In this document: piece after piece, positions 1-64,000 of the stretch
How the letters are laid out: each line of letters begins with the position of its first letter
How positions within the stretch are numbered: the stretch's first letter is position 1
Virus record (IMG/VR): IMGVR_UViG_3300049215_000771
Span: 468,730-532,729 of that record
Length of the DNA stretch: 64,000 nucleotides
Reading direction: 5' to 3' (one strand)
The notes under the pieces: generated by a model
Database searches by the model: none
Seen by the model: only the letters and a program-made list of their open reading frames with translations
Told to the model about the DNA's origin: nothing
Position numbers and translations under genes: made by a program

Positions 1-51
1 AAACAACAAGGCCCAGGAAGAAAAGCCCGATAATCCAAGGATGCTTCACTG

Positions 52-669
52 TCATGACCATTTCCCTTCAAGGTAGGATTGGATGACCTGCGGGTACATG
101 ATCCTTTCGGCTTCTTGCACCCTAGAGGCCAGGGAAACCAACGTATCGTCCTCACGCACTGGCACCCTGGTTTGCGCCAAGATCATTCCGTGGTCATACT
201 CGTTATCCACAACATGAACGGTACTACCAGTCCATTTTTCTTTTGCCGCCATTACAGCCTGGTAGACATGAAGGCCATACATGCCCTTGCCGCCGTATTT
301 GGGGAGCAAAGAAGGGTGGATGTTGAGTATTTTTCCTTCCCATTCAGGAGTCACGACCAGTTTGCAAGTTTTCACGACCAGACTTGGTGATTTGTGCCGG
401 TTACGTTTGGCATGGCCGAGTATCTTGCCGCTGTGTTCTTCGTCGCTGTACTTGCCGTACCAGTCGGTATCGTGGCCGAAGTCCTTCGGAATGATGACGT
501 AGGGAACCAGTCCATTCCGCTTGGCAACTTCCGACGCCCCACATTCCCGCTTATTGGTGATTACAGCGTCGATCCGGGCGTTTTTGATGATACCAGACTC
601 AATCGCCTTGGCGATGGCGTTCAAAATCGTGCCAGCGCCGGAAACGAGAACCACCAATCGTTTCTTCAT
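52..669 (-). CDS. purN: Phosphoribosylglycinamide formyltransferase
   Basis: LVVLVSGAGTIL, LNIHPSLLPKYGG, GSTVHVVDNEYDHG motifs; start moved to MKKRL. Confidence 0.92.
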   Translation of the reverse strand: MKKRLVVLVSGAGTILNAIAKAIESGIIKNARIDAVITNKRECGASEVAKRNGLVPYVIIPKDFGHDTDWYGKYSDEEHSGKILGHAKRNRHKSPSLVVKTCKLVVTPEWEGKILNIHPSLLPKYGGKGMYGLHVYQAVMAAKEKWTGSTVHVVDNEYDHGMILAQTRVPVREDDTLVSLASRVQEAERIMYPQVIQSYLEGKWS

Positions 670-953
670 GTCACCTTTGCGAACATCGGCTTGTCTTCCA
701 GCCATTCCCGTTGAAACTTGTTCAGGGCGTAGATCATTTCCTTCTTGTCGGCAATGTCCTCCCCTGTCTCCAGGTACTTCGTCAGCACCCGGCGAACCTG
801 TGATCGCTTCCCGTACAGGCCGTTGTCCTTCGTTCTGTACCAATGTGCTGTCTCATTAAGAAATAAGTCAACCAGGTCTTTGGCACTGAACACAAACCTG
901 CCCTGATACTCAGGGGTCAGTCGGTACGTCGGCTTTTTCTTCTTTGCGCTCAT
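666..953 (-). CDS. Hypothetical protein
   Basis: ORF whose stop overlaps the purN start. Confidence 0.6.
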   Translation of the reverse strand: MSAKKKKPTYRLTPEYQGRFVFSAKDLVDLFLNETAHWYRTKDNGLYGKRSQVRRVLTKYLETGEDIADKKEMIYALNKFQREWLEDKPMFAKVT

Positions 954-1236
954 CTTCAAACACCTTCTTGAAGGCGGCGAACAACTTCTCCGACACCTTG
1001 TCGGTATGATGCGTTGCACGAAGGAAGTTGTACAACATCGCCCGCATGTCGCCAATGTCCATGATGAGATTCACATCAACCCTGTCTTCCTCGTCGTTGC
1101 CGACGCTCAGACAAGTCACGACAGTCTCATCGCCTTCCGGCCCGCCGATGCGTCCCAGGTACGTTTCCTTGTACTTGGCGTAGGTCAGCTTCAGGTTGAT
1201 TAGGGCGTTCACCGGGCGTCCGTCATCACTTGCCAT
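910..1236 (-). CDS. Hypothetical protein
   Basis: ORF in co-oriented run. Confidence 0.55.
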   Translation of the reverse strand: MASDDGRPVNALINLKLTYAKYKETYLGRIGGPEGDETVVTCLSVGNDEEDRVDVNLIMDIGDMRAMLYNFLRATHHTDKVSEKLFAAFKKVFEDERKEEKADVPTDP

Positions 1237-2371
1237 ATTTATGTCTGCTCCCGTAAACATGGGGCACAAACCGAGAAAGATTGCCGGTGATGATGGAGTC
1301 GTCTTCTCGGATGCCGACGCCACAAGCCCATCCGTTGATGATCCAGCTTCCAATGCAGGGGTGCTTGCCATCGAAGTTGGGCAATTCCCAAATCTGCTGG
1401 TAGATGCCGGGTCCGTCGTATGGTCCCTCAGTTTTCAGGTACAACTTGCCATGCTCGAAAATCTGAATGTTCGCTCCCTCCCGGCTGAAAATCGGCTTCT
1501 TGACGTAGTTGCCGTCAGCGGGTGGGTCGAAAGTTGTACGAAGCAGGTTCGGATGGTCAGGGAACAACTCCCAAAGGACAGGAAGGATCGCCTTGTTGGA
1601 AAGGATGGCTTTCCACGGCGCTTCCAGCCAATTCGTAGTTCGCTCCAGGACCATCGGGCCAAACTGCTCCCGTTGCATCCATTCCCAGGGATATAACTTG
1701 AAGCAGTTGGTGATTTCGTTTTCGTCCAGGTCAGTGAAAACCCGGCGTTCGGGATGCCAGCCGATGTTCTCAACGTCGATGTAAGCCGTCTCCCAGCCCG
1801 CTTGCGTGGCGACATCACGGAGATAGTTGACGTTCATGTAGTCTTCGACGTGGCCGGCAAGGGCGGCGAAGTACATGATTCCAGGGCGTTGAGTCTTGAC
1901 GGCTTTCCAGGCTTCGATCAGCCGCTCGTGAATGCTGTTGAACTGGTTCCTGGTGGGGAATTTGTCGTTCAACCAAAACCACTGGCCCACGGCGGCTTCC
2001 AGCAACCCGGTTGGAGTATCTGCGTTGTACTCCAACATCTTCGGCTCGTAAGACCCATTGAACACAAGATCGAACCGACCGTAGATGGTGTGTTCGTCGT
2101 TCTCCCAGGAGTCCCGAATGTACTGGCGAAACTCACGAGGAATGAGGAACTGATCGAAACGGTCTTCGTCGATGACGTGCTGAATCGCCTCCAGGCAGAT
2201 ACGATTCAACTCGTAAGTTGCGGCTTCAAGCTGGTCCACTTCCTGTGGCGTGAACTCGTAGTAAACACTCTCGTCCCAATAAGGCACGCCGTCTACCGTG
2301 TGGTAGTACATGCCCTGGGATTCGACTGTTTTCTGCCAGTCGGGACGAACATCCGTTGTGTGCCGTTGCAT
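1226..2371 (-). CDS. Glutathionylspermidine synthase family (YgiC/YjfC-like ATP-grasp)
   Basis: YWDES, YGRFDL, KMLEYNADTPT, FKLYPWEW, SNKAIL, KPIFSREGANI. Confidence 0.93.
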   Translation of the reverse strand: MQRHTTDVRPDWQKTVESQGMYYHTVDGVPYWDESVYYEFTPQEVDQLEAATYELNRICLEAIQHVIDEDRFDQFLIPREFRQYIRDSWENDEHTIYGRFDLVFNGSYEPKMLEYNADTPTGLLEAAVGQWFWLNDKFPTRNQFNSIHERLIEAWKAVKTQRPGIMYFAALAGHVEDYMNVNYLRDVATQAGWETAYIDVENIGWHPERRVFTDLDENEITNCFKLYPWEWMQREQFGPMVLERTTNWLEAPWKAILSNKAILPVLWELFPDHPNLLRTTFDPPADGNYVKKPIFSREGANIQIFEHGKLYLKTEGPYDGPGIYQQIWELPNFDGKHPCIGSWIINGWACGVGIREDDSIITGNLSRFVPHVYGSRHKYGK

Positions 2372-2704
2372 TTAGTCCTCGCCAGCAATCGCCAACTCCG
2401 GGTAACGCTCGTTGTCACCATCGAAGTTTTCGATGAATTTCACGACGGCGGCGGGCGGCTTCACACTGAAAATTTCATCACCGAATTCGATGTCGATAGT
2501 ATCGCTATCGACAGCGATCTCGGTTGCGCTCCTGAAAAGTTTCTTCACGAACTTCGCCGTAGGACAGTCGGTAGCACTGCCACGCTCTCCCATGCACTTC
2601 TTGGCAAGAAGCGCCTCGGCGACCTTGTTGGGACCAGTGCCCAATTCCTTCAACGCAGGCAGAAGCCGTTCTTCCACCTTCTCCTGGGTCCATTTTGTTG
2701 CCAT
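2372..2704 (-). CDS. Hypothetical protein
   Basis: 110-aa ORF abutting neighbours. Confidence 0.6.
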   Translation of the reverse strand: MATKWTQEKVEERLLPALKELGTGPNKVAEALLAKKCMGERGSATDCPTAKFVKKLFRSATEIAVDSDTIDIEFGDEIFSVKPPAAVVKFIENFDGDNERYPELAIAGED

Positions 2705-2715
2705 TCCGAATCTCC

Positions 2716-3033
2716 TTATGCGCCCGCCGTGGCCGCATGGCCCATAGAGCCAAAACCGCCACGAACCGAGCTAACTGATGGTGACGAACTGAAACCCCTA
2801 GACGATCCTCCTGCTGTAACAGTCACGCCGGATGGCGTTGTTGGAACATAACCGCCGTGCCCGCCTTGAAAATACCACCATGATGGTGCAGTCTGAACAG
2901 GCGGGGCCGATTCTTCTTTTTCTTCTGAGTGGCTAGAGCATCCACTCAAGATTAGCGACGAAGAAATCAACACGAGGCCGATCTTCTTCGTCAACCTTGA
3001 CGGACGTAATAGTTTCATGGCCCACCAGGACAA
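2716..3033 (-). CDS. YgiB-like lipoprotein
   Basis: Lipobox LSGC, C-terminal RGGFG, linked to GSP synthase; start uncertain. Confidence 0.7.
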   Translation of the reverse strand: MSWWAMKLLRPSRLTKKIGLVLISSSLILSGCSSHSEEKEESAPPVQTAPSWWYFQGGHGGYVPTTPSGVTVTAGGSSRGFSSSPSVSSVRGGFGSMGHAATAGA

Positions 3034-3036
3034 AAT

Positions 3037-3176
3037 ACACTGACCGGGTATAACCGCTCAACCCTTCCGAACTCGGCAAGCCGGTGGCCGGAAGTCGTTT
3101 GTCCCTTGGTTTGAAATGCTTATAAGGCATTAACCGAACCTAGCGGGAAGGCAAAGCCTTGCATACCCGGCCAGTG
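3037..3176. ncRNA. Putative structured intergenic RNA
   Basis: Nested stems CCGGGTAT/ATACCCGG, CCGCT/AGCGG, CTTCCG/CGGAAG, AATGC/GCATT, AAGGC/GCCTT. Confidence 0.45.
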
Positions 3177-3431
3177 TTAATGGATCACGTTGGCAGCGAT
3201 GTAAGCGATGCCGCCGATGAGAGCGAGCATCGTCACCGACACCACGATGGCGACGGCGATGTTGCCCTTCTTCAGTTCATCGGTGAAATGCAGATCGGGA
3301 AGCAGTCGGTCGAACACCTTGTAACCGATCACCATTCCCACGATAAGCAGGAACAGCCCAATCAGCCCGAAGATGCCGGAACCGGCAGCCCCGACCCAAA
3401 AATTGTCAGGAATGGTCAAGTCTGCGAACAT
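3177..3431 (-). CDS. DUF350 family membrane protein
   Basis: Two TM segments around ELKKGNIAVAIV; usual partner of GSP synthase. Confidence 0.8.
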   Translation of the reverse strand: MFADLTIPDNFWVGAAGSGIFGLIGLFLLIVGMVIGYKVFDRLLPDLHFTDELKKGNIAVAIVVSVTMLALIGGIAYIAANVIH

Positions 3432-3503
3432 GGTTGAACTCCTTGAATCAGTTGAACCGCAGCACACAGGAAGATGATACTACCTTCCCCCTCGGTTGTA
3501 AAG

Positions 3504-4103
3504 TCACTTCAGAACATAACGCTTCTTGTCAGGGTCGTACTGAGCGAACAGACGTAACTCCTTGAGTCCCTTCCTGTTCCAGATACACCCGGAGGCACAA
3601 TCCCACCCGTAATACCAGATAGATTCAAGCCGGCGCTTCCACTGATACGGAGTAATTTCCAGTGCCGAGTATTGCTTGGACAATTTCGGCCAGTCGATAT
3701 GCAAGCTGAGACGGCGCATCATATCAGGCATGGCCGGCAGCATAAAATCCAGGCCAGCATTTTTAGCCCGAAGCATGTATGCCGGCAGGCTCCCATATTC
3801 ATCCTCGAACTCGTCGAACTCATCCAGATTGGAAATACGAAGCACCCTTTCTTCATCCACGACGACTTCGTAGATGTAGGGCTGGAACCAGTTACACCCA
3901 GCTTCCATCATCCAGTCGAACCAGGAGTCATTGAATCCATACCAAATACCCGTGGGCTTCATCTCAATACGCTGGCGCTTCGAGATGAACTTCTCGATGG
4001 GGTCTTTGGAAATATGCAAACGCCGGGGCTTGTCGTCGAACAGGTGATCGGCGATGAAGTCCTTGATGGCAGGGATCAGTGGAATCTTTGCGTCTTTCGG
4101 CAT
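3504..4103 (-). CDS. Hypothetical phage protein
   Basis: KPTGIWY and WYYGWDCASGCIW segments; ~200 aa. Confidence 0.7.
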   Translation of the reverse strand: MPKDAKIPLIPAIKDFIADHLFDDKPRRLHISKDPIEKFISKRQRIEMKPTGIWYGFNDSWFDWMMEAGCNWFQPYIYEVVVDEERVLRISNLDEFDEFEDEYGSLPAYMLRAKNAGLDFMLPAMPDMMRRLSLHIDWPKLSKQYSALEITPYQWKRRLESIWYYGWDCASGCIWNRKGLKELRLFAQYDPDKKRYVLK

Positions 4104-4122
4104 CGGTCCCTCCATGAAAACG

Positions 4123-4148
4123 AAAAAACCCGCACGATGGCGGGTTTT
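4123..4148 (-). terminator. Intrinsic terminator after the last tRNA
   Basis: AAAACCCGC-CATCGT-GCGGGTTTTTT on minus strand. Confidence 0.75.
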
Positions 4149-4153
4149 ACAAG

Positions 4154-4238
4154 CGGAAGGTGAGGGAATCGAACCCTCTTCCCTTTCGGGAAACGCTTTT
4201 CAAGAGCGCCGCAGCCAACCAATATCTGCCTACCTTCC
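4154..4238 (-). tRNA. tRNA-Ser(UGA)
   Basis: Cloverleaf, loop CT-TGA-AA, long variable arm, G73. Confidence 0.92.
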
Positions 4239-4293
4239 AAAACCCCTGGTTGATTATGCCATAACATAAGAGCAATAGCCAGAGGACTGCAAG

Positions 4294-4382
4294 CGGAAGG
4301 TGAGAGAATCGAACTCTCGGCCCCCGTTAGGGGGCACCACCTTTCCAGGGTGGCGTGACGAACCAACAGTCACCTACCTTCC
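4294..4382 (-). tRNA. tRNA-Ser(GGA)
   Basis: CCACC-CTGGAAA-GGTGG, long arm, G73. Confidence 0.93.
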
Positions 4383-4405
4383 ATCGACCGTGAAGGGAAC
4401 TGCTC

Positions 4406-4681
4406 TTATGGTAGTATAGATGCCGCCAATTTTTCCTTCAAGGCCAGAACCTCTGCCTCGGCGTCAGAATCCAGCAGTCCCTCCGCAAGATAGACATCGA
4501 CAAAGACGAGAAGGTTCGCTTTTTCTTCGATAGAAAGTGGCTCATTTCTTTCCAGCTTATCACGCATATTCCAGGCCACCTTGCCCTGCCATCGGTCTTC
4601 AATGGCTGGGTAGGTGGCTTTGATGTAAGCGTAGCAAGCGTCAGCGAGGTATTCGACCTCTTGCGGCGTAAACTCCATCAC
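4406..4681 (-). CDS. Hypothetical protein
   Basis: Coupled ORF. Confidence 0.6.
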   Translation of the reverse strand: MMEFTPQEVEYLADACYAYIKATYPAIEDRWQGKVAWNMRDKLERNEPLSIEEKANLLVFVDVYLAEGLLDSDAEAEVLALKEKLAASILP

Positions 4682-5322
4682 TGCGTCCCGCTTTCCACAC
4701 TCGGCTCGGCAGCATGGACCCCAGCGATCCCTGCGAAGTTGATGGGAACCTCGCTGTCCACGACCAGCGTGCCCACGGCGTCGTGCAGCACGATATTGCG
4801 AGCGCCCAGGGCGGCGATGGCGTCCTGAACGGCCTGCGGGTTGGCGTCATCGGTGAGGGTCACGATATACTGGTACTGACCAACTTCCTTCACTTCCTGG
4901 CTGTTCTCAACGCCACTGATGGCGGCGAAGTTGAGGGGAACCTCGCTGTCAACGGTCATGAGGCCCATGCCGTGAATCTCGATGTTGCGAGCGCCCTGCG
5001 CCGCCACAGCTTGTTTCACGGCCTCCAGGGTAGCCGTCGAGTCGAGGGCTTCCGCCGTCAGGGTCAGGACGTACTTCTTCATCTTCGTCTTGCCTTTCTT
5101 CTTGCGTGCTTCGTACTCGGCGATTTTGTTCGACATGAGGACCATGTGGGTCAAACCGCCAACAAACCCCAGCACTACGGATATGATCGTGATCCAGGGC
5201 ATAGTTCCTAGACGGGAATCTAGGAATATGCCCAGGATCATCGGGGCGACCATTTCCATGCCGCACTGAGCAAGGGCCATATACATGCCCATTTCTTTGC
5301 GATCACCGTCGTTCGGGATCAT
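4678..5322 (-). CDS. AtpZ/AtpI-like membrane domain in frame with a duplicated ~55-aa domain
   Basis: GMEMVAPMILGIFLDSRLGTMPW...LGFVGG; repeat GARNI...VDSEVP.NFA.I.GV occurs twice. Confidence 0.7.
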   Translation of the reverse strand: MIPNDGDRKEMGMYMALAQCGMEMVAPMILGIFLDSRLGTMPWITIISVVLGFVGGLTHMVLMSNKIAEYEARKKKGKTKMKKYVLTLTAEALDSTATLEAVKQAVAAQGARNIEIHGMGLMTVDSEVPLNFAAISGVENSQEVKEVGQYQYIVTLTDDANPQAVQDAIAALGARNIVLHDAVGTLVVDSEVPINFAGIAGVHAAEPSVESGTQ

Positions 5323-5702
5323 TGCTTGCCCGCCGCCACCCGTTGTGCAGACATCAGGATATTGTAGTTGCTCATGCGCTGCTGCGCTTCAGCATTCGCT
5401 GCCGCTCGATTCTGTGCCCGCTGGATATTGATGGCCTTGTGCGCCGCCCAGGTCTGCTGTTGAAGCATGAGTCGCTGATTGTAGTAATCGAGCGGCGTCA
5501 TCAACGTCTTGGTCGGCAACGGAGTCGTGAGTGTCGAAGGCAGCGTCGGCAATGCCTTCATCAGATCGGCACGGGTCGGCGCACATTGCGCCGTACATTT
5601 TCCGTTCTTGCAGGAGAAGGTCGGTGGTCCGCCGATCACCGGCGCTTGCCCGAAGGCAGTTGCGGAAAATACCAACACGGCGAGCAAAGACAGAATTCTC
5701 AT
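5319..5702 (-). CDS. Secreted hypothetical protein
   Basis: Signal peptide MRILSLLAVLVFSATAFG. Confidence 0.65.
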   Translation of the reverse strand: MRILSLLAVLVFSATAFGQAPVIGGPPTFSCKNGKCTAQCAPTRADLMKALPTLPSTLTTPLPTKTLMTPLDYYNQRLMLQQQTWAAHKAINIQRAQNRAAANAEAQQRMSNYNILMSAQRVAAGKQ

Positions 5703-6226
5703 AGCTTCTTCCTCCGGTAATGGGAACGCTGGCGGTTTTCAAACGCCCAGCACTTGAACACTGTTTTCAGTTCTTCAGGTGAGGAAGCCCGGCGAAGCAC
5801 GGTCCCGTCGATCATTTCTTCAGTCAAAACCGTAATCAGGATGGGAGGTTCGCCTTCTCTGTCATTCTCTCCAATGCAAAAAACAGCCCTACCAGATTGG
5901 TAGAACTCAAATTCCTCGCCCTCGGAGCGCTGCTCTTTCTTGAATGCTGCCAAGAACAACGGATCGACAACCCTGGCCCCTGCTTCCTTGGCCTCCCGAT
6001 ACCGCTGAACAATTGAACGGTCGATGTACCTGGCCCCGATGTAAATGGCCTCTCGAATGTCCCGCTGAAGATTGGCACAAGTCACACAACCTGGACACTT
6101 CCCCAGGTGTTCGTAACGCTTGGGATCAGCGATGCGCTCGATCCAGCGTTCACGAGCATGAGGCGTAATGATGATAAGGTATGGCTTGCGAACAGGCACA
6201 TCAGGGGTTGGAGGCTGCTCGTCCAT
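5699..6226 (-). CDS. Hypothetical protein
   Basis: ITPHARERW motif and two CxxC. Confidence 0.6.
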   Translation of the reverse strand: MDEQPPTPDVPVRKPYLIIITPHARERWIERIADPKRYEHLGKCPGCVTCANLQRDIREAIYIGARYIDRSIVQRYREAKEAGARVVDPLFLAAFKKEQRSEGEEFEFYQSGRAVFCIGENDREGEPPILITVLTEEMIDGTVLRRASSPEELKTVFKCWAFENRQRSHYRRKKL

Positions 6227-6235
6227 ACCCCCATC

Positions 6236-6730
6236 TTACCCTGAAAAATCCTGGTTGTAAAGTCCCTTGCGAAGATACCACCGATTTGCTTCAAGGTACT
6301 GGAGGGTTCCGTTAAACTCCTCCTGCGGCACCCGGCTGAAATACTGGTTGATCCAGTTTTGCGCCTCGACGTTACTGGCCGGCATTGTCGGCACGGGAAT
6401 GAAGTACAAGGTGATTGTGGTCGGGTTGCATAGCTCGAACAGTTCGCCTTCGGGAATCTCCTCGAACTGGTCGAGCAGCATCATGAAAGCACAACAAACT
6501 CGATGCTCCTCGTCGATGCCGATGAGAAACATCCCTTCCGGCCACTTATTGGGAGGAAGATACATCTGATGCGTTCGCATGTAGCGAACGCAATTCGCCA
6601 TCCGACTCAGGGTCGGATCATCCTCGAAGAAACCTTCGTCACGTTTGAGTGGGTTGTCGGGATCGACGAGTTTGTGAATAGGAACAAGAATCGGCTTCAA
6701 CGCTCCAAGTTCCCAATCAGGACTGTCCAT
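6236..6730 (-). CDS. Hypothetical protein
   Basis: Start MDSPDW directly after upstream stop. Confidence 0.6.
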   Translation of the reverse strand: MDSPDWELGALKPILVPIHKLVDPDNPLKRDEGFFEDDPTLSRMANCVRYMRTHQMYLPPNKWPEGMFLIGIDEEHRVCCAFMMLLDQFEEIPEGELFELCNPTTITLYFIPVPTMPASNVEAQNWINQYFSRVPQEEFNGTLQYLEANRWYLRKGLYNQDFSG

Positions 6731-6731
6731 G

Positions 6732-7028
6732 TTACCATCCAGCTTGATAGAAGTAGTGACATCCAGGACACTGCATCCGTACAGGGTCGCCGGCCTCAAC
6801 GAAATACGGTTCTTTCTTCTCAAGAACCGTGCCGCATCTCGGACAAAACGTACTTCTGGCAACTGGAAGGTCTTTGGTGCATTGCTCATTCATAAGCCGC
6901 TGACTTTCCAGCAAGACCGCCGTGGTTTGTCGGGACCACTTATCGGAGATGCCTTTCAGCAAGCCATGCTTATTCCACCGTGCCTCCAGTTGTTTTGCTT
7001 CTTCGAGGAAACGATGATTCGGGTTCAT
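6732..7028 (-). CDS. gp23-like capsid N-terminal fragment fused to a Zn ribbon
   Basis: LEARW...GLLKGI.D...RQTTAVLLESQ then CPRCG..CPGC. Confidence 0.65.
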   Translation of the reverse strand: MNPNHRFLEEAKQLEARWNKHGLLKGISDKWSRQTTAVLLESQRLMNEQCTKDLPVARSTFCPRCGTVLEKKEPYFVEAGDPVRMQCPGCHYFYQAGW

Positions 7029-7528
7029 TTCACTATCACCTTATTCCCATCAACAACGATCAACTTCTCACCTTCGACGATCTCGATGGGTTTTTCTTTT
7101 TTCTTTTTTTCTGGTGGCGGGTCATCGGGGAACATCTTCTTGTAGACTTTGATGTACACAATGTACAAAGTCAACGAAATGATGAGGAAGTCCAAGAATG
7201 CTTTTATCAGGTGGCCTATCTCAACATTCATGCCGGCGACCGGATGGATCACCATATCCCGCCAGTTCCCAGCAGAAGCCCCTCCGTTGACAAAATAATT
7301 GACGACTGGCATCAGGGCGTAGTCGCAAATTGCAGTCACGACCTTGTTGAAAGCAGCCGCCATAATAAGACCCACAGCGACTTGCATCATATCTTTGTTG
7401 AAAGCGAACTTCTTGTATTCCTCCAACTCCTTGCTTGGGTCAATGACTATCGGGCCGAGCATTTTCTGTGTTGCATTGCCCGGCTCAGGTGGTGTAGGTT
7501 GTGGAGGAAGCGGCGTCACGTTGTTCAT
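7025..7528 (-). CDS. mscL: Large-conductance mechanosensitive channel-like protein
   Basis: EYKKFAF..DMMQVAVGLIMAAAFNKVV...MP; GHLIKAFLDFLII. Confidence 0.85.
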   Translation of the reverse strand: MNNVTPLPPQPTPPEPGNATQKMLGPIVIDPSKELEEYKKFAFNKDMMQVAVGLIMAAAFNKVVTAICDYALMPVVNYFVNGGASAGNWRDMVIHPVAGMNVEIGHLIKAFLDFLIISLTLYIVYIKVYKKMFPDDPPPEKKKKEKPIEIVEGEKLIVVDGNKVIVK

Positions 7529-7530
7529 AG

Positions 7531-7613
7531 TGGCCTGGGTGGGAGTCGAACCCACATGGTCTTGCGACCGGCAGATTTTGAGTCTGCTGCGTATACCGTT
7601 TCGCCACCAGGCC
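7531..7613 (-). tRNA. tRNA-Leu(CAA), long arm
   Basis: GCAGA-CTCAAAA-TCTGC, A73. Confidence 0.95.
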
Positions 7614-7618
7614 AACCA

Positions 7619-7819
7619 TCATGTGGTATTGTAGAATGACGACATGATGAGTCCAATCTGGATTGGTTTTGCGCCACCAGCCTTGGTAACTTCCAACCAC
7701 GCCCGCTCGCACGCTGCGACTTCCACGGCATTGTCGGTCCAAGGTTCAAGCGGAACTTCCACTGTCATCTTCGTCCAGGTTCCGTCTTTCCACAGTAGGT
7801 ACACTTCCACCTTCTTCAT
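7619..7819 (-). CDS. Hypothetical protein
   Basis: Coupled small ORF. Confidence 0.55.
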   Translation of the reverse strand: MKKVEVYLLWKDGTWTKMTVEVPLEPWTDNAVEVAACERAWLEVTKAGGAKPIQIGLIMSSFYNTT

Positions 7820-8454
7820 TTTTCTTCCTCAGTGTGACCTTCACCCCGCCGTAACTTAACGACATCTCGGAGATGAAGGGGAAGTCCGCCAAAATTCCCG
7901 ACGCCTGTTTCATCACTTGCCTGACGATTTGCAGGTCGTCGGCTGGGTTCTCGCTCCCTTTCATGCAATTCTCCATCCAAATACGCCTTGAGGATCACCA
8001 GCACGTCAGCTTGTTTCATCCCCATTTCTTTGGCGACTTCTGCCAGAGCTACTTCGTGATCCCTCGGATAGAGCCTGGTTTTCAAGTAGATCAGAAACAA
8101 CACTTGCCAGGGACGTTTTTCTTTACTGTACTCCCTTTTGAGAAAGAAATCCGTGCCCTGCTTGCCAGTAATCTCCGGGAACCTGAAAACGAGCGGTTTT
8201 GGTTTTTCCTTCACCGGCTTTGCCTTCGGCATCCCTTTCTTGTAGTTTCTGATGTTCCTGTAAACTTCAGGCACAGGAACTTTCGCCATCTCAGCAACTT
8301 GTTCCGGCTTGTAGCCCAGGCGAAGATACAACAAACATTCGAGGAACTTGTTGCCTGGCTTTGCTTCGAGCAGCGTCCGAATCTCGGCAGCTTCGTGTTG
8401 CCATTCAACCTTGGGGGCGAGTTTTTTCTTTCTCCATCGCCAGCGCCATGTCAT
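7816..8454 (-). CDS. Putative HTH DNA-binding protein
   Basis: GYKPEQVAEMAKVPVPEVYR and LAEVAKEMGMKQADV; ATGA overlaps at both ends. Confidence 0.55.
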   Translation of the reverse strand: MTWRWRWRKKKLAPKVEWQHEAAEIRTLLEAKPGNKFLECLLYLRLGYKPEQVAEMAKVPVPEVYRNIRNYKKGMPKAKPVKEKPKPLVFRFPEITGKQGTDFFLKREYSKEKRPWQVLFLIYLKTRLYPRDHEVALAEVAKEMGMKQADVLVILKAYLDGELHEREREPSRRPANRQASDETGVGNFGGLPLHLRDVVKLRRGEGHTEEEK

Positions 8455-8699
8455 CGTGTAGTCCACCAGCGTTTGAGTCGTTGCCACCAGGTATGGTAAA
8501 TGCGTTGATGATGCTGATGTTCCTTCATCCTTTCGAGGGCCAAAGTCTTGAACCCACAATCGACACACTGGTACTCAATGTCAAGTTCACTACCATCCAG
8601 AACTTGACCATCCTTCAGGCCAATGGTCGGGATCAGGATATTTGCCGCAGTCCTGGGCGGTATCTCGCCCAGGTTGTCGATATGAACGCTCATGTTCAT
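8451..8699 (-). CDS. Small C2H2-like zinc-finger protein
   Basis: CVDC...HQHH. Confidence 0.5.
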   Translation of the reverse strand: MNMSVHIDNLGEIPPRTAANILIPTIGLKDGQVLDGSELDIEYQCVDCGFKTLALERMKEHQHHQRIYHTWWQRLKRWWTTR

Positions 8700-8905
8700 G
8701 GTGGTTGATCCGGGTATACCCGGTCCAGTTCGTGTTCTTCTTCAATCAGCTTGTTCAACTTTCGGAAGTAGGCGATGGCGTCCTCAACATTGCCGGTCGT
8801 GGGGACTTTGAGCGCCACCCTGCGGTCGGCAAGGTCTTGCAATCGCCTCATCTTCTCGGCCTCGGTGATCTGGTTGGGCGGCGTGCCCAGCAGGATATTT
8901 CTCAC
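8696..8905 (-). CDS. Hypothetical protein
   Basis: Coupled ORF. Confidence 0.5.
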   Translation of the reverse strand: MRNILLGTPPNQITEAEKMRRLQDLADRRVALKVPTTGNVEDAIAYFRKLNKLIEEEHELDRVYPDQPP

Positions 8906-9507
8906 TTCGGGGCCACCTTCCTGAACTCGGTAGCCAACTCATTGTAGATGGGTTGGTACTTGGTTTTGAAGTAAGCCCAATCATAATGCGGGTCGTTCAG
9001 GATGTCAAACCAGAATTGGTTCGCCGCCCCGAAATCCAAAATCTGCCCATGATCGGCGATTTGCTTGCCGAAGTTGAGTATTCTCAACGAGTGGAATAGG
9101 CTTTTCCAACCGATGTAGAAGTCTTTCTCAACCTCGATCTTCTTCTTCGCCTTCACGAAACTGTGAGACGCCTTCGCCGACAACTCGTTGCGAAGGCTGC
9201 CCAGGTTCAGCTTGAACTTGAATCGCTTCTTCACCTGACCGTCAGGATGGAAATATCCCTCCAGGGTGTGAATCTTGTGCAGGTCCAGTTGTTGCTGCCA
9301 GTCCCGCTTGTTGTAAATGTGAATGTTCACATTGTCGTGGCGGAACTCAGTCCCGGTATCGGCACGACGATTCTCAGGCACGATAGCCATGTAGTCGTAG
9401 TCCGACTTGTCGCTATGCGTACCATAAACCCGGCTGCCGTAGGGGACAAGAACCACATCCCTGTCCGACAGCCCGTAGGTCGCCTTGAAATAGTCAATGC
9501 CGTTCAT
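8902..9507 (-). CDS. Nucleotidyltransferase (Pol beta superfamily)
   Basis: YGSRVYGTHSDKSDYDY. Confidence 0.85.
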   Translation of the reverse strand: MNGIDYFKATYGLSDRDVVLVPYGSRVYGTHSDKSDYDYMAIVPENRRADTGTEFRHDNVNIHIYNKRDWQQQLDLHKIHTLEGYFHPDGQVKKRFKFKLNLGSLRNELSAKASHSFVKAKKKIEVEKDFYIGWKSLFHSLRILNFGKQIADHGQILDFGAANQFWFDILNDPHYDWAYFKTKYQPIYNELATEFRKVAPK

Positions 9508-9511
9508 GACA

Positions 9512-9868
9512 TCACTGAGGGCAGGCCGGACTAATATGGTCGAACCACAACGGGGCCGGCTCACAATTCCCGATATTGACGAGACGCTGAACTGCACCGT
9601 CATCTTTGTGGATCGAAAAACTCACACCGCAAACCAGCGACATGGCTGTATACTCAATGCCAGTCGTATCCAGGTAAGCCTTCACACCTTTCTGTTGCTC
9701 GTCGGCGTGATCCTTGCGCCATTGTCTTTTGTCGTAAACGCCTGCGGGCACGTCATCCGGGTCGTCGAAATGAAGGTACACGTCAAGCCGATCACCATCA
9801 TCCTCGACATGCCTCCGCAGATGCGGCGTACACCGCTTTTCCTGGGCTGCCCATTCAGCAAGTGTCAT
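9512..9868 (-). CDS. Hypothetical protein
   Basis: Coupled ORF. Confidence 0.55.
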   Translation of the reverse strand: MTLAEWAAQEKRCTPHLRRHVEDDGDRLDVYLHFDDPDDVPAGVYDKRQWRKDHADEQQKGVKAYLDTTGIEYTAMSLVCGVSFSIHKDDGAVQRLVNIGNCEPAPLWFDHISPACPQ

Positions 9869-10194
9869 GTTGGCCTCAGTTTCATCCTCGCCCGTAATGC
9901 CAGCCTGCTTTTCAGCAACGGGCTGTCCTGGCGAGTCTTCCTTTCGTCGTTATCGTCGATGCTCCTGTGTTGCTTCTCTCCGACAACCACCAAGTCATCG
10001 GGATTGTAACCATAACGAAGGTTACTCGGCTGCCACCGCACATCCACTTCCGGCCCCTGGAAGGTTCCGTAGTCCAGAAGCCCATCCACAACGCCGATGC
10101 AATCACCAAACTCTTCAATATGTTCAGCGCAACCATTGCCGATCATGGCCTGCTTGAGTTCTTCCGACATTCTTACTAGGGTGCCAGGTTTCAT
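9865..10194 (-). CDS. Small beta-barrel-like protein with HRSIDD motif
   Basis: MKPGTLVRM...VDVRW; KQHRSIDD. Confidence 0.65.
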   Translation of the reverse strand: MKPGTLVRMSEELKQAMIGNGCAEHIEEFGDCIGVVDGLLDYGTFQGPEVDVRWQPSNLRYGYNPDDLVVVGEKQHRSIDDNDERKTRQDSPLLKSRLALRARMKLRPT

Positions 10195-10499
10195 AGCTTC
10201 TCAATCTGCTTACAAAGGTCACGAAGGAACCTGTTCCTCCTGGCTTCGATTGCCTCCCGAAGCATCGACACGAGTGCGCCGCCGTGATCCTGAACCGTCA
10301 CCCGCCCCATCTCCCAGCCTCCCCTGGAGAGAATATGGAAGCTGTCGTCTACACTAAAAGACGCCTCAGCCCGCTCAAGGTTCAGATTAAAAACTTCCGG
10401 CTCGCCCCCGCTGGTGTGCCAGATGAAGCGGTCTTCGTTGGTTGCGTGGACCAACTCTTCGAGGATGACGGAAACTTTCTCGGTGTCAAGTAACGGCAT
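10191..10499 (-). CDS. Hypothetical protein
   Basis: Coupled ORF. Confidence 0.55.
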   Translation of the reverse strand: MPLLDTEKVSVILEELVHATNEDRFIWHTSGGEPEVFNLNLERAEASFSVDDSFHILSRGGWEMGRVTVQDHGGALVSMLREAIEARRNRFLRDLCKQIEKL

Positions 10500-10767
10500 C
10501 TTGCGTCTTCTCGTGCTTCAAGCAATGGTAGTGTTCCAGACCACGGGTCGGGAAAACGTAGTACCCACAGTGTTCCGTGAAGACAGCAATTTCTTCTCGC
10601 TGCTCGTCACGCACCAGGAAAGCGTAGTTGAAGAACATATTCGAGCCGTCCTCAAACTGGATCGACACGAACGAATTGAACTGGCTCAGGTCGAACCAGT
10701 TGTTCTTCTTGATGTAGTCCTGCCAGTGTTTGGGCAAGTTGTTGAAAAACTTGTCAATGACGTTCAT
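10486..10767 (-). CDS. Hypothetical protein
   Basis: Coupled ORF. Confidence 0.6.
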   Translation of the reverse strand: MNVIDKFFNNLPKHWQDYIKKNNWFDLSQFNSFVSIQFEDGSNMFFNYAFLVRDEQREEIAVFTEHCGYYVFPTRGLEHYHCLKHEKTQDAVT

Positions 10768-11042
10768 TTCTTCTTCCTGTATCGACCGTCGATCTCTTCT
10801 TCCCGGAACTCATCCACCACGTTTTTCTCGACGTGATGGAGTTTGTACCAGTGTTCCTTATGGATTCCAGTTGTGTAGCGACCGACGACCACGGCAATTG
10901 CGCCATTCCAGTAGTAGGGCGTCTGGCCGTCCTTGGATCGTCCCTTCAGGACACGAACTTTCTGACCTGGCTCGTACAAATAGGGTTTAGGGTCCGGGCG
11001 GTTGTATGCTTTCACCAACAGGTCCATGAAGGTGTCGCTCAT
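10764..11042 (-). CDS. SH3/KOW-like small protein
   Basis: YEPGQKVRV...AVVVG. Confidence 0.55.
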   Translation of the reverse strand: MSDTFMDLLVKAYNRPDPKPYLYEPGQKVRVLKGRSKDGQTPYYWNGAIAVVVGRYTTGIHKEHWYKLHHVEKNVVDEFREEEIDGRYRKKK

Positions 11043-11231
11043 ACCTCAGTCAACTCCAATCCAAGGTCTTCACACAACTCGCTGGCAGCCTCCATCGAGC
11101 GGTTGTAGACCGTTTTACCTTGCCGATCATTGATGAACAATTCACCGCCGTTGTAGTAGCCAGCAAGTCCATGATCGGATTTCTTACAGGCTTCACGCAA
11201 TTGTTTCAGCGCCAACATTATCTTCTCCTTG

Positions 11232-11312
11232 TGACCGGGGAGGGAGTCGAACCCTCACGCCTTTCGGCACAGCGTTCTAAGCGCTGCGTGGCTGCCATTA
11301 CACCACCCGGCC
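11232..11312 (-). tRNA. tRNA-Leu(UAG)
   Basis: CAGCG-CTTAGAA-CGCTG, long arm. Confidence 0.94.
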
Positions 11313-11744
11313 ATATTGACTATGACAATTAGGACATCTGAATTCCAAATTTCCCAACCTGTTGTCAAGCCAGTTCCCATTTTTGTGATTGACTTCCAAC
11401 ACAATCGGAAGTCCGTTCCAAGTGTCTCTGACAGGACAACAGGCACACTTGTACTCCACGCCACTTTCAATCATCGCCCGCCGTAATCGGGCGGCTGCTT
11501 CCCTTGATCCACTCTCACGCAACACCAGGATGTCTTCTGCATCCTTCCGGTTCAATCCGGGCTGCAAGAAATCGGTCGGCTTTTTGAAATGCGAAACATC
11601 AATCTTATACTCAGCCAATCGCCGTTTGATATGACTGAAGTTTCCACCAGCCTCCCTAAGCCCTAGTTTTCTGATTACATCGGCGACCGATTCACTATCA
11701 GAAACAATCGCCTGGAGCATGTCACGAGTATATTTGATTCTCAT
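11298..11744 (-). CDS. HNH endonuclease
   Basis: CACC...LEVNHKNGNWLDNRLGNLEFRCPNCHSQ; stop lies inside the tRNA. Confidence 0.9.
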   Translation of the reverse strand: MRIKYTRDMLQAIVSDSESVADVIRKLGLREAGGNFSHIKRRLAEYKIDVSHFKKPTDFLQPGLNRKDAEDILVLRESGSREAAARLRRAMIESGVEYKCACCPVRDTWNGLPIVLEVNHKNGNWLDNRLGNLEFRCPNCHSQYGRVV

Positions 11745-11774
11745 GACATATTGTAGTAGCCTGGCTGTAGAAAA

Positions 11775-11971
11775 CTACGGCGTGTCTTCCTTTTTTTCTC
11801 GTTCCTTCTGGATCGACTCCATAATGGAGTTGGTGAAAGCATACCCGCATCTGGTACATTTCCACATGCGCTCGCTTTCTGGAGCCTTGTACGGATCGGC
11901 GTACCGATCTTCCATGTATTCCAGGTCCAGTTCACAATCACCGCCGCAGATGCAACAAGTCGTGTCATGTA
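11775..11971 (-). CDS. Zn-ribbon protein
   Basis: CCICGG...CTRCG; start approximate. Confidence 0.5.
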
Positions 11972-12213
11972 GCATCGTCGATGCTCCTGTGTTTCTTGTT
12001 GACCACCACTTCGATGGGATCAACACAAACAACACTCCCATCTGCCAGTTCCACAATTATACAAAGACCGTGGGAGTCGTGGTACTCTCGAACGTACCCG
12101 ACTCCCTCCACCGGCTCTCCGTGATGTTCTGTGTCGTATTCGTTGCCGTTGGTGCCTCGGAAGTATACCGTTTTACCAACGGCATCACGACACTTCTCCC
12201 ACAAATTTCTCAT
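11965..12213 (-). CDS. Small protein with C-terminal HRSIDD
   Basis: KKHRSIDDAT*. Confidence 0.65.
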   Translation of the reverse strand: MRNLWEKCRDAVGKTVYFRGTNGNEYDTEHHGEPVEGVGYVREYHDSHGLCIIVELADGSVVCVDPIEVVVNKKHRSIDDAT

Positions 12214-13412
12214 TTCTTCAACACCACCGAAGAACCATCGCTCCGATCCCGAATCTCACAACCCAGGTCGATGATCCTTCTTTTCAGGGCATCGGCCCCA
12301 GCCCAATTTCGCTGCCGCCTGCATTCCTCTCGGAGTTTGGCAAGCTGGATGGCGTCGTCGGGAGCATCCTCATCCGAGAACATCTGGAAACCGAGTAATT
12401 CGGCTTGCTCCAGGCTGGGATTCACGAAAGTCGCTGCGATGGCTTCCGAAGTATTCAGGTTGGCGTCCATCGCCTTGGCGAAATCTTCCGAAACTCCATG
12501 TTCTGGTGCCGACTTCAGCCGATTCCTCAAAGCCTTCCACTGTTGCGCCGAAGTCCCATCCAACAACCCTTCAACGGATAAAGGTTTGGCATAACTGGCC
12601 GAGAGAATCCAGAAGCGAATCACGTTGGGGTCCGTGCCATTCGCCCGATAGTCCCGGATGTTGACGGCGTTCCCCTCGGATTTTCCCATCCTCCTGTCGC
12701 CGATCTGAACCATCCCATTGTGGAGCCAGATGTCCGCCAAGGGCGATCCGGCATGAAGGCATTCGGACTGAGCGATCTCATTCTCGTGATGCGGAAACTT
12801 CAAATCGTCGCCGCCCACATGAATATCCACCGTGAACCCAATGGTCCTTTCAATCATGATGGAGCATTCAAGATGCCAACCAGGTCGCCCCTTGGGGAAT
12901 TCAGACTCATTGGCCTTCGGCCCCTTCCACAAAACGAAATCTTCCGCCGTTTTCCGACGTGAAAGTTTCCCATATCCAGGGAACGTCTTCGTTTTGAAGC
13001 GAATGTCGCCATCTTTGTGGTAAGCATGGCCACTTTCGACAAGCGCCGTAGCTGCAACCTTCATCGGGATCATGTAGTCCGTCACACGGGGGTACAAGTC
13101 CGCCTTCTGGACGTTCAGCCAGCCCATGTCATTGAAATAGTCGTCGATGAAGCGGTCAGCCAGTTCTTTGCTGGTCACGCCCTCCTTTGCCGCCCGATCC
13201 ACGATTTTGTCGTCCACGTCCGTAAAATTCTGAACGTGGTAGACCTTCTGCCGGCGTTTGAGCCAGCGTTTCAGCACGTCCCACACAACATAGCTCCTGG
13301 CGTGTCCCAGGTGGCAGTAGTCGTAGACCGTTACACCACAAGCGTACATAGTGATCGGGCGGTCACTAGGGACTTCTTTTTCACGCCGGGTTAGGGAGTC
13401 GTGCAGTTTCAT
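12210..13412 (-). CDS. cysS: Cysteine--tRNA ligase (compact)
   Basis: MYACGVTVYDYCHLGHAR, NFTDVDDKI, GRPGWHLECS, FPHHENEIAQ, RMGKS. Confidence 0.96.
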   Translation of the reverse strand: MKLHDSLTRREKEVPSDRPITMYACGVTVYDYCHLGHARSYVVWDVLKRWLKRRQKVYHVQNFTDVDDKIVDRAAKEGVTSKELADRFIDDYFNDMGWLNVQKADLYPRVTDYMIPMKVAATALVESGHAYHKDGDIRFKTKTFPGYGKLSRRKTAEDFVLWKGPKANESEFPKGRPGWHLECSIMIERTIGFTVDIHVGGDDLKFPHHENEIAQSECLHAGSPLADIWLHNGMVQIGDRRMGKSEGNAVNIRDYRANGTDPNVIRFWILSASYAKPLSVEGLLDGTSAQQWKALRNRLKSAPEHGVSEDFAKAMDANLNTSEAIAATFVNPSLEQAELLGFQMFSDEDAPDDAIQLAKLREECRRQRNWAGADALKRRIIDLGCEIRDRSDGSSVVLKK

Positions 13413-13448
13413 GCGCCCATAGTACCCCGATTTAGAAGAAGTGTAAAG

Positions 13449-13527
13449 TAGCCTCGGTGGGAGTCGAACCCACATCCTTTCGGCACCGGGTTTAAGCCGG
13501 CTGCGTATACCGTTCCGCCACGAGGCC
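13449..13527 (-). tRNA. tRNA-Leu(UAA)
   Basis: GCCGG-CTTAAAC-CCGGT. Confidence 0.93.
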
Positions 13528-13531
13528 ATTC

Positions 13532-13573
13532 AACCAAATCGGTTGAAAGTTGGTGTTTTCAACCGATTTGGTT
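13532..13573. repeat. Perfect inverted repeat between PheRS and tRNA
   Basis: AACCAAATCGGTTGAAA...TTTCAACCGATTTGGTT. Confidence 0.8.
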
Positions 13574-14640
13574 TATCTAATCTCGACCTTCAATTCCTTC
13601 ATCCGGTCACGAAGCTGTTGCTGACGGGCGTTGATTTCCTCGTTCGTCAGCACCCGATCCATCGACCTGTAGGTGATGCGGTAGCAATGAGATTCCCGCT
13701 CACCTTTTTTGAAAGAATCCAGCAGCTTGACACTTTCAACCAGATCGCCGTGTAGATCACGAACAATCTGGTAGAAATCGTTCTCGCTGTAGCCAGCCGG
13801 AATCCAGAACGCCATGTCTTTGACACACGGCGGCTGGACCGAGAATGGCTTGAATTTAGAGTCCAGGTCTTTGAACTGGTTGAGGAAGCGTTCGTCCTCA
13901 CTCCAGAACAATCGGATGTCCGGGATGTCGAAAACAAGCATTGCCAGCCGCTCCAGGCCAACACCGAACGCCCAGCCCTGGGTGTAGTCACTGTAGTTGT
14001 CACCAAGAGGCCCAAGGGCTTCACAGCGCTTGATAACATCGGGATGGACGATGCCACAACCCGCTACTTCCAGCCACTCGCCATTCCATTCGATCTCCAA
14101 CTCCCAAGAAGGGTTCGTGAACGGGAAGTAGGAGTCCACGAATCTGTAGTTCAACTGCCGGTTATGTGGGCTGTACGGGATGTTGAGAACTCGTTCTATC
14201 ATGTCGAACATATGTTCCTTCAACATCCTCTCAAGGTCCAATGTCTGATATTTCGCCTTGTGAAAAAGGCCCACGCCTTCAACCTGGTGGAACACCGGGT
14301 AATGCGTGCGATCAATGGTGTCTCGCCGGTACACGTCGCCACAGACCAGGAACTTCATGTGTCCCTTGTTGATGAGCATGTGCTGATGGGCGCTGGTATG
14401 CGTCCTCAGAACGTGCTTCTCGTCAACGTAGTAGGTGTCAGAAGGCCGGCGAGAGGGATGGTCGGGTGGAATCAGCAGATGGTCGAAGTTATCTTCCACT
14501 GTCACCACCGGCCCGAACGTCTCGTAGATTTCGTGGCCGGGGAAGGCCATATAGATAGCCTTCTTGACAATTTCGAGCGGGTGTCGTTCCTTCAGATGGA
14601 GGTTACGCCCCATTTTTTCTTTGATGCTCGGCGGGATCAT
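13573..14640 (-). CDS. Monomeric (mitochondrial-type) phenylalanine--tRNA ligase
   Basis: LRTHTSAHQ, YRRDTIDRTHYPVFHQ, YFPFTNPS, GWAFGVGLERLAM, C-terminal FDX-ACB domain (YRSMDRVLTNEEIN). Confidence 0.95.
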   Translation of the reverse strand: MIPPSIKEKMGRNLHLKERHPLEIVKKAIYMAFPGHEIYETFGPVVTVEDNFDHLLIPPDHPSRRPSDTYYVDEKHVLRTHTSAHQHMLINKGHMKFLVCGDVYRRDTIDRTHYPVFHQVEGVGLFHKAKYQTLDLERMLKEHMFDMIERVLNIPYSPHNRQLNYRFVDSYFPFTNPSWELEIEWNGEWLEVAGCGIVHPDVIKRCEALGPLGDNYSDYTQGWAFGVGLERLAMLVFDIPDIRLFWSEDERFLNQFKDLDSKFKPFSVQPPCVKDMAFWIPAGYSENDFYQIVRDLHGDLVESVKLLDSFKKGERESHCYRITYRSMDRVLTNEEINARQQQLRDRMKELKVEIR

Positions 14641-14807
14641 GGCTTACCGTCCTGATCGACCCAAATCATGCGGAAGTTTTTGCCGCTCCACTCCATGTGG
14701 TAGCCTTGGCTTTTCATGTAGGCGTAGTGCATGGCGGCAATGCCAAAAACCACGGCGAACAACAAAACATACCAACGAATTTCTTTCCACATATTTCACC
14801 CTTTCAG

Positions 14808-14898
14808 CGGAAGAGAAGGGAATTGAACCCTTGCCGGACAATTAAGCCGGGCCAGTTTTCGAGACTGGTGCAGCAATCACAACATCTGCCTCTCTTCC
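14808..14898 (-). tRNA. tRNA-Ser(CGA)
   Basis: CCAGT-CTCGAAA-ACTGG, G73. Confidence 0.92.
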
Positions 14899-15479
14899 TT
14901 GGAGCCGCACTACGACCATCGTGGCCCCCACGCCTATCGTAGTTTTCGCAACCGGGCCTGAGAACGGCTTTTGACGGCCAACACAGGACTTAACTGGTGC
15001 TGGATGCGGCATAAATAGGGACCGTGCTGCGACCATCATAGTCCTCGACGAATGTATCGCAACTTTTCCAGCCGGACTTACCGAACGTGTTTTCGTTCTT
15101 GCCCCCGGCGCTCCAGGCGAAGGTCTTTTTCAACCATAGGAGTCGGTAAGGCAGCTTGAACTATTCACTCGGATACTGTTTGGATACGGCCCTCGTCGAA
15201 CAGTCCTCCCAGGCTTGTAGGATTTCTCGTTCGGGCAAGGTTGTGCGCACAACCTTGTCGGGTCCAAAGCGACTCAGCCAGTGTGCTATTACGCCAAAAG
15301 GATTGCACACCAGGTAGCCTAACCTGGGTGCGTTTACTCCCACTCTTTGAATGGTGGCTGCCTCTAAGCCAACATCCTGGCTATCTCCGTTTAGCTTTGG
15401 CGGCGAGTTTATACAGCCCGCCGTGATATATCCCGATTCCTTCATCCTGGTGGATGCCCAACCATTTCGATGAAGGAAG
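14899..15479 (-). ncRNA. Large ncRNA candidate containing a 23S rRNA GTPase-centre (H42-H44) like domain
   Basis: No credible ORF between two tRNAs; 15386-15270 reads AGATAGCCAGGATGTTGGCTTAGAGGCAGCCACCATTCAAAGAGTG-(insert)-GCGTAATAGCACACTGGCTGAGTCG. Confidence 0.8.
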
Positions 15480-15562
15480 TGTCCAAGGTGGGAGTCGAAC
15501 CCACAAGTCCTTGCGGACGCCAGCCCCTCAAGCTGGTGCGTTTACCGTTTCGCCACTTGGAC
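15480..15562 (-). tRNA. tRNA-Leu(GAG), long arm
   Basis: CCAGC-TTGAGGG-GCTGG. Confidence 0.95.
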
Positions 15563-15761
15563 AAAAATCGTCGTCTATGCTTCTCCAATCTTTCGGTTTT
15601 GCTGGTGGAAGTTTGCGAGCAAACCTCCCGTAATGCCTTTCGTCTACCACAAGACCGCCCCAGCCTTTACCAAACCATCGCTTCCCGGTCCATTCTTTGT
15701 CTTCCGGTCGGACGGTTTCACCAACTTCAAGAAACCGATACCCTGGAGGCGGTTTTCTCAT
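15528..15761 (-). CDS. Small protein with WRSIDD motif
   Basis: PPPGYRFLEVGE...KDWRSIDDD; runs into the tRNA. Confidence 0.55.
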   Translation of the reverse strand: MRKPPPGYRFLEVGETVRPEDKEWTGKRWFGKGWGGLVVDERHYGRFARKLPPAKPKDWRSIDDDFCPSGETVNAPA

Positions 15762-16014
15762 CTTGCACCTGAACAAAACACGTCCCTGGAGGCAAGTAGA
15801 AACTTTTCACCCTCCATGTCATTTCCGGCAGGACGTATTCGATCTCAATGATCCTACCTTCTTTCACCAACTCATCCAGTAAGTCGGGCACGTCGATGTC
15901 GTTCATCGACAGCTTCGTGACCACTTCCTCGTCCGCAGCAAGCTGCGTTGCTTTGCACCCCTGAAGGGAGATGATCTTGTCCACAAGAAACTGCTTGGCC
16001 TCGTCCCTATTCAT
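15727..16014 (-). CDS. Winged-helix-like hypothetical protein
   Basis: LLDELVKEGRI. Confidence 0.55.
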   Translation of the reverse strand: MNRDEAKQFLVDKIISLQGCKATQLAADEEVVTKLSMNDIDVPDLLDELVKEGRIIEIEYVLPEMTWRVKSFYLPPGTCFVQVQDEKTASRVSVS

Positions 16015-16360
16015 CGTCGATACTCCGGTACTTGCGTTGCTTTGGTGTTGGTTCGGGCTTCTTCCGAATCAATTCTATATCAACTTCCCAACAAGTACCA
16101 GGACTACCATCACGAATTGACTTGACGTTATATGCCGCCATCGGCTCCCCGCCACGACCATCCAGACCGCATCCATATCCATTGCACGGAACATACCTGT
16201 CCGTGATCTCACATTCGCTGTAGTCACGGCCCGACGCCAGTTCGGGACTGGCCCATTTTCCTGATGATGGCAAAATCCGAATGATGTCGCCTACCTCGAA
16301 CTTGTAGAGGTAAAACGGCGGGTTATTGTGCGGGGGATACGGGTTGGGTGGCACTGGCAT
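16007..16360 (-). CDS. SH3-like protein with C-terminal YRSIDD
   Basis: KFEVGDIIRI...RKYRSIDDE*. Confidence 0.65.
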   Translation of the reverse strand: MPVPPNPYPPHNNPPFYLYKFEVGDIIRILPSSGKWASPELASGRDYSECEITDRYVPCNGYGCGLDGRGGEPMAAYNVKSIRDGSPGTCWEVDIELIRKKPEPTPKQRKYRSIDDE

Positions 16361-16515
16361 TGTCTTGTCTCCTTGCACAGACAGGACAAAGCATAACATA
16401 ATGCTTGGACTTTGGCAACCTCACCATTTTCCAGCCATCTTTTTCGCCCCAACCGCCACTTTTCTTACTGCCCCCAAGCGGTTGCTTCCGTGTGCAGGTG
16501 TGACACTTGAGCGTG

Positions 16516-16752
16516 CTATGTTTCTTGAAGCCCATCTAACCACTCCCTGAACGAGAGTTTCTGAAACGTGTTGATCGGGCGGCTGGGGTCTTGAAGTAAC
16601 TTCTGAACCTCACGCTGCCCCGTGCTGCCCGTCAAATCCTTCCAGGCTTTCTCCCTGGTTTGTCGGGCGTATTTCTTGAAGACACCAGACAGGCTCGACG
16701 CCATGTCCACGATAGCCTTCTTGATATTTGTGTCAGGCGTTTTCTTCGTCAT
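16516..16752 (-). CDS. Hypothetical protein
   Basis: C-terminal LSFREWL. Confidence 0.55.
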   Translation of the reverse strand: MTKKTPDTNIKKAIVDMASSLSGVFKKYARQTREKAWKDLTGSTGQREVQKLLQDPSRPINTFQKLSFREWLDGLQET

Positions 16753-17240
16753 CCTACCCCCGTTGGCGGATTGACCGGGGGCTTAACTTTCTTCGGCTTC
16801 GGCAAGCTGGGAGCGTCAGGTTTGTCCTGCCCACTACCACGAGCCTTTGTCTGGACGTAAAACACGAAAGAAGTTTTGTTCTCGAATGCCTGGGACGGCG
16901 AGTCGGTTTCCCGGTAAACCAGTTGTAGTTTTGTCTGAGGCGTCTCAAAATTGAGAAATTCCTTCAGACGAGCGAGTACCGAGCCAATGAACTCAGGTGA
17001 GCCGGTGATCCGAACGCCGTCCTGGGCATACGTCGTACCTTGGTGATCGTACCGAATCGGCGACATCTGGATCGGCGTATCTGGCCGAAGATTTCGCCAA
17101 TACTGTACAATCTGGTCCTTAGTCGCCTTCCATTTCTTCTGGACAGGCTTCTTCGAGGGCGTTCCCTGGACCGGCTGTGCTGTCGGTTTTGGTTGTGCCT
17201 CCCCAGGTTGTTCGTTCATCCACTCGCTGAAACTCTTCAT
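16749..17240 (-). CDS. Putative virion-internal protein
   Basis: N-terminal MKSFSEWMNE, preceded by CTACATAC. Confidence 0.6.
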   Translation of the reverse strand: MKSFSEWMNEQPGEAQPKPTAQPVQGTPSKKPVQKKWKATKDQIVQYWRNLRPDTPIQMSPIRYDHQGTTYAQDGVRITGSPEFIGSVLARLKEFLNFETPQTKLQLVYRETDSPSQAFENKTSFVFYVQTKARGSGQDKPDAPSLPKPKKVKPPVNPPTGVG

Positions 17241-17500
17241 ACCAAGTATGTAGAGCGTGCGAGTTGTTTTCACGGCGGATTCGGCGGCTCATGCACTTCT
17301 TGACGTAATGCCAACGACCGGCATTTTTCGCCATGCAATCCCGCCAACGATGCGGAGGCGAACCAACACAGTCATGTTCGTCGCCATTCCGGGCCTTGTA
17401 GCGATGTCCCATCATGTAAGACTCCTTGGTTAGAGACTTACATTGGACACCTTGCCTTTCCTCTCATGGGTTCCTCCCGCACACTGACTGTGCGTATTTG

Positions 17501-17749
17501 TCACAAGTCTTCGAGCATCGGGATGGGTGGGCCGAGAAACTTCAGCGGCATCCTCTCACCCTTCATCTCAAATTCGCACGGATCGTTGTAGTGTTTTCGC
17601 CTCTCATCAAGGCATTTTCCGTCTTTATACCATTGGCAGCCAGGGCAGGCAGCGAAAATTTGCCAGTCGGTTGCAATGATGGGCAGCTTCTTCAGTTGTT
17701 TGCAGTACATATAGCACCTTCTTTCAGGAAGGTATACTGCAAATAACAC
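17501..17749 (-). CDS. Cys-rich hypothetical protein
   Basis: ORF; start uncertain. Confidence 0.4.
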   Translation of the reverse strand: MLFAVYLPERRCYMYCKQLKKLPIIATDWQIFAACPGCQWYKDGKCLDERRKHYNDPCEFEMKGERMPLKFLGPPIPMLEDL

Positions 17750-17764
17750 GCCAAAGGACTGTAG

Positions 17765-18355
17765 TTAGTGGCTTACCTCCGACTTGTTCTTGGCATCTCG
17801 CTCGGCCTGGACCTTGGCAAAATCCCATTCGGCATCCATCAGGTCTTCGACCAGGCGCTCCGTTCCGGCCAGCATATCATCGCCTCGCTCCAGCAATTCC
17901 CACCACTTGGGAACCTTCTTCAGCTTCTTGTCGAACTCCTGGGCCAGCCAATGAGAGTTTGCTTCCTCGCCAGGCGGGTTGAAACCCATCAATTCGACGC
18001 CATGAATCGTCCAAAGTGTCACGACCCGACCGGGAACCGGCCCACGTTCATATTCGTCCTGATGCGGCGGATCGTAGGGTTCCTTCTTCGTGAGCCAGTT
18101 TATGTACTCAGCGGTGTTATGCCTGTCGTCGGCGAAATCGCCACGGTTCTTGACTTCGCCGGTCGGATAGCCGTCGTGGTCGATGCCATAGAACTCGACG
18201 AGGAACCACCGCTTGTCATCTCGATACTTCGCCGGTTGACGATGCTCCCAATAACAGATAACCCCATAGGGTCGCTCATGTTTGGCTGGTTCTGCTTGGG
18301 CTTGAACCTCAGTCTGAGGCTCACCCTGATAGTGATGTTTCTCTCGCTTCGGCAT
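17765..18355 (-). CDS. Hypothetical protein
   Basis: 196-aa ORF with GAGG SD. Confidence 0.7.
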   Translation of the reverse strand: MPKREKHHYQGEPQTEVQAQAEPAKHERPYGVICYWEHRQPAKYRDDKRWFLVEFYGIDHDGYPTGEVKNRGDFADDRHNTAEYINWLTKKEPYDPPHQDEYERGPVPGRVVTLWTIHGVELMGFNPPGEEANSHWLAQEFDKKLKKVPKWWELLERGDDMLAGTERLVEDLMDAEWDFAKVQAERDAKNKSEVSH

Positions 18356-18369
18356 GACAACCTCTCAAG

Positions 18370-18455
18370 TGGGCACTGAGGGAGTTGAACCCCTCGACGA
18401 CCGCCTGGATGTTTAACGTCACGAGTTTTACAGACTCGCACCAGGAACAGCGCCC
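18370..18455 (-). tRNA. Atypical tRNA-Tyr(GUA)-like RNA lacking a normal D-arm
   Basis: Acceptor stem, CGAGT-CTGTAAA-ACTCG and T-arm present; D region only ~9 nt. Confidence 0.7.
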
Positions 18456-18512
18456 AAATCATACCCCAATTTTAGGGCATTGTAAACCAGGTCTTGCTAA
18501 CTACAATTCACC

Positions 18513-18944
18513 ATGCACAAAAACTCCAAGAAACAAGGTGATGCCTGCCTCGGTGGTGCAATCGCTTATTTCACTCACAAGGGCTACGGCGTATCAATAC
18601 CATTAACCGACAGTCAGGATTATGACCTGATCGTAGACATTGACGACACGCTCAATCGTGTGCAAGTCAAAACTACTTATTTCGCTCGCCCAAACAGCAA
18701 GGGACAATTGGAATACTACGTTTCTCTTTCTACCAAGGGCGGCAACAAATCACGCCAAACCATCAAATACTTCGATCCGAACCGTGTCGAAATACTGTAC
18801 ATCGTCACGCACGGCGGGGATCACTACTGTATCCCGATGAAGGATGGTTTCAGCGCCAAAAGCACACTTAGGTTGTCCTCCAAATACGACCGTTACAAAG
18901 TGCATCCGGCAGGAATCGAACCTGCAAGTCCCGAAGGAAGCTGA
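18513..18944 (+). CDS. PD-(D/E)XK endonuclease (homing type)
   Basis: KQGD...VSIPLTDSQDYDLIVD...RVQVKT. Confidence 0.85.
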   Translation: MHKNSKKQGDACLGGAIAYFTHKGYGVSIPLTDSQDYDLIVDIDDTLNRVQVKTTYFARPNSKGQLEYYVSLSTKGGNKSRQTIKYFDPNRVEILYIVTHGGDHYCIPMKDGFSAKSTLRLSSKYDRYKVHPAGIEPASPEGS

Positions 18945-18984
18945 TTTACAGTCAGCTAGGCCCACCACACTGCCCAACGGATGC
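18901..18984 (-). tRNA. tRNA-Tyr(GUA)
   Basis: GCTGA-CTGTAAA-TCAGC. Confidence 0.92.
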
Positions 18985-18999
18985 GTTCGTAGCCAACAC

Positions 19000-19464
19000 T
19001 CATTTACACGGTTCAACGACGACGGCGACATGCGCCGGCGTTTCCATCGGCCTCCAGTTCATGGCCTTGTAGTCGAAAAACATATCGACAAAACCCAGGA
19101 CCAGTTCCTTCTCCAACGGCAGTTTGTAATTGTCCACGATGGTCAACTGCCCTACCCGCCCCATCTGCGGAACGTCCATCTCATAATAGCACAACTGGAG
19201 AGCGTGCAGTCCGAGACGGATGTACTTGTTGTACTCCTTGCAAGCCGAAGTAGCGTCCGGCCCATGAATCCTCAACATCGGGCCGACCATTTCTTTGTCC
19301 ACTGTCTCGTCTGCCTGAGCAGTTTTGCACGCCTTCAGGAAGTCGAATGGCGGATCAGCCTTCGCCTTTGCCTTCATCTGTTCGACCAGCGACTCCAATT
19401 CCTCCCAAGAAACTTCCTTGTAAAACAAGTCGCCGTTTTCGTCTTTCAGGTTGAAACCAAACAT
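19000..19464 (-). CDS. Hypothetical protein
   Basis: 154-aa ORF between tRNAs. Confidence 0.65.
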   Translation of the reverse strand: MFGFNLKDENGDLFYKEVSWEELESLVEQMKAKAKADPPFDFLKACKTAQADETVDKEMVGPMLRIHGPDATSACKEYNKYIRLGLHALQLCYYEMDVPQMGRVGQLTIVDNYKLPLEKELVLGFVDMFFDYKAMNWRPMETPAHVAVVVEPCK

Positions 19465-19484
19465 TTCAGGTTCTCCAAGGCGAG

Positions 19485-19560
19485 TAGCCGGGAGGGGACT
19501 CGAACCCCTAAGACTCTAGGTTTGAGCTAGAGATGTCTGCCAAGATTGCATCACCCGGCC
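19485..19560 (-). tRNA. tRNA-Leu(CAA), short variable loop
   Basis: TCTAG-CTCAAAC-CTAGA, 5-nt variable loop. Confidence 0.88.
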
Positions 19561-19937
19561 AAATCTTCCAACAACTGATCCACACAACTTTCCAGGTCCA
19601 CCAGCGATTCACCCTCGAAAGTGAATTCCAACAAATGTTCCGCTTCAACATCCCTCATCTCAGGCATGAATGGATACGCCTTCAAGAAGGCTCTCGTCTT
19701 GTCGGGATATTCCTCGTCCCAAAACAAGTGCAAGTTCGTCTTGCCGAAGCGACCAACATGGGTCACACACTGACACTTCTTCTGGCAGAACTCCTTGATC
19801 TCCTTCAGAATCTCGAAACTGAGCAGCTTGAACTGGAACGTCACAGCCCTGGTCTGGACCTGAACCTCCAGGTCGTCACCCAGCATTACATCCCAATTGT
19901 CAGTATGGGCCACCGCCGCCACGCCAGACTCAGCCAT
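19551..19937 (-). CDS. Hypothetical protein
   Basis: ORF ends inside the tRNA 5' end. Confidence 0.55.
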   Translation of the reverse strand: MAESGVAAVAHTDNWDVMLGDDLEVQVQTRAVTFQFKLLSFEILKEIKEFCQKKCQCVTHVGRFGKTNLHLFWDEEYPDKTRAFLKAYPFMPEMRDVEAEHLLEFTFEGESLVDLESCVDQLLEDLAG

Positions 19938-20175
19938 CTTTCGTTACCACCGTTCCTTCTGGAATCTCAACATCTTGAATGTTGCGAAACATCAAGGCCA
20001 CTCCCTCGCCGGCCTTGGCGGACTCCCTCAAGCGAGCGTAGTTTTCGATGGCGGACAGGACGGCGGTGTGCGAGCCGATGGTCAGTTTCTCACCAACCCG
20101 CACATCGCATTCCAGTCTGCCAACAAGCTGTGTGCCCTTGACTCGGTACACACGCTCAACGGTCATCACCTTCAT
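19930..20175 (-). CDS. Stand-alone EF-Tu domain II-like protein
   Basis: Aligns by eye to domain II of the tuf gene in this window (AKAGEGVALMFR vs [12 protein letters not shown]). Confidence 0.75.
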   Translation of the reverse strand: MKVMTVERVYRVKGTQLVGRLECDVRVGEKLTIGSHTAVLSAIENYARLRESAKAGEGVALMFRNIQDVEIPEGTVVTKDG

Positions 20176-20458
20176 TGAATTCCTTCAACTGTTCCTTGAA
20201 GGACAATTCCGACAAGATTTCGTGTTCGTGTTTGCTCCGCTTGGGAAACTTGTCACTGTGGCAGACTCCACACTGAGTATTGCCGCAGTCCCAGGCGTCC
20301 TTCTTGCGGAACCGACCGATCTGTTCGTCGCATTCACAATCAACGACGTAGGGATCAGCGCCGATCTTGCCTCGGTCCTTGTTGCTCTCGACGTGCATAC
20401 GCCGATGTTTCTTCCACTCACGACGAGCAATCCGCTCATCTTCGTGCCATCGTTTCAT
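20156..20458 (-). CDS. Hypothetical Cys-containing protein
   Basis: DCG..CGVCH. Confidence 0.6.
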   Translation of the reverse strand: MKRWHEDERIARREWKKHRRMHVESNKDRGKIGADPYVVDCECDEQIGRFRKKDAWDCGNTQCGVCHSDKFPKRSKHEHEILSELSFKEQLKEFNEGDDR

Positions 20459-20517
20459 CAGTACCTCCGTAATGGGAATAGAAGTTAGGCTTCTGTTCCC
20501 CGGAGATACGAACGAAA

Positions 20518-20763
20518 TTACACATGGCTACTCCTGCATGTAGGGCAAAGAACTGTCCAATCTTCCCAGGAATGGCCCCCTTCAGTCCTGGTGATGTCTT
20601 CAACCAGCCACCCCGCATCTTTGGCTACTTGTGCCATACTTGCCCAGGTAGCTCCCGGCTCGTGCTGTTTGCCGTCCTCGTAGGTGTTGCATTTCTCGCA
20701 AATGAACCCGGCATAAACCAGCGCCACAAGTTCATATGGGTCGTCAGCATTAGTCGCTTCCAT
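20518..20763 (-). CDS. Zn-binding hypothetical protein
   Basis: CEKC...AGW...LCPTC. Confidence 0.55.
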   Translation of the reverse strand: MEATNADDPYELVALVYAGFICEKCNTYEDGKQHEPGATWASMAQVAKDAGWLVEDITRTEGGHSWEDWTVLCPTCRSSHV

Positions 20764-20949
20764 CGCCCTCGCTCTCCTTAACATGCTTGTCGAATTCTTC
20801 CATCAACATCTCGGTCTGAGCGACCAATTCCGGTGATGGCTCCGTTGTCCAGGGGATAGAAGGAACCTTCATTCGCCACTTGCGACAAGTACACCAGTGA
20901 GTTTCCGTTTTACGGGTGAACTTCATTTCGTGTCTGATCTTACCCATAG

Positions 20950-21026
20950 TGCCCAGGGTGGGACTCGAACCCACAAGACCCTCGTTCTGAGCGAGAGATG
21001 TCTGCCTATTTTTGCATCACCTGGGC
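20950..21026 (-). tRNA. tRNA-Leu(CAG), short variable loop
   Basis: TCTCG-CTCAGAA-CGAGG, 5-nt variable loop. Confidence 0.88.
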
Positions 21027-21030
21027 ATAT

Positions 21031-21105
21031 TGTAGGGACGTATTCGATGACCTTTGCTCCCCGTAGTTGAGAACAGCTTTCGCTTGGGGTCATCTAGCCC
21101 CTACA
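21031..21105 (-). ncRNA. Small structured RNA candidate
   Basis: TGTAGGGGC/GTCCCTACA, GATGACC/GGTCATC, AGC-GAAA-GCT. Confidence 0.5.
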
Positions 21106-21141
21106 GTATTTAGACGCACCTGCGTCCAAGAGGTTCGCAAT

Positions 21142-22323
<1,182 letters not shown>

Positions 22324-22444
22324 TTCAAACTCCTAGTTGGTTCCAACGAGGAACCGTTCAGGGCCATTAGTCCCGCCAACCCAACCCTTTCGAGTCTTTT
22401 CACCACAACGAGTGAATGCCAGAGTTGTCAAAGAACCGATGCAG

Positions 22445-22527
22445 TGCGGCGGGTGGGAGTCGAACCCACAAGGGCTTTCGCCCGCAGCGTTCTGAGCGCT
22501 GTGCGTTTACCGTTTCGCCACCGCCGC
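22445..22527 (-). tRNA. tRNA-Leu(CAG), long arm
   Basis: CAGCG-CTCAGAA-CGCTG. Confidence 0.95.
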
Positions 22528-22530
22528 AAC

Positions 22531-22761
22531 TTACTTCTTCATTTCGTCGTACACTTGCAAGGCAAAATCAACCCACTTCGCCTTGACATCAGGAGGCATC
22601 CCCTTCTCGTCGGCCTTCGCCTCGCAGAGATGTTGATACGCCTCACGGGAGTCAGCTTGTTGGTAAAAAGCCAACAGCGTGTTCTGCATGTCGTTGAGAA
22701 CTTCGTCTTCGCTGGGAACCGCATTCCAGGCCATTATTCTCTCCTTATCCACACGCTCCAT
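22531..22761 (-). CDS. Hypothetical protein
   Basis: Small ORF. Confidence 0.5.
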   Translation of the reverse strand: MERVDKERIMAWNAVPSEDEVLNDMQNTLLAFYQQADSREAYQHLCEAKADEKGMPPDVKAKWVDFALQVYDEMKK

Positions 22762-22990
22762 CTTCGATCTTGACGATCACCTTGTCAGTTTTCACCGCAT
22801 AGGTCAGCATCGTCCAGTCGGCGTCCTTTTCCTTCACCTTCGCCGCTTGCAAGGCCACCTTCTTAAACCTCTCCACGACGGCGAGGGCAGCCCGCAACTC
22901 GTCAGTTTCCTGCTTCGTTGCCGAGATCACCACCGAGCGTTCGCCACGCACGGCCCCGTCGTAACCCTTGATGACTTCTTCAGCTTTCAT
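22745..22990 (-). CDS. Hypothetical protein
   Basis: Start MKAEE after the tRNA-like RNA. Confidence 0.55.
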   Translation of the reverse strand: MKAEEVIKGYDGAVRGERSVVISATKQETDELRAALAVVERFKKVALQAAKVKEKDADWTMLTYAVKTDKVIVKIEDGACG

Positions 22991-23006
22991 AGTTGCCTCG
23001 CAGAAA

Positions 23007-23097
23007 TTGGCAAGGTGGGATTCGATACCCACACGGTAGATTCGTCAACCTACCAACCCCCTCTAGCGGGGGCTGCGTCTTCTTCCGCCACTTGCCA
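23007..23097 (-). tRNA. Leu-like tRNA with 8-nt anticodon loop and 8-nt T loop
   Basis: GCCCC-CGCTAGAG-GGGGT; T loop TATCGAAT. Confidence 0.7.
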
Positions 23098-23098
23098 G

Positions 23099-23174
23099 TG
23101 TCCAAGGTGGGACTCGAACCCACAAAATCACCAGATTCTCAACCTGGCGGCTTTGCCAATTTGCCTACCTGGAC
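23099..23174 (-). tRNA. tRNA-Leu(GAG), short variable loop
   Basis: CCAGG-TTGAGAA-TCTGG. Confidence 0.88.
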
Positions 23175-23618
23175 AATTCTCTGGCTATGACAATTAGGAC
23201 ATAGAAACTGCAAGTTTTCTTTCCTGTTGTCGAGCCAGTTATCGTTCTTGTGGTCAACTTCCAACACCAACGGTTTGCCGTTCCATACATCCGTTTGACC
23301 ACAACACGCACATTTATACTCAACTCCCGATTCGATCAATGCCCGCCGCAGCATATACCCGTGAGTTCTGCGGTCGCCCTCGGACAACACCAGTATTTCA
23401 GACCAGTGCTTCTTCAGTCCGTTCGTCAATCCCTTCCGTGACGCTTGCCCCAAAAAATGAGTCGTATCAATCTCGTATCTTTTGAGAAGAGCCTTAATAT
23501 GCGATTGACTCCCCCCGGTCAGCTTGAGGCCCAACATTCGCAAAACATCACGAATGCAAATGGACTCCTTGGCAATTTCCCCAAGCAACTCTTTGGTGTA
23601 TTTCGTCTTGTTTCCCAT
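23139..23618 (-). CDS. HNH endonuclease (paralogue of 11298-11744)
   Basis: LEVDHKNDNWLDNRKENLQFLCPNCHSQ; stop lies in the tRNA anticodon loop. Confidence 0.9.
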   Translation of the reverse strand: MGNKTKYTKELLGEIAKESICIRDVLRMLGLKLTGGSQSHIKALLKRYEIDTTHFLGQASRKGLTNGLKKHWSEILVLSEGDRRTHGYMLRRALIESGVEYKCACCGQTDVWNGKPLVLEVDHKNDNWLDNRKENLQFLCPNCHSQRIVQVGKLAKPPG

Positions 23619-23643
23619 GAAGACATTATAGCAAACATATCTG

Positions 23644-23883
23644 TCATTTGCAAGTAATGTCTTCCAGTCTCGTGTACTGCCAGAAGTAAATGCTACCCTT
23701 GTCGCTGTTCAACTTGTTCAGCCGCTTCACTTCCGCTTCTGCCCGTTCCGGCGTCGGAACTACCTTCTTCACCGTGAGTCGCATCTTCAACTCGTCCGGC
23801 GTCAGTTTCACCGCTCCCGACGCTATCTCGGTTGGTTCTAAGTCCAGCCTCAGTACGGCGTAAGCAGGGGCTAGGGGAATCAT
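23644..23883 (-). CDS. Hypothetical protein
   Basis: Small ORF. Confidence 0.55.
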   Translation of the reverse strand: MIPLAPAYAVLRLDLEPTEIASGAVKLTPDELKMRLTVKKVVPTPERAEAEVKRLNKLNSDKGSIYFWQYTRLEDITCK

Positions 23884-23978
23884 CGAACAACAACCTCATG
23901 TAATTGTCCACTGTTCTCGTCTGAATCTGACCGCCTCTCTCGAAGCGGTCCCACTGTTTTTCAGAGATACCAGTAAAC

Positions 23979-24266
23979 TCATCGCTCGTCATCGCCGACT
24001 TCCCGGAGGGTGCGGTCGGCTTTTTCGATCTTGTCGAAGTCTTCGTTGTAGAGGGCGAACCGGATTTCTTGCGTTTCGTCATTGGAAAGTACCGCCCGGA
24101 TTGGGAAGTCAACCACAATGGTCGTCGGTTCCTCCAGTTCCACGCTGGCCTCGTCGCCTTCTTCCTCCGCAGGCATGTCGATCCGCATGAACTGAGAAAG
24201 ATTGATGGTATAATCCAACAAGTGCGGCTCGGCTTCCGCCATCTCAACCAAATCACGCAGTTTCAT
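23979..24266 (-). CDS. Acidic hypothetical protein
   Basis: Start MKLRDL. Confidence 0.55.
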   Translation of the reverse strand: MKLRDLVEMAEAEPHLLDYTINLSQFMRIDMPAEEEGDEASVELEEPTTIVVDFPIRAVLSNDETQEIRFALYNEDFDKIEKADRTLREVGDDER

Positions 24267-24468
24267 GTTTTTCCTTATCGTGGATGCGCCACCCAGGACG
24301 TTCCTTGTAGAGAATGTCGTTGATGGCATCGCCGTAAACAAACCCCGCCTTCGCCTCGGTCGTCATCAGGCTGTGGGAAAGTTCTTCCAACTCGCTCACC
24401 ATCTCCTGATAGTCCTGAACGACTGCGATCAGTTCTTCCTTGGTCAGTTCGTGCAGTTGTCGTTGCAT
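24253..24468 (-). CDS. Hypothetical protein
   Basis: Small ORF. Confidence 0.5.
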   Translation of the reverse strand: MQRQLHELTKEELIAVVQDYQEMVSELEELSHSLMTTEAKAGFVYGDAINDILYKERPGWRIHDKEKHETA

Positions 24469-24469
24469 G

Positions 24470-24811
24470 TTAGTTCGCCGGCTCGATCTCACACTTCATG
24501 CTCCCCTTGCAGCGTGCCACACGCTTGTCAGGGCCGAAGCTGTGAACTTGTTCTTGTTTCAGTTCCGCCAGTTCCTTGCTGCAAGTCTTCAAAATGGCCC
24601 GGCCTTTGTGATGGACCGTTTCGGCAACCTTCTTCCCGTGCTGTACCGAGTGTCCAAACACCTTCTGGCACAACTCGATAACATAGTCAACCGTGTGATC
24701 GTCGTCATTGACCAAGATCACATTGTACGGAGGAAGAATCTTGTTCTTCGTCTCGTTGTCGGTTTGATCTTCCACGTCGATGCCCAAGTCGGGCAGAGTC
24801 GTTGTACTCAT
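24470..24811 (-). CDS. clpS: Clp protease adaptor ClpS
   Basis: PPYNVILVNDDDHTVDYVI...VHHKGRA...ELAELK. Confidence 0.92.
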   Translation of the reverse strand: MSTTTLPDLGIDVEDQTDNETKNKILPPYNVILVNDDDHTVDYVIELCQKVFGHSVQHGKKVAETVHHKGRAILKTCSKELAELKQEQVHSFGPDKRVARCKGSMKCEIEPAN

Positions 24812-25632
24812 TCGTCTGTTTCTTCCTTTCAAGAACTTCTTCAAAGTGAGCGATGACCTTGGCTCCACGCACCGGGCAGAAGCGGCCCTCGTTCACTTCT
24901 CTACGGTAGTAAGCGATCCAACCTTCCAGTTCTTTGACACTCCCCTGCTTCCGCAGGTTCATGTGCCCGCCGTAGATTCCCCGTCGCTGGGCGAGTTGTT
25001 GTCCCGCCCGATGTCGGGACTGCATTTCCCCTCGGATGATTCCGATTCTTGTTGATTCTGACATCGGTACTTTCCTGGTAATGGCCCTATCCAACCCTTT
25101 GGCAAACCATCGCCAACCGGAATATACCATCCGGTCGCCGTTTCGGGATGCCCTGTCTGTTGAAGAATCCCGATCAGTTCGCCGTTGAACTCACAGCCTT
25201 CGGGATAATCATCCGTACTGTATTTCGCCAGTACACCCTGAATGGCCTCGTTCAGTTCCTTCTTGATTTTCTCGATCACACTCATTTCTGCGCCCCACGC
25301 CTTATGCCCGCCAACTTCTTGCAAGATCGGCTCGTAGTATTTCCAGGCCGTAGCGTAAGGAATGTTGGTGTCACACCCTTCACAATCTTCTTCCAGCAAA
25401 TGATGCCCAACACCTTCTTCAGCACAAGCCGGGTCCGGGCAATGCCTCATTGGAGCATGACAGTTCGGACAAACGTAGTAAAACTTCCTGCCACTGGCGT
25501 CGGTACTCCATTCAATCGACCGGGCCTGAAACTCCCTCCAAGTGATCGCCCCATCTTCGTACAACTTGCGAAGTCGGCGGGGGTCCATCTTCTTGTATGG
25601 TCCAGCCGGGCCGTTGATGGTTATGAGCCGTC

Positions 25633-25974
25633 TCAGGTATCTTTGAGCGCCTTCATCACGGCGTTGAACGCTGCTGTCGCCCGTTCCTTGTCCCCGATCT
25701 TGTTGACCGCCCATAACATCAACCTCAAGTCGTTCGCTTGAGCCTCCAGCGCCGTTTGCGGGATTGGGAAAGCATCTCCATTGCGGTCATGCTTGCCGTA
25801 CCTGTCGATTTTTCGAGCCTCGGCGATGGCTTCTTCGTCGCCTTCGAGGATGCGTTGCACCAGACCACGTTCGTTGAGAGCCGCCAGGAAATTGAAAACT
25901 TCACCTTTGCTGATGGTCAACTTCTCGGCCAGCATTTCACACAGCTTCCAGCGATCCTTCATCGACATCGCCAT
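25633..25974 (-). CDS. Hypothetical protein
   Basis: ORF with GGAG SD. Confidence 0.6.
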   Translation of the reverse strand: MAMSMKDRWKLCEMLAEKLTISKGEVFNFLAALNERGLVQRILEGDEEAIAEARKIDRYGKHDRNGDAFPIPQTALEAQANDLRLMLWAVNKIGDKERATAAFNAVMKALKDT

Positions 25975-25988
25975 AACTGTTCTCCAAG

Positions 25989-26070
25989 TGCCTCCCCAGG
26001 GGATTGAACCCTAACCTTCTGCTTTTCAGGCAGATGTGCAGACCAAATGGAACCACTACACCAGAGAGGC
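25989..26070 (-). tRNA. tRNA-Phe(GAA), enlarged D loop
   Basis: TCTGC-CTGAAAA-GCAGA. Confidence 0.85.
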
Positions 26071-26277
26071 AATCATTCATCCCACAACTGATACCGCCAA
26101 TGCTTTGGGATAGAAGCAAGGGGGATTTTCGTCGGTTTGTCACACGCCGCACACACGCAATAGGCTCCCACTTCCATCGCATCCTTGATGTCTTCTACCG
26201 TCACCGCCAGAACCGACTTGCAGTGTTCGCATACCACCCGAATGGTGTTGTTATTTTCAACAATTCTCATGGAAGCC

Positions 26278-26541
26278 TCAATCTTCCGGTCGTCCCCACC
26301 GATGATGGTCGTGATCGTCCCTGGCGTAATCATCCGGGTTGAAGTATTGCAAGTTGCCGGACCAGTGATCGACTTGCTCCACGAATGCCCGCAGGCTGTT
26401 ATAAACTTCCAATATCCCGGCTTTCTGCATCTTATTGTAGTTCCGAGACTCGCCCTTGGTTGCCGTGGTTTCCTCGATGAACTTCACTAACGTCCGTGCT
26501 TCGTCCACAGTAAGCACTGACCACTGAAAAGGCAATAGCAT
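26278..26541 (-). CDS. Hypothetical protein
   Basis: Small ORF. Confidence 0.45.
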   Translation of the reverse strand: MLLPFQWSVLTVDEARTLVKFIEETTATKGESRNYNKMQKAGILEVYNSLRAFVEQVDHWSGNLQYFNPDDYARDDHDHHRWGRPED

Positions 26542-26801
26542 TACAACTCCAAACCACCGTTGACCAGAATTTCTCGAACCTCAGCAGAACTACCGATGGG
26601 TTCCAGGGCGGCATACAACTGCTCGGCGACATAAACCTCGCTTGCGCCCTCATGGTTGACCACCCGAACCTGAGTCGGGTCCGCCTCAACCGGAAACGCC
26701 TCGTACTCACCTGTGACGAAAACCAGGAAGCAGTGATTGATCTGCTTGATCCTTTCTTCGTCATCGAGAGCAGGCGGAAGAAACTCGTTCCAATAACCCA
26801 T
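26541..26801 (-). CDS. Hypothetical protein
   Basis: Start MGYWNEF with AGGAG SD. Confidence 0.55.
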   Translation of the reverse strand: MGYWNEFLPPALDDEERIKQINHCFLVFVTGEYEAFPVEADPTQVRVVNHEGASEVYVAEQLYAALEPIGSSAEVREILVNGGLEL

Positions 26802-26813
26802 GTTTTTTTCTCC

Positions 26814-26903
26814 TGGCGGTAACGAAGGGAATTGAACCCATAAGGCGGTTTCCCGCTCGGCGGCTCTTGTGCCGTTGCCTTCTCCACTTAGGCTTGCGCT
26901 ACC
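26814..26903 (-). tRNA. Ser-like tRNA with 6-nt anticodon loop and encoded CCA
   Basis: GGTAGCG/CGTTACC-G-CCA; CGGC-ACAAGA-GCCG; long arm. Confidence 0.65.
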
Positions 26904-26969
26904 AGATTTCGCCATTTGCTCCGCTGTTGATGGCATTGATCGACTCATCATCCATCCTTGCTCTACCAG

Positions 26970-27043
26970 TGCCCAGGGTCGGACTTGAACCGACGACCTT
27001 CTGCTCTTCAGGCAGACGCTACTACCAACTGAGCTACCTGGGC
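26970..27043 (-). tRNA. tRNA-Phe(GAA)
   Basis: TCTGC-CTGAAGA-GCAGA. Confidence 0.95.
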
Positions 27044-27060
27044 CAAACCATTCAGTAAAA

Positions 27061-27172
27061 AAGGGCGTGCAGGATGATGGGACTCGAACCCACCTGTACC
27101 TACCTTGCACGGCTTGCGCCGCTTGGGGACTCGCTGCCAACTGCTCATTACGGTCACACCCTGCACGCCCTT
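27061..27172 (-). ncRNA. tRNA-like RNA with 16-bp terminal stem
   Basis: AAGGGCGTGCAGGGTG/CATCCTGCACGCCCTT plus T-arm GTGGG-TTCGAGT-CCCAT; no canonical anticodon arm. Confidence 0.65.
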
Positions 27173-27520
27173 GGTCCTTAGCCCCTCACTCGCCCGTGAA
27201 CCGTTCGCTTCCTGCGACGGTTGAACCGGAAGTTATTCCAGTAGGCTTTTCGCCTCCAGACGCCTTGGGACTTTTTCTTCTTCCTTTGTTTCAACTTTGC
27301 CTCCGCAGTTGAGGAATTGGTAGTTTCCAACGCCGTTGCAGAGGACGCAGATGACCATTTTATTTACTCCCAGGTTGCGGCCTTTTCTTCAACCAAGGCG
27401 TATGCCGCTTCGCCTGACACTCGGCTGTGCAGAAATGCAGCAGCCGCCTTTTGCCACGAACCGTGTGATATGGGCCTTCAATCACTGTGCGGCAACCGTC
27501 GCACACAACTCCACCCATTT

Positions 27521-27766
27521 TTAACACGACTCGTCTCCCGAACGCTCGAAAAGTGAACCCTTCACTTCATGTCCGATGCCGACACACTTGACGCCAGCCT
27601 GGACAACGTGACTTCCCAGCCGCCCCTTGTGGACCTTCACGACCTTGCTACACCAGGGACATTTGACTTCCTTCAGCTTCGACAAATCTTTCTTCTCATA
27701 GCCCCTGTGAACCTTCTTTCGTTCAAGGTGCTTGCCGGTATTTGTCGGAATGTTCTTGTTTGCCAT
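27521..27766 (-). CDS. Basic Zn-finger-like protein
   Basis: CPWC...H...C. Confidence 0.5.
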   Translation of the reverse strand: MANKNIPTNTGKHLERKKVHRGYEKKDLSKLKEVKCPWCSKVVKVHKGRLGSHVVQAGVKCVGIGHEVKGSLFERSGDESC

Positions 27767-27776
27767 GTTACACCAG

Positions 27777-27894
27777 CGGATCAGAACGGGACTCGAACCC
27801 GCAACATGAATTTGGGTAGCGATTTTGCTACAAGACCCCCATGTACCTTACCTTTTTAGGGCTTAGTGCTTCTGCCGTTTCTGCCACCTGATCC
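27777..27894 (-). ncRNA. 118-nt expanded tRNA-like RNA
   Basis: GGATCAG/CTGATCC-G, D- and T-arms, loop CTAAAAA, ~45-nt variable region. Confidence 0.65.
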
Positions 27895-27896
27895 AG

Positions 27897-27984
27897 CGGA
27901 AGGTGCGGGAGTCGAACTCGCAACACCCCTTTCAGGGTGTGTCCCGTTTCGAGCGGGGTGGGCCTGCCAATGCCCAAACCTTCC
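27897..27984 (-). tRNA. tRNA-Ser(CGA), second copy
   Basis: CCCG-CTCGAAA-CGGG, long arm, G73. Confidence 0.88.
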
Positions 27985-27986
27985 AG

Positions 27987-28247
27987 TTACATTCTTGCTC
28001 TGACATCACACCATCGAATCCGACGAACGGTGTAAGCACCACGAAGTTCACCATCTTCAATCGCCGCCAGCGCCTCTTCTTCCGTATCATACGACATCGT
28101 GTATATCGACGCCGTGTTGAGGTTGAGAATTCGCCATTCCTTCGACCGACCATCAAAAATAGCCGTCTCGAAGATGAGAGTACCAGTCCTTCGGACACCC
28201 TTCAACCACTCCATGTCTTCAGGACCGCCAGTGATGAAATCACCCAT
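27987..28247 (-). CDS. Hypothetical protein
   Basis: GGAGG SD; between tRNAs. Confidence 0.6.
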   Translation of the reverse strand: MGDFITGGPEDMEWLKGVRRTGTLIFETAIFDGRSKEWRILNLNTASIYTMSYDTEEEALAAIEDGELRGAYTVRRIRWCDVRARM

Positions 28248-28262
28248 AACAAATCCTCCAAG

Positions 28263-28351
28263 CGGAAGGTGAGGGAGTTGAACCCTCAGCCCCCTTGCGG
28301 GGGCACCAACTTAGCAGGTTGGCGTGACGAACCGATAGTCACCTACCTTCC
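28263..28351 (-). tRNA. tRNA-Ser(GCU)
   Basis: CCAAC-CTGCTAA-GTTGG. Confidence 0.93.
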
Positions 28352-28356
28352 AAACA

Positions 28357-28560
28357 TCACTCAATCTCACTGACAAATTCTACACGTCGCCCACGTCGTT
28401 TAACATCCTTGTTCAAATCAATTCTCATCCAGCAGTATTGCCCGGTCGATATTCCCATTTCAGCCAGGTACTTCTGGCACGCTTCGACGATTTCACTTTC
28501 CGTCAGGGTCACGACCGCCTTCTTATTGCCCTTCGCTTTGCGGAATCGCATCGTCGTCAA
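28357..28560 (-). CDS. Hypothetical protein
   Basis: Small ORF. Confidence 0.5.
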   Translation of the reverse strand: MTTMRFRKAKGNKKAVVTLTESEIVEACQKYLAEMGISTGQYCWMRIDLNKDVKRRGRRVEFVSEIE

Positions 28561-28717
28561 TGCTCCGGTACTTCGGCTTCTTCAGCAGCGGCTTGCCATC
28601 CCACAATCGCTTCAGATTTTCCCACTCCCACACAGTCCTGGCTCGTAGCTCGAAGGCTTCTTCCAGGTTCCAGCCCGCCGCCCGAAGGTTGGCGATTTCT
28701 TCCTCGTTAAATAGCAT
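28523..28717 (-). CDS. Small protein with YRSIDD motif
   Basis: KKPKYRSIDDD. Confidence 0.6.
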   Translation of the reverse strand: MLFNEEEIANLRAAGWNLEEAFELRARTVWEWENLKRLWDGKPLLKKPKYRSIDDDAIPQSEGQ

Positions 28718-29192
28718 CGAGCATGTCCTTGATCTTGGCGTACTTCTCCCACACGATCTGAGCGTCGTGCTTGTTGATATAACCGAACGAGAAAAAGCAA
28801 GGATAGCCATTCACCCCACGAGGACCAGCTTTGTCGTAATACTCGTAGATCATGCCGATGTCTTGCTTGTACTCGTCCGTGGCGTCGGCAAACGCTCCCA
28901 GGACGAGCGGCATGAAAATCATGCCCAGGTGCGTGATGTCAAATTCCCGAACATGCCGGTCAGTAAACACCAGGTTCATGGCGATGTCTTTCGCCAATTG
29001 CGTCAGGTACTCCGATGGCTTGTTGTCGATTGCCTTGGGCTTCAACGCCCCGACAGCCCAATCTCCCTTCATGGGGGCTTCTGAAACTTCTTCTTTCACC
29101 ATCATTGCCTCAGTACAGCGTTCACAGTCGCATTCACAACCACCCATGCGCCAGCTTGTCTGACACAACCCCTGGCGACAATGTTCTACCAT
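28707..29192 (-). CDS. Hypothetical phage protein
   Basis: IYEYYDKAGPRGVNGYPCFFS; start uncertain. Confidence 0.65.
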   Translation of the reverse strand: MVEHCRQGLCQTSWRMGGCECDCERCTEAMMVKEEVSEAPMKGDWAVGALKPKAIDNKPSEYLTQLAKDIAMNLVFTDRHVREFDITHLGMIFMPLVLGAFADATDEYKQDIGMIYEYYDKAGPRGVNGYPCFFSFGYINKHDAQIVWEKYAKIKDMLDAI

Positions 29193-29256
29193 GAAGACAC
29201 CGAAAACGCTGCAAGGTTCGTGTTCCGGGCGGATTTTGGCGAGGAATCCGCCCGGA

Positions 29257-29556
29257 TCACGTTTCGACCTTCACCAATTTGCCAAAGACCCCGTTGCGGC
29301 CAACCCAGCCGTTAATATGGCCTCGGTTGTTCCCGATCTGGTAGCGGTCCCCCTGGACTGCCTTCACCAGATGAAGATATTGACGACCGGCGACCTTGCA
29401 CAAGACAACATCACCAACTTCAATATCACCGCTGATGGGTTCCACGGTGCAGAGTTGGCCGCTATCGACCTTTCCCTTCATCGAGGAACCCCGTGGACGA
29501 AACTTCACAGTCTCGCCCGCCTGCAACTTCGAGATGTAGCCGGTTGCCCAGCCCAT
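29257..29556 (-). CDS. S24/S26 peptidase-like small protein
   Basis: RGSSM...VGDVVLCKV...LHLVKA...GNN. Confidence 0.7.
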   Translation of the reverse strand: MGWATGYISKLQAGETVKFRPRGSSMKGKVDSGQLCTVEPISGDIEVGDVVLCKVAGRQYLHLVKAVQGDRYQIGNNRGHINGWVGRNGVFGKLVKVET

Positions 29557-29579
29557 ATTTGCCGCCTTTGTGTGGGTAT

Positions 29580-29635
29580 AAAAAAAGAACCCCGGCAGCC
29601 TGTTTCCCTTTTGAGGATTCGGCTGCCGGGGTTCT
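29580..29635 (-). terminator. Strong intrinsic terminator (attenuator 3:4 hairpin)
   Basis: 15-bp AGAACCCCGGCAGCC/GGCTGCCGGGGTTCT followed by a T run. Confidence 0.9.
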
Positions 29636-29653
29636 ACCCCCACAAAGTCCTTG

Positions 29654-29737
29654 TCAGACCGTGCAGCCTCCCTCAGCGCTATACGAAAATAGCGACGACG
29701 AGGAAAACAGACTAAGTGACAAGGAGAAGAAATTCAC
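29654..29737 (-). CDS. Leader peptide MNFFSLSLSLFSSSSLFSYSAEGGCTV
   Basis: GTG start after AAAGGG; 18 consecutive F/S/L/Y codons; TGA 18 nt before the terminator. Confidence 0.8.
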   Translation of the reverse strand: MNFFSLSLSLFSSSSLFSYSAEGGCTV

Positions 29738-29766
29738 GGTTTTTCCCTTTTGTTCAGGTTATGACT

Positions 29767-29795
29767 ATGGTAGTCGCCCTGGTTCAAAAAATCAA
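29767..29795 (-). promoter_or_regulatory. Sigma70-type promoter
   Basis: TTGATT-N17-TACCAT. Confidence 0.65.
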
Positions 29796-29859
29796 GGGAA
29801 GTTCCGAAAAATTCTTCCCCCTTGTTTCGACGGTTGGCTGGCTTTGTTCAATTTCCCCT

Positions 29860-29990
29860 ACACCAGCACGCCGGGACATAGCCGGACAGCAGCCAGTTCA
29901 TTGCCTCACTCGATCTCGGTTTCCCGGTGGCCGATATATTGGCTCCCTGGCGGAACCCGGCAATGCCGGTAATCCCGCTACACTGCGCCG
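29860..29990 (-). ncRNA. Structured RNA candidate
   Basis: CGGGAT/GTCCCG, CCGG/CCGG, CATTGCC/GGCAATG, GGTTCC/GGAGCC. Confidence 0.45.
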
Positions 29991-30001
29991 CAACCATCTA
30001 G

Positions 30002-30151
30002 CGAACCACCCAGGAGTCGAACCTGGAGGTTGGACCGGCGTGTACACCCCCGGTGGCCCCAACCCTGGAAACCTCACTTTCCCCCATCAAAAACAAGGTC
30101 GGTTTGCAACCCTTCCATGTTCCATCAAGGTACTCGTTATCCTAGTGGTCC
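30002..30151 (-). ncRNA. 150-nt tRNA-like RNA
   Basis: GGACCAC/GTGGTTC-G acceptor, CCAGG-TTCGACT-CCTGG T-arm, expanded interior. Confidence 0.6.
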
Positions 30152-30163
30152 AATCGTACACAG

Positions 30164-30272
30164 CGGAGAAGGTAGGAGTCGAACCTACAATGTCGGCGGG
30201 AGTTCCCCAGGGAATGCTTGGAACAATACACCTGGGTACTAGCCGCCCGCTTTGCCGTTTGCGTACTTCTCC
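30164..30272 (-). ncRNA. 109-nt tRNA-like RNA with elongated anticodon arm
   Basis: GGAGAAG/CTTCTCC-G, D-arm, T-arm; ~55-nt hairpin replaces the anticodon arm. Confidence 0.7.
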
Positions 30273-30443
30273 GGGAGGCGGTTTGATTACGGCCCAAACC
30301 AGCCAAGAAAAGCCGGTTCGTTTTACGTCTGAATCCAGACGGAGTTGAGTTAAGGCCAACAGCAAAAGCCCGGTCAGTTTACATCGGACTCCAGATGGGC
30401 CAGTTTTAAGTCGTGGCTCCCGACCATCATGACAAGGGTTATA

Positions 30444-30761
30444 CTACTCCGGTTTTTCGGGGTTGTAAACCTCGTTCTGCCATTTTCCTCGCATCCTGCC
30501 AAGATTGTAGCCGGCCAGCAGGGTCATGCGAATGATCCCCACCTTCTGCGTGATCTCAGGGTCATTTTCTGCGCCCCTGGCCAGCGTTTCCGGCTCGAAA
30601 ACGCCCGTCATGTACATCGCCAGCAAATTCTTGAGCGAGGGCTTGTCCCCATCAGCCGGCTCCTGGCACAGAAGCGGCTGGTTAATCAGCTTCATCGCTT
30701 CGTCCAGACAGGCGAAGAACTCCTCGTTGTCCTTGTAGAGTCTGCTTTGCTCATCCGACAT
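30444..30761 (-). CDS. Hypothetical protein
   Basis: Coupled ORF. Confidence 0.55.
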   Translation of the reverse strand: MSDEQSRLYKDNEEFFACLDEAMKLINQPLLCQEPADGDKPSLKNLLAMYMTGVFEPETLARGAENDPEITQKVGIIRMTLLAGYNLGRMRGKWQNEVYNPEKPE

Positions 30762-31518
30762 GATGGTTCTCCAGGAAGTTGTACACGCACCTGTCCGTGC
30801 CGATGGCGACTTCCAGCACCTTGGCCTGGCACACCTGCCCCGAAGATTGTGTCCACTTGCAGTCCGTTCGCTTCGAGATCGAACAGACTTCCATCTTGGT
30901 GGAATCGCAAACAATGTCCACCGTTTCCTCACTGTAGGAAGGCAGCCGGTCACTCTTCTCGACGTAGCAAAGGCCGATCATGTCAGAAATCATCTTCTTG
31001 ACCGCCCCGATCACAGCCTTGCTGTAGTCGTTCTGCGTGGTGACGCCGTACATGCACTGGAATTCCAACTGGTAGAACTCCTTGAGTCGCATATTTTTTG
31101 TCACCTGGTCCTGCTCACGCCGGAACGACTTGCCATGCTGCCAGACGCATATCGGCAGCCTCGTTTTCGTTTCGGTGTGGTCCAGGAGCCACTGGCCGAA
31201 CAAATACGATCCCATCGTCGTTTCGGGGCGCAAAGCCAGGGTATCGTAATCCAGGACCGTATTGGCGTATGTGCCGCCCACAGCCCCTTCTTCCCGCTCA
31301 ACCGCAGGAACGTAGATGTCAGCGGGCGTATAGTTGGGGTTGATGAAGTCTCGTGGCGTCAGAATCGGCGCTTCCACCTGGATCATCTCGAAGGCTCGGT
31401 TCTCGGCTTTGAGAATATCCCTCATGCCGGCCACGAAGTAATCCACCATCATGTTGCGCAGGCGGATTTCCTTCTCGGTCCAGAAAATCAGACCGTTCCG
31501 GTTATACAAACTATCCAT
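30751..31518 (-). CDS. Minimal class II aaRS core, GlyRS (alpha2)-like
   Basis: LRPETT, QHGKSFRRE, MRLKEFYQLEFQ, EVCSISKRTD, VLEVAIGTDR; no anticodon domain. Confidence 0.8.
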   Translation of the reverse strand: MDSLYNRNGLIFWTEKEIRLRNMMVDYFVAGMRDILKAENRAFEMIQVEAPILTPRDFINPNYTPADIYVPAVEREEGAVGGTYANTVLDYDTLALRPETTMGSYLFGQWLLDHTETKTRLPICVWQHGKSFRREQDQVTKNMRLKEFYQLEFQCMYGVTTQNDYSKAVIGAVKKMISDMIGLCYVEKSDRLPSYSEETVDIVCDSTKMEVCSISKRTDCKWTQSSGQVCQAKVLEVAIGTDRCVYNFLENHHVG

Positions 31519-31578
31519 CGTAGTCTCCGGGAGAATAGGGAACCGCCCTTTGGAACTTACCAAAGGGCGGTTGAGGGG

Positions 31579-31752
31579 TTAGTTTTCTTCGTGATGCGCC
31601 GGGTGGTCTTCCACAAAGTCCGGCTTTGCTTCCAGCTTTCCGATAGCCACCTTCAGGTTGGCGAGGGTGGCTTCGGAAACGCCCCCTGAACGATTGATCT
31701 CGCTCAAGGCGTACTCCAACGTGTTGCGAACGAACTCGATGTCTTTGGTCAT
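31579..31752 (-). CDS. Hypothetical protein
   Basis: GGAAGG SD. Confidence 0.5.
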   Translation of the reverse strand: MTKDIEFVRNTLEYALSEINRSGGVSEATLANLKVAIGKLEAKPDFVEDHPAHHEEN

Positions 31753-31762
31753 TGGACCTTCC

Positions 31763-33298
31763 TTATGAAAAGTTACTGCTGTCAGGAGTCGAATCCGGCA
31801 CGTCGGCAGGAGGACTCCAGTTGTCGGACACCGGAATCTCGGCGAACGATTGTGGCGGCGTCGAGTCCGGGACATAGGGACTGGCGTTTTCCAAACTCGG
31901 CGTCGAATCAGGAATCGACGCTCCAACGTCATCCTGAACCGGGTCCGAGTTGGGAATGTCGGGTTGCGCCGGCCAGTCACTCGGCGAAACCTGTTCGGTT
32001 GCTGCGGGTGGTGTCCAGTCCGTGCCAGGAGCATCCGGCCCGGAAGGTGTCGAATCAGGAACCACCGCCTGCGCCGGCCAGCCATCAGCCACAGGCACAA
32101 TGGCATCGGCGACACCAGGCGTCGAATCGGGAACGTCGGGTTGTTGTTCCCAAAAAATACCAGGAAGTCCGGTCGGATCATCCCGCATGTAAGAAGGTTG
32201 GCTGAAGTTGCTCACGATGTCGGCCAGGGCGTAGCCCATGTCCTCGATGAATTCCGGCTCCATGTAGAAGCTGTCGAAATCATCGTCATACATGATCTGA
32301 TGGACTTCACGCTTGCGGTAATACTTCTTGACGTAGGCAGCACGGCTACCCGTCGCCTTGTAGAAGCCAGCCTTGTCCTTCTCCATGCCGGGCACGGCAC
32401 TGGTGAAGTCCTGAATTCGCTTCAGATACTTCCGGTCGCCAATATCGCCGTGCCAGATATGGTAAAGATCACCCTCCACGAAGGACAAAGGCGAACGCAG
32501 GTCTTGCTGCACCATCACCAGACGAGCAGCCTGGTAAAACCGCCTCGACCATTCCAGGGTGTCATCCAGATTGTCAGCATAGCCTTTCTGGATGCAGGGA
32601 TGCGGAATCTGGCCGGCGACGGCATGGGCGAGGATATGGTCGGCCCCGCCAATGAGAGCCTTCTCGTACAACGGGCACTGCTCCAGCACTTCCCGCCGTG
32701 CGCCCCAGGCAAAACCGACATGCCCATGCAAGTCGTAATTCTCGTTGAGCGAAAGAACCATGTTCGTGTCGAAATTGGCGGCAAAACTGCGCCAAACCTT
32801 CTTGTTGCGATGCTCCACGTCGTTGGAGTAGACCTTCACCTGGTCCACGTTGAAAGAAGGAACCAGCTTGTGCTTGTCCAGGTGAACACACCACTCGAAC
32901 GGTTGAATGACGGCGGCGTGCTGCAACGCCTCGACACCTTGCGGCAGCCACCATTTGTTGGTGAACAACACGTCGGCGTCCACCCAAAAAATGTACTTGT
33001 ACTGCGAGGGAAGTTCTGCGACGACCTTGTTGAGAAGGGCTTCTTTGTGGAACAGAAGTGTGTCGGCGTGGACCCGTGTGATGTTCGGACTGTCAGGAAG
33101 CTGTTGTTTCGCATCGGGGCCGACCAGACACTCGATGATCCGATGCGGCAAATGCTTGATCGAGTGATACCACTTCTGGAATGCCAGAAGGCGGTAAGGC
33201 GAGCATTGCGGGTTGAAGAAACATGACACGATCACGGCTTCGGAATGCGTGCGATAACGATTCCGGTTGGTGAAAGTGTTTTTGAGCCAGTCGAACAT
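31763..33298 (-). CDS. Glycosyltransferase-like protein with PDSTP-repeat tail
   Basis: FHKEALLN, FWVDADV, GFAWGARR, GGAD, YHIWHG. Confidence 0.7.
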   Translation of the reverse strand: MFDWLKNTFTNRNRYRTHSEAVIVSCFFNPQCSPYRLLAFQKWYHSIKHLPHRIIECLVGPDAKQQLPDSPNITRVHADTLLFHKEALLNKVVAELPSQYKYIFWVDADVLFTNKWWLPQGVEALQHAAVIQPFEWCVHLDKHKLVPSFNVDQVKVYSNDVEHRNKKVWRSFAANFDTNMVLSLNENYDLHGHVGFAWGARREVLEQCPLYEKALIGGADHILAHAVAGQIPHPCIQKGYADNLDDTLEWSRRFYQAARLVMVQQDLRSPLSFVEGDLYHIWHGDIGDRKYLKRIQDFTSAVPGMEKDKAGFYKATGSRAAYVKKYYRKREVHQIMYDDDFDSFYMEPEFIEDMGYALADIVSNFSQPSYMRDDPTGLPGIFWEQQPDVPDSTPGVADAIVPVADGWPAQAVVPDSTPSGPDAPGTDWTPPAATEQVSPSDWPAQPDIPNSDPVQDDVGASIPDSTPSLENASPYVPDSTPPQSFAEIPVSDNWSPPADVPDSTPDSSNFS

Positions 33299-33336
33299 AC
33301 ACTTCTCCTGTAGGAAGACAGGAAACTAGCTAAGTG

Positions 33337-33960
33337 CTAGTTTCCTGCAAGTTTGGCATGACCCAAGTAGTCGAAAGTTTCATCGGGGTTGCGACGACAG
33401 TAGCCTCGTACCAAGTCGCTGAACAACACCATCGTTTGATAACGGGCCAGCATCTTTCGGATGCTCTCCAACGGAACACAGTGGGTTTCCTGGTTCTTCT
33501 CAAAAAGAAGCTGCGCTGCCGCTTCCAGTTCAGCCTTGTACAACTGCTTGTCCAGCAAGTATGGAGCAATGTCGTTGATCCACCAGGGCGAAGTGGGTTC
33601 CTCGATCTGCACCTTGTACTTGTACTGAACCGCCATGTCGAAGTACGGCATCATCTCGGCGATCCGGGTGTTCGTGTTATCCACGATCACCAGCGGGCGC
33701 TGACGCTGCATGGACTCCCGAACACGACGCTGACACCAGGAGTGTGCGTGATGCAACTTATCCTTCGTCCAGGAAGCGACGTATTCCTCCTTCGTCAAGC
33801 CGAAATAATGGTCAGCCGAGAAGATGACGGTATCATCCCCACCCGACAATTCCTTCGCTCGGTAGCTCTTCCCGGATGCAGGCAAGCCACGCATCAGGAT
33901 GAGCGTCAACTCATTGAGCGGGTCTTGCATCCACTGGAACAGGGGATCGTTGATGTTCAC
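33337..33960 (-). CDS. P-loop polynucleotide kinase-like (AAA_33/N4BP2-like)
   Basis: MRGLPASGKS, FSADHYF, IVDNTN, HCVP. Confidence 0.85.
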   Translation of the reverse strand: MNINDPLFQWMQDPLNELTLILMRGLPASGKSYRAKELSGGDDTVIFSADHYFGLTKEEYVASWTKDKLHHAHSWCQRRVRESMQRQRPLVIVDNTNTRIAEMMPYFDMAVQYKYKVQIEEPTSPWWINDIAPYLLDKQLYKAELEAAAQLLFEKNQETHCVPLESIRKMLARYQTMVLFSDLVRGYCRRNPDETFDYLGHAKLAGN

Positions 33961-34144
33961 GGGCGTCTCCTCTCTTCACGGCTTCCTGGACACACCAGGC
34001 GGCACCACCCCAACAGGCAATGACGCCCCAAATCAGCATCCAGGCCCAATCTTCATTTCGCCATTTGATTCCGATGGCGATACACGCAAAACCGCCCAAA
34101 CCACAGGCAAGGGCGGCAATTGCCAACAGGGTTACAATATCCAT
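33911..34144 (-). CDS. Small membrane protein
   Basis: Two hydrophobic segments. Confidence 0.5.
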   Translation of the reverse strand: MDIVTLLAIAALACGLGGFACIAIGIKWRNEDWAWMLIWGVIACWGGAAWCVQEAVKRGDAREHQRSPVPVDARPAQ

Positions 34145-34145
34145 T

Positions 34146-34853
34146 TTACCTCAGCTTGTTTTTCTTGATCTCATCCCCCAACAGGCATCCCTGTTGAAAA
34201 CCTTCTCGGACCATCTTGAAGCGATCCGTTACCCATTTGCCGTCAGACACCTTGATGTAAATACCTTCCCTGGTTTTTGAGGCGAAGTGGGACGGCCTGT
34301 TGGCAATTTCTTCAAGAAACTCGTAGCTTTGTGCCGATCCCCACACGTCCAAAGGGATCACCTGGAATCCGGCCCGGTTCAGGGCATCCAGACTCGTCAG
34401 CGGGTCAATGTAGTTCCCAGCCTCCTGATCGTACAAGTCGTAGGCGATGAACCAGTCCGGCAACAAGTCGTACTCCATACCGTGCTGCTGAACCATCCAC
34501 TCTCCATAGACCGTGACGGGGCCGACAAGGTTCGTAATTTCCTCAAACTTGTCCTTGTTCTTGTAGAACCAGTTGAACGCCCCGGCAAACTGCGACAGCG
34601 AAGGGTTCAAGTCCTTGCTCAGATCGCCTTTACGGAGAATCTTCGTTCGGTTCCGAATCACTGGATGGCCGTCCACCAATGCCATACCACAGTTAGCCCC
34701 GTCGATTTTCTCCTGAACCATGCAGCGAGAGCCGAAAATGACCGCCGCTTCTTGTTCGGAGGCGATGCGGTCCCCTTTCGTGTTCGGCTTCCAGGGCAGG
34801 TGCCGAGTTGCAGGGTATTCCGGCAGCAGGCTCGTGAGTTTCACCTTTTTCAT
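34146..34853 (-). CDS. RNA ligase family protein
   Basis: YPATRHLPW, QEKIDGAN, VYGEW, FIAYD, EGIYIK, KMVR. Confidence 0.88.
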   Translation of the reverse strand: MKKVKLTSLLPEYPATRHLPWKPNTKGDRIASEQEAAVIFGSRCMVQEKIDGANCGMALVDGHPVIRNRTKILRKGDLSKDLNPSLSQFAGAFNWFYKNKDKFEEITNLVGPVTVYGEWMVQQHGMEYDLLPDWFIAYDLYDQEAGNYIDPLTSLDALNRAGFQVIPLDVWGSAQSYEFLEEIANRPSHFASKTREGIYIKVSDGKWVTDRFKMVREGFQQGCLLGDEIKKNKLR

Positions 34854-34933
34854 ATCTGATGACCGTGAGTTCGGATTTTCCGCTCACCGGCATCATACCA
34901 CGAAAGTTACTGGCTGTAAAGCTAGATAGCCTT

Positions 34934-35701
34934 ATGTGGTCATTCAGAAAATTCCTAGTAGAAGTGGAACAACAAGCCGGCCCGGTGGTCGTCAATATGT
35001 TCAACCTCCCGGACAAAGGCGGCTTGTTCCTGAAACTGGCAAATGGCAAACAAATCGGCCCAATATCCAATATCCAGGCCCAGCAAGGAGACACTACGCA
35101 TAGCCGCTGGATTATAACCTCCCAGGTCGGCCAGCACGCCGTTGGCATGGACCCGGAACTTGCCAAGAAGATCGTCCCAGCCTTCTTCAGACTGCGTGGC
35201 AACCCACCTGCGCAACCGCACCCGGCCCAGCACCAACCTCAACAACCACAGCCAGGACATTTTGAAGCCTTGGCAAAATTATTGCGTTGGTTCGAGCCGC
35301 AACCACCCCCACCACCACAAGGTTGGAGGCCGGAAATGATGGACACTGGACATTGGGATGGCCTGATGAAAAGGATGCAAAACCAGGAAAAACTTCCCTA
35401 CAAGGTGGTATACGACATTGGTGACTATATCAAAAGCTGGAGCGCTCGCCCCAATTTCGTTCGAGAACGAGCGCTCCGCAAATTGAAGGATTCGTTTCCA
35501 GAAGAAGGCGGTCACGCCACCTTCGACGAACTGGAAAAAATGCGTGCCACCAGCGCTGGAGTTCAACAAGACAACGAACTCATCAGTCAAATCCATCGTC
35601 AGCTAATGGACAATGGTTACAACTGGAACGCTGTCCAATTGCCCCAGCAACCAACAGCACGCCGATCCGCCAAGATCGACCTTACTCCTCCACAAACGTA
35701 A
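34934..35701 (+). CDS. Putative virion-internal protein
   Basis: MWSFRKFLVE start after CTAGATAG. Confidence 0.6.
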   Translation: MWSFRKFLVEVEQQAGPVVVNMFNLPDKGGLFLKLANGKQIGPISNIQAQQGDTTHSRWIITSQVGQHAVGMDPELAKKIVPAFFRLRGNPPAQPHPAQHQPQQPQPGHFEALAKLLRWFEPQPPPPPQGWRPEMMDTGHWDGLMKRMQNQEKLPYKVVYDIGDYIKSWSARPNFVRERALRKLKDSFPEEGGHATFDELEKMRATSAGVQQDNELISQIHRQLMDNGYNWNAVQLPQQPTARRSAKIDLTPPQT

Positions 35702-36536
35702 CTTTCTCAAGCGGCTTGACGGCATCGTACCCTTCCGGCCCGCCGTCCGTGTCGAGGAACACCAACCCCTTCTCGATGGTAAGTTCCACAGGCCGAACAT
35801 CGAACTTGCGCTCCACGTCCATCTTCAGATTTCGATCATGCCGAACCGGATGGTACTGCATAATCTCGGCCACGATGTCATCGGCGTCCTTCTTCTTCTC
35901 GAAAATGGCAAGGCCGAACGTAAATTCCAACACCAGCCCTTGCTCGACAACGGCCCAGCCCTGTTTCGGCTGCCAGATGTCGTTGTCTTGCATTGACTTG
36001 TAGACCTTGCGGAAGGCCGGCAACATCTTGTAGAACTGCCAGTACCAGTTCACGTCCTTCTGGTACAATTGCTTCTGATCCTTCTTGCCGATATGATCCC
36101 AGGCCAGATAGTTGACGCCACTAGCGATGACTTCAACAGCATCTTCCAGGTGGTCCAAGTCCTTACCGTAGGCCCGGACTCGAACATCGGCATCTTTCTT
36201 CACTGCTTCCCACAGGTCGATAATCTTCTGTTGAACCTCGTTCGGTTCATCGTGGTGATGGCGAAGGAGGTATGATGCCTCCCACAGCGGTTCCACGTCG
36301 ATGTAGAATTCCTCCCGGATGACGCCGAACAAAATGTCCCGGACCCGGCTGATATTGCCACAACAGGCTGGCAGATATTCCCCTTCCTTGTTGAGACAGC
36401 CAACCCACTGTTCCGGTGTCAGGTCAAGGACCACCGACGACACCTTCGGGTTGTCCGCCCAACTCGGTTCGATTGTCAAGCCCTTGGCCTTGTACTTCTC
36501 CACCAGCGCCGCCCGCTTGTCTTTTTTCTTGCTCAT
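35682..36536 (-). CDS. Hypothetical protein
   Basis: 284-aa ORF. Confidence 0.7.
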   Translation of the reverse strand: MSKKKDKRAALVEKYKAKGLTIEPSWADNPKVSSVVLDLTPEQWVGCLNKEGEYLPACCGNISRVRDILFGVIREEFYIDVEPLWEASYLLRHHHDEPNEVQQKIIDLWEAVKKDADVRVRAYGKDLDHLEDAVEVIASGVNYLAWDHIGKKDQKQLYQKDVNWYWQFYKMLPAFRKVYKSMQDNDIWQPKQGWAVVEQGLVLEFTFGLAIFEKKKDADDIVAEIMQYHPVRHDRNLKMDVERKFDVRPVELTIEKGLVFLDTDGGPEGYDAVKPLEKVTFVEE

Positions 36537-37548
36537 CGACAGGCTCCAGAAAAAGATGAGGAATGGTAATCTTCGTGCCTTCCTCATCCAGAAAACAAAC
36601 CACAGCGGTTGCTGAACTTCGGTTGACTTGCAAAATGGTGCCCGCCTCCAACACCATCTTCGCCTTCTGGCGAGTTTTCTCCCGTAGCTCGGCCCACCGA
36701 ATACCGTGGTAGAAATTAGGCTTGTTCGGTTGCGGCATGACGGCGATAGTGGTGTTCAACCGAAGGCGAGGCTCCAAAGCCTTCTGCTTGGCTTCCGCCA
36801 CTTTCGTCAGATGGGTTTTCTTCCTGCCGTAGCTGGCTTCTTCGGCAATACCGGCCTTGGTCTGCTTGAGAATAGCCGCCAGCTTATTCTTGTGCCCGTT
36901 TTTGCGCTCGTTGTAAACCTTCCGAAGTTCGGCGACTTGCTGGTTTGTGAGAAATGCCTTTCCTTTCAACAAGTTGCATATTTCACAGTAAGTTTGCAGA
37001 TTGTCCATCCGGTCGGGACCGCCGTTGGAACTGGCGAGAATGTGATCTTTCGTGAACAAAACCTGCCTACCGTCCTCGATGGCATAAAGGTTGAAGTGTG
37101 CCCGCCCCTCCTTGGTCGAGCGATCACGCTCCAGGTACATTTCTGTACCGACGAGGCCACAGGCTTGACAGGTGCAGTTGTCCCTGGCGAACAAATGGTA
37201 TCGTTGCGACACCATGCTGACCTTGTAGATCGTGCCGTCCTCAGCCTTCCAGTCCATCAAATCTTCATCGGGACTGGTATGATGTTGGCTTACCTCATTG
37301 CCTTTGCCGGCGTAGCGACTGACACGGCGATGTTTCAGGACTTCTTCGGGATTGAACGGACCACCCACCCGTGCCTTACGAGAAACCCGCTCGGCACAAC
37401 GATTGGCCTTGACTTTGATGGTGAGTTTCTGCCAGACTTCTGGAGGCAGGTGTTCCTCCAGAACCTTGCGAACTTCCAGGTCGAATTGATCTTGGGCGAT
37501 TTTGTGGGATTCGGAGTCGGTTGCTTCGGCTTCAAACTGCCACGTCAT
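36424..37548 (-). CDS. HNH-domain protein
   Basis: CQACG...TKDHILASSNGG...NLQTYCEICN; start uncertain. Confidence 0.8.
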   Translation of the reverse strand: MTWQFEAEATDSESHKIAQDQFDLEVRKVLEEHLPPEVWQKLTIKVKANRCAERVSRKARVGGPFNPEEVLKHRRVSRYAGKGNEVSQHHTSPDEDLMDWKAEDGTIYKVSMVSQRYHLFARDNCTCQACGLVGTEMYLERDRSTKEGRAHFNLYAIEDGRQVLFTKDHILASSNGGPDRMDNLQTYCEICNLLKGKAFLTNQQVAELRKVYNERKNGHKNKLAAILKQTKAGIAEEASYGRKKTHLTKVAEAKQKALEPRLRLNTTIAVMPQPNKPNFYHGIRWAELREKTRQKAKMVLEAGTILQVNRSSATAVVCFLDEEGTKITIPHLFLEPVDEQEKRQAGGAGGEVQGQGLDNRTELGGQPEGVVGGP

Positions 37549-38167
37549 TGTCGCCAGGCCCAGCCACTTGCGGGTCTTGGAAGCCATAAACCACCTTGTT
37601 GAACCAGACTTGTTCGCCGTGACGGAAGTATGAGATACTGGAGTTATCGACGTATTGCCCGGTGTGAACACCAGGAATGCCATCGTAAATCCCCTGAATC
37701 ATCTGTGAAATGACCGTGGCCGGTGTACCGTGGGTTACGACAAGCGCCTTGAAGGGGTTCTCCGTCAAGCACTCGACGTATTTCTTCATCCTACTGTTGA
37801 AAGTTTCAACATCTTCTTGATGGTAAGAACAATCACCCAGGAACCGATCCCATGCGAATTCAGGAAACTCTCGATGACGACAAAGGACATGGGCTTTCTC
37901 ATGGCGAACCATGATCTCCCTGGGACCATCATCGACCCAAAAATCAATCCCGGTTTCCTCTCGGAGAATCCGGGCTGTTTGCAAGCACCGTAGGTACGGC
38001 GAACATCGACCTACAAATTCGTGCAGGTGGCCGAGATGCTGTCTCAGGAACCTACCCGTCAGATGAACCTGGCGGTGTCCTTCTTCAGTCAACTCACTGT
38101 CCAGATGGTCAGTAAGCTGCATGTTATAACGGCTTTGACCATGCCGGACCAGTATCAGTTCTCGCAT
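37532..38167 (-). CDS. Histidine phosphatase family
   Basis: LVRHGQS, SPYLRCLQTA, VVTHG. Confidence 0.92.
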   Translation of the reverse strand: MRELILVRHGQSRYNMQLTDHLDSELTEEGHRQVHLTGRFLRQHLGHLHEFVGRCSPYLRCLQTARILREETGIDFWVDDGPREIMVRHEKAHVLCRHREFPEFAWDRFLGDCSYHQEDVETFNSRMKKYVECLTENPFKALVVTHGTPATVISQMIQGIYDGIPGVHTGQYVDNSSISYFRHGEQVWFNKVVYGFQDPQVAGPGDNDVAV

Positions 38168-38181
38168 ATCTTACCCCGATT

Positions 38182-38742
38182 TCATTTGATTGTAAAGCTG
38201 AAAGTGTACCAAACGTACACGAACAGCAGTCCCAGGGCATAACCAGCGATCACGTCGGTAAGCCAGTGTGCCCCCAGGTACATTTTACCAACCCCAATGA
38301 GAAGCGCTAGTATAAGAGCAGACGAGATGAAAAACGTAGCGCAAACAGGCGCAGCAACGCCGCCCAATATCGCCAGGCTCAGATATAAAAACACCGCCAT
38401 CGCCGTGTGTCCGCTGGGGAAGGCTGGAAAATGATGAACCTTGATGGATTTGGCGAAACCTGTGTGGAATGGGTCGTAGGGAAGCGGCCCGGAGCGAGCA
38501 AACAATTCCTTCAAGCTGCAAGTAATGATGCAACCGAAAGCATATCCGACCATGTTGACCATCGCCTGCCAGGTATCGCCCAGCATAATCAACATGACAC
38601 TGGTGAACAAAATGATGGCAATAACAGTAGCACTGCCTGCCATTCCCGTCAAATCCCTACAAAAATAATCCCAAATGAAATGTTGATGTCGTTGCATCCA
38701 TACCCAAATAGACTCATCTACCTTCTTGAGATATTCCTTCAT
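38182..38742 (-). CDS. PAP2 family phosphatase
   Basis: KELFAR, FPSGH, MYLGAHWLTDV. Confidence 0.9.
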   Translation of the reverse strand: MKEYLKKVDESIWVWMQRHQHFIWDYFCRDLTGMAGSATVIAIILFTSVMLIMLGDTWQAMVNMVGYAFGCIITCSLKELFARSGPLPYDPFHTGFAKSIKVHHFPAFPSGHTAMAVFLYLSLAILGGVAAPVCATFFISSALILALLIGVGKMYLGAHWLTDVIAGYALGLLFVYVWYTFSFTIK

Positions 38743-39032
38743 ATTTCTCCAATCAGCGGCGTACTTGCTATCGCCCTGATGAGATCACCGACCGTGCCAC
38801 TTTGCGGCCCATCAATCATGGCGAAAACTTTTTGTTGAACTTGCATTGGTAATTTCGTAAACTCCCCTAGACCTTGCAGCCGGCGCTTCAGGTTGGGCTT
38901 GTTCATGGTATCCAATGTTTGCGACAGCCCATTCACCGGATCAAGGTTCAAATATCCAAGGAGGATGCCTTTCCATTTGGACATAGCATCTTCTTCCTCA
39001 GTGAGCCAGTGTTTGAAAGTTACTTGTCGCAT
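38739..39032 (-). CDS. Hypothetical protein
   Basis: N-terminal TFKHWLTE. Confidence 0.6.
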   Translation of the reverse strand: MRQVTFKHWLTEEEDAMSKWKGILLGYLNLDPVNGLSQTLDTMNKPNLKRRLQGLGEFTKLPMQVQQKVFAMIDGPQSGTVGDLIRAIASTPLIGEI

Positions 39033-39163
39033 CCCCGTAGCTCGAAACGAATAGTGTTATTTTCCCTGCTGTAATGCTCGGCATATTTGTAACCGGCAAA
39101 GAAACCAATGATCGCCCCCAGCAGAAGGCCAACCAGCAAAGCACCAAGACCGTTGTTATTCAT
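39020..39163 (-). CDS. 47-aa membrane peptide
   Basis: AGGAGG SD; MNNNGLGALLVGLLLGAIIGFFAG. Confidence 0.55.
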   Translation of the reverse strand: MNNNGLGALLVGLLLGAIIGFFAGYKYAEHYSRENNTIRFELRGCDK

Positions 39164-39174
39164 GCTTCCTCCTG

Positions 39175-39210
39175 TGCAGGTATATAGACCGAAATGCTAT
39201 ATACCTGCAT
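39175..39210. promoter_or_regulatory. Divergent pair of CTATATAC putative late promoters
   Basis: CTATATACCTGCA on both strands at a strand switch. Confidence 0.6.
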
Positions 39211-40015
39211 GAAGTCTCTCAAGTTCTCCGACTATGTTGAATGGGCCGATTACGGATTTGACAGAAAATCCGTACTTGGTCCCCAGGGCGGCACCCAGGA
39301 AATCAAAGGGGACAATCCGCTCACACCCGTCAAGTCTGAAGAAATCATCCAAGAACTCGTACATCTCGGCAAGTTGGGAATATACAAACCACGTTCACGG
39401 CCCGACATCGTGGAATGGGGCGAAGAAGTCGGAGCCATGCGTGTCGAATTCAGCCCCATTGGTTCCTCCAAAATCATCGGTCGTCGGAAAATCAAAGACA
39501 TCAAAGGCGAACAAACCTGGGTCTGCAAGTACGTCTGGCCCCTGACCGCCGAGAATAAACTCAACGACAAAGAAACCAGCGTTGCTCACGAAATCCACGA
39601 GGAGTTGGAGAAACTGAGCATGACCATGATCGACTCCCCCAAAATCTTCTACCCCGATTTTGCACGGCTGGTAGACAAACTTACCACCGCCGTCCGACTG
39701 GATTACCCTTCCTACTGCATGTTCCCAGCGGGCTACAAGAAGATCAATGAAGATTACTACAAGATTTACTTCGAGTACAGGGGGCATGGACAAAATCGGA
39801 TGCGCAACCGCAACGCCCGCTCGGAACAATTCGACATCGACATTTTTTGGGACCAGAAGAAGGGATTGATACGCATTTGGGGATACAACATCGACTCCCA
39901 GGCAAAACAACACTCCTGGCAAGTCCAACCATCCGAGTTTGATGAGTGGTTTGCACCAAGTCAGGACGTTGATGAAATAATCGAATGTGTGAAGAAACTG
40001 TTTCTTACCTACTAG
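39209..40015 (+). CDS. Hypothetical phage protein
   Basis: 268 aa, MKSLKFSDYVE start. Confidence 0.75.
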   Translation: MKSLKFSDYVEWADYGFDRKSVLGPQGGTQEIKGDNPLTPVKSEEIIQELVHLGKLGIYKPRSRPDIVEWGEEVGAMRVEFSPIGSSKIIGRRKIKDIKGEQTWVCKYVWPLTAENKLNDKETSVAHEIHEELEKLSMTMIDSPKIFYPDFARLVDKLTTAVRLDYPSYCMFPAGYKKINEDYYKIYFEYRGHGQNRMRNRNARSEQFDIDIFWDQKKGLIRIWGYNIDSQAKQHSWQVQPSEFDEWFAPSQDVDEIIECVKKLFLTY

Positions 40016-40022
40016 GGGAACA

Positions 40023-40439
40023 ATGTTTAGCTTTAGAGAATACGCAGCACTGCAAGAAGGTATCGCCGGTCAACTCTACAACCCGGCAGATATTCAGAAA
40101 GGGCCAGATGGATTGATGACAACCACCTTCCACGGAGCCAAAGGTCCAATGAAACAATACGTCCTACCTGACGAGCAAGTTCAGGCATTCATGCAGGGGA
40201 CCGACGCCAAGGGGTTCGAGCAACGAGTGAAAGATTACTTCCACCAAAAATACGAAGTCCACGTCAAGATCACCTGGGGACCGTTCGGCAGATGGGCCAT
40301 CCTTGCTGCTGATGAAGGAGTAGGCCAAAGCCGCCCCGACCCCGTAAGCGTTCGCCAGGAACCAGGCACATCGCCAGCCAAGGCCATGTTCAATCGGGTT
40401 CATCCGGCCCAAACGTCACCGATGGGCGGCAACAACTAG
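40023..40439 (+). CDS. Putative virion-internal protein
   Basis: MFSFREYAALQE start. Confidence 0.6.
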   Translation: MFSFREYAALQEGIAGQLYNPADIQKGPDGLMTTTFHGAKGPMKQYVLPDEQVQAFMQGTDAKGFEQRVKDYFHQKYEVHVKITWGPFGRWAILAADEGVGQSRPDPVSVRQEPGTSPAKAMFNRVHPAQTSPMGGNN

Positions 40440-40441
40440 CA

Positions 40442-40470
40442 TTGAAAAACCAAAGCAAGTGGGTTATACT
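40442..40470 (+). promoter_or_regulatory. Sigma70-type promoter
   Basis: TTGAAA-N17-TATACT. Confidence 0.7.
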
Positions 40471-40494
40471 ACCTCAGTTTGTACTGGAGGCCAT

Positions 40495-41412
40495 ATGAAA
40501 CACCTGCTGGGTTGTCGCCAGCTTGAAGAAACTGATGTCATCAAGATTTTTGCGTTAGCTGATTACTTTGAACAAAGCCAACACGCTACAAATCTCGTTT
40601 CCATCAACAAAACCTTGATCTCGTTCTTCGGGGAACCTTCCACGAGGACGAGATTTTCTTTTGAAGCTGCTGCCAGCCGCCTGGGGATGAGAACACTGAC
40701 TGCCGCCGATGCCAGCGTTTCTTCATCTTTACGCAAAGGTGAAACCTGGAAAGATACCTTCCGCACCCTTTCCCAATATGGCGACATCATCGTGTGTCGC
40801 CACGGAGATGTCGATTGGGTCGGAGCCGCCGATCTATACTCAAGGATTCCAGTCATCAACGCCGGCAACGGTCATGTGGAACATCCAACCCAAGCACTCC
40901 TGGATGTCTACACGATTCAGAAAGAACTCGGCAACCTTCGAGGGCTGAAGATTCTCGTTTGCGGCGATCTCGCCTTCGGCAGAACCGTCAACTCGCTTCT
41001 GTATCTGATGAAACGGTACAATCCTGAAGTGTACGCCTACCCCGCAAGTGGTACATTCACCTGGGGCGGGCGGGAAACCAGGGTCAAATTCGACCTGCAA
41101 CCGAATCCAGAACATCCCAAAGTCAAAGAAGTCAAACTAAGCGAAACTTTGGATTTGCTGCCGAAGATTGATGTTCTGTACATGACTCGCATCCAGACAG
41201 AACGCCAGGACAAGGTTCACGTCGATGACTACTTCCGGCTCCAGGGATGGACCGAAACACTAAACAAGAAAGCCATCGTGTTGCATCCACTGCCTCGTGG
41301 TGATGAAATTCCACAACACTTTGACGACGATCCCAGGGCAGTGTATCATGAGAGGCAGGTGAAGAATGGACTGTTCGTCAGGATGGCCCTATTGAAGCTA
41401 CTTACTGAGTGA
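40495..41412 (+). CDS. pyrB: Aspartate carbamoyltransferase catalytic subunit
   Basis: EPSTRTR, KGE, INAGNG, HPTQALLD, YMTRIQ.ER, HPLPR. Confidence 0.95.
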   Translation: MKHLLGCRQLEETDVIKIFALADYFEQSQHATNLVSINKTLISFFGEPSTRTRFSFEAAASRLGMRTLTAADASVSSSLRKGETWKDTFRTLSQYGDIIVCRHGDVDWVGAADLYSRIPVINAGNGHVEHPTQALLDVYTIQKELGNLRGLKILVCGDLAFGRTVNSLLYLMKRYNPEVYAYPASGTFTWGGRETRVKFDLQPNPEHPKVKEVKLSETLDLLPKIDVLYMTRIQTERQDKVHVDDYFRLQGWTETLNKKAIVLHPLPRGDEIPQHFDDDPRAVYHERQVKNGLFVRMALLKLLTE

Positions 41413-41425
41413 AATACAATACATC

Positions 41426-41974
41426 ATGAACAATCCTCGTATTGGACTCATTGTCATTGTCCTCGCCCTTGTCGGCATCATCGGCTTCACTGTATATCAG
41501 AAGAAGTTCGCTGGATGCAATGACCCCAATTGTAAAGATCACGGGCCTCAATTCCCAGGCGAATCGAAAAATCCCAACACCCCGCCAGAATTGAACCCTC
41601 CTGTTGCGCCGCCTGACTTCAAAGGCAAAATCTTCAAATATACAGAAGCCCTGCCCGTCAGCAAGCAAACCCATGTCCCCATGCTAGTAGTTTTCAGCGC
41701 CGAGAAACGATGTATTTGGTGCAAGAAACTGGAACAAACCCTCAAATCACCAGAACTTCAGAACGATCTGGCTCACTACATCAATGTCCGAGTCGATGTG
41801 GATCAGGAGAAAGATGTAGCTTCCAAACTAGGAGCAGCGGGTAAAGGTGTTCCTTGCTACGCCATTGTTGATGAGAATGAGAGGGTGGTGAAAACCGGGA
41901 GTGGCTATAAAAACGCCAGTAACTTCCAGAAGTGGCTTGCCGGCTCGCAAAGCGAAGCGTGGGAAACACCTTAA
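41426..41974 (+). CDS. Membrane-anchored thioredoxin-like protein
   Basis: CIWC motif, GVP, N-terminal TM. Confidence 0.85.
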   Translation: MNNPRIGLIVIVLALVGIIGFTVYQKKFAGCNDPNCKDHGPQFPGESKNPNTPPELNPPVAPPDFKGKIFKYTEALPVSKQTHVPMLVVFSAEKRCIWCKKLEQTLKSPELQNDLAHYINVRVDVDQEKDVASKLGAAGKGVPCYAIVDENERVVKTGSGYKNASNFQKWLAGSQSEAWETP

Positions 41975-42576
41975 TTCCAGACATCTCGGATATTTTTGGC
42001 GACTCGCTTCCAATCTTCATCCAGATTGGGACAATTCCAGAAGAAAAATGCCCCAATCCCTAATGTGGGATGATATTCCGGCACGGATATATGCGCCCAA
42101 TCCGGCAAATCTTCGGGCGTCCACAAACTTTTGTGCGATTCCGGGGCCGGATTGGTCGGGTCCATCATCCAGGCGTGCAGTGGAGTAAACAACACCTGCC
42201 GGTCAGCAAGCTGCTTCATCCTTTCCAACAACTTCCAGCCTTGTTCCTTGGTCAAATGTTCAATACCATCTGAACAAATTGCTACATCGTAACGTCTGTT
42301 GAAAACAGGGTGATCGCCAAGCACATCAGCTTGTACGAACTTATCTTGCTCGCCTGGCCCTACGTTGTCGAGATTCCTGAAGGAAATATCGACATAGGTT
42401 CGGTCGGCAAATGGCAATCGCCGTGTCAGGCGAGCCTCGTAGGAACAAAGGTCGATGAAACTGGTTCCTGTGCCGCAAATCAGCTTCATAGTGCCAAGGA
42501 AACGGTCATCGTCTCCGTGTTTGGCGTCGAGAGTGATAATTCGTCCGGGTTGCATATCGTTATTTAGCCACTCCAT
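41971..42576 (-). CDS. SAM-dependent methyltransferase-like
   Basis: IDLCS, YVDI, DVAICSDGIEHL. Confidence 0.7.
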   Translation of the reverse strand: MEWLNNDMQPGRIITLDAKHGDDDRFLGTMKLICGTGTSFIDLCSYEARLTRRLPFADRTYVDISFRNLDNVGPGEQDKFVQADVLGDHPVFNRRYDVAICSDGIEHLTKEQGWKLLERMKQLADRQVLFTPLHAWMMDPTNPAPESHKSLWTPEDLPDWAHISVPEYHPTLGIGAFFFWNCPNLDEDWKRVAKNIRDVWN

Positions 42577-43169
42577 CACAATATCGGCGCACGCAAAGCA
42601 AAGAATACGATCAACAACGGAACCAATATAGGGGCAAACAAGAAGGAGAAAATATATGCCGGCCACCCGCCAGTCGGTATCAACTCACCACTGACAAGCA
42701 TATATCCCATCAGGCCATAAGTGCCTACCAGGAACAAAGTAAGCATCACCCACGGGAACATATACGACAACACAATGATGGTCAGAAGGACCAGAAATTG
42801 TGTTGGGCGGAACCACCAGGGCGGCGGACAGCCCTTCTTCTGCCATTCTCGATATTTTTTACGGGCTTTCTCATCGACCGGCAGTGACATATTCACTTTG
42901 CACTTCGAGCATTCGTAGCGATCCCAGCCTTTGCTATCTTCAAATCCCCAATCTTTACACCAGTTGAAGGTTTGCACGCCGCAATTGTAACATTCATACT
43001 CGAAAGTTCGTACAATGGGCGGGTTTTTGGCTTTGTAGTTTCTGGAACTGCCACATTTCGTACATTTCCACCAGGTTTCGTTCTCCTTGCGGATCATGCT
43101 TTCTTTGGTGTGGACATCATGCTCACACATCAGGTCGCAGTGTGGACAGTAGGCATTCATTATCGGCAT
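42576..43169 (-). CDS. Double Zn-ribbon membrane protein
   Basis: Four CxxC plus C-terminal TMs. Confidence 0.65.
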   Translation of the reverse strand: MPIMNAYCPHCDLMCEHDVHTKESMIRKENETWWKCTKCGSSRNYKAKNPPIVRTFEYECYNCGVQTFNWCKDWGFEDSKGWDRYECSKCKVNMSLPVDEKARKKYREWQKKGCPPPWWFRPTQFLVLLTIIVLSYMFPWVMLTLFLVGTYGLMGYMLVSGELIPTGGWPAYIFSFLFAPILVPLLIVFFALRAPIL

Positions 43170-43863
43170 TTTCGTACTCCTTGCTGAAGGTCTTGGCAAA
43201 ATATGCCCGGATTTCGGGCGTGATGGCCTGGCGATACACATCCAGGTTTTTCACGGCCTTGTCCACATCCAGCACTTTCGCCACGAAGGGTGACAGCGCC
43301 AGGTAGTACGGGCTTATTTTCCCCAAAGTAACCCACCGCAAGAAATTCTTATTCACAACCGCTTCTTGCAATTTTTCGAGAGAAACTTCGCCGCTGAAGG
43401 TTTGTACAAGAAACTCCCGTGTCCGGTCGAGGGCTTCAGCAACTTTGATTTGGTTCGCAGGGAGCGGAACTTTATCTTCGATGACTTTGGTGCGCTCATC
43501 GTATTTCTTCTTCCAAAATTTCCAGCGGACCCATGCCTTCTCTCCCACCAAACAGTTGGGGTCGATCATGGCATGTTCATTTCCCCTGGTGATGTGTTTG
43601 AGGATTTCCAACTGCGCCCGCACATAGAGCGGGTATTCCGACTCCTCCAATATACCCTGGGTCTTGCGGACGAGGGTATAGCAATATCTGAATATCAGCG
43701 ACTTCCGGGGATCACCGCCCTTCATCTTGGCATGGGCGTAGTTGGGAAACATCTTCCGGCTTTTGTCCAGCCAGATCAGCAGCAGCTTGTAGGCTTTTGC
43801 TTCGAGGTTGTCCATCTCATAATCAATGATGGCATCAAGTCGCATGTCTTTGTCCTCCGACAT
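43123..43863 (-). CDS. Hypothetical phage protein
   Basis: 246 aa, AAGGAGG SD. Confidence 0.75.
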   Translation of the reverse strand: MSEDKDMRLDAIIDYEMDNLEAKAYKLLLIWLDKSRKMFPNYAHAKMKGGDPRKSLIFRYCYTLVRKTQGILEESEYPLYVRAQLEILKHITRGNEHAMIDPNCLVGEKAWVRWKFWKKKYDERTKVIEDKVPLPANQIKVAEALDRTREFLVQTFSGEVSLEKLQEAVVNKNFLRWVTLGKISPYYLALSPFVAKVLDVDKAVKNLDVYRQAITPEIRAYFAKTFSKEYENADNECLLSTLRPDV

Positions 43864-43908
43864 CAGCTTACCTCCTTTTTACTCCGACGTATATATCGAA
43901 ATCTGGAC

Positions 43909-43937
43909 TTGCTCCAGCAGCCTTCTTGGGATATAGT
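43909..43937 (+). promoter_or_regulatory. Sigma70-type promoter
   Basis: TTGCTC-N17-TATAGT. Confidence 0.5.
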
Positions 43938-43989
43938 AGCGATATTGACCGGCACTATACACTGACCACTAACCTACAAAGTGGAGGCA

Positions 43990-44240
43990 TCCCTCCTGCG
44001 CTCTGATCCATAAGGTAGCGTCTCCAAAAAGATCAGGGTGTACAATCCAGAACTTGTCTGAGCGCAAGAATCCGTCCTTGAGGCATCAGGTGACGGTATT
44101 TCGGCCATACTTTAGCGCCGTCGGGACCACGAGGCCCGCAGAAAAGACAAGAGTGTGAGTAAGTTCTGACCCGGTAGCAATACGCATTCTCCACTAGACG
44201 GTCCTGGTGAGAGACTACCGAAAGGTTACTTAGGACTCAC
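43990..44240 (+). ncRNA. Structured leader/ncRNA candidate
   Basis: Multiple stems, several with G-U pairs favouring the + strand. Confidence 0.45.
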
Positions 44241-44517
44241 CTAATTTACTCCAACCTGTTTTTACCAACAGTGAAGGGTAAACTGACGCACTGAGTTTTT
44301 GTTCAAGTAAAGTAAGCTGCTTCTCGATCTAAGTGCAACTAGAACAGGGGGTTATCTACTCTCTGTTCTTTTTTGCAAAACAATGGCAGCCTCCTTTATT
44401 GCGGACTCGGTGTGCGCATATTAGACAAATACTACAACGTCTTGTAAACATGGACGTTGCGTGGTATCATTTCTACACAGTGTTCTTTCATCACCATGAC
44501 AAAGTTGGCGGCTGTAC

Positions 44518-45843
44518 ATGCTGGGAAGATTGGTTCAAACACTTGCCGAAGCTGTACAGTCAGGACCGAACATCTTCGTGTGTTTGGAGCCGGAAGTTTT
44601 TGACTTCACCGATCCAGAAGCGAAAACCAAGTTGTTGTTGATGGGGCAAGGAGGCAACGTAGCCGAAGTGGAGATTACCAAGGAGAACATCTTCGATCTG
44701 TTCGGCGTGTTAAAGGTGGCGCTGAAGGGCATGAAGGTGATCGCCTGGAACTGGAAGAACCTGGTGAGCTACTTCCTGGGCAAAACGGGTCACGCCCTGC
44801 GGCTGGAAGAAGGCACTGTGCTGATCGACCTGAAAGTGGTCGAGCTATATTTGGGCATCAAGGAGAAGGCTCCAGGATCGCTTGCAGCGGCCCTGGGACG
44901 TGTAAAGGCTGTTGTACAGGGCGGCGGCTGGAAAGAAGCTCAGAAGGTCTACCAGGGCGTCCTGATGCCCTTGGTGACGACTGTGGTGCCGGCGTTGGAG
45001 ACAGTGGGGATATTGGACCCGGAGAAGGGGAAGCGGTTATATGCCCACTATGAGATATGCGATCAGGCGAACGGGCGGCTGAACTGCGACGGCTCGTTTC
45101 GGGACAATTACGTTCCGCACACGCTGAGTGAGTCGGAGAGGAAGCGGCTGAAGCCTCGATTTCAGGACGAGATGTTCATGTACTTCGATTACAGGCATTA
45201 CGAGGTTTCGGTGTTGGCGGCGCTGACGAAGGACGAGAAATTGAATGAGTTGGTTGGCAGGGAAGATGCGTACACGGCGATCTATGAGACAGTAACGAGC
45301 ATCGAGGGCGACAGCGAAGCCAGAAATAAGGCGAAAAAAATGTTCCTGCCGGTTATATACGGGGCCGGTGCTACTACATTAGCACGGCGAATGAGCATCG
45401 CTATTCCAGTAGCCGAGCAGATCATTACCCGTATACACGCCCTGTTTCCCACTGCCCTCAAGTGGGTCGAAACATATCAAGAACAGGCCAAGGCGACGGG
45501 ATCGGCGAAGGATGTATTCGGCAAGCGCCGTTCATTCGACAAGGGGGAGGAATACCTCGCCCGCAATTTCTCAATCCAGGCACCCGCCTCGACAATTAGT
45601 TTGGACAAACTGGTACAGCTACATGCTGCGCTCAAGGGCGTTACTGATGTTGCCTACAGCGTTCATGATGGCTATTGCGTGTATGCAAGTAAGAACAACT
45701 GGAAGGAGGTCTTTCAGAAGGGATACAACACGTTGACCAGTGAAAGTGCGATGTGTCCCGGCTTACGGTTCAAAGTGGCTTGCCGTGCCGGGCGTTCTCT
45801 CGATAATCTGAAGCCGCTGGCAAAGGCAAAAGGAGCGCAATGA
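44518..45843 (+). CDS. DNA polymerase family A-like (short)
   Basis: Motif A FDYRHYE, motif B RNKAKKMFLPVIYG, motif C VHDG. Confidence 0.85.
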   Translation: MLGRLVQTLAEAVQSGPNIFVCLEPEVFDFTDPEAKTKLLLMGQGGNVAEVEITKENIFDLFGVLKVALKGMKVIAWNWKNLVSYFLGKTGHALRLEEGTVLIDLKVVELYLGIKEKAPGSLAAALGRVKAVVQGGGWKEAQKVYQGVLMPLVTTVVPALETVGILDPEKGKRLYAHYEICDQANGRLNCDGSFRDNYVPHTLSESERKRLKPRFQDEMFMYFDYRHYEVSVLAALTKDEKLNELVGREDAYTAIYETVTSIEGDSEARNKAKKMFLPVIYGAGATTLARRMSIAIPVAEQIITRIHALFPTALKWVETYQEQAKATGSAKDVFGKRRSFDKGEEYLARNFSIQAPASTISLDKLVQLHAALKGVTDVAYSVHDGYCVYASKNNWKEVFQKGYNTLTSESAMCPGLRFKVACRAGRSLDNLKPLAKAKGAQ

Positions 45844-46406
45844 AAGACATCTGTATCAAGTTTCGCATCAACGATGAGGAGTACGAATCACTACAGAAGC
45901 ACTTCGGAAAACTATGCTGGCACGCTGCTCACGAACTTAAACGAAAAAACTCCAGAAACAACTACACAGACGACGCCGAAGACATCTATCAGGAACTTGT
46001 GTCCGCCATGCTCCGGGCAGGCTCCTACTACAAGCGACAAGTCTACATCGAAAAATGCCTCAGCCTTGCCAAAGAACATGCAGGCGAGGATACCTTCATG
46101 TCACGAATCATACACTCTCTCGAAGAACTGTGGAAAAACCGCACTCGGCATGGCGCAAATCGCCAGAAGTTCGGCCCGTTCCAGGAACGTATTCTCGAAC
46201 GTATTGTGCGCAGGATCGTTCCCAAGGAAGAACGGCCCGACCGTGGCGATGATCTCAGGATCGACTCCAAGTTCGCAACCTACTGCAAGGCTATTGTTTG
46301 GAACGGTCAGAAAAGCATGGGCAAACGCATAACTCGTGAGAAGGTTATACGCTCAGGCCAGGTGTCATTGTCTGAATATGATTATCTGGCTGGCACGGCG
46401 ATCTGA
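45840..46406 (+). CDS. Hypothetical protein, possibly sigma-like
   Basis: AEDIYQE...SKFATY resembles sigma region 2. Confidence 0.55.
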   Translation: MKDICIKFRINDEEYESLQKHFGKLCWHAAHELKRKNSRNNYTDDAEDIYQELVSAMLRAGSYYKRQVYIEKCLSLAKEHAGEDTFMSRIIHSLEELWKNRTRHGANRQKFGPFQERILERIVRRIVPKEERPDRGDDLRIDSKFATYCKAIVWNGQKSMGKRITREKVIRSGQVSLSEYDYLAGTAI

Positions 46407-46436
46407 CATCGACAGCCAATACGCATGACGTTACAA

Positions 46437-46473
46437 TACACCGCAGGCAATATCACCTGCGGTGTACTTTTTT
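46437..46473 (+). terminator. Intrinsic terminator
   Basis: TACACCGCAGG/CCTGCGGTGTA followed by T6. Confidence 0.8.
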
Positions 46474-46484
46474 GTAGGGTTGTA

Positions 46485-47003
46485 ATGTCAACAAAACTGA
46501 AAGAATATGTCGTCGTTCACACTCGTCGCATTGACGTGGATGGGGCTTATGACGACGTGTTGCTCATTCACAAAGACAAACCCGCCTGGCAGAAAGGGCG
46601 GCTGAATCTTGTTGGGGGCAAGGTCGAGGAAAATGAAAGTCCCCTGCAATGTGCCGTGCGAGAACTCAAGGAGGAAGCGGGCCTGGACCCAATCCCGTCC
46701 CAGCCGGTGTTGCACTGCGGGATGATTTTCGGCGTGGATTGCATCATTCATTGCATTCGGGTGGATGTGGACCCGTATGACAGTCAAACGCTTCAGCCTC
46801 GTGAGGGTGAAACCGAGAAGGTGGAGTGGTTTACCTTCAAGGAGGCATGGGCTGACGACCGCCTGATGCCCAATCTGAAGGTTATTGTGCCGATGCTTCA
46901 TTTGGGAGTTACGGGATGGAAGTTGGTGGACCAAACTTCATCTTCCGATATTCATGGGGTGATCGTACAATTGCCTATCATGAAGCCGTTTACCAACGGA
47001 TAG
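46485..47003 (+). CDS. NUDIX hydrolase
   Basis: GGKVEENESPLQCAVRELKEEAGL. Confidence 0.92.
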   Translation: MSTKLKEYVVVHTRRIDVDGAYDDVLLIHKDKPAWQKGRLNLVGGKVEENESPLQCAVRELKEEAGLDPIPSQPVLHCGMIFGVDCIIHCIRVDVDPYDSQTLQPREGETEKVEWFTFKEAWADDRLMPNLKVIVPMLHLGVTGWKLVDQTSSSDIHGVIVQLPIMKPFTNG

Positions 47004-47010
47004 ATATTCC

Positions 47011-48561
47011 ATGCGAGAACCCACCCCCGAAGAACAAGCACGCATCGACGGATTCGGTGCGGGTGCCGACAATACTCCAAAATTCGAGTGGGACGATTCG
47101 TTCCAGTCGAAACTCCTGGGGTCGCTGCTCACCGACCGTTTCGTGCTTGTTCAAAGTCAGGACAAGATCAAGCCGGCGTACTTCTCCAACGAAGCCTACG
47201 TCATGATCTGTAAGATTTTGTTTGAGTATTTTCAGAAACAGAAGGACGTGCCGCCCGCCTGGGTGCTGAAACAGGAACTCTCCGACCAACTGAATGACCG
47301 GGATAAAGCCGTCCAGATTCACTACCTGGGGCAGTTGGAATCCCTCTACACCTTCCACGTTCCCGGCCTCGACACTCGTGAGTACCTTTGCGACAAGATC
47401 ACCTACTTCGCCAAGGTCCAGGCCGTCAAAGTCGCCTTCCACAAGTGCGTCGAGAAGATGAATGAAGCCCCTGAAGACGACAAAACTTGGTCATTTGTGT
47501 ACGATCAGATGCGCCAGGCCATGATTGTTGAACGCAATTTCGAGCCGGGCCTGGAATACTTCTTGAATATCGACGAGATGTTCCGTCGAATGCGAGAAAT
47601 CTTTCAGGGCAAAGATCGTTTCACCAGTGCTTTTGAAACGATTGACAACGCCCTCACAGGTGGAGGTTTCTTTCCCGGCCAGATTGTGGCCTGGATCGGC
47701 TTGCCGGGTAGTGGCAAATCGCTGGCCTTGGTGAAAGCTGCCGTGGCGAACGTGTTGCTGGGGCATAAGGTTTTGTATCTCACGATGGAAATGGACGAGG
47801 TTGGTATCGCCCAGCGTTTCACCAGCCAGATGTTGAAGAAGGACATCAACAACTTGCTCAACATGGAAGTTGAAATCAAGAAAGATATTGAGGAGTTTTG
47901 TTTCGACAAGGCCGACAAGAATCTTCTGCGTATTACGCAGTTCCCTGGTGGTATGTTGACGGTCAATCATATTCGTGCATATCATAACCAGTTGGTGTTG
48001 CGTGGCTGGAAGCCAAACCTTATCATCATCGACTATGTTGGCGAAATGGCCGACGACCCGAACTTGAAGAAGTACGAGTCGGCCTACCGAATCCTTCGTG
48101 ATTTGCGGGCCTTCGGCATTGAGGAGAAACACGGCACCATGACCGCCATTCAGCCCAATGCGTCGGCAGCGAAACTGGAAATCGGCCAGTACATCGACGA
48201 GTCCAACATCGGCACGTCGTTCGATCAGTTCAAGCCGTTGGACGCATTCTGGTCCATCAACCAGCAGACAATCGAGAAGGATGCGGAAGTCGGGCGTGGG
48301 TTCATCATCAAGCATCGAAACGGTGCTTCTCGGAAGCCTTTCCGTATTGGTTTTGATTATCGGTTGGGCACTTTGGATATTTTCGAGATCAGCAAGGACA
48401 AGTATCGAGAGGCGATGAACGCCATTCAGGACAAGAAGTCGGATGAGGTTCAAATCGACACGGTGAATATGGGCAAGGGCGGCAAGAAACAGCGCAGCCG
48501 CAGTGGGTTCAAACCGAACGCAGCGATTGATCCGACTGAGGAAGAACTGCGTGGGGAATAA
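47011..48561 (+). CDS. Replicative DnaB/gp41-like helicase
   Basis: GLPGSGKS, YLTMEM, IIIDY, KHRNG. Confidence 0.92.
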   Translation: MREPTPEEQARIDGFGAGADNTPKFEWDDSFQSKLLGSLLTDRFVLVQSQDKIKPAYFSNEAYVMICKILFEYFQKQKDVPPAWVLKQELSDQLNDRDKAVQIHYLGQLESLYTFHVPGLDTREYLCDKITYFAKVQAVKVAFHKCVEKMNEAPEDDKTWSFVYDQMRQAMIVERNFEPGLEYFLNIDEMFRRMREIFQGKDRFTSAFETIDNALTGGGFFPGQIVAWIGLPGSGKSLALVKAAVANVLLGHKVLYLTMEMDEVGIAQRFTSQMLKKDINNLLNMEVEIKKDIEEFCFDKADKNLLRITQFPGGMLTVNHIRAYHNQLVLRGWKPNLIIIDYVGEMADDPNLKKYESAYRILRDLRAFGIEEKHGTMTAIQPNASAAKLEIGQYIDESNIGTSFDQFKPLDAFWSINQQTIEKDAEVGRGFIIKHRNGASRKPFRIGFDYRLGTLDIFEISKDKYREAMNAIQDKKSDEVQIDTVNMGKGGKKQRSRSGFKPNAAIDPTEEELRGE

Positions 48562-48564
48562 AAC

Positions 48565-49098
48565 ATGAATGATGCACCCATTGAAAAAGTTACAGTCCAA
48601 GTGCGGGGGAAGGATGTTATCCTTGATCCCGACAACATGAAGTTCAGCGATGCGTCCTTGTCAGAGTACATGGACAAGGAGTATGGCTGGGTGGATTATT
48701 TCGGCAAACAGTTGGAATTTGCCAACAAGGATTGTCTGGACGCCGAGATTTTGTACGAGGAAGCCTACGCCAAGAAATACTGCGAGGCCAAGGACATGGG
48801 CTGGACGGAAACCCGCTCCAAGCAATTTGCCCTGGCCGATCCCGTTGTGAACCAAGGTCGCAAGGACGTGGCGAAAGCGAAGGAAATTGCTGCGCTTATC
48901 AAAGCCCATTTGAAGGCGTGGGACAAGAACCACGAGAACGCTCAGAACCGTGGGCATACGCTACGCAAGGAGATGGAGAAGTTGCACCGGGAAATCTACA
49001 AGACGCCCGGCCCGCTCCCGGAAGATGCCACGGTCGCTATCGACGAAGATTTTTTCAAGGTGAAGTCTGCGGAGGTTCTTCCCCAAAATGGAGAGTAA
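48565..49098 (+). CDS. UvsY-like helical protein
   Basis: Helical pattern, ALADP, next to helicase. Confidence 0.5.
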   Translation: MNDAPIEKVTVQVRGKDVILDPDNMKFSDASLSEYMDKEYGWVDYFGKQLEFANKDCLDAEILYEEAYAKKYCEAKDMGWTETRSKQFALADPVVNQGRKDVAKAKEIAALIKAHLKAWDKNHENAQNRGHTLRKEMEKLHREIYKTPGPLPEDATVAIDEDFFKVKSAEVLPQNGE

Positions 49099-49333
49099 AT
49101 GGGATTTCCAGACTGCCCTGGGTGACACCATTCGGGAGAAATACGAGTCTTTGTATGTCAAAGTCGTCGAAGTCTCCAACGTAATTAACAGGAAGATGGT
49201 TCGAGGGCAGGCTAATTGGGTTGTTACTTCTCCCGAAGTGGCCTCCATGTTTTTTGAAACAGTTGATGTTGTAGCTGACCAGAAGAAGAAAAAATATCGC
49301 TCCATTGACGACCCCTGGGAATCGTATGAGTGA
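49088..49333 (+). CDS. gp23-like capsid fragment with YRSIDDPW tail
   Basis: EKYESLYVKVVEVSNVINRKMVRGQANWVVTSPEVAS. Confidence 0.7.
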   Translation: MESKWDFQTALGDTIREKYESLYVKVVEVSNVINRKMVRGQANWVVTSPEVASMFFETVDVVADQKKKKYRSIDDPWESYE

Positions 49334-49544
49334 TTACATCCAAAATGCCTTGGATCAATATCAGGCACAACGGGCGGACGAGATGTTCAGAAAGGCTCAG
49401 GAAGCATTGGGGGATATGGTTGTTTTCCTCAAACAGAATCCCATCGTGAGTCCTGGGCGTGACGACTACTTTGCGATGAACAAAGCATGGCTGAAGAAAA
49501 AGAAGAAGAAATATCGGTCAATCGACGATCCGTGGCAGACATGA
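49326..49544 (+). CDS. Small protein with YRSIDDPW tail
   Basis: KKKKYRSIDDPWQT*. Confidence 0.7.
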   Translation: MSDYIQNALDQYQAQRADEMFRKAQEALGDMVVFLKQNPIVSPGRDDYFAMNKAWLKKKKKKYRSIDDPWQT

Positions 49545-49780
49545 CTTACGACGAGATTTGTGAAGCAATTGACAACGGCGTAATCCCTGTTGAGTTTCCC
49601 AAGTGGCAGTGGAATATGACGGATTACGAACATCCGGTGTCGCTTGCTCCCGAAATATACCAAAACAGAAAGGGAATTCTCACCCGATACGGGCGAAAAC
49701 TTCTTGCCGAGCGTGAGGAACGTGAGATCAACGAGAAGAAGAAATACCGCTCGATTGACGACCCCTGGGAGGCGTCATGA
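49541..49780 (+). CDS. Small protein with YRSIDDPW tail
   Basis: KKKYRSIDDPWEAS*. Confidence 0.7.
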   Translation: MTYDEICEAIDNGVIPVEFPKWQWNMTDYEHPVSLAPEIYQNRKGILTRYGRKLLAEREEREINEKKKYRSIDDPWEAS

Positions 49781-50055
49781 AGAAATGCTACAAGTTCAAA
49801 TCCATGCTCGACAGGGATTTGTACATAAACATACCTTCCAGTTCGCACTATCGGATGGTGAAGCCTGGCATGGAGTTTACCTTCGAGGGCGACTGGCATC
49901 CTTATTGGGAAGATTTGATCTACAAAGGCTATGTCGCCCTGGTTGAAATCAATGAACCTCGACAGCCTGTTGACCCCTATTCGCTCCTGACGCCCAATCC
50001 GACGAAACCTGGCAAGTACCGTTCCATTGACGATCCGGGACACTACGATGATTGA
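49777..50055 (+). CDS. Small protein with YRSIDDP tail
   Basis: GKYRSIDDPGHYDD*. Confidence 0.7.
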   Translation: MKKCYKFKSMLDRDLYINIPSSSHYRMVKPGMEFTFEGDWHPYWEDLIYKGYVALVEINEPRQPVDPYSLLTPNPTKPGKYRSIDDPGHYDD

Positions 50056-50686
50056 CCCTACTAAGATCACCAACTATAAGCAGACCCGTCACCAACTCGA
50101 AGAAGTTCTGATCTTCTGGATTTGTGTGGCTGGCAAAACCGCCCTTCAAATTGCACCCCGCCTCGACCGGCTTCTGAAGAAATGGAAGCCTATGGCAATG
50201 GGGAAAAACCCTACGCCATTCGACATCATCAAGCAAATCAACTACCGTGGCAATCTGGCCGAAGAACTGAAATCTCACGGCATTGGTTGCTACAATCAGA
50301 AGGCTCGGTCACTTCTTTGTTTGATATGGGCTGGGTTGGATTTGAAGAAGTGTACGGTCGAAGACCTTGAGAAAATACCAGGCATTGGTCCTAAAACAGC
50401 CCGGTGTTTCCTCATGCACAGCCGCAAGGACGCCGAACACGCCGGCCTGGATACGCATGTCCTTAAATTCATGGGCGACCTGGGGTACGAGGTTCCCAAG
50501 GGCACACCCACTGGCAAGCGTTATCGGGATTTGGAGAAAACCTTCATCATGCTTGCGAGGCGAGTGGGGATGAGCGTGGCGGACTTCGATTTGCTGATCT
50601 GGAACGCTTATTCCGGCAATAAGGGCAAGCCGGAAGATGTTCTGGAGATGTTCGACATCATTCCGTACAGGAGGAAGCTGGCGTGA
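50048..50686 (+). CDS. HhH-GPD DNA glycosylase-like
   Basis: LEKIPGIGPKTA...LDTHV. Confidence 0.85.
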   Translation: MIDPTKITNYKQTRHQLEEVLIFWICVAGKTALQIAPRLDRLLKKWKPMAMGKNPTPFDIIKQINYRGNLAEELKSHGIGCYNQKARSLLCLIWAGLDLKKCTVEDLEKIPGIGPKTARCFLMHSRKDAEHAGLDTHVLKFMGDLGYEVPKGTPTGKRYRDLEKTFIMLARRVGMSVADFDLLIWNAYSGNKGKPEDVLEMFDIIPYRRKLA

Positions 50687-50931
50687 AGCTGGTTGTTCTT
50701 CACAAATATGGTTACATCAGTTGTCAGACGAGTAAGTACCCCACGGGAATTTATTGGCCGGGCGACATCATCGAGGATGATGCGCCCGCCGACAAATACT
50801 TCCAGTGGATTCAGGAAGGGGCTGTAGCGATTGTTCCAGATTCTACGCCGGTCATTATTCGTACTCCTGAACCCGTGAACGGCAGGAAATATAGAACAAT
50901 TGATGACTGGTCGGAATACTACACCGCTTAG
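50683..50931 (+). CDS. Small protein with YRTIDD tail
   Basis: RKYRTIDDW. Confidence 0.65.
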   Translation: MKLVVLHKYGYISCQTSKYPTGIYWPGDIIEDDAPADKYFQWIQEGAVAIVPDSTPVIIRTPEPVNGRKYRTIDDWSEYYTA

Positions 50932-51844
50932 GGATCGGGATGTACGTCCTGGGGTATTCCTTCTGCGGTCCCATGCGGTCGATGATCGGGATGCGATTCG
51001 GCAATCCTCCAAGGAGGCCGAAGATGGCTTTGTCGGGACTTTTGGCGTAGATCAATTCGCCACGTTCCTTGCCGCATTCTTTGGAGATGAAGGCACTCAA
51101 GGAGGCGGCTGTGACAATATCTTCTCCGTTAGGGCAAATGACGGGATCACGGGCTGCCATTGCGCAGAAAACCTTCTCCATGATCTTGCCCTGGGTGCAG
51201 AAGTAGCTGACTTTGCTGGCCGGGCTGCTGGCTGACATCGAGAACAAGTCTTGTTGTTTCGGCGTCAGTGAGGAGATAGGTGGTAGATGAGCGCCGGCGT
51301 GACAACTTGTTTGCCACCAGAAGGTTTCCTGGTCATTTTCTTCGGCGCATTCGGCAAGAATCTTCATGATTCCTGCCCGTTGGCCCAGGCGCATGACGGA
51401 ACCATTCTCGCTGCCGTGCCCGATGGTGTAGATAACGAAGGTATCTCCTGGAGCGGCTTTGACCTTCATTTGTTCGTTGACAAACTTCTTCAAGCCTGAA
51501 AGATCGGTTGGGTCGCTCCACACCATTCGGTCGGTTTTTCCTTTGTCATCGACGTGGAAATTGCCGACATCTTCGATGGTCAAGCCTTTGCTAGACGCCA
51601 ATTTAGCGGCCTGGACGACTTCATTTGCGTCGGTGTTGGCGATAGAATCAGGACAGTGCTTCAGGACGAGAATACGGACGGAAATAGCGGGGAGTGGAAC
51701 TTCTCCGACATATTCGGAGATGGAATTTGTTACAATGATGGGTTTGAACGGCTTCTGTTTGGTTTGTGTCTTTGGTTGAATGCAGATGATTGACGCTACA
51801 ACCAAGGCAAACACTGTTGCCGCAAACAACAAGAATCTTATCAT
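50855..51844 (-). CDS. Membrane-anchored clan CD (caspase-like) peptidase
   Basis: VIYTIGHG and QTSCHAG His/Cys dyad; N-terminal TM. Confidence 0.65.
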   Translation of the reverse strand: MIRFLLFAATVFALVVASIICIQPKTQTKQKPFKPIIVTNSISEYVGEVPLPAISVRILVLKHCPDSIANTDANEVVQAAKLASSKGLTIEDVGNFHVDDKGKTDRMVWSDPTDLSGLKKFVNEQMKVKAAPGDTFVIYTIGHGSENGSVMRLGQRAGIMKILAECAEENDQETFWWQTSCHAGAHLPPISSLTPKQQDLFSMSASSPASKVSYFCTQGKIMEKVFCAMAARDPVICPNGEDIVTAASLSAFISKECGKERGELIYAKSPDKAIFGLLGGLPNRIPIIDRMGPQKEYPRTYIPIPKRCSIPTSHQLFYISCRSRVQEYE

Positions 51845-51889
51845 GGACCTCCTCTCATAATACAAATAGGTAGGGGGAGTAAACGAAAA

Positions 51890-53596
51890 ATGGCAACTGA
51901 ACCATTCAAGCTGAAAGTCTGGCATCTTCATCCAAAGCACGGGCGAGTGATTGCTGCGGAACGTACACTAAATGGCACTGGTCATCCTGGGGCGCTGAAA
52001 CTTTGTGGCCCTTACACCAATGCCAACAAATCTGGCTACTGGTTGTTTCCCCCTGTTGACATCGACATTATGTGGAAGGGTGGTAAGGATTTCGACATCC
52101 GACAGTACGAGAATTGGGACGATGAAGACTATCGCCTGGTTCGCCGGCTTATCTTGCCGCAGGATGCCGCCCATTTGGACGTTTGGAGCCTGGAAGGGGA
52201 AGGTAGGAACAAATTTACTTGGGGAGCGGTGGAAGATGGTGTCGTCCAGATGTGGACGGGAAATATCTTTGAGACACCGCCCGGCTGGTGTTTGCATATC
52301 CGCAGTCCGATCAACTGGCCTCCACGTTCCTGCTATGTGATGGAAGGCGTCCTGGAAACCGACTTCATGCAGCAGGACATCTGGACAAACATTGTTTTCA
52401 CCAAACCTGGTGAGTGGGTGGAGTTCAGGAAAGATGGTTGGCCTCCACTGGCCCAGCTTCAGGTAATTCGTCGTGAAGGGTTTGCCGAGAAGTGGGAAGT
52501 GGAAGAAGAAATGGTGAATCGGGACACGCCGGAAGCAAATCGGGTATTCGAGTATTGGGTGAATTTCAATGAGCAGAAGTTTGCCAAAGGCGGCAAGCAG
52601 GCGTTGTTGCCGGATATGAGTCGCACGAAGGATGGCACCACCTTCTACAAAGAAAAAGCTCGGTGTCTTGGTGGGGCGATGGAACCCAAGGCTGAAGTTA
52701 TTGCGCCGCACGGGTGTCCTTTCCACAAGCCCAAGGACAGAACAGTGGTATTTTGCATCAATGATGCACCACGTTATCAGGAGATGTTCCTGCACGCCGT
52801 TGGGATGTTACGAAAGCACAACGCAACGATACCCGTGAAATTGATATACATTGACGGCAAAGATCAGGATTTCATGCGTGGCTGTGCCAGATATAACGTC
52901 CAGGTTATTCAAAGGCCGTGGTTCCGCCCGGAGGCTCAATACTTCTCGATCAACAAGTATTGGCTGCATGAACTCCAAGAAGATTCTGTGCTATACTTAG
53001 ACGTGGATTTGTTCATTAACGGCGATGTATCGACGTTGTTTGACAAATATCGCACTGAGTTTACGGCGATTGAGAGCAAGTGGGCATATGGCAAGGGCTG
53101 GAAGGATGATTTCTTGCCTAATGGCCACAAGCCGGTCAATTCGGGTGTTCAGTTGTTCCACGGTGGGTATCACCGTAAAATGTTCTCGGCGTTATCAGAA
53201 GCGTTTGACCGTTTGAGTGGGCATGATACACCGCTGGCTCACTGGTCATGGAACTACTACAACGGCTGCTTGCGAGAGGAACTGGCATGTACGTTGATCT
53301 TGTCGGAGATGAATCCAAGTTATTCGTATTTCCAGGCCAGGGATTGTTACAACATTGAGCGAAGTGAGGATGTTGCCAGGTGTCACGAGTCGATCATCTT
53401 CCACAGCTACACTCGGCAGTGGGAGTTGGTGAAACGATGGTATGCACAACGCCGCAAGATGGTCTGGCCGAAACGCCCTGATTGTGGTACAACTTTTTGT
53501 TGTATTCACGAACAAGGAGCGGCCAATGGCTCACATTCGCTGGATGATACGCAGGGACATGCCGGAAGTGATGGAAGCAGAGCGCCTTTGTCATGA
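51890..53596 (+). CDS. DUF6065-like domain fused to a GT-A glycosyltransferase
   Basis: CGPYTNANKSGY...GVLETDF; YLDVD, NSGV, IFH. Confidence 0.7.
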   Translation: MATEPFKLKVWHLHPKHGRVIAAERTLNGTGHPGALKLCGPYTNANKSGYWLFPPVDIDIMWKGGKDFDIRQYENWDDEDYRLVRRLILPQDAAHLDVWSLEGEGRNKFTWGAVEDGVVQMWTGNIFETPPGWCLHIRSPINWPPRSCYVMEGVLETDFMQQDIWTNIVFTKPGEWVEFRKDGWPPLAQLQVIRREGFAEKWEVEEEMVNRDTPEANRVFEYWVNFNEQKFAKGGKQALLPDMSRTKDGTTFYKEKARCLGGAMEPKAEVIAPHGCPFHKPKDRTVVFCINDAPRYQEMFLHAVGMLRKHNATIPVKLIYIDGKDQDFMRGCARYNVQVIQRPWFRPEAQYFSINKYWLHELQEDSVLYLDVDLFINGDVSTLFDKYRTEFTAIESKWAYGKGWKDDFLPNGHKPVNSGVQLFHGGYHRKMFSALSEAFDRLSGHDTPLAHWSWNYYNGCLREELACTLILSEMNPSYSYFQARDCYNIERSEDVARCHESIIFHSYTRQWELVKRWYAQRRKMVWPKRPDCGTTFCCIHEQGAANGSHSLDDTQGHAGSDGSRAPLS

Positions 53597-54023
53597 GGAC
53601 GCTTGGACTGAGGACCAGTTCATCGCTTGTTTGCAACAACGGAATTGCATCGGTATGGTTGCCGAAATTCAGGAGTTCGTTGTTGGGTATATGGTTTACG
53701 AACTCTACAAGAACCATTTGTGGCTGGTAAATCTGGCGGTCCATCCGAAATGGCAGGGCCAGGGTATTGGCCGTGAGATGGTGGAGAAATTGAAAGGCAA
53801 ATTGTCTACTCATCGTCGATCTGCGATACACATGAAAGTTTCTGAGCGCTGCCAAGGCGCTCATTTCTTCCTTCGGAAGATGGGCTTCCGAGCAACAAGG
53901 GTGGAAAGAAACTTCTTTCTTGTAGGCGGGGAGTTTGAAGACGCCTATCACTTCCGCTTCGTGCTGGGCCACCCCTACAGACACGAACGGGCAGTCGAGG
54001 AACTGTTGTGTCAGGGAAAATGA
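53526..54023 (+). CDS. rimI: RimI-like GNAT acetyltransferase
   Basis: HIRWMIRRDMPEV, LAVHPKWQGQGIG, EDAY. Confidence 0.85.
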   Translation: MAHIRWMIRRDMPEVMEAERLCHEDAWTEDQFIACLQQRNCIGMVAEIQEFVVGYMVYELYKNHLWLVNLAVHPKWQGQGIGREMVEKLKGKLSTHRRSAIHMKVSERCQGAHFFLRKMGFRATRVERNFFLVGGEFEDAYHFRFVLGHPYRHERAVEELLCQGK

Positions 54024-54034
54024 GATGGACGAAA

Positions 54035-54472
54035 ATGAGCAACGACCCGAATGATATAGGCTGGGTTGGTTGTTTGATCCCGGTCGTCATTTTCGGAATC
54101 GCTGGCTTGATTGCTTTCGGTATTTATGGCTGTGTTCAACACTTCAAAAATGAACAACTGATCCAAAATACCGTCACCCAGGACAACCACAAAGAAGTTG
54201 TTCGGTTGAAGAAAGATGTCATCACTTGTTTGAAGTTGAGGGCCAAGCACGCTCAGGAGTGGAAGTTCAAAACATGCGATGACTACGAACTCGTCACCAT
54301 CCAGAACTCTCAGGATTGGAACAGCACAGGGCGAGGGAGCGGCTACTGGTCGGATAGTGTAGAAATCTGGATGAAAGTGAAGCGACCTTTTGTCCTAGAG
54401 ATGAACTACAAGAACGAGAAGGGAAACGACAAGTTCTTGTACCTCAAGATGGACTTCATGCCGGACAAGTGA
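54035..54472 (+). CDS. Membrane-anchored hypothetical protein
   Basis: N-terminal TM. Confidence 0.6.
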   Translation: MSNDPNDIGWVGCLIPVVIFGIAGLIAFGIYGCVQHFKNEQLIQNTVTQDNHKEVVRLKKDVITCLKLRAKHAQEWKFKTCDDYELVTIQNSQDWNSTGRGSGYWSDSVEIWMKVKRPFVLEMNYKNEKGNDKFLYLKMDFMPDK

Positions 54473-54525
54473 AAGGAGAGGCCAGGAAATAATCCTGGCC
54501 TCACTCATTTTACAGTTGCCTCAAA

Positions 54526-54873
54526 TCAGGGTACTATGTTGATGTTCACGCAGCCATCGAACGGAATGAAAACCACTCCGTCGTAGCGGAACCAGCAGTA
54601 TTGAACCGGACACCAGTAGCACCAGCACCCATAGCGAACGCTCCAGGAGCGGCAGCTATAGCCGACCCAGGTGGATCGGTAGCAGTAGTGGCGGTAGGTG
54701 TAACCACGATAGCTGTAGCCAAAGTAGTGAACACTGCGGGCACCAGGCGGAACATGGCCTGGATGTCCAGGATGGCCTGGATGTCCTCCGGGATGTCCTC
54801 CACGATGTTGAGCAAGCGCAGGCGAAACGAGGAACAAACAGGCAACAAGGGCTGCCAGAAGATACTTCGTCAT
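54526..54873 (-). CDS. Secreted GHP-repeat, Tyr/Cys/Trp-rich protein
   Basis: Signal peptide, GHP repeats, YGCWCYWCP. Confidence 0.7.
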   Translation of the reverse strand: MTKYLLAALVACLFLVSPALAQHRGGHPGGHPGHPGHPGHVPPGARSVHYFGYSYRGYTYRHYCYRSTWVGYSCRSWSVRYGCWCYWCPVQYCWFRYDGVVFIPFDGCVNINIVP

Positions 54874-54918
54874 AGCTTTACCTCCAAAGAAACACTTCAT
54901 CATATGTAGGAGAGGAAC

Positions 54919-55602
54919 ATGAAACTTATTCTTCGAGATCGAAACCAGGGCATGATTGATGCCTGGAAAGTTCACTTCAAGAACCTTCCTGAAGTTGAAA
55001 TTGGCTGCGGTGATATTTTTGACACCCCCGCTGATGCCATTGTTAGTCCCGCCAACAGTTTTGGTTTCATGAATGGCGGTATTGACCTGGCGTACAGCAA
55101 GCGTTTCGGCTGGCAACTTCAGAACAGGTTACAAAAACACTTGTACGAAAACCATGATGGTGAATTGCCAGTTGGTGAAGCAACTATGATCCCGATTGAG
55201 GTTCCTACCGAATCCTACAAGTACCTGATCTCGGCACCAACCATGAGGGTTCCGACTGACATCGACGGAACCGTGAATGCTTACTTGGCGATGCGTGCGA
55301 TCCTTCGTCTAGTAAAACACTTCAACCAGAAGAACTTGCGCCAGGCCGAGTACGACTCGATACGTTCGGGAAAAACAATCATTCCAGAAGCCATCAATTC
55401 CGTCATTTGTCCAGGTTTGGGCACCGCCATTGGCCGACTTCCGTACAATGTAGCAGCTTACCAGATGCGGGAAGCCTACAGGGTTGTGATGGAAAATCAA
55501 CCACATGATTTTCACGACATCGCCGGCTCGTATTGTTATCACGATGCCATGAGGCGAGGCTTGCCGTATAGGGAGCAAGAAGCGTTATTTGGTGAGGCAT
55601 GA
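54919..55602 (+). CDS. Macro domain ADP-ribosylhydrolase
   Basis: GDI, VSPANSFGFMNGGID, APTMRVP, PGLGT. Confidence 0.92.
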   Translation: MKLILRDRNQGMIDAWKVHFKNLPEVEIGCGDIFDTPADAIVSPANSFGFMNGGIDLAYSKRFGWQLQNRLQKHLYENHDGELPVGEATMIPIEVPTESYKYLISAPTMRVPTDIDGTVNAYLAMRAILRLVKHFNQKNLRQAEYDSIRSGKTIIPEAINSVICPGLGTAIGRLPYNVAAYQMREAYRVVMENQPHDFHDIAGSYCYHDAMRRGLPYREQEALFGEA

Positions 55603-56081
55603 TTCAGTACGTTGACAAGAAGCGTGGCAAGTACCGGAGCATTGACGACGACACGCCACCCGACGCCCCGGATGTGATGACCCTCGATGAGTTCCTGGAG
55701 TTGTTCGACAATGCAGGGACGGTATCATTGTGGGATTTCAACTGCGCCCTGGGCACTACCTGCCGTGAGAAGTATGAAAGTCTGTGGATGAAGTTGCTGG
55801 AACTGGCGGGGGTCATCTCGCAGAAAATTGGCAAACAGATGACTTATTGGGCGGCTGTTCATCCCTGTGTGGGGACTGCTTGTTTTCAGGGGTTCAGTCA
55901 TTCACCCCGGCTTATTCCGATGGGTGGGACCGAACCTATTTACCTGGGAACTCTTTGCCAAAGGATGGAGATTTTCGAGTGTCCTCTACCGGACCCGACC
56001 CGGATTCTGGTAGGATGTGGCAACGAGAAGATGACTCCTGAGCATTACGCCAGATTGTCGTTGTGTAACTACGTTATTTGA
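55599..56081 (+). CDS. gp23-like capsid fragment with N-terminal YRSIDD
   Basis: WDFNCALGTTCREKYESL matches 49088-49333. Confidence 0.7.
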   Translation: MIQYVDKKRGKYRSIDDDTPPDAPDVMTLDEFLELFDNAGTVSLWDFNCALGTTCREKYESLWMKLLELAGVISQKIGKQMTYWAAVHPCVGTACFQGFSHSPRLIPMGGTEPIYLGTLCQRMEIFECPLPDPTRILVGCGNEKMTPEHYARLSLCNYVI

Positions 56082-56088
56082 GGTCAAC

Positions 56089-56730
56089 ATGAAGGTCTAC
56101 GAAGAACATCACGTTTTCAACCCCGTTCAAAGGGATCAGTATCAGACCAAGATCACGGTCGAGGATATTGATACGCTGGGTGCCGCCCAGCAATATGCCG
56201 ACCCTTGCTGCCTGAATTTTGCTTCGCACAAGCGTCCTGGCGGCGGGTACAAAAGCGTGCAACATATTCCCATGCCCATCAAAACTCAGGAAGAAGACTT
56301 GTTCCGCAGGTCCAATCTCCCGGAGATGATGGACAACAAGCATGTCCGGCAGCACTACCCGCTGAACACTACGAAAGGGTTGTACTGCAACAACGTGCAG
56401 GTGGATCGGGACCAAATGCTGGTTCAGCACGATCCGTACTTCCTTTCTCTCATCACTGTGGCGGCACTGGTCAATCCTGGCCTGGAGCATCCGATGACGG
56501 AGAGGAAGGTTCGACGCATTCTGGAGATCGCCGCCGACAACAACGAGAAGACTCTCATCTTGGGTGCCTGGGGCTGTGGAGCGTTCCGTAACGACCCTGA
56601 TGAGATTGCCGGGTTGTTCAAGAAATATCTGGAGAATGAGTTCCGTGGTGTGTTCGAGACAGTTGTGTTTGCTATTCCCGGCAAGCAAAGCAGGAACTTC
56701 CAGGTTTTTGAAAGTGTTCTGAAAGGGTGA
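56089..56730 (+). CDS. Microbial-type PARG (TIGR02452/DUF2263)
   Basis: LNFAS..PGGG...QEEDL, ILGAWGCGAFRNDP. Confidence 0.9.
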   Translation: MKVYEEHHVFNPVQRDQYQTKITVEDIDTLGAAQQYADPCCLNFASHKRPGGGYKSVQHIPMPIKTQEEDLFRRSNLPEMMDNKHVRQHYPLNTTKGLYCNNVQVDRDQMLVQHDPYFLSLITVAALVNPGLEHPMTERKVRRILEIAADNNEKTLILGAWGCGAFRNDPDEIAGLFKKYLENEFRGVFETVVFAIPGKQSRNFQVFESVLKG

Positions 56731-56731
56731 A

Positions 56732-57811
56732 ATGATAGAGCCGAAATACGATCTTAGCATCGCCATGCCTATTTGCGATGCTACCAAAGCATTCTACAAG
56801 CGCTACGAAGATCACAAAAAATATGGTCTGTTGAATATCAAGGATCGAAAAATTCAACTCAAGTTGCTTATTGGGCCGGGCGAGGATTTCTACGGCCATG
56901 ACATCAAGGCGGGTTGGCCGAGTGGTATTGATGTCGTGGTTGTTGAAACGCCCTATTGTGACGTAGCCAGGAAGATTGCTTGGTTTTTCGATACAAACCC
57001 TGATGAAGAAATCATGGAGGCTCGGTGGCACGCAAAATGGGATGATGACAGCCTGAACGACATCGACACATTGATTCGGTGGTTGGACGAGGATTACGAT
57101 TGGACTCGTGCAGAATACCTAGCAGGGGATGTTCACTACGATCTTGACGACAATACGATGAAGTCGTTGCGGAAGGTTGGGTATGACCATCTTCGCTATC
57201 ATGAGCGACTTGTCCACGAACTAGAAGTTTCTGTTTGTTCTCAGGCGGCGATGATGACTGTGCGTCGGAATGAGAAAGCCAAGGAATACCTCACGGAGCG
57301 ACTGAAGTATTTCGGAGGGTTTGGCGATCATGCCCTTTGTATCATGATGTATTTCTGCAAAATCCATCCTGTCAGAGCAAGTTTTCTTTCCTTCTGGAAT
57401 GAGTTGCCGAAGTTTAGTTTTTTCGGTGGCAAGTTTGCGCACGTTCACATGCACCAAGAAGATCAAACAGAGCCTCGTACATTCGCTGTCGCCAAAGCGA
57501 TTATCGACGGGGTTAAGAACAAGGGTCTGGCCAGGGCCGCTGACAATAGATTTTTCTTTGCCAGGGGCACTGGTGATTCGAGGGATTACATCGGGGAATT
57601 GTTGTTCAGCGCCGAACACAGGATGATAGATTTCAACCATATGGCTGCCGGGCTGTGGGGACCATCCAGACAAGGTGATGGCATTGTTGTGGTTTTTCAA
57701 TCGAGTCCCTGGCTCGCTTTCGACCTGGAGCCATCAGAAGATGGTGGTTTTCAGGGCATCTGTCCAGATACGAGGCTCCCGTTGAAGATGGATTTTGTTG
57801 GGCCTAAATAA
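56732..57811 (+). CDS. Glycosyltransferase-like protein (paralogue 1)
   Basis: WHAKWDDDS. Confidence 0.6.
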   Translation: MIEPKYDLSIAMPICDATKAFYKRYEDHKKYGLLNIKDRKIQLKLLIGPGEDFYGHDIKAGWPSGIDVVVVETPYCDVARKIAWFFDTNPDEEIMEARWHAKWDDDSLNDIDTLIRWLDEDYDWTRAEYLAGDVHYDLDDNTMKSLRKVGYDHLRYHERLVHELEVSVCSQAAMMTVRRNEKAKEYLTERLKYFGGFGDHALCIMMYFCKIHPVRASFLSFWNELPKFSFFGGKFAHVHMHQEDQTEPRTFAVAKAIIDGVKNKGLARAADNRFFFARGTGDSRDYIGELLFSAEHRMIDFNHMAAGLWGPSRQGDGIVVVFQSSPWLAFDLEPSEDGGFQGICPDTRLPLKMDFVGPK

Positions 57812-57815
57812 TGAC

Positions 57816-58943
57816 ATGAGAGAACCAAAGTATGATATGAGTGTCGCAATGCCGATAACGGATTCGACACAGGCTTTCTTCAGGCGATACGAAGACCAGA
57901 AAAAATATGGGTATCTAAATATCAAGGACAGGAAGTTACAACTTAGGCTTCTTGTCGGACCTCATGAAAAGTTCGAGGGTGAGGATATAACCCAGGGCTG
58001 GCCACAGGGAATGGATGTCGATGTGGTCAGAAGCCCATATATGGATGTTGCCCGCAAGGTTATTCACTTCTACGCCACGCAGACTCAGGAGGATATTGAG
58101 TCTGCTCGCTGGCACGCCAGATTTGACGATGATACCATGAACGATATTGACCAGCTAATCACCTGGCTGGACGAGGATTTTGACTGCCAAAGGCCAGTTT
58201 ATGCCGTCACGGATTTGCGTGACGAGATTGAAGAAAAAGAAAGCATCATTCTCAAGGGTATGGGCTACGGACATTTGTTTGGGCGGTTTTGGCGGCATGG
58301 CAATATCAACTATCAGCATAGAGGGACCGGGGCGAGCTACCACCATAGTCACAGGATTAGGCATGAATGGGAGGGGGCTGTTGTTTCTCGGCAAGCCCTG
58401 ATGGAGATGCAGGACAACCAGAAGTCGAAGACATATTTCGCCGAGCGATTGAAGTTGCCGGGAGGTTTGGGCGATCAGTGTTTGGGTATTGCTTTGTATT
58501 TCTGCAAAATACACCCGTATCAAGCTGGGTATATGTCATACAGGCATGAAGAAGTTCCTGAATTCACTTTGTTCGGCGGCAAGATGGCTCATGTCCATCT
58601 TCAGCTTGATCGGGTTGAAACTCTTTGGATGGACGTGTTAAAGCTCATTCTTGATGTTGGTTCTAACCGCTGTAGTGATATACTGGTCAATAGGCGATGG
58701 GAGTTCACCAAGGACGACGGAGAACACAACAGGTGCGTGTTTTTCAATAACCATCGGTTTGTTTCTGAACATGGCTCTCCGGGTTTGTGGGCACCAGTAG
58801 GTGACGGCATAATGATGGTGTTCAATGACAGGCCGAATTGCGGATATAGGCTGTTTCCAGTAGACGACACGATGCTCGAAGGTGTATGTTCAGAAACAGG
58901 TTTTGCGGTTAGGATCAGCGTTGTCCCAAGCAAGGTGTTTTAG
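57816..58943 (+). CDS. Glycosyltransferase-like protein (paralogue 2)
   Basis: WHARFDDDT; collinear with the previous ORF. Confidence 0.6.
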   Translation: MREPKYDMSVAMPITDSTQAFFRRYEDQKKYGYLNIKDRKLQLRLLVGPHEKFEGEDITQGWPQGMDVDVVRSPYMDVARKVIHFYATQTQEDIESARWHARFDDDTMNDIDQLITWLDEDFDCQRPVYAVTDLRDEIEEKESIILKGMGYGHLFGRFWRHGNINYQHRGTGASYHHSHRIRHEWEGAVVSRQALMEMQDNQKSKTYFAERLKLPGGLGDQCLGIALYFCKIHPYQAGYMSYRHEEVPEFTLFGGKMAHVHLQLDRVETLWMDVLKLILDVGSNRCSDILVNRRWEFTKDDGEHNRCVFFNNHRFVSEHGSPGLWAPVGDGIMMVFNDRPNCGYRLFPVDDTMLEGVCSETGFAVRISVVPSKVF

Positions 58944-58944
58944 A

Positions 58945-59580
58945 ATGAAGCGAAAGTTCATTGGCAAATATATGCGACTCGCCAAGCAAGTTGGCGAAGA
59001 CAAAAACCCCTGTTACAGTCGCAAGATTGGCGTTGTCGTCGTAAGGGCATATGACGATGGTTCTGGTCGTGTGTTGGGGACGGGCTACAACGGCCCGCCT
59101 CGTGGAACTCCTCACTGTGATGAGCGTGGGTATCTTCAGGAAATCTTCTGGCCGCAACTCGATCCCGTCGAGAAGGCCAAAGCCTTCCACGCTGCTGGTG
59201 GGGCCATGTTCGGGGGTACACATTCCGACGACGAGATGTGTCAGTTGGTTTGCGACAAGTACGCCAACAGCAAAACTTGCCCACGCAAGATCATCGGCGC
59301 TCCTTCTGGTAAGCGGTTGGAACTGTGTTCCTGCGCTCATGCGGAAACCAATGCCATCGTGAACTCCACGGATGATCTTCACGGGGCGTATATGTTCTGC
59401 TGGTGTGGGGTGCCATGCGTGGAGTGTACAAAACTCATCATCAACGCCGGTATCAGGAAGGTTTTCACCATTGATTGGGGTGCGGATTACTCTCATGGCT
59501 CCAGATGGTTGTTCGAGCAGGCTGGTATCGAGGTCATCTGTTTGCCGCCCGAATACTACCTGAGCGAAGACGAAACTTGA
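58945..59580 (+). CDS. dCMP deaminase
   Basis: TGYNG, HAETNAI, PCVECTK. Confidence 0.92.
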   Translation: MKRKFIGKYMRLAKQVGEDKNPCYSRKIGVVVVRAYDDGSGRVLGTGYNGPPRGTPHCDERGYLQEIFWPQLDPVEKAKAFHAAGGAMFGGTHSDDEMCQLVCDKYANSKTCPRKIIGAPSGKRLELCSCAHAETNAIVNSTDDLHGAYMFCWCGVPCVECTKLIINAGIRKVFTIDWGADYSHGSRWLFEQAGIEVICLPPEYYLSEDET

Positions 59581-59587
59581 GGTTGAA

Positions 59588-60697
59588 ATGGCGATCTTGG
59601 CATTTGGAGCCAAACTAGGCGATGAGGAGTTTCTTTCGGTAAAAACCAGCATCGACAATGCTTGGATGGGCATGGGTCCAAAATCTGCCGAGTTCGAGGC
59701 GAAGTTTTCTGCCCGACTCGGCAGACCTTTTGTTTTGACCAACAATTGTTCCAACGCCTTGCATTTGGCCGTGCGTTACCTGAATTTGCCGCCTGGCTCG
59801 TGTATAATCGTTCCTTCTTTCACCTGGGCTGCTTGCGCCAATGCCGTAGTCCTGGAAGGGCATGTACCTGTTTTTGCTGACAGCGAACTGAATGGCAATG
59901 TGTCGTTGCGAACCATCAAAAATGTTCTGACGGATAGAACCAAGGCCATCATGGTGGTCCATTATGCCGGCCTCCCCGTGCCAATGAAGGAAATCCTGGC
60001 ACTTGGCCTCCCCGTGATTGAGGATGCTGCCCATGCTGTTGATTCCAAGTTAGACGGCCAGTATTGCGGCACTTTTGGCGATGTGGCAGCCTTCAGTTTT
60101 GATCCCGTCAAGAATCTCGCCACGCCGGACATGGGAGGCATAGCAGTCAACGACCCTTCTCTCGCCAAAACTCTAAGACACTGTGGCATTCCTTCCACTG
60201 GTTTTGATTCCAGTACCAATGACCCAAGGTGGTGGGATCAGGATGTACAATTTGCATTTCCGAAGTACACGCCAAACGACATCGCAGCTTCTATTGGGCT
60301 GGTGCAGCTTGAGAAATTACCAGAACATCAACAGCGCAGAAAGGAGTTGTGGGACATTTACCAGGGTGCCCTTGACCTGGATTGGATAGTGAACCCCGCC
60401 GATCCTCCATATCATGTTCAACACTCCTACTTCACATATCTTGTCCGTGTCGCTTGTGGGCAAAGGGACGGACTGGCCAGATACCTGAAGGAGCAGGGTA
60501 TCTACACGACATTGAGATTCCGCCCCCTGCACACCTGCTCGGCATTCAGACAGTACAATAGGTGTCTCCCTGGATGTGATACACTGGAGAAAGAAGGGTT
60601 GAATTTGCCGCTCCACCCTCGCATGACGGATGATGATGTCTACAAAGTGATCGAGGCAATCAAGGACTATGAAGGTATTTGGACTAGGGCTAAGTAG
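59588..60697 (+). CDS. DegT/DnrJ/EryC1/StrS aminotransferase
   Basis: VHYAG, IEDAAH, FSFDPVKN. Confidence 0.93.
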   Translation: MAILAFGAKLGDEEFLSVKTSIDNAWMGMGPKSAEFEAKFSARLGRPFVLTNNCSNALHLAVRYLNLPPGSCIIVPSFTWAACANAVVLEGHVPVFADSELNGNVSLRTIKNVLTDRTKAIMVVHYAGLPVPMKEILALGLPVIEDAAHAVDSKLDGQYCGTFGDVAAFSFDPVKNLATPDMGGIAVNDPSLAKTLRHCGIPSTGFDSSTNDPRWWDQDVQFAFPKYTPNDIAASIGLVQLEKLPEHQQRRKELWDIYQGALDLDWIVNPADPPYHVQHSYFTYLVRVACGQRDGLARYLKEQGIYTTLRFRPLHTCSAFRQYNRCLPGCDTLEKEGLNLPLHPRMTDDDVYKVIEAIKDYEGIWTRAK

Positions 60698-61295
60698 GAC
60701 CGGGACGGCGACTTTGAATGAGGCGCTGACGATTCTTGGTTTCAAATCTGTTCATTATCCGACTGACGAAAAAACAGTTCAGGAATTGATGGGAGGGAAG
60801 CGAAAGCTGACTCTCCTTGAAAACCATGATGCGATTACCGACATCACTCCTGTTCCATTTTTCAAGGAACTGGATGAGTTGTATGACGCCAAGTTCATTT
60901 TGACTGTGCGAGAAAAACGGGCATGGCTGGCTTCGGTAGGTCCGTTTTGGGACACGGTGTTGATTAACGGCAAGTGGAACGAGTTGGTGGACTTGTATAT
61001 TTCGGGCGATTGGCCGGCACACTTCAATCAGAACATGAAGCGGTATTTGAGGTTTACTTTTTTTCTACATGCCGCCGTGTTTGGACAGTTAAAGTTTACT
61101 GTTGATGGTTTTGGCCGTGCGTGGGATGAACACATCGCCAAAATACAAGAACATTTCAAATACAGGAATAACTTACTTGTGTTGGATGTTACGCAGGGTG
61201 ATGGGTGGGAGAAGTTATGTCCATTTTTAGGCAGACCTATTCCTAAACACCCTTTCCCTCACGAGAACAGAAGACCCCATGTCAAAATCCTATAA
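60669..61295 (+). CDS. Sulfotransferase family
   Basis: GLGLSRTGT, KFILTVR, GWEKLCPFL, FPHEN. Confidence 0.88.
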   Translation: MKVFGLGLSRTGTATLNEALTILGFKSVHYPTDEKTVQELMGGKRKLTLLENHDAITDITPVPFFKELDELYDAKFILTVREKRAWLASVGPFWDTVLINGKWNELVDLYISGDWPAHFNQNMKRYLRFTFFLHAAVFGQLKFTVDGFGRAWDEHIAKIQEHFKYRNNLLVLDVTQGDGWEKLCPFLGRPIPKHPFPHENRRPHVKIL

Positions 61296-61965
61296 GATAA
61301 AAATTGTCCATTTGTTATGTGTTCCAGATGATGTGCGAGAACGCAAATCAGTTCAGCATATTCGTCCCCTGGGCGACATGGGCGTGCAATATGTCGCTCA
61401 TGTCAACCCTCCTTACAAAGACACCCCGCCGAGGGAGTTTTGCCGTCGTCCGAACATGGTGACGGAGAACAACCCAGGGGTGCCAGGCCAGTTGTGGGCA
61501 GGACATTACGGAGCGTTCCTGGCCTGGCGTCGGGCTGTAGAAACGGAGTTTAGCGACGACCTGGATTTTCTGATGGTTTGTGAGTGCGATTGTTTGTTGT
61601 TGGTGCCACCTGATGTGTTTTTGAAGGAAGTGTATGAAGCCTGCGAGTACATGGAGGAGGCAAATGTTGTTTACCTTTCATTTGGCAACAAAGACACCCA
61701 GGACAAAGACAAATCGCCCGGCAAGTACACGGTAGTTTCTGGCATCTTCAAAAGTCACTGCATCTTGTTTTCCAAAAACATCAGGGACTACATGATACGA
61801 TGTTACTCCGAGCGGCCCTGGGACAATGATGATTTCTGGAAGAACTGGATATTCGAGAAATATCGCATCGCTATAACAAATCAAACACTGGCGGTTCAGA
61901 TGGGTTATTCCCTTGTTGAGAATAAGATGGACCGCCCTCCTGACCGCATATTGCCTCTCATTTGA
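61279..61965 (+). CDS. GT25-like glycosyltransferase
   Basis: GHYGAFLA, VCECD. Confidence 0.6.
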   Translation: MSKSYKIKIVHLLCVPDDVRERKSVQHIRPLGDMGVQYVAHVNPPYKDTPPREFCRRPNMVTENNPGVPGQLWAGHYGAFLAWRRAVETEFSDDLDFLMVCECDCLLLVPPDVFLKEVYEACEYMEEANVVYLSFGNKDTQDKDKSPGKYTVVSGIFKSHCILFSKNIRDYMIRCYSERPWDNDDFWKNWIFEKYRIAITNQTLAVQMGYSLVENKMDRPPDRILPLI

Positions 61966-62500
61966 ATAGCTTGTATTTTTTGATTGCCCAACTGCTTAGT
62001 TTTTCTCTCGTGAGAGCGTGCAGTTTGGCGTGGTAGGTTGCGCAGAACTCATCCACGGTCCTTTTGACCTGGATGAACTCGATGTTGATGTAGTCATGTC
62101 CGCAAAGGTAGCCGTTGGTTTTAACTTTGGGCCACCATGCCTTCATATCGGCCCACACCGCCGCTCGACTGTGGTTGGCGTCAATATAGACCCAATCGAA
62201 GTATTCGTCTGGAAAGGTCGAAGCGGCTTGCAGGGAGTACATTTTTCGTATTTCTACGGATGGGACGTTGGCAAAGCGATCCAAAACGCTTTGGTAAATT
62301 GGATTTTGATCTCGAACATCTGCCGGGTCTTCTTCGTAAACTCCGGGCTGAAATTCCCAACAGTCGATTAAATACAATTTAGTGGGACGGCATTGCTCAA
62401 GAATGATGCTTGCGTGTTTTCCCCACTGCACACCGATTTCGGCAACAATGCCAGCAGGCATGTTGGAAGCAAACTCCAGGCGGTCTTGGTAGTACAACAT
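61958..62500 (-). CDS. Class I SAM methyltransferase (Methyltransf_24-like)
   Basis: AEIGV, DWVYIDANH, GHDY. Confidence 0.88.
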   Translation of the reverse strand: MLYYQDRLEFASNMPAGIVAEIGVQWGKHASIILEQCRPTKLYLIDCWEFQPGVYEEDPADVRDQNPIYQSVLDRFANVPSVEIRKMYSLQAASTFPDEYFDWVYIDANHSRAAVWADMKAWWPKVKTNGYLCGHDYINIEFIQVKRTVDEFCATYHAKLHALTREKLSSWAIKKYKLFK

Positions 62501-63323
62501 GATTCCTCACCTATCTATCGTTCTTACCCCCGATCAAAACCAGTTATTTCAGTTGCGCATGTTGTTGGACTCTATCCGCACACTTGGCGGCTGCAAAAAC
62601 TTTCATTGCACGGTTTTTGTTCAGAAAGGGGAGCAGCATCTCATCACGGGGTTCGACGACGTTGAAGTACAAACATATCGAAGGGAAGGTCGTCGTTATG
62701 TTCGCCCGTGGCATTGTTGTCCCAGGTGGGACATCAAGCCTCGTGGCGACCCGTTTTTGGCGCTAGACGTTGATGTATTGGCTCTTAGCGACATCAATGG
62801 GTTGTTGAAGTTTGACAAATTGGCAGGAGTGATCGCACACAAAAGCCCCTTTGTTGGCAACTCATTCCAAACGTGGAAGTCCTTGTACAACATTTGTGGA
62901 ATCCAACACCCGCCCGACTGGTACTTCTATCGAACGTACAAGCAGAATTTTTTCGCTGCCAGGGGTAATTGCTTGTGCCCGTTCTACATTAACCACGGTG
63001 TCATTGTTATGCCATCCGAGTGGCTTACGCCGATGAAGGCGGCGGTTCAGTATGTCATAAAGAAAACTAGCCACGTCATAGGAAAAAACTACTACTTCCC
63101 GCAAATTGTTACAACGCTGGCAGCAGACATGATCGGAGTACCCAGGGAGCCAATAGCCACGAAATACAACAACTTGGTGTTTGAGAACAAAACGAGACTA
63201 CAAGATGTTGTGTTTTTCCATTACAGCGGACTGCGCAACATCGGCAGTTGTCATGCTTTGTTCAAAGCGTGTCCGGCCCTGAAGAAATACCGTGAATCTT
63301 TATTGAATGTGAGTATGGCATGA
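62499..63323 (+). CDS. GT8-like glycosyltransferase
   Basis: LDVD, INHGV, YN, FFHY. Confidence 0.7.
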   Translation: MIPHLSIVLTPDQNQLFQLRMLLDSIRTLGGCKNFHCTVFVQKGEQHLITGFDDVEVQTYRREGRRYVRPWHCCPRWDIKPRGDPFLALDVDVLALSDINGLLKFDKLAGVIAHKSPFVGNSFQTWKSLYNICGIQHPPDWYFYRTYKQNFFAARGNCLCPFYINHGVIVMPSEWLTPMKAAVQYVIKKTSHVIGKNYYFPQIVTTLAADMIGVPREPIATKYNNLVFENKTRLQDVVFFHYSGLRNIGSCHALFKACPALKKYRESLLNVSMA

Positions 63324-64000
63324 ATTTCATTCTCGTTCAGTACAAACATCAGTACAAGCAGGACCATCTCCGGGTGTACTACCAACATTCCGAGTATTAT
63401 CACGATTTGATGATTGAGCAAATCAAAACGATCTACAAAGATCACCGAATTCATGTTTTGACAAATGTGAACATGAAGAAGCAGGGCGTGGTGTACCATT
63501 TCGATCCAGACCTGGAGCCGAACAATTATGCCAAGTTGAAGGTCTTTGGTTTGCTCGACGAGCCGGCCATCTACGTTGACAGCGATGTGATTTTGGTGCG
63601 GCGGTTCCTTCCAGAAGAATTACCAACTGATTCACCATTCAATCTTTACCAAAGCTACACGGATACATCCAAGTTGACCCCTGAGATGCAGACATATCCT
63701 CACTACAATACAGGGGTTATGTGGATTCCAAGACCAGATCAAAAAATCGTGGAAGCTCTATTGAGTGTTAGGAATAAGTTCATGATCCATCCCAATGGCT
63801 GGGTGAATGATGAATATCCGATTAGTTGGTTTGTGAAGGAGAATGGATTGAAAATGGCGACGGGAGGGCTTGTGAATAGGGGAAGGGAACATCTCAAGGC
63901 GAGTGAAGTTGGAAAATACCAAAGTGTTCATTACACGGGACCACAATACAAAAACCTCCTCCCTGAAGAATTGGCTCGACTTCGGTTGAAGATGCTATGA
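63320..64000 (+). CDS. GT-A glycosyltransferase
   Basis: YVDSD, YNTGV, VNDE, VHY. Confidence 0.75.
   Translation: MNFILVQYKHQYKQDHLRVYYQHSEYYHDLMIEQIKTIYKDHRIHVLTNVNMKKQGVVYHFDPDLEPNNYAKLKVFGLLDEPAIYVDSDVILVRRFLPEELPTDSPFNLYQSYTDTSKLTPEMQTYPHYNTGVMWIPRPDQKIVEALLSVRNKFMIHPNGWVNDEYPISWFVKENGLKMATGGLVNRGREHLKASEVGKYQSVHYTGPQYKNLLPEELARLRLKML

What the first reader, a model, noticed from the sequence alone, without database searches (positions are those of the whole stretch)
14899..15479. ~580-nt ornate ncRNA candidate between two tRNAs
Seen: the longest gap without a credible ORF inside the tRNA block, with many stems (TTCCTTCATC/GATGAAGGAA, GGCG/CGCC, CAAGGTTGT/ACAACCTTG, CTTACCGA/TCGGTAAG, TCGACGA/TCGTCGA, ACTACGA/TCGTAGT). 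Processing of the flanking tRNAs would release it. Established: GOLLD and ROOL RNAs lie among phage tRNAs. It may be a relative or a new class that embeds an rRNA domain.
Basis: partly seen in the sequence, partly recalled or inferred. Interest (0 to 1): 0.72.

Follow-up and report, generated by a model that had tools for sequence, protein, structure and literature searches.

The report
Phage RNA mimicking ribosome's L11-binding domain
The gap between two phage tRNA genes holds a small RNA gene that copies the L11-binding "GTPase-associated centre" of bacterial 23S rRNA; it belongs to a large family of phage RNAs that I could not find described anywhere and that probably acts as a decoy for a ribosome-binding host factor.

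Summary
The gap (14899-15479, minus strand) is real. It lies between tRNA-Leu(GAG) and a tRNA-Ser(CGA)-like gene in a 533-kb phage. It is not one 580-nt ornate RNA, and it is not GOLLD or ROOL. Only the first ~216 nt fold better than chance. The 365-nt trailer does not (z -0.46) and is conserved nowhere.

The core is a 105-nt element, 137 nt with its extended stem (15264-15400). It reproduces helices 42-44 of 23S rRNA, the L11/thiostrepton-binding GTPase-associated centre (GAC). A 43-nt hairpin is inserted after U1090.

This element defines a family:
- At least 104 distinct copies occur in viral contigs, and others in MAGs.
- Unannotated copies occur in cultured phages, including pf16, UNO-G1W1, XacN1, CBB, GAP32 and BF.
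- All 447 tRNAs within 3 kb of a copy lie on the same strand, and copies are often flush with a tRNA.
- Compensatory changes support every variable helix, and the U1060-A1088 tertiary pair is invariant.
- A model built without the window scores it 84.6 bits (E 3e-25). True rRNA scores 46-54 bits.

The family is not in Rfam 15, and eight literature searches found no description. The most likely function is a trans-acting mimic, released by tRNA processing, that titrates uL11 or another GAC-binding factor. That function is inferred, not shown.

The parts
15480..15562 (-). Upstream tRNA-Leu(GAG). No encoded CCA. Its 3' processing would define the 5' end of the spacer RNA.
   Evidence: ARAGORN; Rfam tRNA 56.6 bits; sequence read.
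15401..15479 (-). 5' leader with two hairpins (15437-15478 and 15401-15423). Not found in relatives.
   Evidence: Fold z -3.2; inverted repeat I3; no similarity to L006.
15264..15400 (-). Whole GAC-mimic domain including an extended helix 42. The outer stem pairs 15394-15400 with 15264-15270. An rRNA-like H42 internal loop (GGAGAUA / UGA) follows.
   Evidence: Inverted repeat I10; fold z -3.83; Rfam LSU alignment covering the H42 loop. Only the window and L006, of 104 copies, show this loop on both strands.
15277..15381 (-). Family core, equivalent to E. coli 23S 1051-1108. H42 stem: 15377-15381 with 15277-15281. H43: 15351-15375 (A1067 = 15365). U1082-A1086: 15350 and 15346. H44 5' strand G1087-U1090: 15345-15342.
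   Evidence: Leave-out covariance model R2: 84.6 bits, E 3.3e-25 over 15269-15389. Covariation tables.
15299..15341 (-). 43-nt insertion in the H44 bulge, directly after U1090. Basal stem GGGA/UCCU, an internal loop, then hairpin GCACCCAGG...CCUGGUGUGC. This is the variable 'expansion' site of the family.
   Evidence: The basal stem pairs in 104, 103, 96 and 74 of 104 family members, with many pair types. Sequence read.
15282..15298 (-). Conserved linker UUUG (15295-15298), the 1095-loop hairpin GCGUAAUAGC (15285-15294, A1095 = 15290), then A1101, C1102 and A1103. A1101 would pair with U1090.
   Evidence: Family-specific motif TTGGCGTADHAGCACAC. It differs from true rRNA, which reads AGCGUAAUAGCUCAC.
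15236..15257 (-). Perfect 22-nt palindromic hairpin just 3' of the domain. No U-tract follows. Possibly a processing or stability element.
   Evidence: Inverted repeat I2; also the only second match in the genome-wide self-search. Its role is inferred.
14899..15235 (-). Trailer of unknown nature. It has no credible ORF, no fold signal and no conservation. A 217-nt exact contig (15007-15223) is present in a metatranscriptome.
   Evidence: Fold z -0.46; no similarity to L006 or the phage database; RNA-library contig at depth 6.7, against 2.3-2.6 on coding flanks.
14808..14898 (-). Downstream tRNA-Ser(CGA)-like gene with an enlarged D-loop. RNase P cleavage at its 5' end (general knowledge) would define the 3' end of the spacer RNA.
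   Evidence: Rfam tRNA 42.3 bits, E 2.3e-7; not called by ARAGORN.

Best explanation
Positions 15264-15400 (minus strand) encode a small stable RNA that mimics the GTPase-associated centre (GAC) of bacterial 23S rRNA. The GAC comprises helices 42-44 and is the binding platform for ribosomal protein uL11.

The RNA is one compact member of a large, apparently undescribed family of phage RNA genes that sit inside tRNA arrays. It is probably transcribed with the neighbouring tRNAs. RNase Z or an equivalent activity behind the upstream tRNA, and RNase P in front of the downstream tRNA, would release it. Trimming would then leave the tightly folded domain.

The family keeps the nucleotides that build the GAC tertiary fold while letting helices covary. 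It most likely acts in trans as a decoy that binds the host factor recognising that fold, with uL11 as the prime candidate. In this window and L006 the H42 loop is also copied, so L10-L12 may bind as well. Titrating uL11 would alter uL11-dependent ribosome functions in the infected cell, such as RelA activation, RF1-dependent termination and factor binding.

Shown here: the family, the fold, the covariation, the tRNA-array context and the window's membership. Inferred: expression as a stable RNA, uL11 binding and the physiological effect.

My estimates: GAC-mimic family member 0.95; stable trans-acting RNA 0.7; binds uL11 0.6; benefit comes from uL11 titration 0.35-0.4.
For: Identity and family:
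- Rfam LSU model positions 1083-1154 match the region, with a 55-nt insert inside H44.
- Of 26 viral loci holding the exact H43 motif, only one is true rRNA.
- A second scan with the family-specific 3' motif gave at least 120 loci. Of 129 motif matches, 118 have the 5' half upstream, giving 104 distinct elements.
- A covariance model built without the window or L006 scores the window 84.6 bits (E 3e-25). True 23S GAC scores 46-54 bits.

Fold:
- H42 pairs 1049-1055/1104-1110 are 80-99% paired with up to 6 pair types. Shifted-register controls give about 35-40% on the variable outer pairs.
- Pair 1058-1080: UA 47, GC 29, AU 19, CG 4.
- Pair 1082-1086: UA 62, CG 26, AU 11.
- The tertiary pair U1060-A1088 is kept in 104 of 104.
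- RNAalifold finds 15 of 24 pairs with compensatory changes.

Constraint pattern: fold-building nucleotides (U1060, G1071, C1072, A1084, A1085, G1087, A1088, G1089) are 99-100% conserved. The exposed factor/antibiotic-contact bases A1067 (88%) and G1068 (77%) are looser. This fits recognition of the fold, which is how uL11 binds (established knowledge: Wimberly 1999, Conn 1999).

Context:
- All 447 tRNAs within 3 kb lie on the same strand, and 45 of 104 elements have a tRNA within 50 nt.
- In phage UNO-G1W1 the element fills the tRNA-Trp/tRNA-Arg gap. In pf16 it lies in the tRNA-Asn/tRNA-Pro gap.
- There is no conserved protein neighbour, so the partner is host-encoded.
- The phage has no uL11 or L10 gene, so this is not an r-protein leader.
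- The window's neighbours are translation genes: CysRS, monomeric PheRS and tRNAs.

Not a recent host capture: phages of gamma-proteobacteria carry AAAGAGU, whereas the true 23S copy in L027 reads AAAGAAAGCG. All members share the same insertion site, the UUUG linker and a purine at 1101.
Against: - No binding data exist. The protein-RNA complex job was not folded and gives no evidence either way.
- Expression of the GAC part is not shown. In the one metatranscriptome holding this phage, exact contigs cover the trailer (15007-15223) and two coding stretches, but not 15264-15400. DNA carry-over cannot be excluded.
- RNA runs hold only 30-47% of the sampled words of another family member.
- The conserved insertion site and UUUG linker have no explanation under a pure uL11-sponge model.
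- Whether a decoy RNA could compete with ribosomes for uL11 in vivo is unknown.
- Invariance of 1091-1104 in my set is partly by construction, because that motif was the search pattern.
Confidence: 0.45

Rival explanations
1. Decoy substrate for GAC-directed weapons. The free GAC copy soaks up a host- or competitor-encoded toxin, enzyme or antibiotic that attacks helices 43/44. Candidates are Tre23-like RNA ADP-ribosyltransferases, rRNA nucleases or methyltransferases, and thiopeptides. This would parallel the way phage tRNAs replace or shield tRNAs hit by anticodon nucleases.
For: - Tre23 ADP-ribosylates 23S nucleotides 1095-1098 of H44 and blocks EF-G GTPase activity (PMC8661411).
- The family keeps G1093, U1094, A1095 and A1098 in the copies found through the 5' pattern.
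- The element lives in tRNA arrays. Held papers describe such arrays as putative anti-defence loci (abstracts of PMC12803027 and PMC13096335).
- In XacN1 the element abuts a gene annotated as 2'-5' RNA ligase.
Against: - I know of no anti-phage defence system that targets the GAC, and none turned up in the searches.
- The target bases A1067 (88%), 1096 and 1097 vary.
- Thiopeptides are irrelevant for many Gram-negative hosts in which the family occurs.
- No toxin or immunity gene is linked to the element.
Confidence: 0.2
2. The GAC fold is a carrier or docking module. It either recruits or traps a translational GTPase, RelA or a release factor off the ribosome, or it simply provides a nuclease-resistant scaffold that presents the variable insert, which would carry the real activity.
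For: - The insertion site and UUUG linker are strictly conserved, and inserts reach about 370 nt.
- Within the CBB/BF/GAP32 lineage the whole 255-nt element, insert included, is 82-86% conserved.
- A recurring hairpin motif, CACCCC-loop-GGUAAGG, with a covarying closing pair, appears in many inserts.
- The phage also encodes two L7/L12 C-terminal-domain proteins.
Against: - Inserts share no common sequence across the family and can shrink to a 25-43-nt hairpin (window, L037) or be absent (L013, L024, L026).
- L12-domain genes do not co-occur with the element: 1 weak hit in 50 carrier records.
Confidence: 0.12
3. One reading: the whole ~580-nt spacer is one large ornate RNA of the GOLLD/ROOL type.
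For: - The size is close to ROOL and the location is among phage tRNAs.
- The whole-gap fold has z -3.4.
- A 217-nt trailer contig is present in an RNA library.
Against: - No GOLLD or ROOL hit at E<=10.
- The trailer folds no better than shuffles (z -0.46).
- Only the GAC domain is shared with L006.
- Typical family members are 87-427 nt and flush with tRNAs.
Confidence: 0.04
4. A functionless scrap of host 23S rDNA picked up by the phage.
For: rRNA fragments do occur in phage records, for example the Paenibacillus phage Pd_22F hit, which is plain rRNA sequence.
Against: - At least 104 distinct copies carry compensatory changes, a shared derived insertion and linker, and a fixed orientation in tRNA arrays.
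- The flanks are not rRNA.
- The sequence differs from gamma-proteobacterial rRNA (L027) in phages of such hosts.
Confidence: 0.02

Closest known systems
23S rRNA GTPase-associated centre (helices 42-44, E. coli 1051-1108; the L11/thiostrepton-binding domain)
   Same: Near-identical H43 with the 1067 loop. It also shares the U1060-A1088 and 1082-1086 pairs, the 1095 loop and the three-way junction closed by H42. The window and L006 even copy the H42 internal loop.
   Different: It is a free-standing gene of about 100-430 nt in phage tRNA arrays, not part of an rRNA. It has a variable domain inserted after U1090, a UUUG linker and a purine at 1101. A family model separates it from true rRNA by about 30-50 bits.
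GOLLD and ROOL large ornate RNAs
   Same: They are phage or prophage non-coding RNAs often found next to tRNA genes. The spacer length here resembles ROOL (from memory of the published descriptions).
   Different: There is no covariance-model match. The conserved unit is much smaller and is an rRNA domain copy. No rRNA mimicry is known for GOLLD or ROOL.
Ribosomal-protein operon leaders that mimic rRNA binding sites (for example the L10 and L1/L11-operon leaders)
   Same: The principle is the same: an RNA imitates the rRNA site of a ribosomal protein.
   Different: Those are cis-regulatory 5' UTRs with partial mimicry, placed upstream of r-protein genes. Here there is no uL11 or L10 gene in the genome. 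The whole domain is copied almost base for base, and the context is tRNA genes.
Phage T4 small stable RNAs rnaC and rnaD (species 1 and 2 RNAs of the tRNA cluster)
   Same: They are small stable RNAs of unknown function encoded inside a phage tRNA cluster and processed with the tRNAs (annotation).
   Different: They are not homologous. The family model finds nothing over rnaC/rnaD with filters off; the best match there is 4.9 bits, E 0.53.
Phage tRNA arrays and other phage RNA mimics (tRNA replacements against anticodon nucleases, pseudo-ToxI, Y-RNA-like and tmRNA genes in arrays)
   Same: They share the same genomic niche and the likely logic of supplying a copy or decoy of a host translation RNA. 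YrlA-like and tmRNA genes occur in sister loci.
   Different: The mimicked molecule is a ribosomal RNA domain, which to my knowledge has not been reported.

Membership tests
GOLLD RNA (Rfam) | Match to the Rfam covariance model | tested here: not met
   cmscan of 14600-15700 at E<=10 lists no GOLLD hit. None appears in 8 sister loci at E<=0.1.
ROOL RNA (Rfam) | Match to the Rfam covariance model | tested here: not met
   No ROOL hit at E<=10 or in sister loci.
Genuine bacterial 23S rRNA gene or fragment | Contiguous rRNA sequence beyond H42-H44, and an uninterrupted H44 | tested here: not met
   Only model positions 1083-1154 match, at 33 bits against a gathering score of 50, with a 55-nt insert. 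The flanks are tRNAs. Sister loci lack the PTC, SRL and H69 motifs, except true-rRNA locus L027, which has the PTC and H69 motifs.
Phage GAC-mimic RNA family (defined in this report) | H42-like closing helix that covaries | tested here: met
   Window pairs 15377-15381 with 15277-15281 and extends further. Family pairs are 80-99% paired with up to 6 pair types.
Phage GAC-mimic RNA family (defined in this report) | H43 with the 1067 loop, the U1060-A1088 tertiary pair and the 1082-1086 pair | tested here: met
   All are present in the window. In the family: U1060-A1088 in 104 of 104; pair 1082-1086 as UA 62, CG 26, AU 11.
Phage GAC-mimic RNA family (defined in this report) | Insertion directly after U1090 with its own basal stem, then the UUUG linker, GCGUA..AGC hairpin and a purine at 1101 | tested here: met
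   Window 15299-15341 is the insert and 15282-15298 the linker and hairpin. The basal stem pairs in 104, 103, 96 and 74 of 104 members.
Phage GAC-mimic RNA family (defined in this report) | Significant score with a covariance model built without the window | tested here: met
   Model R2: 84.6 bits, E 3.3e-25, full length.
Phage GAC-mimic RNA family (defined in this report) | Same-strand location in or beside a phage tRNA array | tested here: met
   In the window, tRNA-Leu lies 98 nt upstream of the core and a tRNA-Ser-like gene lies downstream. In the family, 447 of 447 nearby tRNAs are on the same strand.
Ribosomal-protein leader (cis-regulatory rRNA mimic) | Lies in the 5' UTR of the r-protein gene it regulates | tested here: not met
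   No uL11 (PF00298) or L10 (PF00466) gene in the 533-kb genome. The downstream feature is a tRNA.
T4 rnaC/rnaD stable RNAs | Sequence or structure homology | tested here: not met
   cmsearch with filters off on the T4 tRNA region finds no meaningful match over rnaC/rnaD.
uL11-binding RNAs (functional class) | Binds uL11 | not testable with these tools
   Complex prediction returned NOT FOLDED for protein plus RNA. Only conservation of the fold-building nucleotides supports binding.

The most novel reading that the evidence does not exclude
Phages from many lineages make a free 'mini stalk-base' RNP. The GAC-mimic RNA would capture host uL11, and in this window's subclade perhaps L10-L12 too. 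This would strip or withhold uL11 from ribosomes. Infected cells would then become blind to RelA-mediated stringent control. RF1-dependent termination would also weaken, which would help the amber-suppressor tRNA(CUA) genes found in this window and in 7 of about 70 other carrier loci that hold tRNAs. It would be the first viral mimic of a ribosomal RNA domain and a new way of reprogramming host translation.
Probability: 0.25. Interest if true: 0.9.

Novelty: categorically new. Interest (0 to 1): 0.82.

Why it matters
Viruses are known to copy tRNAs, tmRNA and some ribosomal proteins. To my knowledge, and in the library searched, a stand-alone viral copy of a ribosomal RNA functional centre has not been described.

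The family is widespread. It has at least 104 distinct copies in uncultured phages, and it occurs in phages of Pseudomonas, Xanthomonas, Aeromonas, Pectobacterium, Serratia, Cronobacter, Erwinia and Yersinia. In those deposited genomes it is either unannotated or overlain by a "hypothetical protein" call.

Its near-perfect conservation of the GAC fold points to a specific host target at the heart of translation-factor and stringent-response control. Cultured carriers such as pf16 on P. putida and UNO-G1W1 on P. fluorescens make this directly testable. The family also gives annotators a new RNA gene to call in phage tRNA arrays, and structural biologists a natural GAC with expansion domains.

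Tried and rejected
- GOLLD, ROOL or any other Rfam family: no hits besides tRNA and a partial LSU match.
- Protein-coding reading of the gap: only short overlapping ORFs. The 94-aa ORF at 15161-15445 simply reads through the rRNA-like domain.
- Close relatives of this phage, to test conservation of the leader and trailer: none via the PheRS-like protein in viral or metagenome contigs, and none via a subclade-specific DNA pattern.
- uL11-RNA complex prediction: the job was not folded and gives no evidence.
- Linked protein partner: all-against-all clustering of ORFs within 4 kb of the 104 elements gave no cluster present in more than 6 loci.
- Co-occurrence with phage L7/L12-domain genes: present in this genome, but only 1 weak hit in 50 other carriers.
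- Bacterial-genome scan with the 17-mer: only 17 of 120 hits have the 5' half. I estimate about 600 chance matches for this 17-mer in 596 Gb, so the rest are probably chance. The organism list from that scan must not be read as a host range.
- T4 rnaC/rnaD as homologues: rejected.
- Paenibacillus phage Pd_22F hit: plain rRNA sequence, not a family member.
- Promoter and terminator scans: promoter-like sites modestly above the shuffled expectation (6 found against 2.3 expected), terminator-like sites not (6 against 3.9). Consensus matches only, not used as evidence.
- Expression: read laying gave only a trailer contig, plus cross-matches from real rRNA at 15341-15387.
- Literature: eight full-text searches found no description of a phage GAC or rRNA-domain mimic.
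Full report
**Setting.** The window is the last 64 kb of a 532,729-bp IMG/VR virus record. DNA runs from moss metagenomes hold the sequence. All 14 tRNA genes that ARAGORN calls in the window lie on the minus strand. So do the neighbouring genes: a class I cysteinyl-tRNA synthetase (12213-13529) and a monomeric phenylalanyl-tRNA synthetase (13576-14640). The finding is therefore read on the minus strand.

**The observation.** The gap 14899-15479 is bounded upstream by tRNA-Leu(GAG) at 15480-15562. Downstream lies a tRNA-Ser(CGA)-like gene at 14808-14898. Rfam's tRNA model scores that gene at 42 bits, but ARAGORN misses it because its D-loop is enlarged. tRNA-Leu encodes no CCA, so cleavage after the discriminator would start the spacer RNA at exactly 15479 (sequence). 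That cleavage is by RNase Z, from general knowledge.

The fold signal, however, is confined to the first ~216 nt:

| Segment | Coordinates | z-score |
|---|---|---|
| Leader | 15401-15479 | -3.2 |
| rRNA-like domain | 15264-15400 | -3.8 |
| Trailer | 14899-15263 | -0.46 |

No credible ORF fills the gap.

**What the structured part is.** At gathering thresholds Rfam finds only tRNAs in the window. A permissive scan of the gap adds no GOLLD or ROOL. It does add a match of the bacterial LSU rRNA model (positions 1083-1154) to 15272-15390(-), at 33 bits and E 4e-8, with a 55-nt insertion inside helix 44. That stretch is helices 42-44, the GTPase-associated centre (GAC). From established knowledge, the GAC is where uL11 and thiostrepton bind. 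It is also contacted by EF-G, by the elbow of the incoming tRNA and by RelA.

In E. coli numbering, the window copies the following:
- the H42 stem;
- H43 with its UUAGAGGCA loop (A1067 = 15365);
- the U1082-A1086 pair;
- GAGU (1087-1090);
- GCGUAAUAGC (1091-1100, A1095 = 15290).

A 43-nt hairpin domain and a UUUG linker are inserted between U1090 and G1091. Outside the core, the window also reproduces the rRNA's H42 internal loop. A further 7-bp stem (15394-15400 with 15264-15270) closes the domain.

**It is a family, not an accident.** An exact search for the H43 motif in viral contigs returned 26 loci. Only one (L027) is real 23S rRNA. The other 25 are isolated GAC-like elements with non-rRNA flanks. 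They revealed a family-specific 3' motif, UUGGCGUA..AGCACAC, where rRNA reads AGCGUAAUAGCUCAC.

Of 129 motif matches, 118 have a GAC 5' half upstream, giving 104 distinct elements. Their cores span 87-427 nt. The window's 105-nt core is among the shortest. Three loci (L013, L024, L026) carry a minimal GAC with no insertion at all.

**Covariation.** The 5' half was not part of the second search pattern, so its statistics are unbiased.
- The seven H42 pairs are 80-99% paired with up to six pair types. Shifted-register controls give about 35-40% on the variable outer pairs.
- Pair 1057-1081 switches between AU (94) and CG (8).
- Pair 1058-1080 is UA 47, GC 29, AU 19, CG 4.
- Pair 1082-1086 is UA 62, CG 26, AU 11.
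- The long-range pair U1060-A1088 is kept in all 104.

The basal stem of the insertion starts immediately after U1090. It pairs in 104, 103, 96 and 74 of 104 members, with many pair types. RNAalifold, run blind on 25 compact members, recovers H42, H43 and the insert stem. It reports compensatory changes at 15 of 24 pairs. Its one departure from the rRNA fold is at the base of H44, where it pairs the linker UG with C1102/A1103. All the bases involved are invariant, so the data cannot decide between the two pairings.

Cultured-phage members add further compensation outside my search pattern. One example is C1092-G1099 changing to U-A in fHe-Yen9-04. The invariance of 1091-1104 in my set is partly by construction.

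**Membership of the window's element.** A covariance model built from 23 members, without the window or its nearest relative L006, finds 15269-15389(-) at full length with 84.6 bits, E 3.3e-25. Other members score 60-105 bits. True rRNA GAC scores 46-54 bits. There is one copy in the window.

**Context.** All 447 tRNA genes within 3 kb of the 104 elements lie on the element's strand. A tRNA lies within 50 nt in 45 cases. No particular tRNA identity is preferred. No protein family recurs nearby; the largest cluster spans 6 loci.

The family is present, unannotated or overlain by 'hypothetical protein' calls, in cultured phages:
- Pseudomonas phage pf16 carries it in the gap between tRNA-Asn and tRNA-Pro.
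- In Pseudomonas phage UNO-G1W1 it fills the tRNA-Trp/tRNA-Arg gap to within 6-7 nt, under a probably spurious antisense ORF.
- Confirmed by the model: Xanthomonas XacN1, Aeromonas 4_4572, Pectobacterium CBB and Yersinia fHe-Yen9-04.
- Full-length BLAST matches (82-86% identity to the CBB element): Cronobacter GAP32, Serratia BF, the Erwinia pEa_SNUABM phages and Kaldavass, and Xanthomonas XbC2.
- Shorter or lower-identity BLAST matches: Xanthomonas XaC1, Pseudomonas Milchi and Astolliot.

Carrier genomes judged complete range from about 50 to 410 kb.

In bacterial genome assemblies, only 17 of 120 motif hits are real. I estimate about 600 chance matches for this 17-mer in 596 Gb, so the rest are probably chance. 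The real ones are in isolates or MAGs of Clostridia, Ruminococcus, Oscillospiraceae, Eubacterium, Acidimicrobiales, Neisseriaceae, Thioploca, Chloroflexota and others, presumably prophages or mis-binned phage contigs.

Phages of gamma-proteobacteria carry AAAGAGU, whereas the true 23S copy in L027 reads AAAGAAAGCG. All members share the insertion site, the linker and a purine at 1101. The family therefore looks like one lineage spreading among phages, not repeated capture of host rDNA.

**What belongs to the RNA in this window.** Only the GAC domain (about 130-145 nt) aligns with L006. Elsewhere the domain alone typically fills the inter-tRNA gap. The leader hairpins are well folded but unique. 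The trailer is unfolded and unique, and no close relative of this phage could be found to test it.

In a moss or plant metatranscriptome, filed twice as X6 and X7, a 217-nt exact contig covers 15007-15223 at depth 6.7. Two coding stretches nearby sit at 2.3-2.6. There is no exact contig over 15264-15400. The huge depth at 15341-15387 comes from real rRNA of other organisms, with mismatches. So the trailer is at least present in an RNA library, although DNA carry-over is not excluded. Expression of the GAC domain itself is not shown. RNA runs also hold 30-47% of the sampled words of another family member, but I could not lay them.

**How it most likely works.** An RNA that keeps the fold-building nucleotides of the GAC at 99-100%, while its helices covary, is under selection to present the GAC tertiary structure. 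The more exposed A1067 (88%) and G1068 (77%) are looser. The family has no phage-encoded partner nearby. It occurs in phages of very different hosts. Its ligand should therefore be a universal host component that recognises that fold.

From established knowledge, uL11 binds the isolated 58-nt domain tightly and by shape. The other GAC ligands bind weakly without the ribosome. I therefore favour a trans-acting uL11 decoy or sponge, released from the tRNA precursor by the tRNA-processing enzymes. The window and L006 additionally copy the H42 loop that forms part of the L10 site.

Possible pay-offs of titrating uL11 all rest on textbook uL11 biology and are inferred:
- blinding RelA, as in the relaxed phenotype of uL11-less ribosomes;
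- weakening RF1, which is interesting given the tRNA(CUA) genes in this window and in 7 other carrier loci;
- altering factor turnover.

The main rival is a decoy for GAC-directed weapons. Tre23 shows that toxins do attack H44 nucleotides 1095-1098, and held papers describe tRNA arrays as putative anti-defence loci. A third reading treats the GAC as a scaffold or factor trap whose conserved insertion site matters. None of these can be separated with the tools at hand, and the complex-prediction job was not folded.

**Comparison with what is known.** The element is not in Rfam 15. It is not GOLLD or ROOL. It is not an r-protein leader, since the genome has no uL11 or L10 gene. It is not related to T4's enigmatic rnaC and rnaD, which share only the tRNA-cluster setting. 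Eight full-text searches found no description of a phage-encoded rRNA-domain mimic. Subscription journals are not covered, so prior description cannot be excluded.

**Verdict.** The finding is a 105-137-nt phage GAC-mimic RNA belonging to a large, apparently new RNA family. The remaining ~365 nt of the gap has no demonstrated structure or conservation. Function is inferred.

Noticed in passing
window 14808-14898 (-): tRNA-Ser(CGA)-like gene with an 11-nt enlarged D-loop. Rfam scores it 42 bits but ARAGORN does not call it. Rfam also calls tRNA-like elements at 20950-21026, 25997-26062 (partial) and 30164-30272 (109 nt, possibly with an intron) that ARAGORN misses.
   Followed up: partly
window 12213-13529 (-) and 13576-14640 (-): The phage encodes a cysteinyl-tRNA synthetase (PF01406, E 7e-91) and a monomeric, mitochondrial-type phenylalanyl-tRNA synthetase (PF01409 plus the FDX-ACB domain). 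The longest CysRS ORF runs over tRNA-Leu(UAA) at 13448-13527, so its true start is probably further downstream.
   Followed up: partly
window 23007-23097 (-), abutting tRNA-Leu(GAG) 23098-23174: Amber-suppressor-type tRNA(CUA), labelled 'Pyl' by ARAGORN, with no spacer to the next tRNA. tRNA(CUA) genes also occur in 7 other loci that carry the GAC mimic: L004, L036, L059, L082, L091 (GAP32), L093 and L107. No baseline was available to test for enrichment.
   Followed up: partly
G000:C1:186003-186209 (+) and 31617-31706 (+), outside the window: Two ORFs in the phage carry the ribosomal L7/L12 C-terminal domain (75 and 38 bits). No uL11 or L10 gene is present. L12-domain genes are not generally found in other carriers of the RNA (1 weak hit in 50).
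   Followed up: yes
window 9865-16399 (-), several small ORFs: A peptide motif [H/Y/W]RSIDD recurs at or near the C-termini of at least four small ORFs (9865-10194, 11965-12213, 15528-15776, 16007-16399). One instance lies immediately upstream of tRNA-Leu at 15566-15589. At the DNA level the motif is not a strict repeat: 3 matches with up to 3 mismatches, against 0.45 expected. Its meaning is unknown.
   Followed up: partly
L010 5015-5109 (-); L028 11564-11931 (-); L018 2334-2589 (+); L017 2650-2768 and 2952-3064 (+): Sister phage tRNA arrays also hold a YrlA (Y-RNA-like) candidate (36 bits, below threshold), a tmRNA gene, a group I intron (72 bits) and unusually long tRNA matches (113-119 nt) that may contain introns.
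   Followed up: no
L233 3991-4349 (+) and 5199-5391 (+): One bacterial-assembly locus carries two GAC-mimic copies about 850 nt apart (72.6 and 92.3 bits).
   Followed up: no
L265 1567-1674 (Pseudomonas phage UNO-G1W1, CDS ISREJYDI_CDS0126); also the 'hypothetical protein' calls under the matches in phages Milchi and Kaldavass: Annotated hypothetical proteins overlap the RNA element (antisense to it in UNO-G1W1) and are probably spurious calls.
   Followed up: partly
L263 834-1484 (Xanthomonas phage XacN1 ORF260): A gene annotated as 2'-5' RNA ligase ends about 10 nt upstream of the GAC-mimic element. This may link the element to RNA repair.
   Followed up: no
many family inserts, e.g. L022, L122, L047, L003, L045 (sequences): A recurring insert motif CACCCC-N-(GAAA or UAAC loop)-N'-GGUAAGG has a covarying closing pair (A-U, G-C, G-U, U-A). 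It sits shortly before the 3' strand of the insert's basal stem and may be a tertiary-contact module. It is absent from the window's short insert.
   Followed up: partly

Follow-up and report, generated by a model that had tools for sequence, protein, structure and literature searches.

Why does a phage genome that encodes a complete elongation factor EF-Tu also carry, close by, a separate gene for a single domain of that factor? The locus lies in a 64,000-nucleotide stretch of viral DNA, referred to as the window, where an earlier note, made from the sequence, had singled out an 81-aa open reading frame about 1 kb from a full tuf. The note read it as a stand-alone EF-Tu domain II, the beta-barrel that contacts the aminoacyl end of tRNA, and suggested that it could be a decoy for EF-Tu-targeting defences or a cap protecting aminoacyl-tRNA. 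The open reading frame appears in the ORF list with exactly the coordinates given there (19930-20175, 81 aa, minus strand), and 967 bp separate the tuf stop from its start, in agreement with the distance given. We find that it is almost certainly a real gene, with the fold and the homology of EF-Tu domain II, and not a remnant of tuf. The explanation of the whole that we consider best, at a probability of roughly 0.4, is that a huge phage carries a domain II gene whose product would act as an acceptor-end binder within the phage tRNA system.

Table 1. Features at and around the domain II gene, by position in the window.
Feature	Position	Strand	Remarks
tRNA-Leu(CAA)	19484..19560	-	next tRNA 3' of the three-gene block
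128-aa ORF, downstream	19551..19937	-	ATG overlaps the domain II gene stop by 8 nt
Domain II gene (P0001)	19930..20175	-	ATG start; 81 aa; ORF list
Gene for Cys/His-rich 100-aa protein, upstream	20156..20458	-	ORF list
Shine-Dalgarno-like GAAGGA	20181..20186	-	5 nt 5' of the domain II gene ATG, within the end of the upstream gene; read from the sequence
tRNA gene between tuf and the gene pair	20950..21026	-	Rfam RF00005, 40.7 bits (gathering score 29)
tuf, complete	21142..22323	-	EF-Tu, 393 aa; GTG start; Pfam GTP_EFTU, D2 and D3; NCBIfam
tRNA-Leu(CAG)	22444..22527	-	just 5' of tuf

Throughout the half of the window that holds the domain II gene, every gene and every tRNA lies on the minus strand (Table 1). 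The domain II gene and its two overlapping neighbours make up a translationally coupled block; the last 20 nt of the gene for the upstream Cys/His-rich protein overlap the start of the domain II gene, and the Shine-Dalgarno-like arrangement is the same in L001, the closest relative for which DNA is available. A frameshift fusion of the two genes was considered and rejected: the barrel lies in the +1 frame and the overlap has no evident slippery motif, and because the domain II gene has a Shine-Dalgarno-like site and an ATG of its own, such a fusion is disfavoured. The downstream 128-aa ORF has no match in Pfam, PHROG or PADLOC; a homologue is absent from L001 and L007, and the ORF is not conserved beside the relatives. 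Likewise, the small ORFs around 15.7-25.7 kb of the window have no Pfam match. The tRNA gene between tuf and the gene pair was missed by ARAGORN and detected by Rfam only, and its stretch is conserved in L007.

Sequence comparison places the 81-aa protein within the EF-Tu family. In a phmmer search against PDB sequences its residues 5-81 align to E. coli EF-Tu 213-296 (E 2.2e-4), and all 59 of the 59 matches are domain II of EF-Tu or EF-1alpha. NCBIfam EF-Tu models match residues 3-81 at positions 214-299 of 396 (E 1.5e-6), and a profile built from 20 members of the family described below finds solved EF-Tu chains at E 1.2e-14, with SelB and aEF-1alpha next at E 1e-9 to 1e-10. The check proposed in the earlier note, an HMM search with GTP_EFTU_D2 (PF03144, gathering score 30.3 bits), came out differently: in the Pfam scan the 81-aa protein has no match to this model, even at E<=1, and it is the NCBIfam EF-Tu models that do match. 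PF03144 is matched by 5 of the 20 family members (best E 5e-10), and PF14578 by 5. Identity to bacterial EF-Tu domain II is about 29%; BLASTP against the window's own EF-Tu gives no significant match, MAFFT places the protein on domain II at about 30% identity, and a PHROGs search with the ORF returned noise only. Two loops differ in length: the hairpin equivalent to EF-Tu 219-226 is two residues shorter and re-patterned, and the loop equivalent to EF-Tu 243-250 is shorter by about four residues. The protein is cut exactly at the domain II borders and contains no G domain and no domain III, hence it is not an EF-Tu, and against the models for EF-Tu proper (TIGR00485 / NF009372) it scores 26-27 bits versus cut-offs of 449-522. 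The automatic JGI annotation names some members of the family 'translation elongation factor EF-Tu-like GTPase', a name that is misleading since the members have no GTPase domain.

Structure prediction gives the same picture. An AlphaFold2 model built on a 61-sequence alignment has a pLDDT of 96.9 (a model made with 4 sequences only, pLDDT 57, was discarded) and forms a six-stranded beta-barrel that can be superposed on the whole of EF-Tu domain II. Foldseek aligns the model to EF-Tu domain II over its full length with TM 0.89-0.90, rmsd 1.7-1.8 A and E 2.6e-6, VIA-align yields Z 13.7 with 81 of 81 residues aligned, and an all-against-all structural search yields Z 12-14 for domain II of eRF3, EF-Tu, SelB and aEF-1alpha. 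The fold similarity on which the earlier note had made its proposal depend is thus present, since the superposition extends over the full length, and its alignment by eye is borne out by phmmer, by NCBIfam, by the family profile and by the confidently predicted fold. Domain II is the 30S-contacting module common to translational GTPases, and the closest folds all belong to domain II of ribosome-binding GTPases, as would be expected if the barrel took the 30S shoulder site of such a domain and so modulated host translation. Yet the EF-Tu 219-226 hairpin is what faces the 30S shoulder in the established ribosome structures, and it is precisely the equivalent hairpin that is shortened and re-patterned here; a lone small domain is also unlikely to reach a useful affinity. 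We regard competition for this ribosomal site as very unlikely.

How widespread is the protein, and where does it come from? A word-indexed search of 5.8 billion clusters retrieved only three relatives, at 60-68% identity, and an exhaustive profile search with HMMER through 1.84 billion representatives retrieved 108 proteins at E<=1e-3, which fall into three groups. Group (a), the present family, comprises about 20-25 proteins of 80-93 aa with the N-terminus 'MKVMTVE.V.R.KGT..G.LECDV', a few of them added by a second profile search; its members are 30-65% identical among themselves and have so far been seen only on huge-phage contigs (530-670 kb) or phage-like fragments. The proteins of group (b), 85-150 aa long, are much closer to canonical EF-Tu domain II, often have a zinc-ribbon or a hydrophobic leader, and in some cases consist of two or three tandem barrels. 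Group (c), the remainder of the 108, consists of pieces of ordinary EF-Tu. Other searches gave little: tblastn against 50,697 GenBank phage records found no match, in IMG/VR the sole match was the genome of the window itself (L002), pattern scans of JGI metagenome contigs and GTDB species genomes, which detect close kin only, found no close relative, and a literature search for phage proteins made of EF-Tu domain II alone brought up nothing pertinent.

The earlier note had implied an origin from the nearby tuf, and this is not supported. A quick maximum-likelihood tree was made from 120 domain II segments; it has only 99 columns and leaves most forks unresolved. In it group (a) comes together with an SH-aLRT of 94 (20 members plus two longer proteins), outside the canonical domain II clade, to which domain II of the window's EF-Tu and that of the EF-Tu of a related phage belong (97). 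We take from the tree solely that the domain II gene is no recent copy of the tuf beside it. Between the window and L001, dN/dS is about 0.19 at a dS of about 1.6; for more distant pairs dS is saturated, and all ORFs are still intact and of the same size. Judged by these substitutions, the domain II gene is maintained as a protein-coding gene, and the comparisons within the family mark it as distinct, old and fast-evolving. A recent tuf duplication or a pseudogene was considered as the origin and rejected on the tree and on the ORFs remaining intact despite synonymous change. The broader notion that the ORF is a non-functional remnant of a duplicated tuf, or arose by chance, could appeal to the full tuf close by and to the lack of a Pfam hit, but the exact domain borders, the gene's own start codon and Shine-Dalgarno-like site, the roughly 25 same-size homologues intact despite saturated synonymous change, the separation from the phage tuf domain II and the confident model (pLDDT 96.9) leave it next to no probability.

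The genome itself has the profile of a huge phage. The identical 81-aa protein is encoded on a 673-kb contig, and the same DNA is found in IMG/VR as a 533-kb viral genome (L002, identical to window 11933-28175). Between 4 and 28 kb the window contains 15 tRNAs (14 by ARAGORN and one by Rfam only), nearly all of them for Leu, Ser, Tyr and Phe. The EF-Tu of the window scores 590-615 bits with NCBIfam EF-Tu models, above their cut-offs (479 for the 615-bit model), and the window also codes for CysRS, a single-chain PheRS-like gene, DNA polymerase A, a DnaB-like helicase, HNH and PD-(D/E)XK endonucleases and glutathionylspermidine synthase. Huge phages carry tRNAs, aminoacyl-tRNA synthetases and elongation factors (PMC7162821), and the present genome, with its translation island, fits the description given there.

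Most relatives of the domain II gene are found on short contigs of small, packed, co-directional and unannotated ORFs; given enough flank, the family genes sit among tRNA, aminoacyl-tRNA synthetase or tuf genes. In the window the gene lies mid-way in a 24-kb tRNA array, near tuf. In L013/L014 it is placed directly between tRNA-Phe and tRNA-Leu, with 13 tRNAs in 6 kb, and in L015, a 614-kb contig, between tRNA-Glu and tRNA-Ile, with 16 tRNAs in 20 kb along with two aminoacyl-tRNA synthetase genes and a GatB/YqeY-like gene. L007 has two tRNA-Leu genes near and the tuf start 2.2 kb downstream, and L012 has an ArgRS-like gene at 5 kb. The direct neighbours differ by lineage: the Cys/His-rich gene in the window, L001 and L007/L008; in L015/L016 a gene for an ART-PolyVal ADP-ribosyltransferase (PF18760, E 2e-13) located 4 nt downstream of the domain II gene; in L006 a gene for a 466-aa methylase-like protein, which the domain II gene overlaps; and in L013 tRNAs only.

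The upstream Cys/His-rich protein belongs to a family of its own, with at least 202 clusters at 60-75% identity on contigs of up to 596 kb. It is characterised by the motif GRFRKKDAxDCGxxxCxxCHxDKxPKR, within which GRFRK..DA.DCG is invariant; C41, C58, C63 and C66 are invariant as well, C43 and H67 nearly so, and it is probably a zinc-binding protein. No relative was found in Pfam or PADLOC, and the family profile gave nothing significant against PDB sequences. The TriTu immunity protein (PF24689) was tried as an identity and rejected, the protein reaching 14.4 bits versus a threshold of 27 (E 0.035); 3 of 52 members of the family match PF24689, at best with E 0.0026, which we take as noise. 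The Cys/His-rich gene is found about 0.5-2.5 kb from tuf in the window, on the P0114 contig, in L010/L011 and in L007, which are four of the five contexts examined; L009 is the exception. In the window, in L007/L008 and in L001, where automatic gene calling had overlooked it, the barrel gene comes next after the Cys/His-rich gene, with an identical 20-nt overlap; it is absent from L009-L011. The barrel is thus an accessory gene that in one sub-lineage has joined a conserved, tuf-linked core gene.

Such neighbours raise the question whether the barrel serves as an adaptor or regulatory subunit, docking or targeting a variable enzyme or factor encoded next to it; it might steer this partner to EF-Tu partners, the ribosome or tRNA, or restrain it. 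The overlap with the Cys/His-rich gene, kept in three lineages, the 4-nt distance from the ART-PolyVal gene in L015/L016 and the overlap with the methylase-like gene in L006 all point in this direction, and so do barrels that carry a Cys-rich or zinc-ribbon segment at the N-terminus (P0018 within the family; P0066, P0071, P0072, P0081 and P0105 in the bacterial group). But the partners change from one lineage to the next, the L013/L014 gene has a tRNA on either side and no partner, and the Cys/His-rich family is far larger and mostly without a barrel gene. Nor is the N-terminus of P0018 related in sequence to the Cys/His-rich family, since hhalign of its Cys-rich segment against that family detected no relation. 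A complex prediction of the Cys/His-rich protein with the barrel, run without controls, scored 0.00 and weighs on neither side. We consider an adaptor role unlikely.

What, then, could a free domain II do among tRNA genes? Using the phmmer alignment we mapped the residues of EF-Tu that contact tRNA in the established ternary complex structures; of these, E. coli E259 is the glutamate that stacks on A76 of the tRNA, and R288 contacts its 5' end. Kept in the 81-aa protein are E215 (as E7), F218 (Y10), I220 (V12), V226 (L17), E259 (E44), F261 (Y46) and L277 (M62), and lost are D216 (R8), T228 (V18), R262 (A47), N273 (G58) and R288 (E73). Of 20 family members, 15 have an acidic residue at the E259 position and 15 an aromatic one at the F261 position, whereas across the family the R288 position is not basic and the N273 position is variable. 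Two family-specific, conserved basic residues, R11 (Arg in 17 of 20) and K13 (Lys in 14 of 20), are located in the shortened hairpin beside the pocket. This residue pattern fits a pocket for adenine 76 and the aminoacyl group that has been kept and a 5'-end contact that has been lost.

We favour for the barrel a role as a small binder of the tRNA 3' acceptor end, A76 and its aminoacyl group, because the A76-stacking glutamate and the hydrophobic residues of the pocket are mostly kept and basic residues line the hairpin; this prediction is tentative. The barrel would bind the acceptor end of the phage's tRNAs, receiving the CCA end on the pocket side as EF-Tu, IF2-C2 and the archaeal Pbp11 do, and would assist or shield the phage's own tRNA pool during translation takeover. 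In this lineage it would probably be co-produced with the Cys/His-rich protein of the overlapping upstream gene. The barrel is near neutral (net charge +1, with a pI of mostly 5-7 in the family), so that it is unlikely to reach a useful affinity for tRNA by itself; the most obvious helper would be the co-translated Cys/His-rich protein, which may supply RNA or protein contacts missing from the barrel. The location of the family in tRNA islands leans toward this reading, though it may reflect inherited synteny or co-expression and not function.

Several observations speak against binding of the acceptor end. The 81-aa protein is devoid of domains I and III; in EF-Tu, domain I completes the aminoacyl pocket, and the two together hold the acceptor stem. 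The equivalent of R288 is a glutamate, the N273 position varies, there is no basic N-terminal tail and the charge is near neutral. The genes directly beside the barrel gene also change with the lineage. Moreover, many of the conserved positions are glycines and core hydrophobics, which are expected of any such barrel.

Alternatively, a free domain II could act as a decoy, titrating host toxins or defence effectors for which EF-Tu domain II is the docking site, such as BECR-type tRNases (CdiA-CT NC101, for example) and other toxins that depend on EF-Tu or modify it. Toxins of this kind are documented: CdiA-CT NC101 binds EF-Tu domain 2 exclusively (PMC5737660), and PDB 5i4q is among the matches of the barrel. 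Ribotoxins that depend on EF-Tu occur widely in conflict loci (bioRxiv 10.64898/2026.09.18.752725), the phage's own diverged EF-Tu fits a pressure on host EF-Tu, and an ADP-ribosyltransferase adjoins one relative. Yet identity to bacterial domain II is low, the loops around 219-226 and 243-250 are shortened, and the family varies widely (30-65% identity); mimicry of a host surface under such strong conservation would be expected to hold the sequence near that of the host. The competitor of such a decoy would be one of the cell's most abundant proteins. PADLOC found nothing for the domain II ORF or its neighbours, and there is no match to known anti-defence proteins. Since the surface of the barrel is poorly conserved, a decoy is less likely than an acceptor-end binder, and we judge it improbable. 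The wider proposal that huge phages use a free domain II barrel for counter-defence, here with a zinc-binding partner that tracks tuf, be it as a cap that guards the CCA/aminoacyl end of the phage's tRNAs from host toxins modifying or cleaving it, or as a sponge for toxins that dock on domain II, is improbable in our estimate.

Regardless of which reading holds, a lone copy of the one domain by which EF-Tu holds the aminoacyl end offers a compact and readily tested handle on how huge phages use translation genes, and the Cys/His-rich partner, which trails tuf across genomes, offers an equal one. Should the barrel turn out to bind or shield tRNA ends, or to neutralise toxins that depend on EF-Tu, it would be a new accessory translation factor or anti-defence factor, and a role would be suggested also for the mycobacterial and other bacterial proteins that consist of domain II alone. 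If the counter-defence reading is true, a core translation factor would have given rise to a new class of anti-defence proteins. If neither function holds, what is left is a well-defined orphan family with a confident predicted structure.

How does the 81-aa protein compare with known systems? With EF-Tu domain II itself (PF03144; about residues 205-296 in E. coli) it shares homology over its whole length and the same six-stranded barrel, and differs from it by its separate clade and two shortened loops. Stand-alone domain II proteins as such are not new, because the chromosomal group (b) exists and passes the Pfam cut-off. These bacterial GTP_EFTU_D2 proteins, of about 85-150 aa and consisting of domain II only, are encoded by the Mycobacterium gordonae, M. 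szulgai and M. gastri group, by other Actinomycetota, by Saccharibacteria and by Oscillospiraceae MAGs, some with a zinc-ribbon or a membrane leader. They differ from the phage protein in being chromosomal and outside tRNA islands, in passing the Pfam cut-off (48.9 bits), which the 81-aa protein does not, in keeping 'EDVF..GRGTV' and 'AGDNVG' and so being closer to canonical EF-Tu, and in falling outside the group of the phage family in the tree. The gene context of the mycobacterial proteins revealed nothing informative.

The nearest functional parallels are two other barrels. The C2 domain of IF2 (PDB 1D1N, whose title names it the fMet-tRNA binding domain) has the same barrel fold (Z 8.3), and in isolation it binds the fMet-ACCA end; no sequence relation to the 81-aa protein was detected, and IF2 C2 is part of a large GTPase and not a separate gene. 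Pbp11/PF0907 of the Thermococcales (PDB 7ANU, 4PGO and 1XE1; NF041207) is, as the phage protein, a stand-alone barrel, of about 90-100 aa, and our model matches its fold with Z 11.7-12.3 over 79 residues. With the NF041207 HMM the 81-aa protein reaches 17.7 bits (E 0.0026) against a cut-off of 100 bits, which by this measure puts it outside the Pbp11 family. Pbp11 is archaeal and linked to the proteasome (PAN), whereas the 81-aa protein comes from a huge-phage tRNA island with no archaeal proteasome. Pbp11 shifts tRNA in gels, for which its basic and flexible N-terminal tail is needed (PMC9540759); the 81-aa protein has no such tail, as its barrel begins at residue 2-4. E259 and R288 of EF-Tu are both named in the Pbp11 study, and their equivalents are the two residues stressed for Pbp11 (PMC9540759); the phage protein keeps the first as E44 and has E73 at the second, a position that is not basic across the family. 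By analogy, Pbp11 and IF2 C2 thus provide precedents that a lone barrel of such a fold can bind the acceptor end of tRNA.

The gene directly upstream of that for the stand-alone EF-Tu domain II protein encodes a Cys/His-rich orphan, for which relatives were sought in Pfam, PDB and PADLOC and none were found. We find that it belongs to a family of at least 202 clusters, at 60-75% identity, on huge-phage contigs of up to 596 kb, in which GRFRK..DA.DCG...C..C is invariant. The protein is probably zinc-binding. In four of the five contexts tuf lies about 0.5-2.5 kb from the Cys/His-rich gene, and the product may be a phage factor associated with EF-Tu. The full phage EF-Tu shares only about 57-62% identity with those bacterial EF-Tu sequences that the collection of phage records yielded, and reads IEGVH where E. 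coli EF-Tu has IEDVF (residues 214-218), in the aminoacyl side-chain pocket; the changed pocket might go with changed aminoacyl-tRNA handling.

Long-variable-arm tRNAs (7 Leu, 4 Ser, 1 Tyr) make up nearly the whole tRNA array, which also includes Phe. The same Leu/Ser/Tyr/Phe bias is common to the tRNAs of three related phages (L009, L010 and L013), whereas those of L015, a contig with a barrel homologue, serve the remaining amino acids; thus the phages seem to keep each class of tRNA in an island of its own. Adjoining tRNA-Leu(GAG) is a call with the amber-reading CUA anticodon, absent from the Rfam results at E<=0.01, which could be either a suppressor tRNA or a false call; if a suppressor, it would hint at stop-codon recoding. 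Homing-type endonuclease genes are scattered through the tRNA and translation island, the one on the opposite strand running into tRNA-Tyr, and a LAGLIDADG gene lies near the barrel gene of another contig, L012.

On the 614-kb phage contig L015 only 4 nt separate the barrel homologue from the ART-PolyVal gene downstream of it, and tRNA-Glu and tRNA-Ile bracket the four-gene block that holds both. Domain II without a GTPase domain also occurs as two or three tandem barrels in metagenomic proteins, and, in cultured Mycobacterium species (M. gordonae, M. szulgai, M. gastri and others), as a stand-alone GTP_EFTU_D2 protein that is about 85-112 aa long and uncharacterised; the proteins and loci concerned are P0015, P0019, P0023, P0027, P0060 and P0108, and L017-L033.

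Features of the window and of related loci
Feature	Location	Strand	Remarks
Glutathionylspermidine synthase gene	window 1226-2371	-	
tRNA array	window 4153-28351	-	
CysRS gene	window 12210-13529	-	
PheRS-like gene	window 13573-14640	-	single-chain; class II core, FDX-ACB anticodon-binding domain
tRNA-Sec-like match	window 18370-18456	-	sub-threshold; Rfam 32.6 bits vs gathering score 47
Homing-type endonuclease genes (PD-(D/E)XK_5, HNH)	window 18513-18944; 23139-23618; 36424-37683	+; -; -	
Cys/His-rich orphan	window 20156-20458	-	100 aa
Cys/His-rich homologues	L001 379-693; L007 91-432; L009 6001-6291; L010 6001-6300		
tRNA missed by ARAGORN	window 20950-21026	-	Rfam, 40.7 bits; conserved in L007
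Phage EF-Tu gene	window 21142-22323	-	
CUA-anticodon tRNA call	window 23007-23097	-	ARAGORN, 'Pyl', 91 nt
ART-PolyVal ADP-ribosyltransferase gene	L015 10268-10849; L016 1064-1645	+; +	PF18760, E 2e-13

Among the other enzymes encoded by the phage, the PheRS-like protein has the domain layout of mitochondrial-type PheRS.

What the first reader, a model, noticed from the sequence alone, without database searches (positions are those of the whole stretch)
26814..27894. Three tRNA-like RNAs with broken or rebuilt anticodon arms
26814-26903 has a Ser-like body, a 6-nt loop and encoded CCA. 27061-27172 has a 16-bp terminal stem and T-arm but no anticodon arm. 27777-27894 has a G73 body, a CUAAAAA loop and a ~45-nt variable region. 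The acceptor/T half (EF-Tu, RNase P and SerRS side) is kept while decoding is altered. Inference: decoys or non-ribosomal aminoacyl donors.
Basis: partly seen in the sequence, partly recalled or inferred. Interest (0 to 1): 0.62.

Follow-up and report, generated by a model that had tools for sequence, protein, structure and literature searches.

The report
Odd tRNA-like genes in huge phage
Three real tRNA-derived genes sit in the tRNA island of a 533-kb phage from moss; one belongs to a conserved, phage-only family of tRNA look-alikes with no anticodon, one is a remodelled leucine-type tRNA kept in a relative, and one is an orphan serine-type copy, so they are not random decay, but what they do is still inferred.

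Summary
All three features are in the sequence as described, on the minus strand of a tRNA island (56 canonical tRNAs, EF-Tu) of a 532,729-bp phage record from moss metagenomes. They are three different things.

- **C2 (27061-27172)** belongs to a conserved family I found in 8 phage contigs, one copy in each record searched whole. It has a terminal stem of 8-16 bp, an extra CCGUAAU linker, tRNA-type D- and T-loops, and a capped hairpin in place of the anticodon arm. My model scores members 60-93 bits and ordinary tRNAs 30 or less. 98% of cells pair and 12 of 20 pairs show compensatory changes. No Rfam family matches.
- **C3 (27777-27894)** is a tRNA-Leu paralogue. It has a 7-nt loop (CUAAAAA; UUGAAAG in the one relative that keeps it), a 7-layer stem and a ~40-nt variable arm. 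Six pairs show compensatory changes.
- **C1 (26814-26903)** has no orthologue. Its cloverleaf is intact. Its anticodon arm has two near-isoenergetic registers: a 6-nt loop, or a 7-nt CAAGAGC loop with anticodon AGA.

"Random decay" is refuted for C2 and C3. For C2, an aminoacyl-donor role is unlikely, because its 3' end is buried in the stem. I favour non-decoding tRNA mimicry plus tRNA-type transcript processing; this is inferred, not shown.

The parts
26814..26903 (-). C1: orphan Ser-type (class II) tRNA-like gene with G73 and encoded CCA. Its anticodon arm has two registers: a 6-nt loop ACAAGA, or a 7-nt loop CAAGAGC with A33 and anticodon AGA.
   Evidence: Sequence. The MFE fold is a cloverleaf. 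The registers score -27.0 and -26.0 kcal/mol. ARAGORN at ps90 calls it tRNA-Ser(aga). Rfam tRNA gives 21.4 bits. There is no homologue in any locus. It is the only tRNA-like gene with CCA, against 0 of 56 tRNAs.
26541..26801 (-). 86-aa ORF whose GGAG Shine-Dalgarno motif starts directly after C1's CCA; the ATG lies 15 nt after G73.
   Evidence: No Pfam family. No homologue in related loci.
26970..27043 (-). Canonical tRNA-Phe(GAA), lying between C2 and C1.
   Evidence: ARAGORN. Rfam tRNA 67.8 bits.
27061..27172 (-). C2: anticodon-less tRNA-like RNA. It has a 16-bp terminal stem, a UGA-CCGUAAU linker, the D-arm GAGC-AGUUGGCA-GCGA, a GCAA-capped hairpin in place of the anticodon arm, and a T-arm. 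The core that the model matches is 27069-27164.
   Evidence: z = -3.2. Family model R1 gives 86 bits here against 30 or less for tRNAs. Covariation is shown.
27057..27062 (-). U6 run at the 3' end of C2's terminal stem (the first two U's pair with AA). It looks like the tail of an intrinsic terminator.
   Evidence: Sequence. The terminator scan does not list it because the loop is longer than 8 nt.
27233..27766 (-). Three small ORFs (81, 55 and 41 aa; two are Cys-rich and zinc-finger-like) between C3 and C2. They are absent between the C3 and C2 homologues of L017.
   Evidence: (weak zf-FCS hit).
27777..27894 (-). C3: tRNA-Leu-derived class II tRNA-like gene. It has an 8-bp acceptor followed by G and CU, a 7-layer anticodon stem with tandem purine mismatches, the loop CUAAAAA, and a ~40-nt variable hairpin.
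   Evidence: Pair counts: 95.8% of cells paired, 6 compensatory pairs. Model R2 gives 132.6 bits here and 128.7 in L017; the next best matches are tRNA-Leu genes at 54 bits.
27897..27984 (-). Canonical tRNA-Ser(CGA). Its G73-CU trailer abuts the first base of C3.

Best explanation
The three loci are genuine tRNA-derived genes in the class II (Leu/Ser/Tyr) plus Phe tRNA island of a huge phage. They are probably co-transcribed with neighbouring tRNAs and small ORFs, and they have three different standings.

(1) C2 is a non-decoding tRNA mimic of a conserved, phage-restricted family.
- It keeps the tRNA 'elbow' (D-loop AGUUGGNA and T-loop GGUUCGANUCC) and a coaxial acceptor/T helix.
- Its acceptor stem is lengthened to 8-16 bp, so there is no free NCCA end.
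- Its anticodon arm is replaced by a capped hairpin.
- In this phage the outer stem plus the U run also looks like the 3' end of a transcript.
- Inferred role: a stable RNA that engages a factor recognising the tRNA top half or elbow (RNase P, the CCA-adding enzyme, T-loop modifiers, or a host tRNA-directed enzyme), and/or ends and punctuates the tRNA operon. It does not decode and is probably not charged.

(2) C3 is a remodelled tRNA-Leu paralogue.
- In the window copy (8-bp reading) and in the L017 copy (7-bp reading) the discriminator is followed by the clade's usual CU trailer, so it is probably matured like a tRNA.
- It keeps U33 and a Phe-type triplet (AAA here, GAA in L017) on an over-long stem with a very long variable arm.
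- It may be charged and act as a rare or missense tRNA, or it may serve structurally.

(3) C1 is a lineage-specific tRNA-Ser paralogue.
- Its arms are intact but its anticodon arm is ambiguous.
- It most likely still acts as a tRNA-type processing site that sets the 5' end of the downstream mRNA, and possibly as tRNA-Ser(AGA).

Shown: structure, conservation, family membership, genomic arrangement. Inferred: processing, partners, charging.
For: Setting:
- The record is a 532,729-bp virus with 56 ARAGORN tRNAs, EF-Tu and a CCA-adding-type enzyme.

C2:
- Homologues first turned up through synteny (L017) and nhmmer (L048). A pattern scan then found L055, L056, L058, L059 and L064.
- Model R1 was built from 6 members. 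It scores the two left-out members 60.2 and 68.5 bits, and all 8 members 60-93 bits, against 30 or less for every tRNA.
- There is exactly one copy in G000 and one in each positive whole record.
- 98.1% of cells pair. 12 of 20 pairs have changes on both sides. The covariation score is 0.77, against 0.24 for shuffles and 0.16 or less for slid partners. The D-stem pair 13:22 is C-G in 4 members and A-U in 4.
- Six of the 8 copies lie inside or at the edge of tRNA arrays. The tRNA neighbourhood of L055 and L064 was not established.
- The motif scan hit IMG/VR six times, all true members. Of 8 hits in 185,579 species genomes only one was a true member, on a 15.5-kb MAG contig.

C3:
- L017 6509-6624 is a homologue. 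95.8% of cells pair, 6 pairs are compensatory, and slid controls give 0-1.
- The inner variable-arm hairpin also covaries: GUAGC/GCUAC against GUGGC/GCCAU.
- The nearest paralogues are tRNA-Leu genes.
- The N73-CU trailer occurs in 51 of 56 tRNAs of the genome. It follows C3's discriminator in the window's 8-bp reading, and follows A73 in L017's 7-bp reading.

C1:
- 22 of 24 stem positions pair, although the sequence differs widely from all five Ser paralogues.
- GGAG follows directly after CCA, and the ATG lies 15 nt after G73.

Punctuation:
- At least 9 tRNA(-like) genes of the window are followed within 13-20 nt by a Shine-Dalgarno-like motif and an ATG; C3's ATG lies 10 nt downstream without such a motif.
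- Promoter-like and terminator-like sites in 22-31 kb are no more frequent than in shuffled sequence.
- An RNA contig runs unbroken from tRNA-Ser(CGA) into the next ORF (27893-28043).
Against: - There is no expression or processing evidence for the three loci themselves. RNA-run contigs cover only 27893-28248 and 30034-30116, and contigs cannot show ends.
- C2's strongly conserved linker and D-arm (CCGUAAUGAG.AGU..GG...CGA) go beyond what RNase P punctuation needs. This points to a specific partner that I could not identify; the genes next to family members have nothing in common.
- Part of that sequence conservation is by construction, because 5 of the 8 members were found with a pattern containing it.
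- The family is patchy. It is absent from a complete 427-kb relative and from 80 related metagenome loci.
- C3 rests on only two sequences. Its D-stem is weaker in the window copy, and its discriminator and first acceptor pair differ between the two.
- C1 has no orthologue, so a recent inactivating 1-nt change cannot be excluded.
- An open frame also runs through C1. The same frame runs through the undoubted tRNA-Phe, so this carries little weight.
Confidence: 0.5

Rival explanations
1. One reading: the three RNAs keep the side bound by EF-Tu, RNase P and aminoacyl-tRNA synthetases. They act as decoys for tRNA-binding or tRNA-cleaving factors, or as aminoacyl donors for non-ribosomal reactions.
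For: - The acceptor/T helix and the elbow are kept in all three.
- C1 carries G73-CCA.
- In its 8-bp reading, C3 has G1-C72, G2-C71, A3-U70, G73 and a long variable arm. These are like this phage's own tRNA-Ser genes and like known Ser identity elements (PMC7609411).
- The phage encodes EF-Tu and a GlyRS-like class II core fragment nearby.
- C2's invariant linker and D-arm suggest a specific binding partner.
Against: - In all 8 family members C2's 3' strand is fully paired over 8-16 bp, with no NCCA.
- C3's discriminator and first pair are not conserved in L017.
- C1 is not conserved at all.
- No aminoacyl-transferase or defence target was identified.
- A decoy without an anticodon loop cannot bait anticodon nucleases.
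Confidence: 0.2
2. They are unusual but working decoding tRNAs, comparable to allo-tRNAs and other irregular soil tRNAs. C1 would be tRNA-Ser(AGA) in its 7-nt register. C3 would be a Ser- or Leu-charged tRNA reading Phe codons (AAA/GAA), that is, a deliberate missense tRNA.
For: - C1's canonical numbering fits the 7-nt register with a Ser anticodon.
- Both copies of C3 keep U33 and a Phe-type triplet, and each has the CU trailer in one acceptor reading.
- Irregular tRNAs with longer acceptor and anticodon stems, G-1, extra loops and non-cognate anticodons are documented in peat and forest soils, and some are active in E. coli (PMC5389517).
Against: - C1's 7-nt register has A33 and an A.C closing pair.
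- C3's anticodon stem has 7 layers with two purine-purine mismatches.
- C3's acceptor/T branch is 13 bp in the window but 12 bp in L017 when judged by the CU rule.
- The phage already has tRNA-Phe(GAA) copies and four tRNA-Ser isoacceptors.
- C2 has no anticodon at all.
Confidence: 0.15
3. They are decaying tRNA pseudogenes with no function, left over from duplications in a very large tRNA array.
For: - Rfam tRNA scores fall below the gathering score, and ARAGORN at default settings misses them.
- C1 lies in a ~1-kb stretch that is missing from the nearest relative and has no homologue.
- The window copy of C3 has a weakened D-stem.
Against: - C2: 8 members in phages of 41-61% G+C, with 12 compensatory pairs.
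- C3: 6 compensatory pairs at about 23% sequence divergence.
- C1: 22 of 24 stem positions pair despite large divergence from every paralogue.
Confidence: 0.1
4. They are interrupted tRNA genes whose insertions are removed by splicing, restoring ordinary tRNAs.
For: - Many other tRNA genes of this genome carry 11-60-nt insertions in the anticodon region.
- Lys, Cys, His, Glu(UUC) and Ile(CAU) tRNAs are absent from the uninterrupted calls. Lys(CUU) and Cys(GCA) appear only when insertions are allowed; His, Glu(UUC) and Ile(CAU) were not found at all.
- Five of these genes share one 48-nt module.
Against: - In C3 the extra sequence sits at the variable-arm position, beside an intact 7-nt loop hairpin.
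- C2 has no exon-like anticodon remnants.
- C1 is short by a nucleotide, not long.
- The genome has no RtcB and no splicing endonuclease.
- No joints were seen in the RNA contigs, though coverage of these loci is nil.
Confidence: 0.05

Closest known systems
Phage T4 species 1 and species 2 RNAs (rnaC, rnaD)
   Same: They are small stable RNAs of unknown function encoded at the end of a phage tRNA gene cluster. rnaC ends in a tRNA-type T-arm and acceptor helix (GGGUUCGAAUCCC). That matches C2 as a non-decoding tRNA-like RNA inside a phage tRNA array.
   Different: They are not homologous by my model: R1 gives rnaC 23.6 bits, the same as ordinary tRNAs. T4 rnaC lacks the CCGUAAUGAG linker/D-arm block in the same position, and it lacks the long terminal stem.
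Allo-tRNAs and 'irregular tRNAs' of peat and forest soil (Mukai et al. 2017, PMC5389517; review PMC7609411)
   Same: - The habitat is the same type (peat, moss, acidic soil).
- They come as polycistrons of irregular class II-like tRNAs.
- They have longer acceptor and anticodon stems, G-1, an extra loop between the acceptor and the D-stem, and anticodons that do not match their identity.
- Some are inactive in translation and were proposed to be regulatory.
- C3 (8-bp acceptor, long V-arm, Phe-type triplet) and C2 (extra linker between acceptor and D-arm) resemble these features.
   Different: - Allo-tRNAs are defined by a 12-bp 8/4 or 9/3 acceptor/T branch. C3 is 8/5 (or 7/5), and C2 is 16/5.
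- The described E-loop tRNAs still have anticodon loops; C2 has none.
- Those sequences were attributed to Acidobacteria, whereas these lie in a phage genome.
- I did not compare sequences with that paper's supplement.
tRNA-like processing signals: plant mitochondrial t-elements and mascRNA/MALAT1
   Same: These are tRNA-shaped elements without decoding function. RNase P and RNase Z cut them to make mRNA or lncRNA ends (PMC1920247, listed, abstract only; established knowledge for mascRNA). This fits the arrangement of a tRNA(-like) gene followed within 13-20 nt by a Shine-Dalgarno-like motif and an ATG.
   Different: No processing data exist here. C2's conserved D-arm and linker exceed what such signals need. 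Weak Rfam mascRNA hits fall on other elements only.
tmRNA tRNA-like domain and bacterial Y-RNA-like YrlA
   Same: Both are tRNA mimics that keep the T-arm and D-loop elbow and lack an anticodon.
   Different: - ARAGORN finds no tmRNA, and C2 has no G3.U70 and no tag frame.
- From my recollection of the published structure (not checked here), YrlA's tRNA-like module is circularly permuted, with its ends in the 'anticodon' stem. C2 keeps the native order: acceptor 5', D, hairpin, T, acceptor 3'.
- Rfam YrlA, YrlB and tmRNA models do not hit C2.

Membership tests
tRNA (Rfam RF00005 / ARAGORN) | Score at or above the curated gathering score (29 bits), or a default ARAGORN call | tested here: not met
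   C1 scores 21.4 bits and C3 22.8 bits; C2 has no match at E<=10. None is called by ARAGORN at default settings. C1 is called tRNA-Ser(aga) only at ps90.
tRNA (Rfam RF00005 / ARAGORN) | 7-bp acceptor, 5-bp T-stem with a GTTCRANYC loop, and a D-loop with GG | tested here: met
   All three have a fully paired acceptor and a T-arm. D-loop GG is present.
tRNA (Rfam RF00005 / ARAGORN) | 5-bp anticodon stem with a 7-nt loop, U33 and a purine at position 37 | tested here: not met
   C1 has a 6-nt loop, or a 7-nt loop with A33. C2 has no such loop. C3 has a 7-nt loop with U33 and A37, but on a 7-layer stem with two mismatches.
C2-type anticodon-less tRNA-like family (defined here, model R1) | Terminal stem of 8 bp or more contiguous with the T-arm; linker CCGUAAU; D-arm GAGM-AGU(U)GGNN-KCGA; capped hairpin; GGU-NGG; T-loop GGUUCGANUCC | tested here: met
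   The window copy scores 86 bits. Members left out of the seed score 60.2 and 68.5 bits. tRNAs score 30 or less.
Allo-tRNA (8/4 or 9/3) | 12-bp acceptor/T branch split 8/4 or 9/3, with Ser identity (G73, long V-arm) | tested here: not met
   C3 is 8/5 in the window and 7/5 by the CU rule in L017. G73 occurs only in the window copy. C1 is 7/5.
tRNA-Sec | 13-bp 8/5 branch, 6-bp D-stem, UCA anticodon, Rfam RF01852 at 47 bits or more | tested here: not met
   Only the neighbouring tRNA-Ser(CGA) hits RF01852, at 40.3 bits, below threshold. C3 has no UCA and has a Leu-type D-arm.
tmRNA / YrlA / YrlB | Match to the Rfam models or an ARAGORN tmRNA call | tested here: not met
T4 rnaC/rnaD | Sequence and structure homology to the T4 stable RNAs | tested here: not met
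   R1 gives rnaC 23.6 bits, at the background level of tRNAs. Only the kind of context is shared.
Intrinsic (factor-independent) terminator | G+C-rich stem directly followed by a U run, and actual termination | tested here: inconclusive
   In the window a 16-bp stem is followed by a U6 run, and L017 has a U-rich tail. L048 and others have none or have a separate hairpin. The scan tool excludes loops longer than 8 nt. There are no 3'-end data.
Spliced (intron-bearing) tRNA genes | An insertion in the anticodon loop plus a splicing system, or RNA junctions | tested here: not met
   No RtcB and no splicing endonuclease. No joints, though RNA coverage of these loci is nil. The insertions in C3 are not in the loop.

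The most novel reading that the evidence does not exclude
C2 represents a dedicated, phage-borne RNA mimic of the tRNA elbow and top half, one copy per genome, whose job is to occupy a tRNA-recognising protein. That protein could be a host tRNA-directed defence enzyme or a tRNA-maturation enzyme. C2 would then be an RNA-based counter-defence or regulatory decoy embedded in tRNA arrays. Alongside it, this huge-phage clade maintains whole families of class II tRNA-likes with non-standard anticodon arms: 6-nt loops, 7-layer stems, D-arm-less forms and module-bearing forms. Together these would form a second, non-decoding tRNA repertoire.
Probability: 0.15. Interest if true: 0.85.

Novelty: new variant of a known kind. 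Interest (0 to 1): 0.6.

Why it matters
Phage tRNA arrays are usually explained by codon usage or by replacing host tRNAs destroyed by defence nucleases. This window shows that a huge phage also keeps tRNA-shaped RNAs that cannot decode.

- One of them, C2, is conserved with covariation across unrelated phage contigs and is absent from Rfam. It is therefore a concrete, testable non-coding RNA family.
- The model, the alignment and eight members are in hand.
- It also links the 'irregular tRNAs' reported from peat-soil metatranscriptomes to a possible phage source.
- The work exposes clade-wide processing signatures: the N73-CU trailer, and tRNA genes followed closely by ORFs. These make the maturation pathway experimentally tractable.

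Tried and rejected
- **Close relatives through single small proteins:** nothing found.
- **GenBank phages by blastn:** only tRNA-Phe or T-arm hits, and no family member.
- **Exact C2 and C3 motifs in IMG/VR and JGI metagenomes:** only the L017 contig, or nothing.
- **80 metagenome loci around a conserved neighbouring protein:** no C2, C3 or C1 homologue.
- **Model R2 for C3:** no third member.
- **RNA runs:** only Logan contigs were available. They touch 27893-28248 and 30034-30116, with no joints and no ends, so neither expression nor processing of the three loci is shown or excluded.
- **Loose ends of contigs:** they do not occur elsewhere in the genome.
- **Splicing enzymes:** RtcB and the archaeal-type endonuclease are absent.
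- **Neighbouring genes of C2 family members:** nothing in common.
- **Stop-codon recoding by ORF lengths:** uninformative at this G+C content, so I dropped it and used no alternative code.
- **Not used:** The search for homologous proteins, the search of protein representatives, structure prediction and complex prediction.
- **tRNA-His reading of C3 (G-1:C73):** rejected. There is no GUG triplet, L017 has U-1/A73, and the nearest paralogues are tRNA-Leu genes.
- **attP or host-tRNA fragment reading of C1:** considered because of the CCA and the 'provirus' label, but not testable here. CCAGGAG differs from the usual CUUGGAG trailer at only two positions, so the CCA may be incidental.
Full report
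**Setting.** The window is the last 64 kb of a 532,729-bp IMG/VR virus record. DNA runs from moss metagenomes hold it. The genome carries 56 tRNA genes by ARAGORN, or 65 if insertions are allowed. They form a plus-strand block at 0.1-121 kb and a minus-strand block at 473-499 kb. The window holds the minus-strand block. This block is almost entirely class II tRNAs (Leu, Ser, Tyr) plus Phe, interspersed with small ORFs, an EF-Tu gene (21142-22323) and a GlyRS-like class II core fragment (30751-31563). A CCA-adding-type enzyme is encoded elsewhere.

**The observation.** All three features are present as described, on the minus strand.

*C1 (26903->26814)* folds into a class II cloverleaf.
- It has a 7-bp acceptor, G73 and encoded CCA.
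- The variable arm is capped by GAAA.
- The anticodon hairpin is CGGC-ACAAGA-GCCG.
- Because the 3' strand reads GCCGCCG, a second register costs only 1 kcal/mol more. It gives a 7-nt loop CAAGAGC closed by A.C, with A33 and anticodon AGA.
- The second register fits canonical numbering, and ARAGORN at a relaxed threshold reports it as tRNA-Ser(aga).

*C2 (27172->27061)* has a 16-bp terminal stem that runs straight into a T-arm.
- There is no 7-nt anticodon loop.
- A U6 run sits at its 3' end.
- The fold z-score is -3.2.

*C3 (27894->27777)* has an 8-bp acceptor followed by G (or 7 bp followed by C73).
- The D-arm is Leu-type.
- The hairpin GCC-CUAAAAA-GGU sits inside a 7-layer stem.
- A 39-nt variable hairpin follows.

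Default ARAGORN and Rfam at gathering thresholds miss all three. Rfam tRNA gives 21.4 bits (C1) and 22.8 bits (C3), and nothing for C2. An independent DNA sample has the identical sequence across C1 and C2.

**They are part of a larger phenomenon.** A scan for T-arms with matching acceptor strands finds more than 20 further tRNA-shaped elements in the genome that ARAGORN's default mode does not call. Two clade-wide signatures help to judge which are treated as tRNAs.
- 51 of 56 tRNAs have C74-U75 after the discriminator and none has CCA. The same holds in related huge-phage contigs.
- At least 9 tRNA(-like) genes of the window are followed within 13-20 nt by a Shine-Dalgarno-like motif and an ATG.

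In the 8-bp reading, C3 starts exactly after the G73-CU of tRNA-Ser(CGA) and is itself followed by G-CU. C1 is followed by CCA-GGAG. C2 has neither signature, because its 3' strand is buried in the stem.

**C2 is a member of a conserved family.**
- The nearest relative is L017, a 49-kb contig found through the phage EF-Tu, syntenic and about 77% identical in DNA. It has a C2 homologue at 6630-6733.
- nhmmer pointed to another homologue in L048.
- The shared motif CCGTAATGAGNAGTN{0,1}GGNNNCGA then recovered copies in four more IMG/VR contigs and in one 15.5-kb MAG contig. The other seven hits in 185,579 species genomes are chance matches inside genes.

All eight copies share one plan:
- a terminal stem of 8-16 bp;
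- three linker bases, then CCGUAAU;
- a D-arm GAGM-AGU(U)GGNN-KCGA with tandem G.A/A.G and two Watson-Crick pairs;
- a short hairpin capped by GNRA or another small loop, expanded by an inserted hairpin in the window, L017 and L059;
- GGU-NGG, then about five bases;
- a T-arm GGUUCGANUCC, followed directly by the 3' strand of the terminal stem.

A covariance model built from six members scores the two left-out members 60.2 and 68.5 bits and all members 60-93 bits. Every ordinary tRNA in 585 kb of phage loci scores 30 or less. On the model-based alignment, 98.1% of cells pair and 12 of 20 pairs change on both sides. The covariation score is 0.77, against 0.24 for shuffles and 0.16 or less for slid partners. 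The D-stem pair 13:22 is C-G in four members and A-U in four.

There is one copy in G000 and one in each positive whole record. A complete 427-kb relative and 80 related metagenome loci have none. No Rfam family matches any member, GenBank phages show none by blastn, and a literature search found no description. Six of the eight copies lie in or beside tRNA arrays; the tRNA neighbourhood of L055 and L064 was not established.

**What C2 can and cannot do.**
- It has no anticodon, so it cannot decode.
- Its 3' end is paired in every member, so it cannot accept an amino acid unless the outer stem is removed. RNase P measuring 12 bp from the T-loop could in principle do that, but this is untested.
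- It keeps the features that make the tRNA elbow (the D-loop GG and the T-loop). It also keeps a strongly conserved single-stranded linker, which suggests a specific partner.
- In the window and in L017 the stem is followed by a U-rich tail, like the 3' end of a transcript. In L055 a separate terminator hairpin follows.

I therefore read C2 as a stable tRNA mimic that also marks or ends the tRNA transcription unit. The partner is unknown; neighbouring genes give no hint.

**C3 is a remodelled tRNA-Leu paralogue.**
- L017 6509-6624 is its homologue, and there it lies directly upstream of the C2 homologue.
- Over 24 pairs, 95.8% of cells pair and six pairs show changes on both sides, including the extra eighth acceptor pair (G-C against U-A). 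Slid controls give 0-1.
- The inner variable-arm hairpin also covaries (GUAGC/GCUAC against GUGGC/GCCAU), and a 4-nt pyrimidine-rich bulge is kept.
- A model built from the two copies finds no third member. Its next best matches are the phage's tRNA-Leu genes at 54 bits.
- Both copies keep U33 and a Phe-type triplet (AAA; GAA), on a stem of seven layers with conserved tandem purine mismatches.
- By the CU rule, the window copy has an 8-bp acceptor with G73, and its first three pairs (GGA) match the phage's tRNA-Ser genes. The L017 copy has a 7-bp acceptor with A73, like tRNA-Leu.

Selection therefore keeps the fold, but no constant aminoacylation identity is evident. It may be a rare or missense tRNA of the 'irregular' soil type, or a structural RNA.

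**C1 is an orphan.**
- nhmmer finds only weak similarity to tRNA-Ser genes.
- The stretch holding tRNA-Phe, C1 and the 86-aa ORF is missing from L017.
- Even so, 22 of 24 stem positions pair, although the sequence differs widely from all five Ser paralogues. That speaks against long neutral decay.
- Its CCA is unique in the genome, but CCAGGAG differs from the usual CUUGGAG trailer at only two positions.
- Class II tRNA-likes with 6-nt loops recur in this clade. The element at window 23007-23097 and its homologue in L068 both have one, as does an element in L048. A 6-nt loop is therefore not by itself a sign of a dead gene here.

**Expression.** Only contigs of metatranscriptome runs were available. 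They cover 27893-28248 in three samples and 30034-30116 in one. One contig runs unbroken from tRNA-Ser(CGA) into the next ORF, which is consistent with co-transcription. The libraries may contain DNA, and contigs cannot show ends. Promoter-like and terminator-like sites in 22-31 kb are no more frequent than in shuffled sequence.

**Comparison with what is known.** Four groups come closest.
- *Phage T4's rnaC and rnaD.* These are stable RNAs of unknown function at the end of its tRNA cluster, and rnaC ends in a tRNA-type T/acceptor helix. They are the same kind of thing, but they are not homologous by R1.
- *The allo-tRNAs and irregular tRNAs of Mukai et al. 2017.* They come from peat and forest soils. 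They have long acceptor and anticodon stems, G-1, an extra loop between the acceptor and the D-stem, and non-cognate anticodons, and some are inactive in translation. C3 and C2 resemble them but do not meet the 8/4 or 9/3 definition, and C2 has no anticodon loop.
- *tRNA-like processing elements,* such as plant mitochondrial t-elements and mascRNA. These are analogues for the punctuation reading.
- *The tmRNA tRNA-like domain and YrlA.* These are mimics with a different topology, and they do not match.

**Verdict.**
- 'Random decay' is refuted for C2 and C3 and remains open for C1.
- The decoy reading remains possible for C2.
- The aminoacyl-donor reading is unlikely for C2 and untested for C1 and C3.
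- I rate this a new variant of a known kind (non-decoding or irregular tRNA-like RNAs in phage tRNA clusters), with a newly delimited family (C2) as the most solid product.

No alternative genetic code was used. No toxin or animal-virus sequence was involved.

Noticed in passing
G000 871-995, 4872-4970, 6212-6336, 14780-14904, 34759-34888 (outside the window; L015/L016); L002 minus strand ~4300-4420: Five tRNA bodies carry a shared ~48-nt module in the anticodon region (AGUCUCAGCGCCAAUUUGUCCUNCGGGAAUG...GGGAUUACAU). The same module sits in a tRNA of an unrelated phage contig, with a covarying helix (CCAA/UUGG, CUUC/GAAG, CGUUC/GAACG). No Rfam family matches. The genome has no RtcB and no splicing endonuclease. 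It may be a small mobile or spliced element specific to tRNA anticodon loops.
   Followed up: partly
whole genome G000; loci L017-L026, L048, L068, L069, L018: 51 of 56 tRNAs have C74-U75 directly after the discriminator and none encodes CCA. This is shared by the EF-Tu-bearing huge-phage relatives but not by L056 or L078. Downstream tRNA-likes begin right after this CU. It is probably a clade-specific 3'-processing signal.
   Followed up: partly
window 4000-31000, minus strand: At least 9 tRNA or tRNA-like genes are followed within 13-20 nt by a Shine-Dalgarno-like motif and the ATG of a small ORF (for example 28263->28247, 26817->26801, 25989->25974, 18370->18355). This suggests that tRNA excision sets the mRNA 5' ends.
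   Followed up: partly
window 23007-23097 (-); L068 12299-12390; L048 2367-2457: Class II tRNA-likes with a 6-7-bp anticodon stem and a 6-nt loop (GCUAGA, GUAUCA, CCAUUA). The window and L068 copies are homologous and both follow tRNA-Leu(GAG). The L068 copy ends in A-CCA. ARAGORN calls the window copy 'tRNA-Pyl(cta)'.
   Followed up: partly
window 18370-18455 (-); L019 7828-7915; L020 7543-7630; L022 7794-7879; L069 10687-10773: A conserved tRNA-Tyr(GUA)-like gene without a D-arm (acceptor, then GUUCCU..., then the anticodon arm CUGUAAA). It is present in several related phages.
   Followed up: no
window 30164-30272 and 30002-30151 (-); L017 3948-4057; L048 6851-6954: tRNA bodies in which the anticodon loop is replaced by a hairpin of about 40 nt (stem GGCGGC...GCCGAC), conserved in two relatives. 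Next to one of them lies a 150-nt tRNA-like with a 60-80-nt insert. An RNA contig shares 30034-30116 and then continues into unrelated sequence.
   Followed up: no
G000 121393-121540, 80837-80930, 25614-25717; window 23007-23097: tRNA genes with CUA (three), UCA and possibly UUA anticodons, that is, suppressor-like tRNAs for all three stop codons. ORF-length statistics did not show recoding, and I did not pursue it.
   Followed up: partly
window 21142-22323 (-), 30751-31563 (-): A full-length bacterial-type EF-Tu gene, and a 270-aa fragment resembling the catalytic core of dimeric GlyRS without the flanking domains. Both are conserved in relatives.
   Followed up: partly
window 27108-27258 and 29373-29674 (DNA run X3): Contig depth rises two- to three-fold, and contigs diverge at 27222 and 29531. 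A more abundant related strain in the same moss samples shares the 5' half of C2 and its upstream 50 nt, but has different flanks.
   Followed up: no
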